A program made the position numbers and the translations under genes. The notes beneath the pieces were generated by a model. The model made no database searches. It was not told where the DNA came from and saw nothing but the letters and a program-made list of their open reading frames with translations. Of a stretch of DNA of 64,000 bases, positions 1 to 64,000 are shown one piece after another. How positions within the stretch are numbered: position 1 is the first letter of the stretch; every line of letters begins with the position of its first letter. Origin of the DNA: Mantamonas sphyraenae STR306 (taxonomy: Eukaryota; Protista; CRuMs); assembly GCA_026936335.1 (NCBI GenBank), contig JAPMXV010000060.1, positions 124,001-188,000 of the forward strand, written 5' to 3'.

Positions 1-1151
1 CGGGTGGCAGTGCGTTGAACACGCGTGTGTGGACACAGATGCAACGCGGGCAGTTTGGCAGCGCACATGCCCCCGGCCCGGCAGTGCCCTCGTTGCTGCT
101 CTCCATGCGTCACGACGGCGTGCTCAGCATGGCCTTTGTGCGCAAACTGTGGCAATTGGTGAGCAAGCTGGTGTCGCATCTGGCCATGACACTGTTCCTG
201 GTGCCTGTAGGCGGCACAACTCAGGGCATTATGGAAGCCATGCGCTATGCCCTCGTGGGCACTGTGGTCGGGTATGTGGTGGGCCATGTCATCCAATCGC
301 ACCTTCCGCAAGTGCTCCAGACTCAATTGGGGGACAGCAACAGCAGTGTGTTGTGGACACTGGTGGGCACCTTTGCCATGCTGGGCTGGCAGTTTGGCAT
401 CCGTGCTGGCATTGCACGTGCCTCGGAATACGCCGGTCAGTTGGGTGCCTGGATTTGGGGCGGCACAGGCTTGCAAGACACCGTGTCTGCCCTCATGGGC
501 CACCTGGCAACTCTGTTTGCCGGGGGAGAGGCTGCGGATGCCGTGTGGGTACCGCAAACACATTCGTCGCAAGGAGGACAGGCGGCAGCAGGAGAGGAGA
601 AGGACAGGATGGCAGTGGGTGACAAGGCCATGGTGGCGTCGCTCAACAAACTGGCCGGTTGGAGTGCCGGCTTGGTGGAACAGCTTGTACAATTGCCTGC
701 ACTGGCTGCGGGTTTGGGCATGGATGCGCTGGTGGACCAGCTGCCACGATTGCTGGAATTGGGCAGGTTTGTGCAGGAGTATGTGGAGGTGTGGCAAGAC
801 AAGATCAGCACCGGAGTAATGAGCATGCCCGAACAGCTGGTGGACATTGCTGGGCAATTGCAAGACGCATTGCCCATTGTCTCCTCCCTCATCGACAACT
901 TTTCGTGGGAGGACATGGACGAAGGTGAGACTGTGTTGGGGGCTGTCAGCAGACAGGTGGCTCAGGTGCTTCGGGCCTCGTGGGGAGGCTGGAGTCAGCC
1001 CCTCCTCAGCGCACTCGGTGTCTTTGTCGCCACCCTCTGGTTCATGGCCAGCAGCACACAGGACAGACTCGCCACGTGGCGGGGCACAAGCAAGCTCGTA
1101 TTGCTCAGTCGCGTGGAGAAGCGAGACACAATGATGTTGGCAAAATTGTGA
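1..1151 (+). CDS. Hypothetical multi-pass membrane protein, 5' end probably outside the window
   Basis: ORF 15..1151 has no ATG at its start and runs toward the window edge. It has several hydrophobic stretches (ALVGTVVGYVVGHVI, VLWTLVGTFAMLGWQFGI, LLSALGVFVATLWFMA). No family recognised. Confidence 0.6.
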   Translation, partial: GGSALNTRVWTQMQRGQFGSAHAPGPAVPSLLLSMRHDGVLSMAFVRKLWQLVSKLVSHLAMTLFLVPVGGTTQGIMEAMRYALVGTVVGYVVGHVIQSHLPQVLQTQLGDSNSSVLWTLVGTFAMLGWQFGIRAGIARASEYAGQLGAWIWGGTGLQDTVSALMGHLATLFAGGEAADAVWVPQTHSSQGGQAAAGEEKDRMAVGDKAMVASLNKLAGWSAGLVEQLVQLPALAAGLGMDALVDQLPRLLELGRFVQEYVEVWQDKISTGVMSMPEQLVDIAGQLQDALPIVSSLIDNFSWEDMDEGETVLGAVSRQVAQVLRASWGGWSQPLLSALGVFVATLWFMASSTQDRLATWRGTSKLVLLSRVEKRDTMMLAKL

Positions 1152-1252
1152 ATGAATGAATTGAACTGCACCCTTGTCTCCCGTGGAAAACAATACACCT
1201 CTGGAGCAGCTGCAGAAGTGTATTTGTGTGTGTGTGTGCGCATCTGCCGGGC

Positions 1253-2191
1253 TCAGATCTCTCCACCGTCCAGTGGTCGGTTGAATCCACCCGGACGGTT
1301 CATGTACTGGCGAATCTTGCGTTTGGACTTGACTTTGGCGCCACTAATGTCTGTGCCAGCTACGTGTTTGCCTCGTGTGGTCTCAAACCCCACAGGAAGG
1401 CCCATCTGGAACATCATCCGCTCCTCGTCAGTCATGGGTCGTGTGCTGCCGTCGGGGTTCTTGACCAGAATGGCATCTGCCTCTGCATCCATCTTCTCCT
1501 GTGCTTCTGCCTCTGCTGCAGCCCTTGCTGCTTCGTCTTCCTCACGCACCCGTCGCTTGCGTCGCTCCTCTTCTTCCCGCTCGTCTTCGTACCGGTACGC
1601 TCTCCTGCGTTCGTACTCTCGCTCATCATCCCGATAGCTGCTGCGGTCTCGTTTCCTGCTGTGATGCTCTCTATCTCTTCCTCCTCCTCCTCCTCCGTAT
1701 CCATCCTGCTCGTGCATGGCTCGTCCAAACTCGTCGACTTGCCGTCTTCCGTCTCGCCTTCCGCCTCCACGTTCTTCCCGTCCATACTCCCGGTAGTCGT
1801 CCCGACGGTATCCGTCGCGTCGATACTCATCGCGTCGATAGTCGTCGCGTCGATAGTCGTCGCGGTAGCCTCGGTCGTAGTCGTCGCGGTAGTCTCGCGG
1901 CCGTCGATCGTACTGCTCCCGGTAGTCTCGCTCATGCCGGCGTGGTGAGCCACGGCGCGGCGGAGAGGACCTCTGTGGATACGAAGAGGAAGACGAGGAT
2001 GAGGATGAGGATGAGGATTGTTGGGGAGGAGGAGGAGGAGGAGGAGCAGACTTGTCTGCTGCTGCCGAAGGGGTCGTGGTTTCCCCTTCTTCAGGCTGCT
2101 CTTGTGCAGACAAGGTGGTGGTGGTAGAAGACACCTGTGGTGTCTCCTCCGGTGGAGGGGGAGGAGGGGGTGGGAGGTCTGTTTGGGACAT
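1253..2191 (-). CDS. SNRNP27: U4/U6.U5 tri-snRNP 27 kDa protein (SNRNP27/DUF1777)
   Basis: R/D/E-rich low-complexity N-terminus followed by the family C-terminus MMFQMGLPVGFETTRGKHV...KRKIRQYMNRPGGFNRPLD. Confidence 0.93.
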   Translation of the reverse strand: MSQTDLPPPPPPPPEETPQVSSTTTTLSAQEQPEEGETTTPSAAADKSAPPPPPPPQQSSSSSSSSSSSSYPQRSSPPRRGSPRRHERDYREQYDRRPRDYRDDYDRGYRDDYRRDDYRRDEYRRDGYRRDDYREYGREERGGGRRDGRRQVDEFGRAMHEQDGYGGGGGGRDREHHSRKRDRSSYRDDEREYERRRAYRYEDEREEEERRKRRVREEDEAARAAAEAEAQEKMDAEADAILVKNPDGSTRPMTDEERMMFQMGLPVGFETTRGKHVAGTDISGAKVKSKRKIRQYMNRPGGFNRPLDGGEI

Positions 2192-2361
2192 TGTGTGGTG
2201 GTTGCACTGGGGCAGGCAACCCTGAACCCACCACCACTCTCTCTTGCTGTGCGTGCCATCCTCCGAGAGAGTTGCTCATCCCCGCCAAGTGGCAAGCAAG
2301 GCAAGTACAATACCCAAACCCAAACTGACACACGCACGCAAGTCAAGCACAGAGGCACAGC

Positions 2362-3789
2362 ATGTCCTCGGCCTCCAAGCTGGATCAGTGGTACGAAGGG
2401 GCTCAGGACTGGCTCAGGGACAGCCAGGTGTGCCTGGTGCTGCTGGGTCGTGGTGTGGGACGGAGTGAGGATCAAATGACCAGCTGGACACCGGAGCGAC
2501 TGGAGAGTGACAAGCGAGCACGTGCGCTGCGCGTTACCCACCGGCAAGTGTGGGACGCCGGCAGCGCCACAGGGAATCCAGAGGTGTTTTATGGCTTCTG
2601 GGGTGCCAGCGTCAATCAGAGTGCACACAAACGTTCGGAATCCGGGTCACAGAACAGCATGAGCACGTGGGAGGCGGTGGGCACTTTGCTCGAACGTTTT
2701 CAGGAACGCAGCCAACGGCACACACAGGAGGGCGGGGGCAAACACCCTCTGGAACAAGCTGGTGTGCGCGTGGCACCAGGAGGAAACAGAGACACACCCA
2801 GAGTGACCAATTGGTCATGCAGTGCCGATGAGAGCCAGGAGGACAAGGAGGACGAGGAATCGCTCACCTTGCAGGATTGCTTCGTGGTCACCAGCCTGCT
2901 GGACACAACGCCATTGACGCCGTACGGAGTCACAGACAAGCGGGTGTACCGTTTGGACGGCAATCAAAGGGAATGGGTGTGCAGCATGCAGTGCAGCGAC
3001 AATGTGTACAGGCTGGCAAGCGGCTACCGTTTCCATGTGGACAACGAGACCTTCTTTGCACCCAAGAGCGGCCCTCAGAAGCCCACCGGCGCAGTGGGTG
3101 AAGACAGGGATGATGCCATGGAGGATGTGGAGGGAAAGGAAGGGGAGGAGCAAGCGGTGGAGGAGACTCCCAATCACACGCCCCCAGGGTACCACCCTGT
3201 GCTGCGACCACACGGAGACATGGAGGAAACCACACGGGGAGGAGACACCATGTCACAGGACGAAGGCGAGGAGGAGGAGGACGCGGAGGGGGAGGATGAA
3301 ACGCCTGTGCGGAGGAACCTGAACGCGTCGTTCGACGCCAGCCAGATGGAGGTGGCCATCGACGTGGACACAAGAGGTAGGCCTGATGCGATCGAAGAAG
3401 AAGAGGAGGATGGGGACACAGAGAAGCGCAACTGGCCAATGTGTCCGGCGTGTGGAGAGCTGCTGCTGCCCAACGTTCGGCTGGAGGGTCACGCGGGGAT
3501 GCAGGAGGACGTGGATGGGTGGAAGGCGTTTGTACAGTGGCAAGTAGAGGTGTTGGGATGGGCAGTGCAGCAGCGCGAGGCCGGGGTGCAGGTGAGCATT
3601 GTGGAGGTGGGTGCGCTGGACGACGAACACCACCTTCGCGTCATCAGCGAAACCGTGCTGATGGAGGCACCCAACAGCAGACTCATACGGATCACAGAGG
3701 AGAGCCCGGCCAATGGCAACCTGGGTCAACGCACAATGAGTCTCAAGACGACGGGATATGCGAAATCTCTGGCGAGGCTGCTGCAATGA
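2362..3789 (+). CDS. Divergent SIR2/sirtuin-fold protein, probably catalytically inactive
   Basis: Sirtuin motifs appear in order but degenerate: VLLGRGVG, FYGFW, FVVTSLLD, RLDG..WVCSMQC, FHVDNET, PMCPACGELLLPNV, IVEVGA, RLIRI. All four Zn-binding Cys are retained. Confidence 0.75.
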   Translation: MSSASKLDQWYEGAQDWLRDSQVCLVLLGRGVGRSEDQMTSWTPERLESDKRARALRVTHRQVWDAGSATGNPEVFYGFWGASVNQSAHKRSESGSQNSMSTWEAVGTLLERFQERSQRHTQEGGGKHPLEQAGVRVAPGGNRDTPRVTNWSCSADESQEDKEDEESLTLQDCFVVTSLLDTTPLTPYGVTDKRVYRLDGNQREWVCSMQCSDNVYRLASGYRFHVDNETFFAPKSGPQKPTGAVGEDRDDAMEDVEGKEGEEQAVEETPNHTPPGYHPVLRPHGDMEETTRGGDTMSQDEGEEEEDAEGEDETPVRRNLNASFDASQMEVAIDVDTRGRPDAIEEEEEDGDTEKRNWPMCPACGELLLPNVRLEGHAGMQEDVDGWKAFVQWQVEVLGWAVQQREAGVQVSIVEVGALDDEHHLRVISETVLMEAPNSRLIRITEESPANGNLGQRTMSLKTTGYAKSLARLLQ

Positions 3790-3812
3790 AGCTCCATTCT
3801 TGTCCCAGCGCA

Positions 3813-6800
3813 TCATCCAAACACACGGACAAGGTTGTCAGCCGAAGCTGTGGCCAAAGCGCGATTTCCGAGGTCGTCGTCGAGAGCGGCCCATTGGCAG
3901 GCTGTGATGGGGCTTGTGTTGTCGCGAACCACGGCAGCTTTGCGTCCCGTGCGCACGTTCCAAATGTACACACCGTGCGCCTGGTCTGCATCATAGTCGC
4001 TGCTGCTGGCACTGTACACGTAGGTGCCCCCGGGGGAGAAAGCGGCCTTGGTGTGCCGCGACGTAAAGTATCCCGGGGAGCCAAACGTGGCAACCGGTCG
4101 GTTTGCATCGCCGCGGATGTCGAGCAGCTGGATGTCGCTCCAGTTGGCACTGGTGGCAAGGATGTAATGGTTGTCCAGCGGATGGATGCACACGCTTGTG
4201 ATGCGTGCATTCTTGGCGTCCTTGAGCTGCATGGTTTGCACCTGTTGCATGGTACGTGTTTTGTACAGGCGCACACAGCCCTTGGTCTGCGAGGCAGCCA
4301 GCAGGGAGCCGTGGGCGTCCAGGGCAAAGTCGGTAAACGGGGCGTTGGAGTTGATGCTGTGTGCGAATCCGTCACCCACCTGGACATCCCACAGCTTCAA
4401 CGAGTAGTCGGAGCTGCATGTGAGCAGTTTGCTGGCATCTGAAGGCAGCCATGCCACACGATGGATGGCATGTGTGTGTGCCTTGCGCAGTGTCATGCGC
4501 GCTTCGCTCTGTGTCCAATCCCACAGTCGCACGCTCTTGTCCATTCCCGTAGACACCAGCAGGTTGGGCTGTGCCGGGTTGAATGCTACAGACGTCACTG
4601 TCTTTGTGTGTCCCGTCAGGGTGCAAACTCGCTGGCCCGCCTGCAGGTCGTACACCTGCACTCGCTTGTCTTCGCCGGACGATGCCAGCACGTAGCTGCG
4701 ATCGTCATACAGCTCTGTGTGCACACACACTGTGCGCGGTGTCTTTGTATGACCACTGAACGTGCGATGCAGCTCGAAGCCACATGCTTCGTCCTCCTCC
4801 GGCACAGGCAGGGCCTCCTTTGCCGCCTGCTTGGATTTGTTTGCCGACCGCGCTGATGTCGTTGATTCGGCGTCCGATTCACCTCCAAACAGCAGTGCCT
4901 TGGGCGATGCGCCTATGCCTGCCTGTGCATGCGCTCCTCGACCCTGCTGCATGCTTGCTGTCGATCCGGGTGTCGATCCGGGCGTGTCCCACCGCTTCTT
5001 GGTGCGCTTCGTCTTGCCCTTGCCCTTGCTGCGATTGCTCTTTACCGATTCTTGGTCATCATGGTCGTCCCCTTCATCTGTATGCATGTCTGAAGTGGTG
5101 GTGGAAGTGGTGTTGGTACGTGTGCCGGATTGTGCTTCCCTGTCCTTCTCATCGCCCTGGTTGACCACACTTGCCGCTGGTGGAGGGGTCGATGGCAGCA
5201 CAAGCTGGGTGGGTTTGTGTTGCAAGCGGAAGCTGCCGTCTTTTGTGCGTTTGGGATACTCTGCCTGGTGCATGGCGCGTGTGGGCGTGTGTGCACTGTG
5301 CGAGTTGTTTGCTGCCACGCTGCCCGGCCGTTCGGGGTCGTTGGAAGCCAAGTCGGTGTCTGCCAAGTCGCGCAGCTGTGCTTCCAGCCGTTGGTAACGC
5401 CTGTGGAAGCGCACGAGGTCATCCACAGCCACGACGTCGCCGTCATCGCCTAAAAAGTATGCCTCCAGAATGTAGGCAAAGAGTGGGTAGGGTGAACGCA
5501 CCACCTTGCGCTTGTTCAACACACTGGCACTGCCTCCGGCTCCTCCCGAGCTGCGCACCATCTCCTTGCGCACGCGTTCGCCCGATTGCCAGAAGCGTGC
5601 CAGCTCCCGTCGCCAGCTCCAGTTGGCATACACGTTGCCACTGGCACTTCCGCCGCCATTCTGGGTGCTGTTGCTTCCTCCTCCGCTGGCCATGATGTCG
5701 GGTTGTTCCACGAGTGCCATGAGGTTGTTCTGATCCTGGGCAAACCACGCGCGGCGCTGAGGATCCTTCTCCAGCAGTTGGTAGCGTCCGATGACACCCA
5801 GCAGCAGCTCCTGAGCCATTTGTGTGCGTCCTTGTTCGATCAGGTGCAGCAATAGGTACTTGTTGAGCACGTACAGCAGATCGTCAAAGGCGCGTTGGAG
5901 GATGAGGTTGCTGGGTGCCTCCTGGCTGACTGTCTGTTGCACAAACTCAATGGCCGCTTCAAACTCGTGCCTGGCCAGCATGCGTCGCAGGGTACGTTCG
6001 TTGCGTCGATGACCACTGCCTCCCTGTGCCTCCCTCTCCAGGGCCTCCACCGTGTCTTTGTAGCCCATGCGCGTGCAGTAGTGGTGCATGGCAGCCACAG
6101 CCACACGATGCACCTCGTCACTGCTCGTCCCTTTGCTGGCAGCCCCGTGGCCACTGGTGTCACTGGTGCTGCTGCCCGATTCGCCCTCCGCGTCGCCCTC
6201 CTCGTCTTCGCCGTCACGAGGCAAAGGGGTGTTTACAGTCTGGCTCATTTGGGCCACTGCGGTCTGTAGGGCGTGGTAGCGTCCGATGGAACGCTCCCTC
6301 TCTGCGAGGCCGTTGTTGGCAAGGCGCATCTTCATGTCTTGGTTGCTCTGACGCAGCAGGAGCACCTCTGCGTTGCTGCGTGTGGCCTCCTGTTGCATGT
6401 GTTTGACACGATTGCGCAACTCCCGGTTGTCGCTGCTCAATTGTTCCACACGCTTGTCCAGCTTGACAATGGTCTCCAGCAACGAGTACTTGTCATCCAC
6501 GGGTGTGGTGCTGCTGCTGATCCTACTTGCTGCGGTCATCATGCTGGTGTTGACATTGTTCGTCGTCGTCGTTGTTGTTGTGGTCGTCCCCGTGTGTGCC
6601 AACAGGCCCTCCTGTGGCACGCCTGTGTCTGCGCTGGCATCAAACTCGGTGCTGATGCGTTTCTCAATCTCGTCCTGCAACAAACGCCGCGCAGACACTT
6701 CTGAAGCCGCCTTTTCGGGCCGGCTCCAGCCACGTCGCTTGCGAGAGGCCACGCTCTTCAGTTGGCGCCGTTTCACGTGTTCGGCCAGATAGGAGCTGGT

Positions 6801-7313
6801 GTGTGAGACGGCGCTTCGTGCGTCATCCAGTGTCACCCCACTGTGCAGCGTGCCATGCCGCTGCGATGACACCCCACTGATCGAAGACACATCACTGGTG
6901 CCTCCTGTGCTGGATGCGGTGCCTGGACGGCGCATCACACGTCCTGCGCTGCTGCCGGGCCGTTCGTGAGCGTTGGCGTGGTTGATGCGCGGCAACGCCG
7001 CCTTGGTCAGCAACGAACGGCTGCTGTGCACGCTTCGCTTGTCGTCGTCGGAAACCAGGGACAGCAGATCTTCAGCAACATCTGGCGTGTCGTCCCACTG
7101 TTGCCTGCGCACCAACGGCCCCACACTGCCGTGCACGACGCGTTTCGCTTCCTGCCGTCCGGCGCGCCGGTCAGGATACTGCGCCTGCACCGCCCTGGAC
7201 GTGTGGTGCACCCGTGGCTGCTGCTGCTGCTGCTGCTGGCCACGGCTCGACGTGCCCGCACTTGCGTTGGACCCGCGTCGTTGGATGACCACCGGTGGTT
7301 TGCGGTGATGCAT
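3813..7313 (-). CDS. Coiled-coil + LisH/CTLH + C-terminal WD40 repeat protein
   Basis: First ATG at 7313 (MHHRKPP). Coiled coil (VKLDKRVEQLSSDNRELR), LisH-like AMHHYCTRMGYKDTVEALERE and CTLH-like LRRMLARHEFEAAIEFV. About 7 WD repeats, e.g. LTGHTKTVTSVAFNP...STGMDKSVRLWDW and TCSSDYSLKLWD. Confidence 0.85.
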   Translation of the reverse strand: MHHRKPPVVIQRRGSNASAGTSSRGQQQQQQQPRVHHTSRAVQAQYPDRRAGRQEAKRVVHGSVGPLVRRQQWDDTPDVAEDLLSLVSDDDKRSVHSSRSLLTKAALPRINHANAHERPGSSAGRVMRRPGTASSTGGTSDVSSISGVSSQRHGTLHSGVTLDDARSAVSHTSSYLAEHVKRRQLKSVASRKRRGWSRPEKAASEVSARRLLQDEIEKRISTEFDASADTGVPQEGLLAHTGTTTTTTTTTNNVNTSMMTAASRISSSTTPVDDKYSLLETIVKLDKRVEQLSSDNRELRNRVKHMQQEATRSNAEVLLLRQSNQDMKMRLANNGLAERERSIGRYHALQTAVAQMSQTVNTPLPRDGEDEEGDAEGESGSSTSDTSGHGAASKGTSSDEVHRVAVAAMHHYCTRMGYKDTVEALEREAQGGSGHRRNERTLRRMLARHEFEAAIEFVQQTVSQEAPSNLILQRAFDDLLYVLNKYLLLHLIEQGRTQMAQELLLGVIGRYQLLEKDPQRRAWFAQDQNNLMALVEQPDIMASGGGSNSTQNGGGSASGNVYANWSWRRELARFWQSGERVRKEMVRSSGGAGGSASVLNKRKVVRSPYPLFAYILEAYFLGDDGDVVAVDDLVRFHRRYQRLEAQLRDLADTDLASNDPERPGSVAANNSHSAHTPTRAMHQAEYPKRTKDGSFRLQHKPTQLVLPSTPPPAASVVNQGDEKDREAQSGTRTNTTSTTTSDMHTDEGDDHDDQESVKSNRSKGKGKTKRTKKRWDTPGSTPGSTASMQQGRGAHAQAGIGASPKALLFGGESDAESTTSARSANKSKQAAKEALPVPEEDEACGFELHRTFSGHTKTPRTVCVHTELYDDRSYVLASSGEDKRVQVYDLQAGQRVCTLTGHTKTVTSVAFNPAQPNLLVSTGMDKSVRLWDWTQSEARMTLRKAHTHAIHRVAWLPSDASKLLTCSSDYSLKLWDVQVGDGFAHSINSNAPFTDFALDAHGSLLAASQTKGCVRLYKTRTMQQVQTMQLKDAKNARITSVCIHPLDNHYILATSANWSDIQLLDIRGDANRPVATFGSPGYFTSRHTKAAFSPGGTYVYSASSSDYDADQAHGVYIWNVRTGRKAAVVRDNTSPITACQWAALDDDLGNRALATASADNLVRVFG

Positions 7314-7360
7314 CGCTCTGCGTTTGCGTCGGCCAGTGCACCTCAAACCCCACTTTCAAG

Positions 7361-7784
7361 ATGCATCTTCGATACTGCGAGGCCTGCGAAAAGTACACCA
7401 TCAAGGTGAGTGATGAGCGAGTGTATAGAGTGTCTTTCTGTGTGTGTGTGTTGTCTCTTGCTGGCCATGAGGAATGCCTGGACGAGGGACGGTGGCACCG
7501 GCAAAGGCAGAGGGTGTGAACTGCATGCCTGCTTGCACCGCCCGCTTTCCGGGCACACACGACTCGTTGGCGATGGCACAGGGCACACATGGGTGGCAGA
7601 CAGGAAGACGCAGAGCATCTGACACATGGGGTCACGTGAGTAGAAGGTGTGCAGCTGCGACGAGGCAACAAGGAGCGCACATCCCGCCCGCTTCAGCCCG
7701 GACGACCAGTATTCGCGTGAGCGCATCACCATCAAGAAGCGTTTTGGCATCCTGCCCACGCAGCAGGAGGAACTGAAGCTTTGA
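7361..7784 (+). CDS. NOP10: H/ACA snoRNP subunit Nop10, join(7361..7405,7644..7784), 61 aa
   Basis: Spliced translation [15 protein letters not shown]|[46 protein letters not shown] contains the Nop10 signature [21 protein letters not shown]. Intron: GTGAGT at 7406, CTGAC branch near 7619, TAG ending 7643. Confidence 0.95.
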
Positions 7785-8028
7785 AAGAGGTGCGACACCT
7801 CGTTGATGTACAGCTGGGCTGTGTGGCCCGTGAAAATGAAAATCATTCATCTGGGAAAAATTGAATACCGTCCCGTCCCGTCCATGACCCACCACCCACA
7901 CACAAGCACACAGTTTTGGAAGGGCCACGGTGTTGAGAGTGGCGTTCAAAGTGGAAATCCGAGTCTGGAATGTTGGAGGGGAGGTGGGTGGCCCGACAGC
8001 GCGCTGAACGCCACATCACAAGCAGCAG

Positions 8029-11000
8029 ATGTCGCATCGGTTGTTGTCCAAGGGAAAGGGCAAGGGCAAGGGAAAGGGCAAAACGGAGAACAAATATGGG
8101 ACGTTGAAACGGGTCAAACTGCAAAGCCAGGAAGGCGGTGTGGAGCGGCGGTGGAAGCGGAGCATGAGCTCGTCCGAGACGAAACTTGCGATCGAGGCTC
8201 GGTATGCACGAATGAAAGCGGACCGGGAAAGGTTGAATGCAGAGGTGAGTGCGTGGACGAGCATGTGTGCGGTTGCAATACAGAGTTCAGACGCACGAGT
8301 GGCGAGCGGGACGGTGGGAAAGGAGGAGCAAGAGGGATGAAGCGTCCATTGGACGGTCGGTGCGGGGTTTTTGCTTTTGGCCAGCTGACACGTGGGACAC
8401 CACACCCGGGCTGGGGCATGGGATGGCCACACAGCTGAGTGCACGTTCGACATTCGAGTTTGAAATCACGAAAATCAACAAGCATGGGTTTGAACAGACG
8501 CACAAGCGAGTGCTGGAGCTGCAGCTGCAGCGTGGAACCATTGTCGTGTACAAAGAGGCAAAGAAAGAGGGCAAAGAAACACGCACCATGGCGGACGGGC
8601 GCATTGTGTTGCGTGAACGTGTGTACCAATCCAAACACCTGCTGGAGTTGGAGAAGAGTGTGCTCGACCCTCTGCGTGTGCGTCTGCTCATCACCACGCG
8701 CAAAACGCCCGCAGTGTATGCCTTTGGCAGCATGCAGGAGAGGGAACTGGCCTTTCAGGTGCTGAAAACCATGCAGAAGTTGAACCATTGGAATCATGTG
8801 GTGGCACGTCACCTGCCGGACTTTACCCTGGGAACCATGCAGACACCGATCGAGCCCGAACAGGGTTCCAGCAGTGGTCCACGCGGCCGTGAAGGCGCAA
8901 GCAATGGCAATGGGGAGGAGGGAAACGAACGCGGTGAGGACGAGGACGAGGAGGAGTACAACAGCGACGAGGAGCATGTGGACGTGGAAGCTCTGGAAGC
9001 AGAAGAAGCTCGATTGGGCAGCAGCAGCAGTGGCAGCACACCGTCTGTGCTTGTGAGTGTGCCAGAAGAGGAGGAGAGCAGCAGCGAGATGAAGGAGGGG
9101 TCATCATCAGAGGGAAGCGCATCGACGTCGGGGGCGAGGGAGAAGCGCAGCGGAAGCAAGTCGAGCAAACGAGGACGCAGTGGGTCGGAACTACTGGAGG
9201 ATGCGCTGCGAGGGGCAATGCACACCATGGGAGGAGGAGTGGAGTTGCAAACAAGCACAGAAAAGACACGCAAACAGGGAGACGTGAGCAAGGGGAGCAC
9301 GACGTCGATCCTGCTGGGCGAGGCAATCAGCGAGACACTGCAGATGGCAGGAAACAACCTTCACATCAAGTTGGATGGGGAAGGGAGCACGACAATGAGC
9401 ACAAGCGGAAGCTCAACACGCACGTCGTCGAGGTCGCCATCGCCATCGGCATCGGGTAGCAATGGCAGCAGCAGCCTGTCTGTTGAGGGAGCCGGTGAGG
9501 GCAAGAGAGGACGTGCAAGCAGTCTGAACGTAGAGACAGAAGTGCAGGTGGAGGTGGAAGGTGGAGGCACGGGCCAGGAGGGAGTGACACGTACACACGA
9601 GCTGTTTACGCTGTTTGTGGGCTCGTGGAATCTGGGCAATGCACACGGGCCGGATGACATGAGTGCATGGCTGCCGAGCACAAAGGAGAGCAACACCGAC
9701 TTGGTGGTGGTGGGTGCGCAGGAGTGCGAGTATCCTGCGACACACGGATACACGACGTGCGAATCGGACTGGTTTGGGAAGATTGAAGCACACATGGGTG
9801 CGGAGTACGCACGTGTGGCGAGCATGTCGATGTGGGAAATCAGACTGATTGTTCTGATTCGCAAGAGCAAGATGAACAAGGTGACCAATGTGCAAAAGGC
9901 CAGCGTGGGCACTGGGATCGGCAACACGTTGGGCAACAAGGGAGCGGTGGGCATCTCGTTCTGCCTCAACGAGACGTCACTGAGTTTTGTGACGGCCCAC
10001 CTAGCAGCACACCAGAACAAGGTGGCAGCACGCGAGGAAGACTTTGTGTCGATCATCAAGAGTCTGAAACTGGGGAGCAACAACGACCTGGATTTGGTGC
10101 CTGCGAAATTCCACCACCTGTTCTTCTTTGGCGACCTGAACTATCGCATCGACATGTCGCGAGAGTCTGTGTTGGCATTGATTGAGGACAAACAGTGGGA
10201 CATCCTGCAGAGCAACGACCAGCTGCTCAAGGTACGGCAGTCGCACGAACTGTACGGCGGGTTTGAGGAGGGAAACATCCGGTTTGCGCCGACATACAAG
10301 ATGGAACGTAACCAGGAGCTTGTGTACACGGCGAAAAAGTCACGCATCCCATCGTACTGCGATCGCATCATGTGGTTGTCCATGCCTGGATTCTCGGACC
10401 ACATGCAACAGGTGAGCTACGATGCAGCCACGAGTCTGAGCACCAGTGACCACAAACCAGTGGCGGCTGTGTTTGAAATGGCCACAGTGCTGGGCGAGAC
10501 GCTGGATGTGGATGCCAACGGCGTGCTGAACCACCCGGTGCCATTCGACTGCAGGCCCGATCCGGAGGGGGCTGCGGTGGAGCACCTTGTGGTGCACTTT
10601 AGCGATGTGTTTGCAGAGAGCCTGGTGCTTCCGTTGGGAGGCGGGAACACACGTTTGCAGGTGGAAATGCGCGCCGATTTCCTGCTGGAGCCGACGGTGC
10701 GATCGCGCACGACGGCCGCGGCCAACTCGCTGACGTTTACAGAGGACACCTTTTCCATGCTGTTTCCCTGGGTGCACAATGCACAGTATCTGGCCAAGCA
10801 GCACGTGACGGTCATTCTGCACGAGTTGGAGGGCAGCAAGGACCGTGTGGTGGGGGTGGGAGTGGTGGCCCTGCAAAACGCAGACGTGGCCAGTCAGATC
10901 TTTGCCTGCACCCTGTACGACCACGGCAAGGTGGCAGGCGAACTCATGGGTGAGGTGTCCATTGTATCGCGTCGTTCGTTTGCCGCCAAACGCAAGGGGG

Positions 11001-11176
11001 GTGGCGAGGACGCAGGAGGAGGAGGAGGAGAAGCAGGAGATGCGGCAACCACCGACGCCGACGGCGGTGAAGAATCGCAGGAGGAAGAAGAGTCGGATGA
11101 GTCCGAGTATGAGGATGAGTCGGATGGCCAAGAGGAGTTGTCAATGGTTGAGCAATTGAAAGCAGAGAAGCTCTGA
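8029..11176 (+). CDS. Inositol polyphosphate 5-phosphatase (PH-like + IPPc + C2-like; SHIP-like without SH2), join(8029..8244,8435..11176), ~985 aa
   Basis: Catalytic motifs FVGSWNLGN, VGAQE, GNKGAV, FFFGDLNYRI, PSYCDRIMW, SDHKPV. Phase-0 intron GTGAGT (8245)..CTGAC..ACAG (8434) joins the 8029 ORF in frame. Confidence 0.92.
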
Positions 11177-11205
11177 TGGGAGCAGATCAATCAAATCCCC
11201 CAATC

Positions 11206-12162
11206 ATGTCGTCTGAGGAGGAGGAAGAGGTATTGGGACGCAAGGATGGTCTGCAAGCTTTGGCATCGGCCATGGCTGTGATTCGTTCGCCTCGGCGGAG
11301 AGTGCGACGGGGAATGGAGAGCGGGATGCAGCGTCAACGGGAGTTGCGTGTTGAAGTGCCTGCACAGCCTGCGCGGTACTCGCAGACACGCATGATCCGG
11401 TTGGCTGAGCCCAATGAGAACAAACCACGGGCGAGTGGGCAGCAGAGGACCAAGGATGGCGTCAAAGAGCCGCTGCGTGTGGATGTGCCAGAGCAGCCAC
11501 GCCGTTTCCAAAACCACCAGCTCGTGCAGCTGCAGGGGACGCCCGAGGTGGAGAGCGACAGGGAGGAAGGGGAGCACAACGACAAAGAGGGTGGAGAGGA
11601 AGAGGAGAAAGATACACGGCGTCCGTTGAGCGTGGAGGTGCCGCAGAGGAAATCCAAGTACACGGTGGAGGAGATCCAAGGGACGCCAGAACGCAGGAGA
11701 CGCAAGAAGAAGACGAAGAAACGGGTGGTGGAAGCAAAGGTGGACACACGATTGAACAGAAATCTGGTGTTGCCCAACATCCGAGCGGGCAAGCTGGCGT
11801 CACAGGCGGAGTTGTCGCGCAACGGTGAGCAACGGCTGCAGACAAGCGACGCCACCAAGGGCAAAAGCACACAGGAAACTTCATCTCAGGGCCAACGTGG
11901 CTCGCAAAGGGTCACACAGGGCACGAAGAGTGTGGTGTATCGTGTGCCACAGCGTCACAAGCCGTTCACTCGCTACCGGGAGTTCCAGACACTGGAAGAG
12001 AGCACTCCGGGCACCTCGTTGCAGGCAAGTGTCCGTTACGTGGACCCAGTGATGCTGGCCAAGGAGAGAGATCGCAAGACACGACGGCAGTTTGTGGGAG
12101 GACGCGATTGGCAGTCGCCAAGTCGCAAACCCAAGGATCTGATCAAAACGCAGCTGCTGTGA
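11206..12162 (+). CDS. Hypothetical charged, disordered protein with internal motif repeats (alternative start 11176)
   Basis: Coherent ORF with coding-like composition and four related motifs (LRVEVPAQP, LRVDVPEQP, LSVEVPQRK, VYRVPQRH). No family recognised. Confidence 0.65.
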   Translation: MSSEEEEEVLGRKDGLQALASAMAVIRSPRRRVRRGMESGMQRQRELRVEVPAQPARYSQTRMIRLAEPNENKPRASGQQRTKDGVKEPLRVDVPEQPRRFQNHQLVQLQGTPEVESDREEGEHNDKEGGEEEEKDTRRPLSVEVPQRKSKYTVEEIQGTPERRRRKKKTKKRVVEAKVDTRLNRNLVLPNIRAGKLASQAELSRNGEQRLQTSDATKGKSTQETSSQGQRGSQRVTQGTKSVVYRVPQRHKPFTRYREFQTLEESTPGTSLQASVRYVDPVMLAKERDRKTRRQFVGGRDWQSPSRKPKDLIKTQLL

Positions 12163-12234
12163 CGGAAATTGTACATGTTTCATGTTCCACTTGGAGATTG
12201 CCATCCCCTCCTCCTGTGCCCCTTCCCCACCTTT

Positions 12235-13784
12235 TCAAAACGCCATCTCCCGCTGAATCTTGTTGAGTACATCGCAGGCAGGGAGCCTGCTCTGGCGGGC
12301 CTCACGAATTTTGACGTCGCGGATGTTGCTGGGATAGGTGCGCGCCCTGTTGATCTGCAGTTGAACCTGCCTTCGCTCGTGGTAGCAGTCTGTTTGGACC
12401 TGGTTGCGGTACACGCGTGTGATCTGCTCTTCCATGCGTGCTATCTGCTCCTGCGTGTGTTCCTGGTCAAAGCCAGGCTTAACATAGTACTTGATGCCCG
12501 GCAGGATGGAGCCGCGTCCGCGTGCGGCGTCCAGAAAGCCCGTCTGGCGTTCCACAGAGTAGACCGAGGTGCGCAGCAACGAGTGCGCCGGTTCGTTGCT
12601 GCTGCTGCCTCCCAACATGGCAAAGAGCAGCAGCATGATCAATGGCAGGAATTGAACCAGGTTGAAGTAGGTCGCCGGTTCCTGACGTCGTGTGTTGCGT
12701 CGCGTGGCACGGAAAAAGAACTCGTTCAGCAGATCCTCAGGCGTGAACGCCTCCCCGTGGAACGCATGCCCACGTGCAAACCGAGGGTCCATGAACGGAT
12801 GGCCCGCACCGCCAAACCCACGCCTTCCAAACCCCTGGTTTTGTTCCGCCTGGTCGGTGTCGTCGCCTGTTTGGTCGTAGATTTCCCGCTTTCGTGGATC
12901 CGTCAGCGTGGCGTTTGCCTTGCTCAACTCTGGTTTGGGGTTGTTTTTGTCACGTACCACACCCTTCCATGTCAGTGGCTCTGTCTCTATCTCTCCGTCT
13001 CCATGGCCATTGACTCCTCATGTGGCCCACTTCCTCCTCCCTCTCTCCTTTCCCGTCTCCCAAGCCTACTCTTGAATGCGTCCACCGCCTTTGCCTCTTT
13101 GTTCTTGTCCGGGTGAACCAGTCGCGACAGCTGTGCTCGTGTGCGTGTTGCGTGTGTCCCCATTCGCACATACCAGAGCGCACGTGTGTGTGTGTGAGTG
13201 TGTGTGAGTGTGTGTGTGTGTGTGTGTGAGCTGGCTGTAGACAGAGGCCGGCGGAATGACGTGGTGAGCCTCACCTTGCGGAAAGCCCGCTTGATTGTGT
13301 TTTCGTCTGCGTCTCGTGCCACACCCAGCACCTCGTAGGGTCCCTTGGCTCGCATGATGCTGGCTACAGCAGCTTTCTGTTGCTGCTCATTGTTGGCAGC
13401 CGTCTTGGCTTTGGCCTGCTCCTTGGCAGCCTTGCGCGCTGCCGAGCCGTTCGACCCGGCCGACGTGGACGAGCCCTCGCTTGCCACACTGCTGGCACTG
13501 CTGCCAGGTCCACTGCTTGCTCCCTTGCGCTTGCGCAACCCTTCGTCACTCGCATGCTTCCTACTCCCGCTGCTGCTGCTGCTCCCTGAGGAGGAGGAGG
13601 AGGAAGAGGAGGAGGACCCGCCGCTGCGACGATCCAACTTGGCTTGGATCTTTCCCGCCAACCGCAGCGCATCCCGGTTCTCCGCATCCAACTTGAGCGC
13701 CTTTTTCACGTTGCGTGCCGCTTCCACCAGATCCCCCTGGTCGTAGGCGTCTTGCGCAGCGTAAAAGGCGTCTTGGGAGGACAT
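12235..13784 (-). CDS. DNAJB12: DnaJ homolog subfamily B member 12/14 (J-domain + TM + DUF1977), complement(join(12235..12929,13070..13130,13275..13784)), ~421 aa
   Basis: Splicing rebuilds the J-domain YEVLGV...IKRAFRK|LSRLVHPDKNKEAKAVDAFK|KLSKANATLTDP..REIYDQ. It is followed by FTPEDLLNEFF, the TM segment QFLPLIMLLLFAML and a DUF1977-like YYVK...C...C tail. Both introns are GT-AG and preserve frame. Confidence 0.9.
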
Positions 13785-13890
13785 TTGCGGTGGGTGAGTG
13801 GCCGTCGTTTCCTGTCCGCCGCCTCGACCAAACCCACCCACCCACCCCCACACTCCAAATCACCCACCTTACCTCCTTCCAAGCATCACA

Positions 13891-14924
13891 ATGAGTGTGG
13901 GCAACGAATCGCTGCTCGACGTGGTGATTGAACAGATGGGCAAGCGGGGACGCGATCAGGAAGAGACCATCGACCGCATTGTTTACGTCGCCCGCGTGTC
14001 AGATACCCTCAAGTCCAAGAACCAACTTGGAGGTATGTGCTTTCCTCTATGCTTCCATGCGTCGTTGGAACCCGTTTTGCCTGCCCCCTTCTGCCTCTTG
14101 CCGTTGCGTATCGCGTGCAAACGCTCACCTCCTCCACACCCCCAAACACAAACAGAGCACTATGCTCGCTTCTACACAGAAACAGCGTCGCAGGGCGTGG
14201 TCACTGGCCTGTTGATGGTCATGGGATCGTATTGTGTGCACTACCTGGAGGCACCGGGCCCTGTGATTGTTGATTTGCTGCAGGAGCTGGTTGAGGACGA
14301 GCCCTACTTGCTCCCCAAGGTCATTTCCAACATCAAGATCCTGGCCCACACAGAGGACGTCGACGACCGCTCCTTCTCTCTGTGGACCCACCGTGTCATC
14401 CAGGGCATCTCATCCGATGCCTACTACGAGGACACCTCTCAGTCTCTTTCCGAGGCGGTACGTTGCCTCCACGGCCAACGGTCGTTTCCCCACCCAGCGT
14501 TTCCGCTCAAGTGCTTCCCACTCACACAGCCCCTCTAACACCGCGGAAACCCCGTCGCCACAGATGGCAAAATGTTACATAGGCATCAAGAAGCTGGGCC
14601 ACAAGTTGTCCATGCATCACAAGGTGAGTGTGTGGTGGTTTCTGCGTGCGCCCAACCCCGTCTCTCTTCCTGTCCCGCATTGCTTACCCATGCCCCCTTG
14701 CGGTCCTCCTTCTCACCTCCTTTCAGAACGAGTGGAAGGGCATTCTCGATTCGGCACGGATGAAAATGCCGGAGCTGCTGCCGTCGCACGAGCTGCTAGA
14801 ACGTGTGCTCGAAGCCAAGGACGTCATGGACGTGCCCACCTTTCTCGAACTGGCCACAAACACAGTCGACATTACTCTCGACAGCGAGATTGTGTGGCCC
14901 ATCCCAGAGACATTGCATGTGTGA
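13891..14924 (+). CDS. TEX47: TEX47/DYBLUP(MOT7)-type BLUF-like ciliary protein, join(13891..14032,14156..14457,14564..14623,14727..14924), ~233 aa
   Basis: Motifs SLLD, RIVYVA, VTGLLMV..SYCVHYLEA, KIL...EDV..RSFSLW, PELLP and the C-terminal DITLDSEIVWP typical of this family. Three GT-AG introns preserve frame. Confidence 0.8.
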
Positions 14925-14956
14925 CAATGGACCTCGTTGTTTTCATTCCAGTCCTG

Positions 14957-16512
14957 TCAGCCCTCGGTGAACACCTTGTCGCTCTCCACCATCAGATCCT
15001 TCCACGTCGACGCCAACGACCCTCGCACATTGGATGGCTCTTGGTTCAACACTCGCCAATCGACATCGTCCTTCTCCTTGCCCTCCAGCAGTGCTGCGTC
15101 CTCCTGCCAACTGTACAATTGAGCACCCGTGCCACCGCTCCAAGGATCTGCAAAACGGGGGTTACGTGTGTGCATGTGTGTTAGCAACCCCATCCCTTGC
15201 CCCATCCCCATCGATCCATGGCCACACACCTCTGCCCTCGCCATTCCCTCCACACCCTCACCCACACCCACAACGCACTGATTTCAATCAACCACACACG
15301 GTCGTCCACCACTGCAAAGTCCACCACAGCGTTGTCCAGCTGCAGCTTGTCTCGCACATGGTTGTTGAAAAAGGTTTCCATCTGCTCCACCAGGTGTGGC
15401 ATCTGTGCCTCCAGCTCCTCAAAGTATGTCAGGCAATAGTACTGCGACAACGCCGTCAGCTTGCGTCCGTACACAAAGCCACGAAACTCCATCGACAGTG
15501 GAATCGGCTGCCACGCTCGCACGACAATCTGTGTGTTGAATGCCTGCTGCTCTTGTCCCTCTCCCTCCTCCTCGAGGCCATCCAACGCCAGTTCAAGATC
15601 CTCAAAGATCCTCTCGCTGTGCAGCAGCAGCACAAGCGCCTCCTCTCCACTCTCCACCTGATGGTCACATGATGATGGCAATGATGACAAAATAATGATG
15701 ATGCGTGTGAGTGAGTGATGGATTGACGACCGAGCGTGTGCACCCTCATTCCTCCACACATTCCTCCCACATACCTTCAACGCAGACAGCTGTGCCTCAA
15801 ACATGGCCACCAACCGCTCATTGTCCGACACATGTGTCTCTCCAGCCTGCTTGCGTGCCTGCATCTTGCTCAGAAACGTCTGCTTGAACTTGCGGTTTGC
15901 CAAGGTGACGTCCTTGGGACTGCGTGAGCTCATCTTGACGAATGCCCCGTGTTCCTTGCTCTTCTCCTCAAAGTAGGCCATGTGCTCATCAATTTGCGAT
16001 TGCAGTGTTTGCAGTGCCTCCCGGGTGTCCCGCGCACCCCCATCATCATCACCATCCAGCAAACCCACCAACCCGTCCACCGTGTCCAACAACCCGGCCT
16101 CTGTTTCCAATGAGTGCCCATCCAACCGGTTCACAAGCCCCTCCTCTCGGATTTGTTGGCTCATGTGTGATTTCAGTGCCGTGTGCACGTTTACAAAACG
16201 GCGTGCGTCGTCGGCACTGAGCTGCACGTAACGCGTTTCAAACGTGTGCTCCTCGTACGCCTCCAGCCACTCTTCGATGTTGGCCATGTGCACCCCCTTC
16301 TTGTAACTCATCACTTCCCTCTTGTCCACATACGCAGACTCGTCCGTCATCGGCGACGACCGGTCGTTCGAGCTCTGTCGTTCCAACTCCCCCGACTTTT
16401 TCAGCAGCGCCTCCAGGAACGACTGTGTGTGTGTGTGTGTGTGTGTGTCAGCATCCGTCTTTTCCCTTTCTCCATGCATCCCCAACCACCGTCCTCTCTC
16501 TGAACGCACCAT
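14957..16512 (-). CDS. CDC123/D123-like ATP-grasp protein, complement(join(14957..15147,15279..15657,15775..16422,16510..16512)), ~406 aa
   Basis: Motifs FVKMSSRSPKD, SERIFEDL, EFRGFVYGRKLTALSQY, VVDF, spliced WLIEI|NPW and TGAQLYSW. The two internal introns are well supported; the ATG-only first coding exon is inferred. Confidence 0.85.
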
Positions 16513-16552
16513 GGCACCCAACGAAACAACGAGAAACAATCACTTGGCAGCG

Positions 16553-17176
16553 ATGACGGCCCGTGCCGCGCTCATCGACTTGCTGGACCCGTCGTCGGCT
16601 GCCCAGGACGCCGTGGACGAACTGGGCGGCAACGAATGGCTAGACGACCAGCTGGTTGGCCAGGGGGCAGAAATCCTGCGGTACGACCTGGACACGGCGC
16701 AGGTGGTGCTGAAACGAGCGGATGCCGTGCCGCCGCACGAACCACGCACCACCACCTCGCACAGCAAACGTCAACGCAGCCTCGACCCAGGCACAGACAG
16801 CGCCTTTGTCATGCGTATCACACCCATGGCAGGTAGGCAAGAAGGAGAGGAGCAGGAGGTGGAGGACAATGACGTGTGGCAGACCACTGTACAGGCTGAG
16901 GTGACTCTGCGGTACGAAGCACCTTGGGCGGCGGGCATGGCTGTCTTGACAGTACACGACACACACACGCCCAAACACCATCTGCAGGGCAACATCCAGT
17001 ACCAGGCCCGCCTTCGTTCCCATTCCCCACCCAACATGTACGCGTATGGACCTGTCACCTTTATGGGCGAAGCCATGCGCAACGTCGCCACCCACGTTCT
17101 TCGCACTCGCAACATCCAGCACGACATCCCCACCACCGCTCTCACTACAGCCTCCACCACAGCCTCCTCCTCCTCC

Positions 17177-17209
<33 letters not shown>

Positions 17210-17992
17210 TCATCCTCCTCCTCATCCAAACGCTCTTCCTCCACCGGCAGCAGCGCAGCAAAGGCCCCGCAGCCCGAGTTTGATCCGGCCGCCATGACAC
17301 AGCCGCCCGAACCGCCGCCCGAACACCAGGCCGGGTACCTGGAATCCCACCAAAGCGAACTGGACACTCTTCGGGCCTTGTTTGACCCAGACCCGTGCGT
17401 GAGCACCGATCGCATCAAGCGTGAGGTGACACGCAAGCGATTGCGCGAAGCCCTGCCCTACGTGGCCTACAAAATGTCCTCGGGCTCCCCATTCAAGTTT
17501 TGTTACATGCGCTATGGGGCCATGCCCCACCTCGACCCATCCCTTGCCGTGTACCAAACCCTGGTGGTGCGTCTGGACAAGACCACCAGCAGCAAGGTGC
17601 AACTCTCCAACAAGAACCCCCCCAGGAACATCCAGAGGCAACAGGAACGCCTGCAAGTAATGCCCAGCAAGAATAGACTGGCCCTGTGTATTCATGACCT
17701 CGTCGACACCGTCGATGGCATCCGAACCCTCGCCGCAAACGTCACCTCCACCTTTGACCCCCACCAGAACGGCTGGTACTCTGCAGACACCCTTGATAGC
17801 ATGCGTGCTCTCATCAAAACACACATGGTCACCAAGTGCAAGCCCTGGACTCCCTCCGGTGTCCCCAAGCGTCCGCTGCCTTCACCTTCACCATCATCAT
17901 CCTCATCAGCCGACAACAACCACCCCGACGACGACGACGACGACGACGACGACAACAGCAACCATGCGTCCAAACGCCAACGAACAAGGTAA
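16553..17992 (+). CDS. GTF3C5: Divergent transcription factor IIIC subunit 5 (tau95/Tfc1)
   Basis: Tau95-like winged-helix region LRALFDPDP...LREALPYVAYKMSSGSPFKFCYMRYGAMPHLDPSLAVYQTL, then NGWYSADTLDSMR and an acidic tail. Start at 16553 or 16511. Confidence 0.72.
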
Positions 17993-18040
17993 TCCTTCTT
18001 CATTGTCTCCTCATTCTCTTTGTTCTCCCTCTCCTCCTGC

Positions 18041-20747
18041 TCAGCTGTACTGCCTGTTCTGCTCCGTCATGCTGATCAAGCTGCCGGGCAGGCGAATCAG
18101 ACGCAGTTCGCGCGAGTTGCGCATGGAAAACGCAGCCAGGAAGATCATGCCCACGAGAAGGAGGATAAACAGCACCCAGAGCCAGGTGGTCTCCACTGGG
18201 TCTGGGTGGTACAGGCCGTAGTTGACCAGCGAGTGGCCAGCACGTCCATTCAGTGGAAACATGGCCGCTGGGTTCAGTGCCACGTTGAAGAGCACATCAA
18301 AGCGTGGCGAACCCACCCCTGTGGCCGGGTCCCATCCCGGCGCCGCCGCAAATCCGTGCTCGCAACACTCGCCCGTCTTGTTCTGTGCCCGTCCGCAACG
18401 GTTGTCGCCGTACACAACGTCGTTGAACGCCTCCGGGTGCTTCATGGCCACTCCATAGATCCAAGGGTTCAGGAAGCCCAGTGGCTTCTGGTTGGTGTTC
18501 ATGCGTGCGTCGTTGATCAGCGTCACAATCGCCGCCATCACAGGCGCACTTGCACTCGTCCCGTCCACGCTGTAGAACCGTTTCGTTGTCGTGTCTGCAA
18601 TCCCTTTCAGAAAGTGCTTCAACTTCATCAACACAGGGTACTGGTGTCCCACCACACTCACGTCCGGGTACCCACGGCCCTTGCTGTTGTAAAACGACGC
18701 CGGCGGCAACCCGTTGCCCTGGCTCTCCAGGTACGCCTTCACCAGATGCCTCTGGTACGCAGGCGCAGGATACACGTCGCTAAACCCTCCTCCCGATGTG
18801 ATGTGCGACCCGGTGATGGTGGATGACACCACCTCGCCCAGCGGACAGCTGATGGACACCCCGCCTGCACTCCTCTCTGCACACATGCGATTGATACGTG
18901 TGGAAAACTGTGTCGCACCCACACTCGTCACATACGGCGACGCAGACGGGTACGCGGGACCCGCGCGAACACACGCTGCACGCCCTTGCCTGTGGATTTG
19001 CTGCCGCGATCCCACCGCACCGTCGTCACCCGACGAAAACAGGATGCTCACACCACGCAGACCCGCTTTCTTGAACTCTTCGTCCAGGCGCACACGGTAA
19101 GCTTCGCTGATGGTGTTTTCGTCGTCTGCAAACGACACACTGTGCACCAGCGGCGGATTTGCGTGCCCGGCCAGCTTCAACATCCACTCGTGGAACGTCT
19201 CCTGGCCATCGTTGTCCCGTCCGGGCTGCGACCAAAACTCGTGTCGTGCCCCGCGTGCCAATTGCACGTATTGGATGTCCAGTGACGCCTCGCCGCCCGC
19301 CTTGGTTGCGTCGTTCGGTCCTTCCACGCGCACGTCGCTTGCTGCCTCCCCGTTCAGCGCCTGAAACTCCGTCAGATCCGCAGGGTCGTAGAACTGGTCC
19401 AGAAACTCGGCCACGGCCACACTCGACCGTTCGTTCGTGCATCGCTGGCCCTGCGGGATCCGATAGAACTGACGCAGGTTTGTCAGCGACGCCCACGGGC
19501 TTGCCACACCGGCGTGCAGACTCCACACAAACTTGGAGTAGGTTTTGTCCGCAAACATTTGACGCACTTTAACACGATGCAAGCGGAAGTTGTGCACACG
19601 CACCCGAATGGGCGCGTAGCAAATCGTATTCCGTGTGCCGTTCTGCACACACTTCATCTGTGCCACCGTGAAACTGAGCTTAAATGGTTCAAACCTATCC
19701 AGGTACGACGAATTGCTCCACGGCTCCACAATCACTTCCGCGCCAACCATGTGCGGCTGGTTGCCAGGACGATCCGCACACAACCGGTCCAGCGGCGCAC
19801 CCGTGTTGTTTCCATCCTTGCAACGCACCTCAAACACGGCCGCCAGCTCCATGTCGCCTCCCTGTGGAGCCAACACGAGCGGTTCCGGACCGCGCAAGCT
19901 GCCTTCCATGACCGCTGCTGTGGCATCGTCTTCGGCTTCCGCCATTGCCTGCAGTCCCTCCTCCGCTTGATGATGCTTGGGTGCGGTCACTTTGGGCAGT
20001 CCGTGCATGCCCAGTACCACGTGCACATGTTCCGCAATCTCTGCTGGCACACTGTAGTGCTCCATGGCACGATGGACCACACGCCCCTCTGCAAACGGGT
20101 GTGCAAACGCACCCATGCGAGTCTGCAGTGCAGACTCCACACTGCTCACACGCAATGCCCCGTGCACAAACTCCCGGTTGGGTGTCACACTCATCTCGTG
20201 GTCTGCCACCCCGTGCGAACGAAGCCACGCCTGCACTTGCGACACGCTCCTTTCCGACGGCCCATACAGCTTCCCAACCTCCTCATGGCTCAGGTACTGC
20301 CCATACTTTTCGTGCTCTGGATCAGACACCTCCCAGAACAGTTTCTGCAAGTGTGCGCCCCCGCCGTTCAAGCACGTGTCAGCTGCAACGCTTGGGCCCT
20401 TGCCGCTCGCTGATTTCCCCTCCCACTTCTCCCAACTTTTCGCCGTCTTGTGCCCTTCCCTGGCCCCCAACCGCCATTTTAACCGGCTCATCACACGCAC
20501 TCACCTCCATATGCGCCCTGTTGCGGTGTTTCAGCGCAAACACGACATTCACTGTCTGGTGCGGGTGCGGTTTCTGCCCCAGCTGCTTCCAGCCAGCGCC
20601 CGCCCCTACGCCAGGCACCGCGTCCCACTCCAGGTTCACTCTGCCATCCGGCACACTGCCTGCACACACAGCCACGCCCACCACCATTGCCATCACCATG
20701 GCAACCACTGCCAAATGGCATTCGGACCTCGTGGCTCTCGACAACAT
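18041..20747 (-). CDS. TPP1: Tripeptidyl-peptidase 1 / sedolisin (S53) precursor with C-terminal TM anchor, complement(join(18041..20344,20505..20747)), ~848 aa
   Basis: Signal-like N-terminus and prodomain VSDPEHEKYGQYLS. Catalytic EASLDIQY, SSGDDG and GTSASAP; also GRGYPDVS and GWDPATGVGSP. Phase-0 intron GTGAGT..CTGAC..CAG. Confidence 0.92.
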
Positions 20748-20792
20748 CGGGCTCGCCAGCTTCTTGTTGCCGCTGGCGCTGCGCACAGAGAG

Positions 20793-20793
<1 letters not shown>

Positions 20794-20841
<48 letters not shown>
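20794..20841. repeat. (CA)~24 microsatellite between the CNH-RhoGEF stop and the TPP1 start
   Basis: Perfect CA run read directly from the sequence. Confidence 0.95.
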
Positions 20842-20844
<3 letters not shown>

Positions 20845-20923
20845 GCGACGAAACATCCATCCCTCTCTCCACATCCCTTCCCCTTCTTGCAAGCAAACAG
20901 GTTCATTATTGGCCTTTGCCCAC

Positions 20924-23900
20924 TCATGGTCGCAGTGGCAAGTGGAACAACTCAAACACGCGCTCGCCGCCTGCATGACTGCTGGACGAACTCGATCGCA
21001 TGTCCTCCAGGGACACAACCTCCTCCGAGCTGTTGCCGGCTTCGTCTGTGTACTGCACCGTGCCGTTCACCAGCACACCTGCGTTGTACTTGGCCAGCAT
21101 CCGGTTGCCCGACTCCACAAACAGCAGCTCTGCATCGCCGTGCAGCAGACCGTGGCTCCACGATCCTGTCACCGTCACTGTCTTGTTCTTGTACTTGCCA
21201 TTGCCATGCGGCTGCAGTGTGGCCTGCAGCTCGCCCTCGTACGTGCTTCCGTCTGCAAACTCCACGTGCATCATCCCTGTCGGCCTGCCACGTGCCCACT
21301 CTCCCGCCGTCACGTTGCCGTCCACATCCACATGCTCGCCTTCGCCCTGGAACAAGTCGTAGGCAAATGCTCCTGTGTACGTGCTTCCGTTGGCGTCTGT
21401 CCACTTGCCATGGCCGTGTTTTGCCGACCCCACAAACTCGCCCTTGTACCTGCCCAGCGCTCCCTCCAACACTCCTTGGCCCGTCATACTGTCGCTGCGC
21501 CAATCTCCCTGGTACACATCGCCGTTGGCCCAATGGTACGTGCCGTTGGTGTCTTCCCGCTGCCCGAAGCGCCACCTTCCTTTGTACACCTCCCTGTTGG
21601 CGTATCGCATCTTGCCCTTGCCATGCCTTGCATCCTGGCTCCATTCTCCAACGTAGTTTTCCACCTTTTTCGCGTGGAACCAGCGTCCGTAGCCCTGCCG
21701 CATCCCGTGTGCAAACTCTCCCTCATACTCAAACCCACTCGGGTACTTGATATGTCCACGGCCGTGGAAAAGGTCGTCCTTCCACTCCCCAATGTAGTGC
21801 GTGCCATCTGCCATCCGCACCTCTCCCTTGCCACTGCGCCGCCACGTGTTCTTGTCAAATTCGCCCCTGTACCTGTGGCCCGCACGGCTGACAATCTCCA
21901 CCGCCGCGCTTGCCAGCGCGTTGTTCTTCCAAATGCCACGCATCTCATCGCCGTTGCTAAACACATACTTGCCGGGGCCCTCGCGCAGGCCGTCCGCAAA
22001 CGTGCCCACAAACGATGCCCCGCTCGTGTAGTGGAACACTCCTTTGCCTTCGGGCTTGGCCAGTGTCCACTCGCCCTCGTAGCGTCCGTTGTTGAAGCGA
22101 TACTCCATCCATCGCTTCTCCCAGTCCTCTTTGCCCTCGTCGTTGTTCACCTGGCCCACCAGCGCCGTGATGTTTGCGTTCAGCATGCGCAGCCACTCGT
22201 CACGATCCTGCACACTCTTGCCAAAGATCTTGTACTTGGACACCGGGTCGAGCACGTAGAACGCCGTCCTTCCGTCCGGGTTCGGATCCTCGTACACCCA
22301 CGTCGTCTCCAACCAAAACACGTGCACCAACACCGTCGGGTTCTTTTGTGCCACCACAAGGATGTCGCTGAACAGCGCAATCTCCAACTGCTCAAAGAAG
22401 TTGTCAAAGAATGCCGACGCGCTGCCCTCGTGCGTAAACTTGCGCTCTGGATCGTAAATCGACGCCAGCTGCGGCAGTTTCTTCTGCCATTCACGGAACT
22501 TGTCCTGCGTCTTCTTCTCGCTGTTGACCAGCATCAACCGCGCGTGGAAGTTGCTCACAAACTTCTGTGACCGTTGCAGCGGCTCGTGGTCCAAACTCTT
22601 GGCCGGCGTCAGGTCCGTCAGCTGCGGCACAATCGTCTGTGCGTAGATGGCCACCCGTTCAGCAGGCATCTTCATCAGCCACTTGATCGGCGGACAGCCC
22701 TTTTCCTTTTCCTGCGACACCAGAAAGGCGGCAAACGCCGGGTTGTTGCGTTTCGCTTCACGCAGCGCCTCCCACACCAGTTCAAAGTGCCGCGCATAGT
22801 CCATGTACACCAGAAACTTGTCTGCACGCGACGTCCACAGGTCACCCACCATCGTTTTCGTCTTGCGGTCTTGCACGCGTGCACGCATTTCCTCCAGCAG
22901 ATCCCTGTGCAGCAAGATCATGCGTTCCACCTTGAGGGACGCCATGCCAAGCGTCTTCTCCGACACATACTGCCGTGTGGTCGAATTTTGCAGATACGCA
23001 TTGTTCAGCGTGCCCAAAAGCTCAACGTATTCCTGCTCCGCCTCCACGAGCCCGGCAATGTACCTGTCGCGCTGACGGGCCTCCTTGAGTTTGGCACGCA
23101 TGCGACGCATGCACATGAACACGCGCATTGCGTCCTTGACCACCTTGTACGCGTCCTCGTGTACATCTCGAGACAGGGCCACGCTGTGGTGCAGACCCAC
23201 CGCAACCTGCAGCGGGCTCAGCGGACGACGCAGTTTGCGGTAGCGCACCACACGCGGGTAGCGCTGCATGGGCACCGTGAGACGGTCCAAAGCCATCGAC
23301 GCTTGCGTGAAGCGGCTGCGCTTGATTTCCACCCCGGCCTCAAAGGCAAAGCCCGTGGCACGCGAGTCGCCAAACATGAGCAGGCGTCCGTGCTCGTCGA
23401 CCACCCCCGAAGCACTGCCGCCTGCAAAGAGTCCCCCATTGCTGGGCATCCGTGCGCCACTTTCGTCCTCCGTTGTCGTCGACGTGTCCATGGCACGCAT
23501 TGGCAACGCCACAGGCTCGTCGCTGTACTGACACACCATCAGCTGCTCGCTGTCCAGGTAAGCATCAGGCAGCAGCTGTTGTGCATACGAGCCTGTGAGC
23601 TTGACACCACCACCTTCCTCTTGTTGCTGAGTGTCTCCTGCGTCATCGCCGGCTGCACCCTCTTCCTCCTCCGCCTCCTCCTTCTCGTCCTTTTCCGTGT
23701 CGGCGGTGCGTGCACGATCCAACTCCAGCTCCTGGCGGATCTGCTCCGTAAACACCACCATGTCCGTGGCGTCGACGTCGCGCATGAGCTGATACTCCTC
23801 CTCGTCGATGGCTTCCAGCGCGCCAAGTTGTGCGTGCGAGCCGTCGCCCAGTGCATACACCTGCTGCAGCGCATCCTTGGCCAGCGTGTGTGACGCCCCG

Positions 23901-26394
23901 CACGCCACATTCAGCACGGCCTCGGGCAATGGCAGGTGCACAGGGGTCGCCACGCGAGGCTCCATGGCCGCGTCCAGTCCCACCTGTCCTGCCGTGTTGT
24001 TGCCCCACAGAAAGAGCCGTCCCTGGCTGTCCACCGCCGCCGAATGGTATTGCCCCGCGGCGATGCTCGTCACCACCGCGTCTTCAGGAAGCACCACCTG
24101 CACCGCTTGTGCCTCTGCATGTGCGTCTGCGTCACCCCCGGTGCCCAGCTGGCCACATGTGTTGGCAAAGCATGCGTACACCTTGCCATCGTGCGACAGG
24201 GCAAGGACGTGTTGCGACCCGGCCGCCACCTGGGTCACACGTATCCCCTGCAGCTGTTTCATCATTGTGGGTTCCACCACTGTGCGTCCTGCATACGATC
24301 CACTCGCTGCCAGCGTGCCAAACACAAACACCTGGCCCGACTCTGTCAGCGCAACACTCACAGACGCACACGCAGCCACTTGGCACACACGATAGCCAGT
24401 AAGCGACTCCACCAGCTTGGGGATGTGTGCCGATTGTTTGTCCGCTGCAGACTTTTTCGACGCGTCGTTTGCTGTGTGCGGCAATCCCAGCTGGTGGGCG
24501 CTGTTGTCGCCCCATGCATACACAAAGCCACGGCCCGTGCAAAGCACAGAGTGGTAGTCACCGCACGCAATGCTGGCCACGGTTTTGCCCGACAGCACTT
24601 CCACCAGTTGTGGGTGACGCTTGTCAGGAATCCAACCCGAGCCAAGCTGGCCGCGTGAATTGTCTCCCCACGCATACACGCTATGGAACACCTGCAGGCG
24701 GTCGTCACGGTGGATTGCGTCCACCATCTGCTGACGCACTACAGGCAGCGACGCAGGCACGCGTCCGGTGAACTGTTCCGGTTGGTAGAGCTTGGAGGAG
24801 GCCACGAAACGGCGCAGGCGCTCGGCGAGGTCTGCTGCAAGGGCGCCCTTTCCCAAAGCCTCTGCCTTTTGGTACACGTCCAAGTAGGCAGCCACGAGGG
24901 CATTGTGCACATACACGTCCTGGTGCTCTTGTGAAATGGCCAGATCCTCGAGGTAGGGGACAACGTGCGCAGGCGCAAACAGCTGCAGATGGGTCACTAC
25001 TGCCGACGGGTCCAGGAAACGATCGGCGCTCTTGCTGGGCAGGAAAATGCCAATTGCCTTGGCTGGGTCCAGCTGCAGCACCCATGGCGAGTACTCAAGC
25101 ACCAGGTCCAGGTCGTTGTTGGTTTTGAGAAACTCGATGGTGCGTGTGACACAGTAGGACGCAGTCTTGGAGTCCAGATCCACGCCACGCATTGTTTCCA
25201 GAGCATCACGGTGCTTGCCCAGATGCATCTGCAGCGCAGCAAGGCCGTCTGTGCGGCCGTGTGACACAAGCAGCTCGGTGGCACGCGCCAACGTGCACTG
25301 CTGGCCGCCAACCAGGAATGCCTCGAGAGCATCCATGGCCAGGTTGGTTTCCAGGTACAGGCGCAGCAGCAGCTCGTCCACCTGAAAGTCTTGCACGGGC
25401 ACTGTGTACGACTCGAGCGCGTCGACCACAAACGGGGTCTTGCGCGACGAACTGGACACAGGATGCTCGCGGTCGTTGATAAAGTGAGGAACGAGCGCGA
25501 GGAGAGCCATCTTGAGGTCGACGCCTTCCACGGGCTTCATGCGGGGCTTGAATGTCGAGGGCGGCTCAATGAACCCAGCAAAGTTGACCACAATGTCCAC
25601 AAAGTGGGTGCCTGTGTTTGCCATCTGGCTGAACGCACGTCCAAAGTTGCCGTCTGCAAAGAGGGCAAAGCCATACTCCTGGCGCACCTGGTTGGTGATG
25701 CGGCGCTTCTCCTCGCGGGGCAGGGTCATCTCGCGCAACAGTTCCAAAGCCTCGTCAAACTTCTTGCCCTTGAGAAAGAGGTCCAGTTGGTCAAGCTTGT
25801 TGAGGGGCATGAGCTTGGAAACGGAGCTACCCTCGGGGCTGAGCAGGTAGATGTTGGAGCCAAGCGGGCACCACTCGCGGCAGGCGACGTCTGTGATGAC
25901 GTCGACGACACTGCCCGAGGTTGTGGCTACTTCGACGTCGCCGTTGTCAAACTGGGCAACCACGTACGGGTGTGCAAACGACACACGCTTGGGCTGCTTC
26001 TTGCAACGCCAGTTGAGGTAGAACACCTCCTGCAGCTGCGCCAATTCGACACACACCAGCGTGCTGCCGTAAAAGAGCATCATTTGGTTATCGTTGCGAT
26101 TGGGATGACAGAACGCAGGCAGGTGCATGTCTCGTTGGTTCGACGGCGACGGGTTGGCAAACAGCTCCTGCACGTCGCCGCGTTCCAGATCAAGGATGGA
26201 AAACTCCAGCTCGCCGTCGCCTGTGAAGCACAGTGTGTTGGAGGAAGCAAAGTTCATGTGACGCGGGGGCGACGACATGGTCAGGTCGAACTGTTCTTCC
26301 ATCTTACTGCCGTCCCACTTGTACAAGCCGAGCTTGGTCTTGACAAGGACACACAAGTTGACTGCAGAGTCGGCACAGAGAGGGTGTCAGCGAG

Positions 26395-26438
<44 letters not shown>

Positions 26439-27549
26439 GTGTGTGTATATGGAATTCGCAAGTGTGTGCGTGTGTGTGCACTGCACGTACCCAAGCCTCT
26501 GCTGGTCCAGGTGACAAAGGTGGAGCAGTTCTTGGTCTTTTTCAACTTGTCGCTCTTGAATGAGTCTGCCTTGGTGGTGGTGCGCCAATCCGACGGCAGG
26601 GACAAGTAGCGGATAAAGGTGTCTGTGCGTGTGATGATGATGTTCTCGCTGGGGATGACCTGCAGCTGCAAGATATGCTTCTTGCCCTGGAGGAGCAGAT
26701 GGTCGTTCGGCTTGCTTGGGTCGCGCACAAAGAACAGGCCATCTTCAGTACCCAGAGCCAGACCAGCGTGGTCGGCGTCGATCTCTGCAAGGATGGAAAG
26801 GTGAAACGAGGCCAGTCGGGGTGCGTGTAAGAGAATTCGTGGGCGTCGAGACGGGAAGCCAAGGCTGCGGTGGGGATGCTCACGTACCAAAGGGGCATAG
26901 ACACAGGATGTCTCGGCCAAAGTCCTCAATGATCATCTCCTCACTAAACAGATCCGACGAGCGCTGCGGAGGTGTGGGAACATGCGACGTCAGCCGAGGA
27001 GGAGGAGGCCGGATACAGGGGCACGTGCGAGAGAGAGGGAAAAGGAAGGGAATGTACCTTGGCGCCCGAAGCGAGGGAGGAAGAGCGCGAGGATAGGCCG
27101 GATGAGGATGAAGATGATGATGAGGATGAAGAAGAGGAGATAGTGTTGATGGCACGCGGGTTTGCAACGGAGATGGAGCGCTGGGGAGGGGGTGAACCAG
27201 GTTCCCCCGACTCGTTGTTCTTGATCCTGTTGCGAGAGCTGGCTTTGCGAAGACTGCGGTTGGAGGAGGAGTTGTGGCGTGAAAATGATGCGGGCGGAGC
27301 TGGGTTAGCATTTGGCTTTGAGTGTGGGTTGTGTACACAGCTGCAGAGGCTGAAAAGAGGCAAGTTAGGATTCTTGATGCGACAACCACTCACCTTGTGC
27401 TCTTGCCGCCGGAGCGGGACTTGCGCAAGCCACTGTGGGAATGGTGACACCAATGACGGGGGAGATCGGAGATGAGGGAGGGCGGTGAGCGGGGAGTTCA
27501 AACCAAAGGGGCATGGTGGCATTGTCTGGCACGAGTTGACCTACCTCAT
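20924..27549 (-). CDS. CNH + clathrin-repeat (Vps39/TGFBRAP1-like) + RCC1 repeats + DH-PH RhoGEF + MORN repeat protein, complement(join(20924..26361,26491..26784,26888..26963,27058..27253,27394..27432,27545..27549)), ~2015 aa
   Basis: CNH start LALGTEDGLFF and FAHPYVVAQ; Vps39-like LVLEYSPWVLQLDPAKAIGIF and PYLEDL...HNALVAAYL. RCC1 repeats (VYAWGDNSRGQLG, IACGDYHS, VAAGSQHVLAL). DH (LVEAEQEYVELL, LMKMPAERVAIY), PH (LFSDILVVA, RDEWLRML) and many MORN repeats (YEGEW, YIGEWKDDLFHGRG). The three most 5' exons are less certain. Confidence 0.88.
26396..26480. repeat. Intronic (GT)n microsatellite
   Basis: GT dinucleotide run inside intron 26362..26490. Similar runs lie in introns at ~13184-13227 and ~16424-16448. 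Confidence 0.85.
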
Positions 27550-27603
27550 TGAAAGGTTCTGCTTGGCGCGGACGTCGCCAAAAGAAGCAAAGCAAGCGTC
27601 CCA
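27550..27603. promoter_or_regulatory. Putative 54-bp bidirectional promoter with inverted TTGGCG...CGCCAA (E2F-like) motif
   Basis: Lies between divergent ATGs at 27549 and 27604. TTGGCG at 27563-27568 and CGCCAA at 27576-27581. Function is inferred only. Confidence 0.4.
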
Positions 27604-30600
27604 ATGAGTGGCGACAAACCCATCGGTGGACTCAACCTGGGTGGGTTGTCGCGTCTGGACAATGACCAGCCAAGTACACCACGTAGGCAGAGCAGCGGCC
27701 TGTCCTCACAGGGAACGCAATCATCGCGCCGCTCTGCAAGCTCCAGGACATCTGAGAATTCAGCCGATGATGGAGAACAGGTTAGTGTCTTATGTAGAGG
27801 CAATTGGAAGCAAAATGTGGCGCACAGGAGGCGTTGCTGGGAAATGGCGGGTGTGTGGCGGGAAGCGCTTGAAATTTGACGAATGGCGGTTATTGGGTGA
27901 AAGCATGCGTGGGAGGGTGGAGAGGGACACTGGGAAGCGAGAAAAGGCTGACATGGATGCGGGATACACCCTCCATTCACAGGAGTCCTATGTACAAACT
28001 CGTTCGCAATCGCAGCCGCGGTCGGAACGGCAGGAAGATGCGGCAAAGAGGCGGCCAGAGAATGTGCGGCGCGAGCGAGGGCAACGGGGCATGGGTGGCC
28101 TGTCGCGGCCGCCGCCAACGCCGAAACGCAAGACAAAGGAAAGCTCCAAACCAGGCAGTGGGGCAGTGGGGCTCATGAATCTGTTCATTCCGCCCCCAGA
28201 GAGCGAACGAAGTCCGCGAGGGCGGACGCCTCGCGGCCAGGCGAGCCCACGAGGGAATTACAACCGCAACACGGGCGCAGAGGGAGGGCGTGGGGACAAA
28301 ACACCACGTTCCGCTGGAAGCAAGACGCCGCGGAGCTCAGGAAGCAGGACACCGCGGTCGACGGCGTCTCCGCGAGGAAGCAAGAACACGCGCAGCGGCG
28401 GGATCCAGTCCGAAGAGGACGACTCATTGGTGATGAGCCCCATGACACTGGACAGCGTGTCTGAAGACCGTGAAGATGAGGAGGCAGCAAGTGCTGCGGG
28501 AAGCGCAAACGCATATGGCGAGGTGAAAAGGAACCCCAATTTCCAAGGCTTTGGCAAGAAGAAGCAGGCTTCACCGAAGTCAACCACGACTTCCACGACA
28601 ACTACATCCACGTCTACACAATCAGCGTCGTCAACAGAGGATGACCATGGTAATGTGCGACGCAACCCGAACTTCCAGGGCTTTGGTAAGAAGAAGAGCA
28701 CGCCGAAGGAGGAGGAAACACCGAAGGAGGATGACCATGGCAATGTGCGCAGGAATCCGAACTTCCAGGGCTTTGGCAAGAAGAAGAGCACGCCGAAGGA
28801 GGAAGAGACACCGAAAGAGGATGACCATGGCAATGTGCGACGCAACCCGAACTTCCAGGGCTTTGGCAAGAAGAAGAGCACGCCGAAGGAGGAAGAAACA
28901 CCGAAGGAGGATGACCATGGCAATGTGCGACGCAACCCGAACTTCCAGGGCTTTGGCAAGAAGAAGAGCACGCCGAAGGAGGAAGAAACACCGAAGGAGG
29001 ATGACCATGGCAATGTGCGACGCAACCCGAACTTCCAGGGCTTTGGCAAGAAGAAGAGCACACCAAAGGAGGAAGAAACACCGAAAGAGGATGACCATGG
29101 CAATGTGCGACGCAACCCGAACTTCCAGGGCTTTGGCAAGAAGAAGAGCACGCCGAAGGAGGAAGAAACACCGAAGGAGGATGACCATGGCAATGTGCGA
29201 CGCAACCCGAACTTCCAGGGCTTTGGCAAGAAGAAGAGCACGCCGAAGGAGGAAGAAACACCGAAGGAGGATGACCATGGCAATGTGCGCAGGAATCCGA
29301 ACTTCCAGGGCTTTGGCAAGAAGAAGAGCACGCCGAAGGAGGAGGAAACACCGAAGGAGGATGACCATGGCAATGTGCGACGCAACCCGAACTTCCAGGG
29401 CTTTGGCAAGAAGAAGAGCACGCCGAAGGAGGAAGAAACACCGAAAGAGGATGACCATGGCAATGTGCGACGCAACCCGAACTTCCAGGGCTTTGGCAAG
29501 AAGAAGAGCACGCCGAAGGAGGAAGAAACACCGAAGGAGGATGACCATGGCAATGTGCGACGCAACCCGAAATTCCAGGGCTTTGGCAAGAAGAAGAGCA
29601 CACCAAAGGAGGAGGAAACACCGAAGGAGGATGACCATGGCAATGTGCGACGCAATCCGAACTTCCAGGGCTTTGGCAAGAAGAAGGTGACGTTGAACAC
29701 GAACAGCACAACCGGCGACAACAACGATAAGAAGCCAACTGCGAGCAAGGATCACGGTGAGGTAAAGAGGAATCCCAACTTTCGAGGCTTCAGCAAGCGC
29801 TCAGGGGCAAGCGCAGTGGCTCAACTTGCGCTTGGAAACGAGTCGCCAAGCTCAGAGAGGAGTGACGACGATTCTGGGAGCAGCTCGTCAGGGAACAGGA
29901 GAAAGGCAGGACGTACAAAAAGCAGGTTCCAGGATTTTGCCGGACTTGCGCGAGGCACGGGCAGATCTGGTGAGAAACCATCGACACTGAAAGAGGCGGA
30001 GATGCACATTGCTGCCTTGCAGGGAATGCACGACACAGTGATCCGTGAGCTGGATCACATGACCGGAAGCAGGGGGGCGCTGGTGGAGCTGCACCAACAA
30101 CACATGGCGCAGACCGTGGAGATTGCCACGCTGGCATCGTATATTCTGGACGCACGATCAACCGTGCATCGTTTGCATGAGCAGTACAAGGTGTTGCAGC
30201 AAAATGTGCTGGAAATGGGCCAGCCATCGACAGCCATCAAGGCAAAGACGGCTGAGCTTGTCAACCGTCTCGGCTTGCGGTTCGACGAGATGTTCACCAA
30301 TGGCCAACACTTGGAAGAGCTGGCCAACCTGATATCCAACCGCATCTCTGCGTTGCTGGACTATGCGCGGAGTGCGGGCGTACCACATGTGGAAGAGAGC
30401 ATCGCCGAGCTGCAGAGCCAGTGTGAGACCCTGTCTTTGACTGCGTTGCACCTAAATAACCAAGTCATCGAGTTCACATCGGGCAAGGAAGCACACGAGG
30501 AGGTGTCTGGGGCCATGCAACAGAAGCTCCTTTCGACACGGGAAGAGCTGGCGGAGTGCCTGGACCACCTGACAAGCAGTGTTAAGCAGCTGCAAGACGT

Positions 30601-33600
30601 CACCGAAGAGCGCGACGACCTGTTGGAGCTTCTGGAGCAGGTGCTGACAGACGCAGCGAATATGGAGCAGAATAGCGCGAGTGAACTGTTCCAAGAGTAT
30701 GATAGCCACCTGACGGAGGCGCACAACGCGTTGCTGCGCTTCCAGGAGTTGGCAGAGCAGCTGGAGGCAGAGGTGAGCAGCATTCGACAAAAGCACAAAA
30801 AGTTGCTCAAGGTGCACAAGCGCACAAAGGAGGACCTGGCGGCCGAGGTAGAGCGCAACGAGATGGAGGCAGAGTGGTCACAGTCGCTGAACACGCAACT
30901 GGAAGAGGAAAAGGCTGAAGTTCACAAGCTTCGCAAACGTGTGAGTACGTTGACCGAGGCCAACCTGGAGATGGAGGCGCAGATGCGACGGGAACGCAAG
31001 GAGCGGGCGGCAGCTGCTGCACAGATGCCTGCTGGCCTTCGAGGAAGCTCGGCGGCGATGGAACGTGCTATGGAACGCATGCAGGGATCGAGTGGACTGC
31101 GCAGGTCTGCCAGCACATTGATGCTGGCCGACACGTCGACATGTGAGGATTGTCAACGCGCAGTGGAACTCACTGGGGTGAGCAGTCTGTGTGAACTGCA
31201 CGATCCCAGCGAGAGCGCAGTGCCCGATCTGCGCAATCTGTTGCGTGCCAACACGCAAGGATCGCAGGTAGTGAGCGAGTCGACTCGGGAAGTGGCGACA
31301 GAGGTATCCAGCAAACCGCACAGTGTTACGACCTTGTCCCGGTCTTTATCGCGCGTAGACGATGAAGTGGTGGTTGTTGTGCGCAAGAGGCGTCGACGCA
31401 CGCAGCGACACAAGCATGGTGCTGTGGAAGCGACGGTGGAACAGCTGCGACAGGCGCACAAACAGTTGCAGGAGGCAGCGGAGCGCGAACGGGCGCTGGA
31501 GGAGCAGGTGACGGCCATGGAGGAGAACCACGAGGAGCTTCAGAAAGAGATCACGTTTGTGCGGCACAGGGAGGCGCAGAACAAGGCCATGCAGGAAACC
31601 AAGGTGGCGTTTGTACATCAACAGCTGGTGCGTGCGCAGAGGGAACTGAAGGACGTGAACGTGCTGATGCAGCAACGTGATCGACAGTTGAAGCACGCAG
31701 CAGCCCTGGTGGATCGCGGAAACAACATGCAGACGAAAGTGGAGGACTACATCCAGCTGCAGCGGCTGCAGGACGAGAAGCTGGCGAGCGCGACGCAGCA
31801 GAACAGCATCAGTAGGGAACGCATCCGGGAGCTGGAACAGCTGCTGCAGCAGGAAAAGGCTCACACAGAGAAGCTGAACAGCGAGCTGGACCAGTTGGAG
31901 CGTCAACTGGATGAGCAGATGGAGGAGAAGCAGGACAACGACAAGGAGGCGCCAGAGAAAGTGGATGTGAGCGTGGTTGCCAAGCTGCAAAGCACCGTGG
32001 AAGAGCTGCAGCGCGAGCTGAAGCGTATTGGGGTGGACAAAGCGGAGCTGACAAAGAGCAACGAGAGCTTTGTGGAGGAGCTGAAGAGCGTTCGTGGCCA
32101 ACACAAGCTGGTGCTGGAAGAAATGGAAACGCAAAACAGGGGTCTGGAAGAGCAGCTGGCAGCTCTGCGTGCACACGTGTTGCAAGTGGAAACCGACCGG
32201 GATGAGGCGCGCAGCCAAAACGAGGCGGTCGAACGCAAGCTGAAGGAGGCCGAGGAGGCACACGTACGTGCTCTAAACGAGTCCCAAACCGACACCAAGG
32301 CGGCGTTGGCCAAGGCTGAAACGACAGAGACGCAACTGGCGGCTGCCCTGGAACAAATCGAAACCCTGAAGCAAGGGGGTAACGAGGTGGACAAGCGCCA
32401 CGAATCAGAGCTGGCCAGCAAAGACGCACAGATTGAAGAGCTGCACCAACGCCTGGGGTCGCTGCAAAAGAAACACAAGGATTTGAAGAGCGAGCTGCAA
32501 GAGGTTCAGCAAGCGTCGAAAGAAGCGGAACGTGTGGCACGGGAGAGCAAGGAGGAGAACGAGCGGCTGGCGTCGAGCATGGCCAAACAGCAATTGGAAC
32601 TTGCGTCTCAGAAGGAGACACACGAGCGGCTGAGTGCACGTGTCGAAGCAAGCAACAAGGAGGTGAACAAGCTGCAGGAGCAACTGGCAACCTCGCAGAC
32701 GGCGTTGGCCGATCTGCAAAAGAGGTATGCGGAAATGGAAGCTCAACACAGCGAGCAAGCACAGAAAGCACAGCTGTACAAACAGCTGCTGATGCACGGG
32801 TCGTTATCATCCAAGCCAGCAGAACCGCAGAAAGGGAGCGGGGACACCACCGAGCAGAAGGAACAGGCAGATGAGGCAGGTTTCGTGTGCGCCACATGCG
32901 TGCGCAACGAGACATTGACGGGCGAAACCATGCTGTGTCCTGTGCATTCGCTGGAAGATGGAGAGTCGAGGAATAAGGAGCTTGCAGTGAAGCAACGCAG
33001 CCGTCAGCAGATGATGGCTGTTGTCACTTTGGACGAACGAGAAATGGAGGACAGTGAAATGGTCAGCGGAGCACCTGCACGCGTGCTCGTATCGGAGGGT
33101 CCCAAGGAGGAGAAGCTGCGCAGCGGAGCATCGAGCGTGACGTCAATTGGGGCAAAACGTGATCATTTGGAGCGCAGTGCTTTGGAAAGCGAGGTCGTGG
33201 AGCTGCGCATGCGAGCAGAGGAAGCACAAATCGAGGCGGCAGGTGCGCAGGAGGAGATCTCCACTCTGAAACATGAGCTTCAGCAGGCCAAGATGGGCAA
33301 AGAGAATGGGGAGACGGCCAAACGAGTACAGGAGCTTGAGGGTGTGCTGGAAGACACGCAGATGAGGCTGCGACACGCCAAGGAGGGGATGCTGTTGGTG
33401 GAGGCTGAGGTGAAGGAGGCACAGAAGAAAGAGGCAAAGGCACATATGGAGGCTGTGGATGCACAGCGGCGCGTGGAGGAACTGAAGGCAGAGGTGAAGG
33501 TGCTTAGGGAGAAGAACGAAGCGTTGGATGAAGCGCAGACGAGAATGCAGCAGAGCGCGACACAGGGACAGGAGGAGCTGGAGCGCCAGGTTGTTGCGTT

Positions 33601-36600
33601 GAACAAGCAGCTGGAAGAGGCAGAGGCAAAAGCATCGCGAGCCGAGGCATTGGCCAGCGAACGCGAAACCGCACTGGCGGCTGTGCAGAAGCAACTGACG
33701 CAGGCCGAGAGCAACGTAGAGGCTGCGAACGGAGCATTGGCAGAGCAGGAAAAGGCGGCAACACAGGCAAGGGCAGAAGTGGTAGAGAGCAAGAAACACA
33801 TTGCGGAGTTGGAGGGTGAGGTGCAAGTGTTGACGAATCGGGACCGGGTGGCACAGCGACGTCTGCAGGCACACGAGCAGGAGATTACGGAGCTGCGAGG
33901 TCGCCTGGAGCGCGAACAAGCAGAACACGGAGTGTCGCAGGAGCGTGCAATGTCTGTGGAGGAGGAACTGGACCGTTTACAGTCCATGCTTGCGCGAGGC
34001 GGTGGACGGGAGCGAGCCAACTCGGACACAGACGAGGCACGCGTGATCAAGAGGTCTCGCTCGACGCGATCGAGCCTCTCGGAGCGGGGACCGGAAGAGA
34101 TTGCACTGCTGAAGGAACAGTTGGAGAAGCAGCAACTGGAGAACAAGAGTCTGAAACGGCGATGCGCCCAGCTGGAGAAACAGGCGGCAGTTGCAGATGA
34201 CACGTGCCAAGGGCTCATGGCCAAGGTGGAGACACTGCGTCAGGAGCTAAACGGCATGCGAGCAGCAGAGAAGCTGCAGTGGCAGCGATTGGAGCACATT
34301 GGCGAACTCGAGGTCGGAAACAACACTGGGAGCAGCATGGTTGCCAAATCGCCTCGCCGACGCAACAGCATGAATGTGGACCCTCCCGCATCGACATTGT
34401 CGCCGAAACGACGCGGCAGTGCGACGGACGCGACGCCGTTCGACACGTTGTTGGCCCGCGTGGCAACGCAACGCAGCTCTTTCACACAGGCATTGGACGT
34501 GTACAAGCAACGTGTGGCCGACGAGAAGCACAAGCTGGAGGAGGTTGAACAGGAAAAGGACACGCTGCGACGGGAGCTGCGCCATATGGAAGTGGAGCTG
34601 GCGAAAGCACGTCACGAAAACACCGAGAAACAGAGCGCACTGGAGGCACGAACGGAGGAACTGAAGAAAGCAAACAGCAAAGCACGTGAAGTGGAGCGAG
34701 AGGCACGCACTGCGCTGACGGAGGCGAAGGAGTTGCGCGAGCAAGCCGAATCCAAATCGAGCAAGCTGGACAGCAAGACTCGGCAGCTGAAGGAGGCACA
34801 GGAACAGGTGGACGACCTGCAGCAGCAGGTGGACAACATGGACATCGAGATGAGCAGGCTGCGAAAGAAGAAGGAACGCGTGGATCGCGAGGTAGAGCGG
34901 CTGAACGAGGAAATCCAGGGGTTGCAAGAGGAGAACGCGGATGTGCGCAAGGAGAACCGCAGCCTGACGGACGAGAAGCACAGCGAAAGTGCACGTGTGC
35001 GCGAGATGGAGCGAAAGCTGGTGGAGGAGGAGCAGCAATGGTCGCACGAGAAGGAGTTGCTGAAGCAGCGTCTGTCGCGCGCCGAGCAGAGCGCGGAAGG
35101 ATCTGCGGAGCAGCTGAAGCAGCTGAAGGAAGAGAAAAACAATCTGGCGGAAGAATTGAAGAAGTCATCGGAGCAGCATCGACGCAAGCTGGAAGCGGAG
35201 CAAGCAAAGGTGACGTCGCTGCAGCGTCAGGCTGAACGTGCGGAGCAGGCGGCCAAGGAGAAGACGGCACTGACGGAAGAGCTTTCGAGTGTGCGAGGGC
35301 GGCTGGCAAGGCTCAGCGAGGACAAGATGCTGCTAGAGTCGCAAGTGGGCACGCTGGAGAAGGAAGTGAAGGAGCTAAGGGAGCGTGGGACACGAGAGGA
35401 CATGGTGGCGTCGGCAAAGTGGGACAAGGTACGACAGGAACTGGAGGGACAACTAAAGGAGCGAGACGTGCGTGTGAACCAGTTGCGACACAAAGAAAGC
35501 GAGGCGAGCCTGCGAGCAGAGACGGCGGAACAAAAAGCAGACAGCTTGTCGACGCGTGTGCAGCGTTTGAACGCACAGGTGTTGCAACTGACGGAAGAGG
35601 TGGAGGAAGCGCAGAAAGAGGCACGCAAGAGTCGCACCAAGGCACAGCAGGCGGAGGCGGAGCTTGCAGATGCACACACGCTGATGAACATGGACCGGGA
35701 CAAGCAGCAATCGGCCATCCAACGCCTGACACTGGCAAACGAGCGACTGGAGCGCGAGTTGGAGCAAGTCCGTGCCAAGGCCGACGCAAAGGCCCACGAG
35801 GCTGATTCGGTTGCGGATGAACTGCAGCGGGCCAGGCAGCAGCAGCGCAAGCGCTCTCGCGAGCTCACAGACGAACGAGAAGCGCGAGAAAGCGAGCTGA
35901 TGAACCAGCTTGCAGACGCGGAGCGCGATGTGAAGCAAAAGACAGGCGCAATGCAGAGACTGGAGGCCAAACTGAGTGCGGCCAATGACTCACTGGCGGC
36001 ATTGAAGAAAGAGGTAAAGGAACGGCAGGCAGAAGTGCAGGCAGCGAAGGAAGATGCGCGAAAGGCAACGGAGGCTTTGCAGGAATCACAGGCGACTCTG
36101 GAAGCAAGAATGGCAAAGCTGAAAGCAGAGCTGGCCGAGGCAAAAGAAGGTCAAGAGTCGGTGGCCCAAAAGGCCCAAGCGGCCCAAGAGGGGGTGGCGC
36201 GTGCGCAGGTCGAGAGCAGACGCTGGCGCAAGGAGTACGAGCTTCTGCGAGGTGTGTTGTCGGGAGCCCTGACGATGGACCAAGTGACGAAAGGGTGTGG
36301 ACTGTGTGCACGTGCACGAAAGGCGCTGGGCGACGCAGATGCGCTGTGTGTGGATCACGACATGGAGTTCTTTGAGGTTGTCGAAGGAGCCGGGGAGGCG
36401 AAATTGCTTGAACCGGAGACAATCAACACGGGTCTCATTGTCATCGGAGACTCGCGGGGACAGCACTGTGACCGTGAGATCATGGTGGTGCCATACCAAC
36501 CGGACGTACCGCAACGATCGGGCTTGTTGCGAGAGGCGCTGCGTGCACACCACCGCGCACACTCAGGACCGCACACACCGCGCCACGAAGATGCGTCGAG

Positions 36601-39600
36601 CATGCGATCCAGCCCCGTGATGATGCGTAAGCGTTCTGCGTCGCAGCACTCTGTGCTGTCGGTGGCGTCTGTGTCTTCCATGCACGACGGAGAAACCTCG
36701 CCCCTGAGCGCCGAAGTGACTTGGGCGTTGGGAGGACCCGGTGGCTGGCACCGGGATGACTCTCCGCCTTCTGGATGGCGCTCGCCGACCACGGGATCGT
36801 CGAATGTCCTGCGGCGCCTGTCGACGGCGAGTTCGGCCTCGCTCGCGCACGCGTCGTCTTTGGAGGAGGTGTATGCTGCGACCGACACGCCCGTTCACCG
36901 TCCGGTACAGGATGCAGTTGTCGTGCGCGGAAGCACGACACAACACCCACGGACGATGTCGGAATCTCCATTGTCACGACTTGCAGCAGAGACAGCGCGT
37001 CGTGGGTCGTTGGTGACGCGCACACAGATGCAACACGCAGTGGAGTCGACGAGCAAGCAGTTTGGCATGCTTCAAGAGATGTTTGGCGAGTTGCAAGAAG
37101 AAAAACAGCGCATGGAGGAGCTGCACGAGGAAGAGCTGGAAATGCTGCGTGCACGGTTGCGTGTGAGCGAAGAGGCACGCCTGCAGTTGAGGTCGCAAAT
37201 TACCGCGATGCGCTGGCGATCGGGCGTATCGGAGAAACGCATGGGCGAGATGCGAGTGGAGCTACAGCGCCACCAGCGTGTGCGCATGGTGATCGAGAGC
37301 GCGCACATGCAGCAGGGCGAATCACACGTGGAAGAACTTGCAGAGACAGCAGATGTGCTGGGCACGCTGCTACAGGGCGCCTTGGAGAGTGCCACGGCAT
37401 TGGAGAGCCGGGTTGCAATCTTGGAACACGAGCTGCAGCAGCAGAAGGCAAGGGCCACGGTGCAAGCGGATGCCCTGCGAGACGCCAGGGCTCGCGCAGA
37501 TCATCTGGACGCCCGCATGCGCAATTCTACGAGCAATAGCAGCAGAGGCAGCGAAAGCGTACGCGCGAATACCGTGGACACACACACGGACAAAATGGTG
37601 AAGATGCTGAAGGAATTGCGCAAGGAGCGGGACCACTGGAAAGCAGGTTGCCAGCGTGAAACCAGGCGGTCCCACACACACCTGGGTGTGGCACGCTTGT
37701 TGAATGGCCAACTTGAAGAGCAAGCCATGGTGGCAACAAAGGCACACGCCGCACTGCAAGAACATTTGGTACGCTCAGCCGAAATGACGCAACTTTCGGA
37801 ACGCGAGCGCGTGCGATCTTTTCATGACAGCGAGGCCCTAGAGATACGTCTTCAGCGCGCAGAGGCACGCTGTGAGGAGCTCGAGGGGCGCGTGAAGAAG
37901 CTGAACAAGACAGGCGCCCGGCGCGAGGCAAATGTCGCCGAAGCGAACCGGCAAACTTTGCGCCTGGTGGCCGCGCTACGAGAAAGCCAAAAGGCACTGA
38001 AGAGCAGCGAAGAGGCAGTGACACAGGCACAGGCCGAGGCCAAAGGAGCTAGCCACGGCGCTGAGGTGTGGCAAGAGCGAGCCAGCGAGGCGTCAGCCGC
38101 ACTTGAGAAGGCAAAGTCGGATCATGCATCGGAAGTGGACATGCTGAAACAACAGCTGACGGAACTGGACACCCTGTTGGACGAGAGCAGGGTGGCACTG
38201 GAGGAGCATGTGGCCAACGAGCGACGCGCGGAGGCGGAACGCGCCGCGTGGGTGGAGGAAAAGGAAGCGCTTGAGGGCAGGCTGGCACACATGCGCAAGC
38301 AACAGGCCCAGGCACAGACACAATGGCAACAGGTGTCCCGCAATCAGGTTGCCGTGATGGAGAAGCTGCGTGAAGAAAGCACGCATGCTGCAGCCGCGGC
38401 AGAGACAGAACACGAGGGGCGGGTGCTGATGGAGCGCGAGCTGCGAGAAGCACTGAAGACACTTGAAACGCAGCTTGAGTCTGCAAAGGAACAGATACAA
38501 ACACGAGAGACAGCGCTGCAGGAATCTCAAGGGCTCAACGCAGAGTTGCAGGAGGAGCTGAAGGAGCGGGAGGCCAAGCTTGTGGAGCAGGAGAAGAACA
38601 GCAGCGAGTCGGCACGCGCTGTACAGCAGCTGCGGGAACGTGTGCGCGAGGAGCAGGAAAAGAGACAGGCACACGAAAGCACCGTGCAGCAGCTGCGCGT
38701 TGCGTTGCAGAGGCAGGTGGAGAGCAACCGTGCTGCGGAGAAGAATGCCAAGGAGAAGGACGACGCAGTGGCACGGGACATGGAGACACTGAGGCAGGCA
38801 ATGGGCCAGCTTGAACAGGCGCTCCGTGGAAGCGAAGAGGAAAAGGCACAGATGGAGGTGGGCCTGCGGGAGATGCAATGGGTGATCGAACAGGGCCAGT
38901 CAGAGCGCGCTGCGATGAATCACAGCTTCCAGGGATTGGAAGTGACGCGTGCGACCATGGAGCAAACGATGCAGGACTACGAGCGCAAGGTGGCAGAGCT
39001 GCAGGCCAAGGTGCACGTGTTGGAGGAAAAGAACACGGAGAGTGCGTTGGCGGCCAAGGAGGCCAAGATGCAGCTGACATTTGTGGAGAACCAGTTGGGC
39101 GAAGAACGGGCACGGTCCAAGGAGAAGGAGATGAAGATGCACGTGCTGAGCGAAAGCCACATGCGTTTGCAATCGGACAGCCAACGCGAACAAGAGCGAG
39201 TGGAAAGGCGCCTGGGAGAGCTGGAGCGGGAAGTGAAAGAGGCGGACAAGCGGGTCCAGTTGGCAGAGCGCACAGCAGACAAGAGCGAGGATCAGGTGGA
39301 GCGTGAGAAGGAGCGACTGCGCAAGAGCGAAGAGGAGCGCGAGGAGTTGCGACGAGCGCTGCGTGCACGCGAAGAGGAAGTGGAACGGCTGCAGGAGTCC
39401 AAGGCGGCACTGACGAGACAACGCGAAGAGATGGGAGCGGACCTGGGACAGATGGCAGACATGCACGCACAAGACCAAGCGGCTGTGCAGGAGCTTGGGC
39501 ACAACTTGCGTGCGGCAGAAGAAGAGCTGATGCGAAGGGACGAGATGGTACGTGCACTTGCGGAAGAGCTTGAGCACACGAAACGGCGACTGGCGCATGA

Positions 39601-42600
39601 GATGGATGAGGATGGAATGGACGGGAGCGGGCGGCCATCCAGTGTGCGCGACCTACCGGCAGTGCGTCGCATGCGCGAGAAACACGCCATGGAGCTGGAG
39701 GAGATGAAAGAGGCAATGAGCGAGCTGGAGTTGCGAGCCAAGGCCATGGCTAGCGAGAACGAGGCATTGACAAAGCAGGTTGCCAAACTTGAGGAGAAGG
39801 AGCAGCGTCAGGAAGCGGACATCAAGGCACTGGTGGAGCACAAGCACGCGTTGGATGTGCGTGTGCAGTTGGGCGAGGCAGAGCTGAAGGCGACGAAGGA
39901 GCGGTTGGAAGGCAAAATTGGGGAACTGGAGGGACAGGTGTCGGAATGGCGTGCACGCGCAGATGAGGCCGAAGCTCAGGCACAGGTCTTGGGAGAGCAA
40001 GCAGAGGCGAGCGAGGCAGCGCGGGCCGAAGCCGTGCGCACGCGGGACGCGGCTGAGCAGAGCATGAAGGAGCGCAAGGAACGCCGTGATGGGCTGGAAC
40101 GACGTGTGGAATCGTCGACAATGCGCATCCGTGCGCTGGAAAAGCGAAACGAGGCTCTGGAGACGGCGAACCGCACCCTTGCCCAGCAGCTGATGGAAAC
40201 TCGCCAGGAGCTGGCCCACTCGCAGGAAGAGCTGGCGGCGGAAAAGGCACGTGGCGAAAAGGCAGCCGCAGAGAACCACGACGTGGTGAAGAGTGCAATG
40301 GAAACGAAGCAATCCCTGGTGCGTGCCAAGGAGGAGCTGGAGAACGGTCTGAAGAGTGCGAACCGCGAGTTGCAGGAGACGCGCGAAGAACTGAAGCATG
40401 TGCACGGCATGCTGGAGCACAAGTCGGAATCCATGGAATCCCTGGAAGCCGAGGTGGCACAGATGCGCGACGAATGGGAGGCTCGCGAGGCAGCGATTGC
40501 CCAGGCCACCCAAGAGGCAAACAGTGCGCAGCGAGAAAATGCACGCATGCATGCGGCCCTGGAACGTGTGGAGACGCTGCGGGAGCAGAAGCGCGAGGTG
40601 GCATGGCTGCACGGTGCTCTGAGACAATGGAGGCGGGTGGGACGCACGAGCGAGCAGAGGGCGACACACGCACGCTTGCAGTTGCGCAAGGCAAAGAGGC
40701 GACAGCAAATGGTAGAAGTGGCGTGTGAGGCCAAGGTGCGCGACATGGAGGAGAAGGAACGGGCGTTTGCACGGGCAAAGGAGGAGAACGTGCGCATGGC
40801 GACGCAGTGGGCTGAGGCTCAACGGCAGTTGGACTGGCTGTTGCAACAGTTGGGAAGCATGTATTACGCATATTCAGGTTGGAACGGCGAACAGAGGGTG
40901 CATGGATGTGATGCGTGCGCATCGAGGGTGGAGCTGACGGGCGACACGAGCACACGATGCTGGCGACACAGTGACGCGGAAGAGGCGGTCGAACGTCACC
41001 GACCGGCACAGTTGGACGTGGAAGTGCACATGGAAGCGTACGTGAGTGGCGGGGTCAACTCGCACCGGGCAGACGGGATGAGTCGCAAGACGCGCGCGGC
41101 AAAGCGGCATGTGCTGGACGTGCTCAAAGAGAATGACATGAGGAGGGCACAACGAGGCGCGGGACCCGAACCACACGTGAGCATGGATGCGGCTGTGCGG
41201 CACCGGATGGCACAGGCGTACCTGGACAGCGTGAGCCAGGCGATGACGGAGAACGCGCGCCTGCAACGGCAGACGCAACACATGCCCCGGAACCTGGAAG
41301 GGGAACTGCAACGTGCTTGGCAGCTGGTTCGTCAGGTGCAGCGGGAACTGAATGCGGAGCGCAGCGAGATGGAAGAGATGGTGGAGGATGTGCGTGAGAG
41401 CGTGGCAGCAGGTGTGGCCGTGGCTGGGCGCGTAGCCAAGCTGGTGGACAAGACGATGTGCATTCCCGAAGCTGGCATTGTACCGGGCATGGCTGTGGAC
41501 AGCCGTGCATTCTCGGCCGTGTGTCGTCTGAGCGAGGAGCTGCAGCGCGTCAGCTCGGGTCTGCTGCGCACCAATGCCACGCTGAGAGAACAGGTGGCCA
41601 TGGAAGCACAGGCAAGAGTACATGTGGAGGAGCGTGCGGCGTTGTTGGAGAGACAGCGAGCCGAAGCGGCTGAGCGATGCGCTGTGCTGAGCAAGACCTT
41701 GTCTGAGACGCAGTCCAAGGCATGGGCCAAGCAACACGCTGTGGACTCACAGGTGTGGCAAACAAGCATGCGCGCCCACACACTGGGTCGCATGATGACG
41801 ATGGAACGCAACCAAGCGGTGGAAACGAGCAGCCACGCACGTGAGTTGGAAGCGCAGACACACGAGCTCACGCGACGCCACAGGACAATGGCGACGGCGA
41901 TGGAGACGACTCGCATGAACCTTGCGGAAGGGAGCATGCACATCGACACTCTGTCTGCGATCCGAAGCCGGCTGGAGCAGGAGGTTGAGACGCAGCACCG
42001 AGGCGCAATGGAGACCAGGCGACAGTTGTCTGAGATGGAACGACTCGCACGTCAGTCGGAAGTGGAGCTGGAGAACACACGCACGCGGCTGCACCTTGTG
42101 GAGGAGAACAACGAACGGCTGCGAGGACAGTTTGACGAGATGCACCGAACGCAAAAGCAGTTGGCGAGCAAACGGGAGGAGAGCGAACGCGCACGCAAGG
42201 CTGCAGAAGAGGATTGCGAACGACTCCGCCGGGAGCTGGAAACGCAGCGGGAGGAACGTGCACGCCTGGGCCAGGAACGACAGGCGGCGATGGAACGTGT
42301 GGCTCGGCTGGAGCACGACTTGGGGGTGACACGAGACAAGCAACACGAGTTGTTGGAACGTCTGCGTGAAGACGCCCAGGCGCAAACACAGCGTGTGAAC
42401 GAGCAGTGGGAACGTCGTGTGGAGCGCGAGTACGTGGGTCGACTTTCTGTGCTGGAGCAAGAGCGAGACGACGCCATGGCCGAGGTGCGCACGATGGCGC
42501 AACAATGCCAGCAGATGGACAGAGAGCTTGCGTTTGCTCAGCAGGAGGTTGAGGACGCGCGCAGCACAAGCATGCGTCTGCAAGATTCGCTAGGATCGTC

Positions 42601-45600
42601 ACGGCTGGGAGCTGAGCGAGCCCTGCGCATGCAGGAAGAAGCGAATCAAGTGCGCGAAAGCTACGAACGGGCACTGGGTACAAGTCAGCGCGAGACGCAA
42701 TCGGCAAAGAAGCAGCTGGATGCAGAACGGCGGGAGAAGGAACGACTGGAAGCACGTGCAAGGCGGCAAGAGGAGGAGGCGGACGGTGTGCGACGGCAGC
42801 TAGCAGAAGCGTTGAAGCGTGAGGCGTCGATGGTGCGCGAGCGACAGGAGGCGATGGACGAAGCGCGCAAATTGGCAGCCGAGATGCACAGGGTGCAGAT
42901 GGAAAACGGGCGTGTGAGTGCACGCGAAGGCGAGTGGAAGGAACAGGTGGAAACGCTGCGGCAGTTGAATGCAAAGCACGAGGAGGTTCGTGCAGAGCTG
43001 GAGGATCGTGTGCAACGACAGGCAGGTGAGATCAATCGTGCGCAGCGGGGACAGGGAGAAGCGGTCGAGGCTCTTGCACGTGCACAGGCACAGCTGAACA
43101 AGTGTGCCCAGGAACGCGACACACTCGCGGCAAAGGAGCCATTGTGGGAGCGAGAGCTGGCACGTGCACAGCAGCACGGGCGAGAGGTGGAGGCACGTGA
43201 GCGGGGACACGGCGAACGGGTGCGTGCTCTGGAGATGCAGCTGGAGGGCCAAATCGAGTCTCACCGGCGCTGGAGGGAGCGATGCGACACCCAATACGAC
43301 GAGATAAGCAAGCGAGTGCGTGAGCAGAACAAGTTGTTTGCGCATCAGCACGGGTTGGAGCGTCGCGTGGCTGAACTGGAGGGTGAGGCGCAGGTGATGG
43401 CGCAGCGGTTCAACAGCGTGGAGCAGGAGAAGCAGCAATGGATGGAAGAGGCACGTGGGCTGGCCAAAGAGAAGGATTCGCTGCACGTGTCCAAAGAGGC
43501 GATGGAGAAACGGGTGCGAGAGATGGAGAGTGGCTACGAGGCGGAACGACGCAGCCAGGCGTCATTGGTGGAGGATTTGCACGCCAAGGTGTCGTCTTTG
43601 ACACAGGCCAAGGCGAGTGCCGAGCGTGAGGCTACCGCACAGCAAATGGCCGCCATGCAGGCTCAGGCACAGGTGGAGGCACAGCGTGCAGTGTCCACAA
43701 AGTTGGAAAGTCAGTTGGTGGAGCAGACGCATGCGTTGACACAGGCGCAAGCGCAGTTGCAGGTGATGATTGAAGCCCAAGCAGCAACGCAAGCCGAGGC
43801 GGAGGCACGGGCACAGGCACAGGCACAGGCACAGGCGGAGGCGGAAGCACAGGCAAAGACTCGCACAAGCCAGTCGCCGATGTCGCTGCGTGGGTCGCCA
43901 ATGCGTTCGCGTTCACCGATGGTTGTGTCGCTGGATGGAAGCAGTGTCCGTGGCGAAGGGATGGGATCGCCGATGCGCGAACGGGTCCTGCGCCGCGGAG
44001 TGTCTGCGACCTCTTCGACGTCGACCGAGTCGTCAGATTCGATGGGATCGAACGAGAGCATGGACAGCGTGATCCACACACCGAGCCGTGGGAGCGTGAC
44101 AAAGCGTTCGCTCGAGTCGACGCATGCACACACGCAGCAGTTGGAAGCGATTGTGGGCGAACTGAACGCAACTGTGCAACGGCAAGAAGTGGAGCTGGAG
44201 CAGCAGCGGGTGGCGCAGGAGGAGCTTCTGGATGCACAAGAAAAGCTGATGGTGAGGGTGAGCCAGACACACAGTGAACGAGATGAGATGGCGCGCAAGC
44301 TGAAGGCAGCTCTGGAACGGGAAGGGCGACAACGCATCGCATTGCAGGAGGAGAACGGCACGTTGCAGGTGTCGATGAAGCGACTGCAACGGGAAATGGC
44401 CCAGATTCTGCGCAAACACGCAGAGCTGGAGGAAAGGCGGCAAGCAGATGCAGCGGCGGCACGACGTGCGGCTGTGATGGCGTGTCGGGAAGATATGATG
44501 CAACTGGAGGAGGAGGTGAGCACGGCGGAAAGCAAGTTGCAGATCATGGAAAGTGAAATGGCAAGCAACAGGCGTTGGGTGGACGAGATGAAACGAGAGA
44601 TGGAGGCTCGTGACCAGGTGACAATGGGTTTGGAGCGACGCATCGAGAGCGAGCGGCACGAACGGCAACGCATGGAGGAAGAGGCACTGGGCAAGGAGCT
44701 TGCACACGAGGAGCAGGCAGACATGGTGAAGCTGCTGGAAGAACAACTGCGCGAGACACGCAAGGAAGCAGCGGAGCTGCGAGGGCAGCTGAAGGGCACG
44801 GGTCACATTGCTGGTGATGAGGCCGGGCTGTACCGCACGGAAATCGAGCAGCTGCGGCTGTACGTGGAGTCGACGCGCGAGAACTACAAACGTATGATGG
44901 AAACGCACGAACAGACGTTGCGGGAGTTGCAGAAAGAGCGTGGAACGAACGAAAAACTGCGCGAACAGCTGCACGAGGCCCAAGCAATCGATTCGTCGAT
45001 GTTGCGTGAAAGCGTGCGACACGTAAACGCAAGCTGGGCGAGCGCAGGCGGGCTGGGCGATCATAGACAGAACACAACGCGCCACAGTATGCGTGTGGCA
45101 CACGCAGAGGTACGGACACCGTCACCGAGCAGCGTGGACGGAGCAGACTTGCGAGGCGAGCAGAGTGGAAGGCGCAGCCAGCTGCGCATGAGCATGCTGG
45201 GCGACAAGGATGTGCTGTTTGCAGAAGATTTGGGTGTGGACAGCAGCCGGGGAAGCGTGCTGGAGGCAAGCGAGGCCGAAGGGCAGGGCAACTTTGAGCA
45301 GTTGTTGGCCATGCACAGCGAGCAGCGCAAGGTGGCACACATGCAAAACGAGCGGCTGGTGGAACTCGAAGCACACGTGAGGCTTCTGGAGCAGCAGCTG
45401 GGCGACGCACGTGGTGCTATGTCGGACATGGAGGCGGCGGCCAAGCTGAAGGAGAACGAGCTTCGAGAAGCGACGCGCGCGTGCAAAGAGGCACACAAGG
45501 CGCAAGAAAAGGCTGTCAAGGAACAAAGTCGCATGCAGAGGGAGATGCAGCTGGTGCGCATGGAGAGTGAAGGGCGTGCAGAGGTAGTGGCGCAGCAGGA

Positions 45601-48600
45601 GAAGGCGTTGGAATCGATGAGCAAGCAGTTGAAAGAGAGCAGCAGGGAAATCGAGTCGAGGAAACGCATGGTGCTTCAGGGCGAAGAGAAACTGGCGCGT
45701 CTGCAGAAGGAGATTGCGTCACAGAGCAAGAAGCTCATGGAGGCGGACGAAATCCGCGATCGATTGCGCGAAGTGAAGAAGCGCGAGGGATTGGTGCAAG
45801 CGAACAACCTGCGCGCTGAGACGATGAAAGAGCGCGCACAAATGATGCAAGAGGCGTTGGAAGACAAGGAAGTGGAGGTTGAAGCACTGGCGGCAGAGGC
45901 GGACGCGGCGGCGCGATCGTTGGAGATGCAACGCAGCGAACTTGCGCACGCCAAGGCAGAAGTGGCCAAGGCGCAGCAGAGGAGGAGTGCTCTGGAAGGT
46001 GAAGTGGCAGAGCTGAAGAGCCAGCTGCATGCGAGCGAGGCCCGTGCGAACCAACTGGCGACGGAAAAATCCAGGCTCCAAGGCGAATGCGATATGCAAC
46101 AGGAGCGTCTTGGCGAATTGCGGGAGAGGGTGGCAGGTGAGGAAGAAGGACGCAAGGCACTGGAGGAGAGGCTGATGGGTGCACTGGGATGGAAGAGCAA
46201 GCACGAGGAAACGGAACGTCGTGCAGAGTCTCTGCAGAGCCGTGTGGCGGAATTGGAGGCCACTGTGGCGCGGGAACAGGGCGCAGAGGACAAAGTGCGT
46301 GCAGTGCAGCGGGAGGTGGAAGATGCAGTGCGTGCATGCAGCATAGAGCGGGAGGAGAAGGAGCGAGCAAAAGCAGAGTTGGAGGAGTTGCGTGCCACAC
46401 TGGCACGAATGCGCGCACGGGAAGAGGAACAAGCGAGTGTACATGCACAGTGGAAGGTTGAGGCGGAAGAGGTAGCTGCGAAGCGGAAGGAGTGGGAGGA
46501 AAAGATTGCAACCCAGGCGATGGCGTTGGAGCGGATGGAGAGGCAGCTTGTGGAGAGCAAGGTGGAGAGCTCGGGCATGGAGCGCAAGCATGACACGATG
46601 CACTTTGAGGCCATTGAGCGTGAAAAGAGCGTGGTGCGGTTGGAGGGCATTGTGCGACGCATGGAGGAGGAGAACAAGGCGCTGCACGAGCAGGCGAACC
46701 ACTTTCGGGACTCGCTGTTGAAGAAGAATATGGAGTACGAAGAGATGGTTCGCATGTTTGAGTCGTACAACATCGGCACGAGTGTCATGATGGAGGCGCT
46801 TGCAGAACGTGCAGACGCAACGGAGCAGGCCTTGTTGGAGAGCACGTCCTCGGGCATTCACGCACATCCAAACACGCAAACAGTGACAGTGGCCCCGCAG
46901 ATGCGACCCATTGTCGAAGAAGACGAACATGCAGATGCGGACAGTGTGGAAGGGACTGAGGTCGAGGAGGAGGAGGAACGGTACGAGTCGGATGGCGAAG
47001 CGGACACTTTGGATGACTCGGATGACGACAATGCGGATGAAGCGGCAAAGCTGATGCGCAAACAGGCAAAGGCACATCTGAAGATGATGGACGCGTTGGA
47101 GGCACGCTTCGAGGAGATGCTGGAGCAGAAGGACGAGGAGATGGACGAGCTGCGCTGGGCGCTGGAAAGCGAGCACGATGCAGAGATGCAGGATGCAGTG
47201 GAGACGATGAAGCGTGTGAGGGAGAGCATGGATGAGCACAGGCGTGGCGTGGTGGACGCACAGGCACAGAGGAATGCTGAAGCCACTGCACCTTGGACCG
47301 CTCGCGCACAGCTGGTGGAGCTGCATACGGCACTGGACGCCTTGCGTCTGCGCGAGGTGGATCTGATGGAAGAGAGACGTCAGCTGCACGTGGCCCTGGA
47401 AATCCATGGGATGGAAAGTGCGTCACAAAAGGCGCTTCAGCTTGAACTGCAACACGCGCTGCATGTGATGGCCAACGTACACGAGGACCAGATGCAGACA
47501 TGGTATGCACAGGTACAGACGGTGTGTGCACAGACCGCAGAGGCACGTCAGCATGCGCACAGGGCGGAGGAGGAGCGGGAAGCGTGTGAAGGGCAGCTTC
47601 GCAGTGCTCTGGAGACATTGCGTGAGCGCGACGAGACTGTGGCACGCATGCAGTCGGAAGCGGAGTCGGTGCGGGAGGAGGTGGAGGCACATGCGCGAGA
47701 ACACGATGGCGTGATGCAAGAATTGCAGGAGTTGCGTGATGTTGTGGAGAACATGCGCAGCAAGGACAACGAGTCGCAAGACACGGCGGCTGCGCTACGC
47801 AAGGAGCTGCAGGCGGCAAAGGAAGCGCTTCAAGAGGCGGAAACCGAGGCGGAGGTGGAAGCGAGTGCATCTGCGCGAGCGTTGGAAGAAATGACCACAT
47901 TGCTGGTGGAAGGCAGGCAGGCGGCGGCGGAGGGATTGCAAGCTGTGGCCAGGGTAGAGCAGTTGGAGAGCACTGTGGAGGCGCAGGCAGAGGAAATGGC
48001 GCAGCTGCGCGCAGATGTGGAAGCACAGCGTGCAATGACAGATGGGTTCCGTCAGCAGGTGGACGAGTTGAACCTGGAGTTGGAGGAAAGGAAGCGCGAG
48101 AGCGAGGAGCTGCTGCAGGAACTGGACGTTGTGCACGCAGAACAGGATTCGATGCAAAGCATGGGCTTGGACGCACAGGCGGAAGCGGGACGTCTGAAAG
48201 CAGAGATGCAGCAGCTGGAAGAGCGCCTGAGCGAAGGAGGCAAGGATGCACGTCGCCAGGAGCGCAAGGTGAAGGAATTGGTGGGTGTGGTGGAACGACA
48301 AAAGGGCGAACTTGCGTCTGCCAACGCACGCTTGGAGGAACGCACGCGGGAACGCGACGAGGCACGGGCAAAGCTGGCCACGGAGCGATCGGCACGCGAG
48401 CGTGCAGAAGAGCGCGCAAGTGGCGCACGTGGCGAGTTGGAAGAGAAGACAGCCACGTGCGTGCGTCTGCAGAGCGAGTGTGATACGCTGAGTAGCCAGA
48501 AGCGGGCTGCAGAGGCGGAGGGCGAACGGTTGGTGGAACAGGTGCACGTGGCACAAGCCAAGATTGGCCAGCTGAGCAGCAGGCAGCAGAACGATGAGGC

Positions 48601-51600
48601 TGAGCTGCAGGAACTGCGTACCAAGGCTGGCACTTTGGAGGAGAGGCACACACGTGACAGGGAACGCGTCGATGCGCTGCAGGCTGAGCGAGACACGTTG
48701 GATGCACGTGTGGCGGAATTGGAAGCCGAGCTGGAGGAGCACAAGCGTGCTGCGACGACAATGTCCACAGAGCAGAGGCAAACGCAAAAGGCGGCACACA
48801 AGGCGCAAAAGGACGCACAAGCGTACGAGGATGCGTTGAAAGAGGCGCAAAAGCAGATGACAGCAAGCAAGGAGCAGGTGGAAGGATTGGAAGCGCACGT
48901 GCGCAAGGTGGAAGAAGAGGTGGAAGAGCGACGGGAGGAGGTGAAGCTTCTCAAGGCGCAGGTGGCAGAACAGCGTGCGCGCGTGCAGGCCATGGAGAGT
49001 GGAGGAAGCGAACTGAAGGTGGAACATGCCGGGGTGCTGGTGCGTGCACAGGAACTGGAGCTCGAACTGCAGGCGGAACGCGAGGACAAGGCGGAAAGGG
49101 AACGTCTCATGCAAACGCACCACAAGGAGCAGGAGGCGGCGTGGAAGGCACAAGTGGAAGTGGCGGAGCGTGAGAGCGCAGGGTACCAGGAGCAAGCGGC
49201 GGCGGAGGCCAAGCGAGCACGCAAGCTGGAGAAGAAGATGCGCAAGGCGGTGGAGGCGCAGGAACAGCTGAAGGCGCAGTGGAAGACGAGTTCGGGACGT
49301 TGGGAGCGTCTGGAACGCGATCTGAAAGCTTGCATGGAAGAGCGCGACGGGCTGGCCAAGGACAAGGGCGAGTTGAAGAAGAAGGTGGAGAAGATGCAGA
49401 AGCAGCTGGCAGCACGTGTGCAGAACGTGGTGACAGCAAACCAGGTGGCCAAGGAACGCATGGGACGCGACACGGACACGGCCAGCGTGGTGAGCAGCGC
49501 GAGCTCGCGACGCACAGAGGGCACGGTGTTGGGTGTGGAGGCAAGCGTGTACCAAGAAGTGCTGAAGGACAATCGCAAACTGGAGAACAAGCTGCAGCAG
49601 ATGCAGGAGGCTCTGGAGGCCATGAAGCGCATCCAGGCACGCAAGGCAGACGACGAAGAGGCCATGGATGCACCGTATGGCAACTACCATCGTGCTGGAT
49701 CGCAGAGCAGGCCAGATGGAGGCGGAGGCAGTGGGCAGGGTGCACGCGGTGTCAATGATCGCTCCACAGAACTGAACAACACACTGGACGGTGGATCTGG
49801 GTCTTCTGGAGGATTTGGTGGTGGTGGCGGTGGTGGAGGAGGTGGAGGTGGAGGGGGTGGAGGTGGAGGGGGCGATGGCGACGGGGGTGAAGATCGCAAG
49901 GACGATGAGGATGACGAGGATGACGAGGAGGCCGACGAGGAAGAGGAGGAGCAAGAGGTGGACGACGAGGAGCAAGAGGACCGAGAATCAGAGTATGACA
50001 CGGGGTACGACCCATTGGAGACGAGCGATGTGGATGTGGTGGTGGATTTGGATGATGTGGAAGAGATGATGGCGCCACAGATGCAGTATGCCCCGTTGTA
50101 CAAGACGGAACGCATGCGACGGGAGGTGTTGGACCACAGCTCGTTGGTGTACGAAGAGGCATTGGCACACGCACGGGACCGAGCGACAGTGTCTGAGCAG
50201 GAGAACGAGGAGCTGCGAGCCAAGGTGGAGGCCCTGGAACAAGCGCTGGAGGATGAAAAGGCTCGGTTCTCGTCGATGGAAAAGGACAGCGTGGAACACC
50301 GATTCCGTTCGCTGGAATCGAAGAAGCGGAAGGAAAAGGTGGAGTCGCAACAGGTGGATCTGCTGTTTGAAATGCGGGTGTGGAAGGAAAAGGTGGAGGA
50401 GGAAGAGAAGCAGCGGGTGGAACTGGTGAACAGAGTCAAGGCGGACTACGAAGCGGTGCAAACGGCAAAGAAGGAGCTGGAAGTGGAGCTGGAGACGTTG
50501 AAGAGCAACATGCGCACGCAGCTGCCGGTGTATGAACGGCAGGTAAGCACGCTCCAAGCAGCATTGGAGCAGCAGAGCCAGGAGGTGCTGCACCAGAGGC
50601 AGCTGCTGCAGATGGCGCAAGAGGCGAGTGAAGAGAGCGAACGAGAGCGGATGGAGAACGAACGAGCGCTGGAAGCAATTGTGCGTGAGGTGTCCGGCCA
50701 GCTTGCGGTGGCACAGGCACACGAACGGGAACTGGAGGCAGCGGTGCGTGGACAGGGTGACAAGAGCAAGGTGGAGGCGTTGTCGCTGCAGCGAGAGAGG
50801 GACGAGAGGACTCGAGAGAGGGACGAGATGCGTGAGGCGCGTGACGAGGCACAGGAGCTGTTGGTGGAAGTGCAGGGACGTGTGGCCGAGATCAAGGGGG
50901 AGCGAGACGCAGCACGCAAGGAGGCACGAAGGCACGAAGAAGCACGTCGCAAGGCGGAGGAAGAGGTGAATGGGCTGAAGAAGGAGCTGGATACGTGGAA
51001 GGTGCGTGTGATGGATCTGCAGGAGCAAATGGGCAAGGCACAGCTGGCACATCAGGCGGAAATGCTGCAACATGGTGTGGACCGAGAATCACAGGAGAAT
51101 GTGCAGCAGCTGGTGGAGTTCAGCAAGGAGGTGAGCCAGATGCTGCAAGGGGCGACCGAAAAGGCGAGCAGGCTGGAAGCGGAACGGGATCAGTTGCAGG
51201 CAATGCTGTTGGCGGTGCAGAACGAACGCAACATGGCCACAGAGGCACTGATTGAGGTGCGTCATCTGATGGACGTGCAGGCATCTGAGAACATGCTGAA
51301 TCAGCGTGAGAATGCACTGTCGCGCAAGTCGGCAAGCACTATACGCATGGAGATGGAGGCCAGGGAGAGTGCGCTGGAGCTGTGTCAGCGACAGTTGGAA
51401 CAGCTGCGTGAGGAGAGCGAAACGGTGACCAGCAAACTGGAGCAGCTGCGAGTGGTCGCGGACACGGCCAACAAGCAGAAGGAAATGATCAAGATGGAGC
51501 TGGACGTGTTGCGCACACGTGTGGAATCCATGGAACGGGAGCACACCAAGCAGAATCAGGCGGCGCAAGAAGCAACGGCAGAGTGGGAGGAGGAGCGTGA

Positions 51601-52309
51601 ACAGATGCAGAGCGAAATCGGACGGCTGACCCAGTTGCTGGGTAAGGACAAGATGATGAAGAGACTGAAGGAGTTGGAGGCCAGCAACGAGGAGCTGCAC
51701 ACACGCAGTGAGCATCTGGAGCGAGAGAACGTCCACTTGCAGCAGCAGTTGACCGGGAGCAAGATCAAATCGCGCACGGAACTGCAAATGCCGCTGGAAA
51801 AGGCGCAAGAGCGTGTGGCCGAGCTGGAGACACAGTTGCGTGAGCTGCTGAAGCGGATGGAGAACGAACAGCGACGGCGAGAGGCAGTGGAGGAGGAGTC
51901 GAGGTCGCTGCGTGCACACCTGGAACAGCGTGAGGATGAACTGAGGGAGCAGCACGCAGAGTCGGAACGATTGGGTATGGAGGTGGGACATCTGGAAGAG
52001 TTGCAAGAGCGCATGGCGGCTCAGGTGGAGGTGATGGGAGAAGAACGTGCGCACCTCATGAGCAAGGTGGAACGCATGCGCAGCAAGATCCGTGCCTTGG
52101 AAGAGCAAATTGAACGGGGTCCCTCGACGCTGTACAACTCGACAGCCACCAGCCGCAAGAAGAATGCCAAGAGCAGCAGCAGCAGCAGCAGCAAGAGTGG
52201 CAAGAGCAGGCTCGGTGCATCGGGCAATGTGTCGTCGACGTCCATTGGCAGCAGCAGCAGCAGCACAAAGAAAAAGGTGAAGCGCAAGGCACGTGTGGCG
52301 CGTGGGTGA
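27604..52309 (+). CDS. Giant (~8170 aa) coiled-coil protein, join(27604..27780,27983..52309)
   Basis: One uninterrupted 24.3-kb exon of E/Q/R/K/A/L-rich heptad sequence. The track's GTG start is replaced by ATG 27604 plus a phase-0 intron GTTAGT (27781)..CTGAC..CAG (27982). No motor or enzyme domain recognised. Confidence 0.9.
28638..29686 (+). repeat. Coding 90-bp (30-aa) tandem array, 11 full + 1 partial unit: EDDHGNVRRNPNFQGFGKKKSTPKEEETPK
   Basis: ATGACCATGG recurs every 90 bp from 28641 to 29631. Degenerate copies flank the array at ~28514-28563 and ~29753-29800. Confidence 0.97.
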
Positions 52310-52417
52310 AGGCGAGGAATGGGAATGGGGAATGAAGGTTGAGAAGAGTGTGGAGCAGCGTCTGCGCAGTGCAAGCCACCATTTTCCATCCCACAAATCA
52401 CTTGTTTGCACACAGAT

Positions 52418-53872
52418 ATGTCCAACAGCAGACAGGATGATGACGCAGTGTCGGAGGCGTCGTCGCATGCGTCGATCACATCGTTGAGTCAGGTGCGTGG
52501 GGCGGAAGGATCAGTGACGCGCAGCTCGGCAAGCGTGCGACCTACCAAGAGCAGTGGAGGCGGAGTGGACGGCGTGTTCCACGAGCGTGTCAACTACCCA
52601 CTGTATTGTGTGCAGCTATTGGACATGGAGGTGCGGGAGGACGCAGACGAGGGCAAGGAGGCCGCAAAGGGGAATTCGAGCGAGGCAGGATCGTCATCGT
52701 TACGTCATCGCGGCAAGGGGAAGAAGAAGGAGGCGAACAAAGGCAAGGAGGAGAAGGAGAAAGAGGAGAACGAAAACACGGAGGAAGAATCGGAGTCAGA
52801 GGCAAGTGAGGTGCGTTCGTTGGTGCTTGTAGGCGGTGGAGGCGGAGAGGGCAAGACGGGCGTGACGAATGGACTTCTCGGGTACGTGTTGAGCGACAGG
52901 ACGGGATTCACACATGCATCGAGCCACGAGGAGGGCGAAGACGTGGTGCACAACATGGCCAAACACCCGTCGCAACCGTACGTGGCTTGTGGCGTGGGCA
53001 AGCAGTGTGTGGTGTTGCGCGTTGGTGCGTCGGGCAGTGTGGAAGAGGTGAGCAGGGTACAAACGGACGAGAGCGAAGAGGGATTGCAAAAGGCAGTGGC
53101 GTTTTGCAGCAAAGGAGACATGGTGGCCGTGGGTATGGAGGACACACGTGTCAAGGTGCTGTCGTTCCCGGCACTGAAGGAACAGCAGGTGCTGGAGGGC
53201 CACAGCGACCATGTGACGGCGGTGGGGTTTCTTCAGGGCGATGCGTATGTTGTGTCTGCGTCCAAAGATGGCACCCTGCGTGTGTGGGATCGGAAGAAGG
53301 GCGAGTGTGTGTGTGTGCACGACTCGATGACAAAGACGGTGAGCAGCAGGCGAGGCAAACAATCGCAGGTGCGCCTGTCCTTCCGTGCCTTTGCCATCCA
53401 TCACAACAACGGTGGGGAAGGAGGTGAAGACGACGACGAGTGGCTGGTGTACACGTTGCAGACGGGCAAGAATGCAGCCAGCTATGTGGAGGCGTTGCGA
53501 TGGTCGAAGGAGACAGAGGGCAAGCTGGAAGTGGTGCAGAGTGCTGTCAAGGTGCATGCGTTGCCATTGACATGCATGGATGTGGATGCACGTGGCACGC
53601 TGTTGGCAATGGGAGATGTCAAGGGCACACTGGTGGTGTGTGAGACGGCATCGCTGTGGGTGCGCATGAGCAAGCAGGTCCACGGGTTCTTTATCAGCGG
53701 GGTGCAGTTTGACACCCTGGGCCATCATGTCATCAGTGTTGGTGGCGACCGTCTCTTGTCCTGTGTGCCTGTGGAGCGCACAAACACTCTCTTTGGCAAC
53801 ACTGTGTGCAACGTCATCGTGGTCATTCTCGTGCTCATCTTTCTGGTGCTCGGGTACATGCAGTTCCGTTGA
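52418..53872 (+). CDS. SEC12: Sec12/PREB, Sar1 guanine nucleotide exchange factor (WD40 propeller + C-terminal TM)
   Basis: K-loop signature VLVGGGGGEGKTGVTNGL, WD repeats (LEGHSDHVTAVGF...SASKDGTLRVWD), VHGFFISGVQF and a C-terminal TM segment VIVVILVLIFLVLGY. Confidence 0.9.
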   Translation: MSNSRQDDDAVSEASSHASITSLSQVRGAEGSVTRSSASVRPTKSSGGGVDGVFHERVNYPLYCVQLLDMEVREDADEGKEAAKGNSSEAGSSSLRHRGKGKKKEANKGKEEKEKEENENTEEESESEASEVRSLVLVGGGGGEGKTGVTNGLLGYVLSDRTGFTHASSHEEGEDVVHNMAKHPSQPYVACGVGKQCVVLRVGASGSVEEVSRVQTDESEEGLQKAVAFCSKGDMVAVGMEDTRVKVLSFPALKEQQVLEGHSDHVTAVGFLQGDAYVVSASKDGTLRVWDRKKGECVCVHDSMTKTVSSRRGKQSQVRLSFRAFAIHHNNGGEGGEDDDEWLVYTLQTGKNAASYVEALRWSKETEGKLEVVQSAVKVHALPLTCMDVDARGTLLAMGDVKGTLVVCETASLWVRMSKQVHGFFISGVQFDTLGHHVISVGGDRLLSCVPVERTNTLFGNTVCNVIVVILVLIFLVLGYMQFR

Positions 53873-53920
53873 TTGATCAGAATTGGAAATATTCCATTTG
53901 CTGTTCTCTCCTTCCCTCAC

Positions 53921-56900
53921 TCATGCTTCTTGCTCACCGTTGGGACCCCCGGCCTCTGCTGCCTGCTGCATGACCGCCACCGCTTCGGGCGGATACCGAA
54001 AGGGCATGGTGCCATAGTTGATGGCCACCTGGCTATCCTCACGTCCCACAATCACCCACAGATACATGTAGTGGCCCGAAATGGCTTCGAAGCGCCGTCT
54101 GCGGGCTCGTCGTTTGCCAGTGCGTTTCCTGCGCTGCTCGTCGTACGCCTGTCGCCGCTGGGTAACACCACGGTCAAACTGTGTCTTTTCAGCACCCAAC
54201 AGAGTGGGCAGTTTGCCCTCCTTGCGTGTGTGCACTGCTCCGTACGTCGACGTCATTTCCGCCTTGGTGGTCGATCGTGTTCGTTGTTTGCCACTGGATG
54301 ACGATGATGACGATGATGACGATGACGATGATGCCTGTGTGTCTTCGGTTGCTCCTGCCACGTGGAGTCCATGTCTGGCCATGATGTCGTCTATGGAAGG
54401 CACCTGAAAGTCGGCGACGCGTGCCTCGGTGCCATCGACGAGGTTTGCCCACTCCTGAAACTCGCCATTGAAGGTGGTGAACAGGGAACGCAGGTCCGGC
54501 ACATAGCCAATGCCCAACACATCGCCATCGTTGAGTTGCGACACTTCGGGTGCAGAGATGTTGGTGGGGCCCAGCCAGCGGTAGACAAAGTCAGAATCGT
54601 GGAGATCCTTGGGACGGGAACCGACCAGAGCCATCCCCACGTGTCCCGTGCCCCTTCCAGCGCGGTGGACAATCAATTCGGCATAGCTCACTCGCATGGG
54701 CAGCAAAGGGTACATGTGTGCATGCAGAGGAAACTTGCTGCGCATGGCGTAGCGTCGAAATCGTTGGCCTGAACGCGTGCTGGTGGTGCTGGTGATCGCC
54801 TTTCGTCCTTGCGTCGTCTGCTTGCTGTTGTTCCAGCTGATCACACGATCATGAAAGGAGAGGTCCAGTGGATGGGCATGGGTGGTGTCGACTGGTACCC
54901 ACAGGTCCCGTGAGCGCGAGGTGGGATCGGTGGATACCATCAACACATGGGCATCCATCCCATTCTGTGCCACCATCCGCCATGCTCCCAGTTGCATCTG
55001 TACAAACTCCTCCTCAGAGGGCACACCAGCACCAGGGCCTCTGCGACCACTACTGCTGCTGCTGCTGCCCATTCCCATCTTGTCATACGCTTCTGCTGTC
55101 TCTTTGGCAGCCTGCACAAACCACCCGTCGCGGTACTGGACAATGTGCAGCATGTGTTGCACGTACGGCGACTGGAAAAGGGCGCTCCAACGACGGGAGA
55201 CCACAGGCAGGATCATGAGGTCGGCCAGATCGAGGAAGGAGAGGATGTTGAGTTTGACCTCGATGGGAGCAAAGGCAAGCACGTCAAAGCGCAATGCACA
55301 CGGTTGATCCGGCTCTTGGGTGGCCCTGTGTCGTTCGTGCTCCAGAGCCAATGCGCCGTATTGCAACACAATCATCTCGTCGAGAGAGGTGGGCAGGTGG
55401 TCCACCACACGCGGATGCAACAGGGCCTGTTTGCTGATCCCTGTCTGACGCACAAGACGAGCCACGTGCACACGTTCCCTCTTCCTTGCCTCCTTGTTCT
55501 CCGCCACGATTGCCTTGCGCAACACCTTGCGTCGTGCACGGCTGCTGCTCACCTCCATCAGCCGTGGAATGGTGCGCAGTGACAATGTCGACGTGCTGCT
55601 TGTCAATCCCATCATCCGTTCCGCCTGTGCAATGTGACGTGGCGACAGACGACTCAACACAGGATCAGCCTCAATGAGACTTCTGGGTGTGGCCACTCCA
55701 TGCACCCGTTTGCCCTGGTGGTGTGCAAACCGATTCAACGCATTCACACGCACACTCCCATCCCGCGTGTCCCGTTCCACGCCCCTGCTGGGACTGTGGA
55801 CCATCCCACCACCATGGGTATTGCCTGCAGTGTGGTTGTTGTTGTTGTTGTTGTTGTTGTTTGTGTGTTTGCTGCTGTTGCCATTGTCCCGTGCCACCTG
55901 TTGGATGCGAATCAACGAATTGTCTTCCAACGCAATGGCCAACTGTTTGGCAGTGGTTTCTGCATCCACGTCGCCCAGGTTGTCGCTGCGTTGCGTGGAG
56001 CGTGACAACAGCGACAGCCGATGGGGATCCAACGCCGTCGTCGGGAATGTCGATTGGTGCAATTGGATGTCCGTGTCGGTTTGGCCCTCCTGTTCCGCCA
56101 TGCTCATGTCCTGATTGCGAGTGTGCAACAAGGATGATCGCAACAGGGCCAATGTTTGCTTGCCACCACCACCTCCAGCCCCAGCCCCCATTCCATGCCT
56201 TCCATACCCTGTACGTGCCAATGGGTTCCCTCCCATGGCCATCACGTTGTGGATGTCTGCCAATGCTGCCACCGCTGCCACCTGACGCCGTGCCTTGGCT
56301 GCCTCTCGTCGTCGTCGTGCTGCATCACTCTCCACCTCCCGGCTCGTGCTTGCCGACGACAACACAGACCGAATGGTCATCAATTCCCCGTCGTCGCCAT
56401 ATCCACCCCATTCCCCATCCTCCTGAGCATCATCCCATCCATCCTCATCCTCGTCTTCGTCCTCCTCATCGTGTCCTGTGCCTCGTCTGATGCCTGCCCG
56501 TCGTCGACCGTTGTTGCCGCCGTTTCGTTTGGCCCTGCCCCTGCCTCGTCGCTGGTCCACCTCCAACCGCTCACCACCGTCCAGCTCATCCTCATCAAAG
56601 TGAAGTGCCCCCAGGTATGCTGGTTGCCTCACCATGCCATCCTGCACCACAATCTGCTTCCGTCGTCGTGCTGCCTGCCGTCCCCTATCCGCTTGCCGCC
56701 CCGAACTGCCGCCCCCTGCGCCAGCTTGGCTATCCCTGCGTGCCATGATCCGCTTGGCTGCATTCATGGACTCCCTACGTCCCACCTTGTGTCTTCCATA
56801 TGCCGTCACCGGCGATCCCGGGTCCACGGGGGGCAGTTTCTTGTGTCTGCTCCCTCCGCTGCCGCTGCTCCCAGTCGAGCTTGCTCCAGCACTGCTTCCG

Positions 56901-57013
56901 CTGCCCGGATTGCCAAACGTGTACAGTTGCATGGGTTGTGGAGACGCCCCACCACTGTTGGACGATGCACTCCGCCGCACCATGGCCTGTCTGCGGCGTG
57001 GTGACTCCTCCAT
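53921..57013 (-). CDS. F-box + SPRY domain protein with long disordered N-terminus
   Basis: F-box PIEVKLNILSFLDLADLMILPVVSRRWSALF. SPRY-like SYAELIV, GDVLGIGY..LFTTFNGEF and INYGTMPFRY. Confidence 0.8.
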   Translation of the reverse strand: MEESPRRRQAMVRRSASSNSGGASPQPMQLYTFGNPGSGSSAGASSTGSSGSGGSRHKKLPPVDPGSPVTAYGRHKVGRRESMNAAKRIMARRDSQAGAGGGSSGRQADRGRQAARRRKQIVVQDGMVRQPAYLGALHFDEDELDGGERLEVDQRRGRGRAKRNGGNNGRRRAGIRRGTGHDEEDEDEDEDGWDDAQEDGEWGGYGDDGELMTIRSVLSSASTSREVESDAARRRREAAKARRQVAAVAALADIHNVMAMGGNPLARTGYGRHGMGAGAGGGGGKQTLALLRSSLLHTRNQDMSMAEQEGQTDTDIQLHQSTFPTTALDPHRLSLLSRSTQRSDNLGDVDAETTAKQLAIALEDNSLIRIQQVARDNGNSSKHTNNNNNNNNNHTAGNTHGGGMVHSPSRGVERDTRDGSVRVNALNRFAHHQGKRVHGVATPRSLIEADPVLSRLSPRHIAQAERMMGLTSSTSTLSLRTIPRLMEVSSSRARRKVLRKAIVAENKEARKRERVHVARLVRQTGISKQALLHPRVVDHLPTSLDEMIVLQYGALALEHERHRATQEPDQPCALRFDVLAFAPIEVKLNILSFLDLADLMILPVVSRRWSALFQSPYVQHMLHIVQYRDGWFVQAAKETAEAYDKMGMGSSSSSSGRRGPGAGVPSEEEFVQMQLGAWRMVAQNGMDAHVLMVSTDPTSRSRDLWVPVDTTHAHPLDLSFHDRVISWNNSKQTTQGRKAITSTTSTRSGQRFRRYAMRSKFPLHAHMYPLLPMRVSYAELIVHRAGRGTGHVGMALVGSRPKDLHDSDFVYRWLGPTNISAPEVSQLNDGDVLGIGYVPDLRSLFTTFNGEFQEWANLVDGTEARVADFQVPSIDDIMARHGLHVAGATEDTQASSSSSSSSSSSSSGKQRTRSTTKAEMTSTYGAVHTRKEGKLPTLLGAEKTQFDRGVTQRRQAYDEQRRKRTGKRRARRRRFEAISGHYMYLWVIVGREDSQVAINYGTMPFRYPPEAVAVMQQAAEAGGPNGEQEA

Positions 57014-57110
57014 GGATCAACGGTGTGAGGGGTGTTCTCCTTGCCCCATCTGCCGCAACGCAACCTGTCGCAATTGGATCCCACCCGCACCTCCCGACGT
57101 CGTCGTTCAC

Positions 57111-60100
57111 ATGTCTCGTAGGTCGTTCCACAAACCATCCCCACCCCGTGGGGAGTCGGAGGATCAGACGGCCGCGTTGCAGGCGTCGCGCAAACCCCCT
57201 GCTGTGGGTGAACCTCCCCGACGTGCAAGTGCCGCCTACAACGCTTATGTCGATGGAATCCCCATCAATGACCACCCAGAATACGGTCCATTGTGGCAGA
57301 GGTTCACCAATGGCTTGATTGTCGACCAACGTGTGCCTCCGGGACTCCGTGACGTGCCTCTGGGCATGGAGGATAGTCTCAATCATGAAATCGCACGCAG
57401 ACTGCGCCAGGAACAGCTCATGGGTGCCAACACACACATGATGAGCACTGAGTATTCACCATACGGCTACGGACGCATCAGATCGGCCCTGAACATGCTC
57501 TACAGCATGGACGACGAAGGCGGAAACTCTGCTGCGCGAGGCAATCGCTACAACCCATACGGAGTCGGTGGAAACGGCAGTGGAAGCGGCACAGGTGCAG
57601 GCGGAGCAGGGGGCACATCGTATGTGTCCAATGCAGGTGCAGGGTACACCAATGAGTATCTGGTGGCATACAACGACCGGGCAGACAAAACATCGCAGGA
57701 TCTCATGGACAACGTGGGCCACCCCGACGTGTTGGACAAGCTGCTGACCATTGGACAGCCCAAGCGACTGCGCATCACACTGCATCCGTACCAGGAGAGT
57801 GCTGTCACATGGATGAGCATGTGTGAGCTGGAACGGGGCTCCGTGTACTTTACCGTGCCCGCACACCAACGCAAATCGGCATCTACATCCTCATCCTCAT
57901 CCTCATCCTCATCCTCGTCCAGCAGCAGCAGCAGCAGCTCCCCCTCCTCCTCCTCTTCTGGATCCACGCTGGACCAGGGGTTTGGCATCAAGAAAAACTC
58001 GCTGCGAGGAGGGGTGCTTGCAGACGAGATGGGACTGGGCAAAACGGTGATGATGTTGGCTCTGATTCTGGCGGATTTGGAGGATCTACAGGCGACACCC
58101 AGCCCAGAGGTGCGCAAACTGGCCAGCAAACCATTGGCAGCAGCGCAGAAGCGCAAGGCGGAAGAGCGAAGGCGCAGGCGTGCGTTGGACAGTAGTGAGG
58201 TGGAGGATGATGACGGGGAGACCAGCAATGGGGAGGAAGAGGAGGAAGAGGAGGAGGAGGAGGACACGCGCGTGTTTACCAACGATTTGATGGGGGAGAA
58301 GAAGAAGAAGAAGCAGCAGCAGGACGAGATGGAGGTGGAGGAGGAGGACAAGTCAAACGCGGCTCTGTTTGAGGGCAAGAACATGGTGATTACAGGGACG
58401 ATGGAACGGTCGGAACGGAATCTGTTTGAGTGGAACGGAGGCAAGGTGATCAGCATCGACGAGGTGGGTGAGAAACCCGTGCACATGGTGTATCAGGGCC
58501 AGCATCACAACCCGTCGATTCTGCGACGAGCAGAGCGCAACGGAGCAGAGGTGATCAACATGTATCTGTTGAAGCAAAAGGTACAGCAAGGGAAGGGAAT
58601 CACGAGCCAGTTGGAGTATGACCAGGCACACCCTGTGGAGTTGGTGCCACGGGCAGACGTGAAACGCAAGAAGAAGGCCAAGGTGTACAGCAAACCACTC
58701 AAGGACAAGGTGGTGGCCAGCACAGGGACGATGAACACCAGCTGGGAGTTTCTGGTGCGTGTGGTGGAGTCCAATGGTGGGATGGTCAGCAAAAAGGTGC
58801 GGCAGGACTGTGACATCCTCGTGCGCGGTCGCCTGAGTGACCCATTGAAGAAGGGTGCACGTGACAAGTTGCACAACGCACGCAAGTACCACGTCAAGCA
58901 GATGAGCGAACAGGAGTTTTACAGCTGGATCCAGCAGCACGGAGGCTATGCACCTGTGACCAGCAGGCAAGAGAGCAACTTGAGTGTATTTGACGACGAA
59001 GAGGACCTTGAGGCAGAGGCAGTGGTGGTGACGGGCCAGAAGCAGACCCAGAGCAGTGCTGGTGCTGCTGCGGGTGGTGGTGGAGGCACAGCCGACACAA
59101 AGACACCCTCACAATCGTCGTTCATGAACATGGTGGAATCGGCAAACCCGTTTGTGGAACGCAGCGCAGAGGATGGACCAAACGGAGGCACGCTGATTGT
59201 GGCGCCTGTGTCGACGCTGTCGCAATGGCACTCGGAGCTGACGAGCAAGAGCTCAGGACTGCGAGTGTTGATGTACCACGGAAACAAGCGATCGAAGGAT
59301 GCACACATGCTGACACGCGTGGACGTGGTGTTGACGTCGTACGGCACCCTTGTGCAGGAGTTTCCCAAGAAACTGCTGAGTGTGAGTGCAGAGAAGCAGA
59401 TGCTGGAATGGCTGCACTCTGGGTACGACTGGAAGCGACACGTGGGACCCATCCCACGCATGCGATGGAAGCGCATGGTGCTGGACGAGGCACACACAAT
59501 CAAGGACTACAAAACACAGACGGCCATTGCGTGCTACAACGTGGAGGCGTCCGTGCGCTGGTGTCTCACCGGCACTCCCATGCAGAACAAGCTGGAAGAC
59601 CTGCACAGCCTGCTCAAGTTCCTGCGCATCCGACAGTACAAGGACACACAGTGGTGGAAGAATCAACTGGGCGGGTACATCAACCCACAGGCGATGCACA
59701 ACCTCAAACGCTTCCTGCAAACGATTGTGTTGCGACGCACCAAGCTGACACGCGACGAAAACGGAGTGCCCATCATCTGTCTTCCCGACCGCGTGGAACA
59801 CACCATCTACTGTCCCATGTCGCCTCACGAGACGGCGTTCTATCGTGCCTTGCAGAACGCCACACGACGTGTGTACGACAGCAACGGCGACACCCTGCGC
59901 TTCACAGACATGCTTGCTCTGCTCATGCGTCTGCGCCAGGGTGCCTGTCATCCGTACCTGGTGCTCAAGACACCCGAAATGCGCACCAAGTTCCTGGACG
60001 GCGGGCGCGATCTCAAGCGCAGTCGCGAGTTGTTGGAGGAGCAGGCAGATGCACACCACATGCACCTGGACGAACAAATGGCAGCACGCAAAAGACAGCG

Positions 60101-61325
60101 GGTGCAACAGCACGACAACGATGGTGGTGGTGGTGGTGGTGGTGTCAATGCGAGTGATGGAACAGAGGTGGCAAAGAAGAAAGAGGAGGAGGTGGTGATT
60201 GTTCTCAGCGATGAGGATGAGGATGATGATGACGACGAGGTGGTGATGTTGGAGCGCGTGTTGCCCGACGGGCGGGTGGAACATGCGCAGCACCATCATT
60301 CGAAGAAGGAGGAGCAGCGAATGGCGGTGGAGGATGAGGTCAAGGCGGAACAGAAGCGGTTGGAGGTGGCAGCGGTGGAACAGTTTACGTCGTTGGTGGA
60401 CGAGGTGTTCACGTCGTCCAAGTCGTCGAGCATGTTGGGCACGTGTGATCTGTGCGGTGACGACCTGCTGCGTGAGGGAGCGTACATGGAGACGTCGTGC
60501 AACCATGCGCTGTGCATGAATTGCCTGAGCACGTCCACCATGCCCAACGACCTCATCAGGGCCATCCAAAAGGCCGTGTATCAGAAAAAGAGCAGGGTGG
60601 CACTGCCGTTTAGCGAGCCCTGCATTGCCCTCAGCTGCAAGGGCGAGCTGAACCAGGGCAACGTGCGCATGGTGTTGTCCTCGCGAGAGAACACCACCTC
60701 GTCATCAACATCGTCGTCGTCGTCGTCGTCGTCTTCGTCTCGCTCAAGGGTGGGCCAACGCATGGAGGATGAACACCTGTTGGCATCGACCAAGGTTGCT
60801 CGCATGTTGCAGGAGCTGCATCGCATTGAGCGTGAGACCCCCGGAGCCAAATCGGTGGTGTTCAGCCAGTGGACGAGTATGCTGGACATTTGCCAACAGT
60901 TTCTGGAGATCAGTGGGATTGAGGTGCGTCGTTTGGACGGTAGCATGTCACGGGCGGCGCGGGAAGAGAACGTGCATGAGTTTGAGACGCGTTCGGAGGT
61001 GCGTGTGTTTCTGATTTCCCTCAAGGCCGGTGGCACGGGTCTCAACCTGACTGCAGCCACCAATGTGTTCCTGATGGACCCATGGTGGAACCCAGCCACA
61101 GAGGAGCAGGCCATCAATCGCATCCATCGCATTGGGCAACGACGTTCCATTCACATCCATCGCTTCCTCATCTCCGCCACCGTGGAGGAGATGGTGGTGG
61201 GCATCCAAGAGAAGAAGGCTGCCGCTGCAGACGCACTGTCCAACACCAATGCCACCAAGGAGGACATTGTCCACCTGTTCCGTCAGCTCAACTCGGTCAG
61301 TCTCACCGACCACGTGAATGAATGA
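57111..61325 (+). CDS. RAD5/RAD16/HLTF-type SNF2 helicase-RING protein with two BRCT domains
   Basis: LHPYQESAVTWM, GGVLADEMGLGKT, TLIVAPVSTLSQW, RMVLDEAH, RWCLTGTPMQN, LMRLRQGACHP, RING (CDLC..SCNHALCMNC..C), VVFSQW, SLKAGGTGLNLT and QAINRIHRIGQ. The likely start is ATG 57111; the ORF further upstream overlaps the antisense gene. Confidence 0.93.
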   Translation: MSRRSFHKPSPPRGESEDQTAALQASRKPPAVGEPPRRASAAYNAYVDGIPINDHPEYGPLWQRFTNGLIVDQRVPPGLRDVPLGMEDSLNHEIARRLRQEQLMGANTHMMSTEYSPYGYGRIRSALNMLYSMDDEGGNSAARGNRYNPYGVGGNGSGSGTGAGGAGGTSYVSNAGAGYTNEYLVAYNDRADKTSQDLMDNVGHPDVLDKLLTIGQPKRLRITLHPYQESAVTWMSMCELERGSVYFTVPAHQRKSASTSSSSSSSSSSSSSSSSSSPSSSSSGSTLDQGFGIKKNSLRGGVLADEMGLGKTVMMLALILADLEDLQATPSPEVRKLASKPLAAAQKRKAEERRRRRALDSSEVEDDDGETSNGEEEEEEEEEEDTRVFTNDLMGEKKKKKQQQDEMEVEEEDKSNAALFEGKNMVITGTMERSERNLFEWNGGKVISIDEVGEKPVHMVYQGQHHNPSILRRAERNGAEVINMYLLKQKVQQGKGITSQLEYDQAHPVELVPRADVKRKKKAKVYSKPLKDKVVASTGTMNTSWEFLVRVVESNGGMVSKKVRQDCDILVRGRLSDPLKKGARDKLHNARKYHVKQMSEQEFYSWIQQHGGYAPVTSRQESNLSVFDDEEDLEAEAVVVTGQKQTQSSAGAAAGGGGGTADTKTPSQSSFMNMVESANPFVERSAEDGPNGGTLIVAPVSTLSQWHSELTSKSSGLRVLMYHGNKRSKDAHMLTRVDVVLTSYGTLVQEFPKKLLSVSAEKQMLEWLHSGYDWKRHVGPIPRMRWKRMVLDEAHTIKDYKTQTAIACYNVEASVRWCLTGTPMQNKLEDLHSLLKFLRIRQYKDTQWWKNQLGGYINPQAMHNLKRFLQTIVLRRTKLTRDENGVPIICLPDRVEHTIYCPMSPHETAFYRALQNATRRVYDSNGDTLRFTDMLALLMRLRQGACHPYLVLKTPEMRTKFLDGGRDLKRSRELLEEQADAHHMHLDEQMAARKRQRVQQHDNDGGGGGGGVNASDGTEVAKKKEEEVVIVLSDEDEDDDDDEVVMLERVLPDGRVEHAQHHHSKKEEQRMAVEDEVKAEQKRLEVAAVEQFTSLVDEVFTSSKSSSMLGTCDLCGDDLLREGAYMETSCNHALCMNCLSTSTMPNDLIRAIQKAVYQKKSRVALPFSEPCIALSCKGELNQGNVRMVLSSRENTTSSSTSSSSSSSSSSRSRVGQRMEDEHLLASTKVARMLQELHRIERETPGAKSVVFSQWTSMLDICQQFLEISGIEVRRLDGSMSRAAREENVHEFETRSEVRVFLISLKAGGTGLNLTAATNVFLMDPWWNPATEEQAINRIHRIGQRRSIHIHRFLISATVEEMVVGIQEKKAAAADALSNTNATKEDIVHLFRQLNSVSLTDHVNE

Positions 61326-61343
61326 TCCCCACATTCTGCCATT

Positions 61344-62201
61344 CTACTTCAGCTTGCTCTTGATCCCTTCAAACCGTTGCCACACACGAGACTGCTCATT
61401 GAGATTGTGGTTGTCACGCAGACGTTGCAACAGAGCATACGCCGCCTGGCAGAAAGCCCTTCCCTCTGCCACCCGCCCATCTGCAGTGCATTCCTCCGAT
61501 CGATCCAACAGCTCACCCAATGCCTCCTGCACATCTGCCTGGAGCAATGCCAACCGTGTGCGTGTGCGTTCCTCCTTGCTACGCAGCAGGGTGAGTTCCT
61601 CCTCTGCGCTGTGGCTGCTCTCCACCTCGTGGCCTTCGTCCAAAGAGCCACGGATGCGAACGGCCGCATTGATGAGATCGACACCCCACATGAACTCCTC
61701 GAGTTGGATGATGCCATCATGGTCCCTGTCGATGGCCTCCACAAACACCACCAGGTCCTTCTCCTCCAAACCCAGGTTCAGACTCTTCAACGCCTCCACC
61801 AGCTCCTGTGGTTGCAATCCGCCGTCTTCAAAGATCTCCTCCACGTGTTTGTGTCCCAAGTCACTGTTGGCCACCTGGTTGAGTGAGTTGGCTCGTGCTC
61901 GGTTCTGTGTGCCCCCCTCCAGCGTTTGCAACAACTGCATCAGTTGCAGGAAGCGACGGTAGGACACCCACTGTGTGGATTGGGGCACCACAGCGTTCAG
62001 AATCAGGTCCATGGTGGCATCGGGCAGTTTCAAGCGCAAGTCGTGTTGCAGCAGGTCCTTCACTTCGTCCTTGCTCAGATCGCGGCCGGCAAACAAGTCC
62101 CCAAGCTCAGCCAGGACCTCTTTGTCCAGACCAGACACAAACACGGCAAGGGTTCGATCCTTGGCCAACTGTTTCCACCGAGAGGACGACGATGATGACA
62201 T
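61344..62201 (-). CDS. EF-hand calcium-binding protein with C-terminal helical region
   Basis: Canonical loop DRDHDGIIQLEEF plus degenerate EF-hands (GLQPQELVEALKSL, VSYRRFLQLM). ATG at 62201. Confidence 0.75.
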   Translation of the reverse strand: MSSSSSSRWKQLAKDRTLAVFVSGLDKEVLAELGDLFAGRDLSKDEVKDLLQHDLRLKLPDATMDLILNAVVPQSTQWVSYRRFLQLMQLLQTLEGGTQNRARANSLNQVANSDLGHKHVEEIFEDGGLQPQELVEALKSLNLGLEEKDLVVFVEAIDRDHDGIIQLEEFMWGVDLINAAVRIRGSLDEGHEVESSHSAEEELTLLRSKEERTRTRLALLQADVQEALGELLDRSEECTADGRVAEGRAFCQAAYALLQRLRDNHNLNEQSRVWQRFEGIKSKLK

Positions 62202-62267
62202 TGGTGGAAGGGGGGGGGGGGTTGGATGGGAGTGCGCTCGGGCCTGCACAGCACAAAGGTCTCTTTC

Positions 62268-63216
62268 ATGGTCAGCACCCGGCGACGATCATCACGCACG
62301 CGCAAGCAGCAACAAGAGGCAGCTGCGTCGGCTGTGGCCAAGGTGGATGGGGAGGTGGAAGAGCAGGAAGAGGAGCAGGAGGAGACAACAACGACGACGA
62401 CAACAACGACGACGAGGACGACGACGCGGACCTCGACCACGAAGCGCAAGCAGCCTCCGCAGAGACGACGGGAGCCATCCAGCGATGATTCAGACTCGGA
62501 TTCAGACTCGGACGACGACGCACCCGTGGAAGAGTCGTTTGTGAGTGCCAAGCAAAAGTCAGAAGAGGCCAAGCAGGCTCAGGCCGAGGAATTGCAAAGG
62601 TGGGTGCACATGTTCCGCACGCAGGGGCCATGGTCACATGACGGAGACATCTATGGCGCATAGATGGGACACACAGAGTCACTGACACATCATTCTGCCT
62701 GTTTGCCATGCCCTGCATGCTTCACACAGGGTCAAGGAGGCAAAGAAGGCCAAGCAGGCCCAGGCCAAGGCTCGCGCGGCCAAGCGGGCCGAAGAGGCGG
62801 CACAGAGCAAAAAGAGGAAGCGCAAGGAGCAGACGGCCGAGAAACAGCCACCAGCCACACAGTATCTGAGTGCAGACGTGCTCGAGGGTCTGGGCGAAGA
62901 AGAGGCGCAAGCCGAAGAGGAGGAGGAAGAGATGTTGGAGGAGACACTGGCGCGCGAGGGCAAGCGCCAGCGTGTGTTGGCCAGTCGCAAGGACAAGACA
63001 GCAAAGCGACGCAAGGCACAGAGCCAGGGTTTCGATGTTGCTGTGCTGGGCGGGTCGTCGGAAACGGCACGCGCCATGAACTACGTCGGCGGCAAGATTG
63101 TCAACTTTAAGAAGAAGCGACTGCGGGGTACGGTCAAGCGCAAGTCGCTCAACAAGCAACTCGGCAGCCGTGTGGTGCGTGGTGGACCGGCCATCGAGTT
63201 TGTGCGCAGGAGGTAA
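62268..63216 (+). CDS. Probable NOL7/Bud21(Utp16)-like U3-associated nucleolar protein, join(62268..62599,62730..63216), ~272 aa
   Basis: SDDDAPVEESFVSAK, a charged helix, then KKRKRK...YLSADVLE resembles the NOL7/Bud21 layout. Intron GTGGGT..CTGAC..CAG joins two track ORFs in frame. Confidence 0.6.
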
Positions 63217-63292
63217 AGTGGAAATGGACGCAACTATTTTGATTCACACGAAAATATATGCATACGACAAAATACTCTGATTTCATTTTGAA

Positions 63293-63531
63293 TCAAAAAT
63301 TTTGTGGTGGCGGGGGTGGTGGCGGCGGCTGCGGTTGGCCTCCGCCGTACATGTGCTGCTGCTGCGGAGGGGGCGGAGGAGGAGGGGGTTGCGGCTGTCC
63401 ATGATTGGCCCAACCCATGGCCATGCCGTATCCGGTCATGTTGAACTGCGGCGGAGGAGGTTGGCCCCACTGCTGCTGCGGTACGCCCCATTGCGGCGGC
63501 GGCGGCGGAGGCTGTTGGAAAGACTGTTGTG

Positions 63532-63565
<34 letters not shown>

Positions 63566-64000
63566 GGGGGGTGGGGGAGGGGCAAGCTGCTGCAGGTCAT
63601 TGCCACTGCTGCTTGAGCTGCTGCTGCTGCTGCTGCTCTGCAACAACTGTTGCGCCTTTTGATCCTGCTCCACAAGCTCGAGGATGGCAGCTTCGGCGTC
63701 CTTGATCTGTGCAGTGGTGCCCTCAATCACAATCTCCCGCTGTGCGTCTGCGTTGTGGTTGACCCCTGTGCCATATTCCCGACGCACATCCACGTGTGCA
63801 CCTGTGCGTTCCTCAATCTCCCTCACAGTTGAGCCTCCACGTCCAATGACCATGGGCACCGAGATCTGAGGCACGTAGATGGTCTTTGTCATCTTGTTTG
63901 GGGTCATGAACGAGGCCATGGTGATGGCGCCGCTGACGTCGACACCGTTTGCCCCCGTTGCCGAGCGTGACCCCGAGGCGTCCCTCATGCGTGAACCCCT
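63293..64000 (-). CDS. KH-domain RNA-binding protein with P/Q-rich tail, 5' part probably outside the window
   Basis: KH motif IYVPQISVPMVIGRGGSTVREIEERTGAHVDV...IVIEGTTAQIKDAEAAI. Confidence 0.88.

Follow-up and report, generated by a model that had tools for sequence, protein, structure and literature searches.

That zinc can bridge two proteins at a coiled coil is known from the Rad50 zinc hook: each chain supplies two cysteines, a second chain completes the Zn(Cys)4 site, and the antiparallel coiled coil formed within each chain has this site directly at its apex (PMC5093744). NEMO, optineurin, ABIN2 and CEP55 have UBZ fingers behind their coiled coils (PMC6817665). AN1 fingers (PF01428) have a full set of eight ligands in two zinc sites, C-x2-C-x9-12-C-x1-2-C-x4-C-x2-H-x5-H-x-C. 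Giant coiled-coil proteins themselves are nearly featureless and fast-evolving, and are hard to relate to each other or to function. Here we describe a short Cys/His motif in one such protein of Mantamonas sphyraenae STR306, encoded within a stretch of 64,000 nucleotides (the window), and in further giants of the same genome.

The giant open reading frame (27608..52309, + strand) has 8233 codons counted from its first GTG, the first ATG being codon 19. The Pro/Gly-rich first ~800 residues, within which lies a 90-bp tandem array, are followed by what is mostly a coiled-coil-like rod, and the overall composition is rich in E, A, R, L and Q. Searching the whole ORF against Pfam returned no family at E<=0.1, save one sub-threshold chance match. 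The preliminary description had reported four C-x2-C-x12/13-C-x2-H copies in a Cys-poor protein; translation reproduced the four peptides exactly, and only 40 residues (0.49%) are Cys. These four motifs are the only ones in the ORF, and all are in its frame. W1 (31142..31201, + strand; aa 1179-1198) and W2 (32888..32947, + strand; aa 1761-1780) have the spacing C-x2-C-x12-C-x2-H; counted from the second Cys, both have R at +2 and L-T-G at +6 to +8. W3 (36296..36358, + strand; aa 2897-2917) and W4 (40907..40969, + strand; aa 4434-4454) have the spacing C-x2-C-x13-C-x2-H. In W4 the R is moved to +3 and an additional His stands two residues upstream of the first Cys. The columns invariant across W1-W4 are the first two Cys, the Gly eight residues past the second Cys, the third Cys and the His.

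To compare these counts with random expectation, Cys and His were placed at random 20,000 times. A randomised protein had on average 0.00015 full motifs and 0.19 C-x2-C pairs, whereas four of each are observed. All four C-x2-C pairs of the giant belong to W1-W4, whose Cys make up 12 of the 40 in the protein. Codon choice at the conserved residues varies among the copies (TGT/TGC, CTC/TTG/CTG, ACT/ACG, GGG/GGC and CAC/CAT), and BLAST of the giant protein against itself revealed no off-diagonal similarity at E<=0.001. This indicates that W1-W4 are old and have been maintained at the protein level, and are not a recent DNA repeat.

Six more copies were found on the minus strand of a second contig, C49, within successive ORFs for giant coiled-coil proteins. 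Gene limits there are provisional, given frame changes and one in-frame stop. Four of the six are near-identical and the others are located at 262420 (C49:262k) and 281401 (C49:281k); the latter is the nearest match to the first half of W3 (C-x2-C-A-R-A-R-x2-L-G-D). As the near-identical copies are recent duplicates, the ten copies count as seven independent ones. The core common to the window and C49 copies is C-x2-C-x-R-x3-[L/M]-[T/L]-G. The strict pattern C-x2-C-x5-[L/F]-T-G has 21 matches genome-wide, 8 of them in the 76 kb that these giants occupy (Poisson P for at least five, 2.7e-10); those matches elsewhere that were checked lie in non-coding frames or in an ordinary AN1 finger. BLAST between the giants detected no similarity other than the motif, indicating that the motif has been kept while the rods diverged. 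Judged by these comparisons, it belongs to a lineage-restricted family found in several giant coiled-coil proteins of this genome that cannot otherwise be aligned. As the only element conserved among at least three such giants of one genome, it marks them as one system.

The ligands differ between the two loci. Compared with W1-W4, the C49 copies have the third Cys changed to His, the last His lost or a His added before the first Cys. Taking all ten copies together, Cys at +13/+14 or His at +13/+15 provides the third ligand. All C49 copies have H-x4-C, a His five residues upstream of the first Cys, and this is still there in the one copy in which Trp replaces the last His. At least four Cys/His fall within 44 residues in all ten copies, Cys/His exchange included, and the ten show the generic pattern of a structural zinc site, namely four Cys/His in two near pairs with exchange allowed. 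The fourth ligand has no fixed position across the paralogues, and some copies may therefore have degenerated or have another mode of binding.

The position of the motif relative to the rod was assessed with a crude heptad score devised for this analysis. By this score all four window copies lie in non-heptad gaps of 139-312 residues, 22-46 residues in, and 90-275 residues separate them from the next heptad segment. W1 is 46 residues from the start of its linker (31004..31420, + strand; aa 1133-1271), W2 is 31 residues into a linker at 32795..33442 (+ strand; aa 1730-1945), W3 is 35 residues into a Ser/Pro-rich linker at 36191..37126 (+ strand; aa 2862-3173) and W4 is 22 residues into a linker at 40841..41287 (+ strand; aa 4412-4560). 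The surroundings of all four are enriched in Pro and Gly, and the long linker after each is probably disordered. The earlier observation that the motifs fall at breaks in the coiled coil is supported. Other gaps of the giant are free of the motif (about aa 2050-2280, 3200-3400, 5280-5580 and 7356-7514). Both loci show the same order of helical segment end, motif, acidic stretch and Gly/Ser-rich linker. The C49:262k copy belongs to an ORF of 3613 codons, in which it precedes the stop by 75 residues and stands at the C-terminal end of the rod.

Searches beyond this genome were made at several levels. A motif profile run against 1.84 billion proteins gave no real match, a metagenome pattern scan gave chance-level matches only, and no homologues outside this genome were found in the database, profile or metagenome searches. 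PDB sequences contained no significant match; the top non-significant profile matches were C2H2 fingers, including Zif268, with the best to ADR1 (E=0.055 over 10 residues). The motif, as far as it can be matched by sequence, fits no described domain family, and the view that it has no named domain holds across Pfam, solved structures and the protein library. The motif had also been proposed as a handle for finding homologues of the giant; it served as one within this genome, where it retrieved the six C49 copies, and found none outside.

The occurrence, non-randomness, family, position and ligand exchange of the motif are observed here, and metal binding, its confinement to one chain, the fold and any partner are inferred. 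Zinc sites, unlike disulfides, tolerate the exchange of Cys and His, and its occurrence here with at least four ligands kept is the behaviour of a metal site rather than a disulfide. We consider it about an even chance that each copy is a small self-contained module of ~20-30 residues that binds metal, most likely Zn2+. A small zinc site would be the most economical reading of the motif, and to that extent the earlier proposal of a C3H zinc module stands; C3H is not its defining feature, since the C49 ligands swap and move. Two ligands would come from C-x2-C and two more from the Cys/His pair 13-17 residues on or, in some paralogues, from the His of H-x4-C. The conserved x-R-x3-[L/M]-[T/L]-G element that separates the ligand pairs would probably form a short helix or hairpin closed by the invariant Gly. 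Two AlphaFold2 runs concur on a helix from C-x2-C to just before this Gly, at a pLDDT of only 70-74; the models (mean pLDDT 59) show no closed site and no defined second half. Always shortly past the end of a rod segment, internally ahead of a long flexible linker and once at a rod C-terminus, the module could act as a zinc-stabilised knot that presents one small folded surface on an otherwise disordered linker. This surface might be a docking point, or might cap the preceding rod and mark its register, a role that we liken to that of the UBZ-type fingers past the NEMO or CEP55 coiled coils. If the module does bind zinc, an undescribed small module would join the few that punctuate coiled coils, such as the Rad50 hook and UBZ fingers. 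A short peptide lends itself to direct tests of metal binding, of oligomeric state and of partners, and the value of the family is limited by its coming so far from one genome and by a chemistry deduced from sequence.

Alternatively, a known finger, now diverged, could survive in the motif: either one of the beta-beta-alpha C2H2/UBZ type or zinc site 1 of an AN1 finger of the ZFAND/SAP type. It would act as a receptor for ubiquitin or a partner at rod ends, and we regard this reading as unlikely. The ligand spacing is nearly that of a classical C2H2 finger (C-x2-C-x12-H-x3-5-H/C; PF00096), with C-x2-C-x-R/K near the start and the third ligand 13 residues past the second Cys; some C49 copies have His as third ligand at +13, one reads C-P-I-C-x-R-N-F, similar to Zif268-type fingers, and the C2H2 fingers topping the PDB profile matches point the same way. 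However, those matches are non-significant and extend only over C-x2-C-x-R-A, and the motif lacks the conserved Phe/Leu core, H-x3-5-H, array and TGEKP linker of classical C2H2 fingers. Pfam C2H2, UBZ and AN1 models matched none of the ten copies at E<=10, and we do not assign the motif to the C2H2/UBZ families. The AlphaFold2 helix begins right after C-x2-C, a place taken by a strand and turn in beta-beta-alpha fingers, although the confidence of the prediction is low. The likeness to the UBZ/NEMO-type fingers, a group taken here to include NEMO, optineurin, ABIN2, CEP55 and NDP52/TAX1BP1, lies in one small, here putative, one-zinc module of 25-30 residues past a dimeric coiled coil, in mixed Cys/His ligands and in a similar C-x2-C-x12 spacing to the third ligand; the C49 copy at the C-terminal end of its rod is also placed as these fingers are (PMC6817665). 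Unlike them, the motif ends in C/H-x2-H and not H-x3-5-H/C, occurs in several copies inside one protein and has no alignable ubiquitin-binding residues.

The resemblance to AN1 is confined to one subtype. The first site of the ZFAND5/SAP-type fingers has C-x2-C-x-[K/R]-x3-[L/F]-T-G followed by C-x2-H, and this genome's single SAP-type finger reads C-x2-C-K-R-x3-F-T-G, with site-1 ligands that we take from AN1 structures to be C, C and C-x2-H. In contrast, the motif has only the four site-1-like ligands and nothing of a second AN1 site (C-x-C and H-x-C). The genome contains six true AN1 fingers, each with all eight ligands, and hhalign of the motif against them gave a probability of 0.5% (E=0.12 over 7 columns). 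Membership of AN1 was rejected on the four of eight ligands, this hhalign result and the absence of a Pfam match. Convergence is easy for short Cys/His patterns, and the AN1 resemblance may be convergent.

A short linear motif that does not bind zinc is a similarly doubtful explanation; it would be a redox C-x2-C, a copper or Fe-S site, a lipidation signal or a docking peptide. The AlphaFold2 models place C-x2-C at a helix N-terminus, which is the geometry of thioredoxin, glutaredoxin and HMA domains, and CopA HMA domains and glutaredoxins are among the weak matches; these are, however, at chance level, far from significant, and cover C-x2-C only. A redox or lipidation function would leave unexplained the second ligand pair and the Cys-to-His swaps, given that His is neither a disulfide partner nor a lipid acceptor. 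Three Cys and one His bind the 2Fe-2S cluster in mitoNEET-type proteins, but C2H2-like sets such as those seen on C49 are unusual for Fe-S clusters.

It is also improbable, in our estimate, that the motif is an inter-chain clasp, one zinc ion being bound jointly by a C-x2-C and a C/H pair that come from different chains. The partner could be the other chain of a parallel dimer or a different giant, so that chains or fibres would be riveted by zinc; this would resemble the Rad50 hook in its working and not in its family. The two ligand pairs are separable, and a motif common to different giants of one genome would suit heterotypic joining. A closed site within one chain is nevertheless the usual case for such ligand spacing, and the at least four ligands of each copy, 13-17 residues apart, suffice for one. 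Like the Rad50/SbcC hook (PF04423), the motif is a C-x2-C motif, here a putative metal site, that breaks a very long coiled coil, on a short segment with, as predicted here, metal-coupled folding. The hook belongs to an SMC-kind ATPase, whereas here there is no ATPase and there are several copies per protein. The analogy to the hook drawn in the preliminary description is not supported: the hook has two Cys per chain at an apex, whereas each copy here has at least four ligands and stands past the rod, ahead of a long linker, with no apex of a matched-arm hairpin. The Rad50_zn_hook model has a cut-off of 24.3 bits; the C49:262k copy reached 12.4 bits (E=0.15), over C-P-x-C alone, and neither the other nine copies at E<=10 nor the whole giant matched. 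On this sub-threshold score, the second ligand pair and the lack of an apex position, membership of the Rad50 hook family was rejected. There is, we suspect, only a slim chance of the more specific arrangement in which half-sites of different chains or giants share zinc and tie the rods into a zinc-dependent heteropolymeric fibre. Bridging of chains would make this a rare case of metal-mediated fibre assembly, and the zinc rivet would be a second, independently evolved zinc bridging at coiled coils after the Rad50 hook, in a cytoskeleton-like system.

A chance pattern or an assembly or annotation artefact, suggested only by the general frequency of C-x2-C in proteomes and by looser DNA patterns whose genome-wide counts equal those of controls, has a negligible probability and is refuted by the motif counts, their concentration in the giants, the identity of three contig sets over 5.5 kb and a 24.7-kb open frame at 59% G+C, which cannot arise by chance. 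The region 31000-36500 of the window is unbroken and without differences in three Logan contig sets, suggesting that the giant ORF is not an artefact of a single assembly, with the reservation that the three runs may themselves be the source of the assembly. The product of the neighbouring CDC123 gene has best database matches of 22-42% identity (27-35% for the top-scoring ones); by this gauge, the host genome is without a close relative in the databases. The source genome is compact.

The motif C-x2-C-x12/13-C-x2-H occurs four times (W1 to W4; window 31142-31201, 32888-32947, 36296-36358 and 40907-40969, + strand) in a giant coiled-coil-like ORF (window 27608-52309, + strand; 8233 codons counted from GTG). 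Translation reproduced exactly the four peptides of the preliminary description, all in the frame of this ORF, with C-x2-C pairs starting at residues 1179, 1761, 2897 and 4434 of the giant. The protein contains 15% Glu, 11.5% Ala and 10% Arg and is as Cys-poor as had been claimed, with 40 Cys in total (0.49%), of which 12 are used by W1-W4. These four copies hold the only C-x2-C pairs in the giant. When its Cys and His positions were randomised 20,000 times, a mean of 0.00015 full motifs per protein was obtained, compared to the four observed. Invariant in all four copies are the two Cys of the pair, a Gly eight residues past the second Cys, the third Cys and the His, while an Arg two residues past the second Cys and a Leu-Thr directly ahead of the Gly are nearly constant. 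The codons of the conserved residues vary among the copies, and a masked self-comparison of the protein revealed no internal similarity other than the motif. W1-W4 are therefore old copies, kept at the protein level while their surroundings drifted. The region at window 31000-36500 was unbroken and identical in three public contig sets, which may be the assembly's own source data, and four sequencing runs compared over its 5,501 letters proved to be of one strain, with zero variants. The evidence is strong that the motif is a real, selected element; its chemistry, fold and role we infer.

The motif had been proposed to fall at breaks in the coiled coil, and by our own crude heptad score each of W1-W4 does lie inside a rod interruption: the non-heptad gaps are 139-312 residues long, and the motif comes 22-46 residues after the gap begins. 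In every case, then, the rod is followed by a short spacer, the motif, an acidic stretch and a long linker before the next rod begins. Several other gaps of the giant lack the motif. The N-terminal 800 residues are Pro- and Gly-rich and the remainder is rod-like with interruptions; a 90-bp tandem array (window 28637-29686; 11.7 copies, 95% identity) lies in this N-terminal non-coiled part.

To the four copies, a profile built from W1-W4 added one weak match, in a long coiled-coil ORF on another contig of the same genome, C49. A genome-wide scan with degenerate DNA patterns, followed by retrieval of the region, located six copies there, all on the minus strand: four near-identical ones with first Cys codons at 243732, 252091, 253525 and 255160, and single copies at 262420 and 281401. 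They lie within a collinear minus-strand run of coiled-coil ORFs extending from 239,890 to beyond 291,499. The strict pattern C-x2-C-x5-[L/F]-T-G matched 21 times genome-wide, with eight matches inside the 76 kb of the giants, where 0.03 were expected (Poisson probability of at least five matches, 2.7e-10). The matches elsewhere that were inspected lay in non-coding frames, except for one ordinary AN1 finger. No similarity beyond the motif was found by BLAST between the giant and the C49 ORFs, so the motif is the sole element visibly common to them. Further single-copy protein searches of the genome and C-x2-C-A-R-A-R patterns returned only known copies and chance frames. In all, at least three giant coiled-coil proteins of this genome carry the motif, which marks out a small family with ten copies, of which seven are independent.

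The C49 copies have the same placement as W1-W4: a helical stretch ends, and the motif, an acidic stretch and then a Gly/Ser-rich linker follow. In a 3613-codon ORF, the copy at 262420 stands at the extreme end of the rod, with 75 residues left before the stop. Both this ORF (C49:262193-262420) and the giant (window 51900-52309) terminate with a Ser-rich stretch and, after it, a short basic tail, a second feature common to these rods besides the putative zinc motif. The C49 run itself (239890-291499, minus strand; loci L039-L042, L006 and L007) spans 52 kb, with ORFs of 735 to 3613 codons. Frame changes part them, and at 246208-246210 two long ORFs of the same frame have only one in-frame TAG between them. 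These breaks might represent genuine stops, introns or indels of the assembly. The downstream part of the run consists of repeats that are 64-98% identical.

The patterns also picked up two other kinds of element. An identical 23-base word, found in the C-x2-C-A-R-A-R search and reading C-E-L-C-A-S-A-R in one frame, occurs at at least eight places on many contigs (for example C14:84546, C17:158689, C29:73200, C40:136071, C41:144269, C44:19682 and C58:329522) and probably belongs to a mobile element or dispersed repeat. Three near-identical C-x2-C stretches lie within 20 kb on both strands of contig C22 (170466-170500, +; 185999-186033, -; 189590-189624, -), which points to local duplication of a gene or repeat.

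The ligand set had been described as C3H. This holds for W1-W4, whose candidate ligands are C, C, C (at +13 or +14, counted from the second Cys) and H (at +16 or +17), but not for the C49 copies. His stands at +13 and +14 in the four repeated C49 copies and at +15 in the copy at 262420; that at 281401 has Cys at +13 and a Trp in place of the last His. All six C49 copies have a His five residues ahead of the first Cys (-8), W4 has one two residues ahead of it (-5), and no copy has fewer than four Cys/His within 44 residues. At structural zinc sites, Cys and His can replace each other at a fixed position, and a nearby His can compensate. Such variation among the copies argues for a putative structural zinc site, as judged from what is established about these sites. 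That the motif binds no zinc at all is improbable, since Cys/His exchange is ill-suited to a disulfide or lipidation site.

To the reading we prefer, a self-contained one-zinc module, we give about an even chance. Such a module would end a rod segment and would offer a small folded surface amid an otherwise flexible linker. AlphaFold2, run once on an alignment of five copies and once on one of ten, gave a mean pLDDT of 59, and the two runs agreed only on a helix from the C-x2-C to before the invariant Gly (pLDDT 70-74). A preprint cautions that AlphaFold 3 confidently predicts zinc-finger structures also when given random sequences of about the same size (10.1101/2025.06.19.660640).

The module could instead be a diverged form of a known finger, a reading that overlaps with the preferred one and that we consider unlikely. 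Locally, the motif resembles the first zinc site of the ZFAND/SAP-type AN1 finger, a type present in the genome. However, the profile-profile probability against the genome's six AN1 fingers was 0.5%, the second AN1 site is absent from the motif, and Pfam zinc-finger models gave no match to either half of the giant or to any single copy even at E<=10. The genome's only ZFAND/SAP-type finger is encoded at C53:150271-150384 (+) within an open frame of 85 codons, and the five remaining AN1 fingers belong to a different subtype. Searches of all PDB sequences with motif profiles gave nothing significant, the best match being the C2H2 finger of ADR1 (E=0.055), covered only over C-x2-C-x-R-A. An ESM Atlas search with W3 returned DEAD_2 fragments at 0.94 with low recognition and one with W1 returned nothing; this identity was rejected as not reproducible. 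These Pfam and PDB-sequence comparisons bear out the proposal that the motif is no named domain, and it appears to belong to no described family among those tested. The nearest working analogue by position and size is the UBZ-type finger, which follows the coiled coils of NEMO, optineurin, ABIN2 and CEP55 (PMC6817665); membership in that family is not supported. Small zinc modules attached to coiled coils are already known as a kind.

We consider it quite unlikely that the motif acts as a clasp whose chains share zinc: the Rad50 hook, to which the motif had been likened, places two Cys per chain at an antiparallel coiled-coil apex and needs a second chain (PMC5093744), whereas each motif copy has its own four candidate ligands, asymmetrically placed, and the likeness is not supported. 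On one C49 copy the Rad50 hook model reached 12.4 bits, short of its cut-off of 24.3, and aligned over C-P-x-C only.

As a handle for homologues, the motif led to the six C49 copies within the genome, but protein and metagenome searches outside it found none. Word-index protein searches with giant residues 1100-4500, and with a 751-residue piece containing W1 and W2, gave no match at E<=0.001 or 0.01. An exhaustive HMMER search of 1.84 billion representative proteins with a five-copy profile found no true relative. Its three significant matches were unrelated tandem-repeat, Ig-like or Cna-B-like proteins aligned over profile positions 17-34 only, without the C-x2-C. In JGI/ENA metagenome contigs, a W1/W2-type pattern matched 65 loci, about the chance number, none in a coiled-coil-like ORF. 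One of these (L068), which passed through the same automatic screen as the rest, is from a record titled human gut metagenome. These blanks carry limited weight, because the HMMER limit of E<=0.001 would miss a single diverged copy, so that only close or multi-copy relatives are excluded, and because this genome's records were left out of the collections, the giant itself being absent from the 1.84-billion library.

The genome (25 Mb, 78 contigs, 59% G+C) is isolated, with no close relative in the collections. The genes neighbouring the giant are eukaryotic and mostly uninterrupted, and encode an RCC1-DH-PH-MORN protein, an inositol 5-phosphatase, a SNF2 helicase, a sedolisin and a CDC123 (D123) homologue (window 15181-16539, - strand). 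This conserved housekeeping protein is only 22-42% identical to its database matches (27-35% for the best-scoring), a distance at which a rod protein that evolves fast would have no recognisable orthologues. The matches come from widely separated eukaryote groups, including molluscs, amoebozoans and an apusomonad, and are mostly about 250-450 aa long; the 452-codon ORF of the homologue exceeds most of them.
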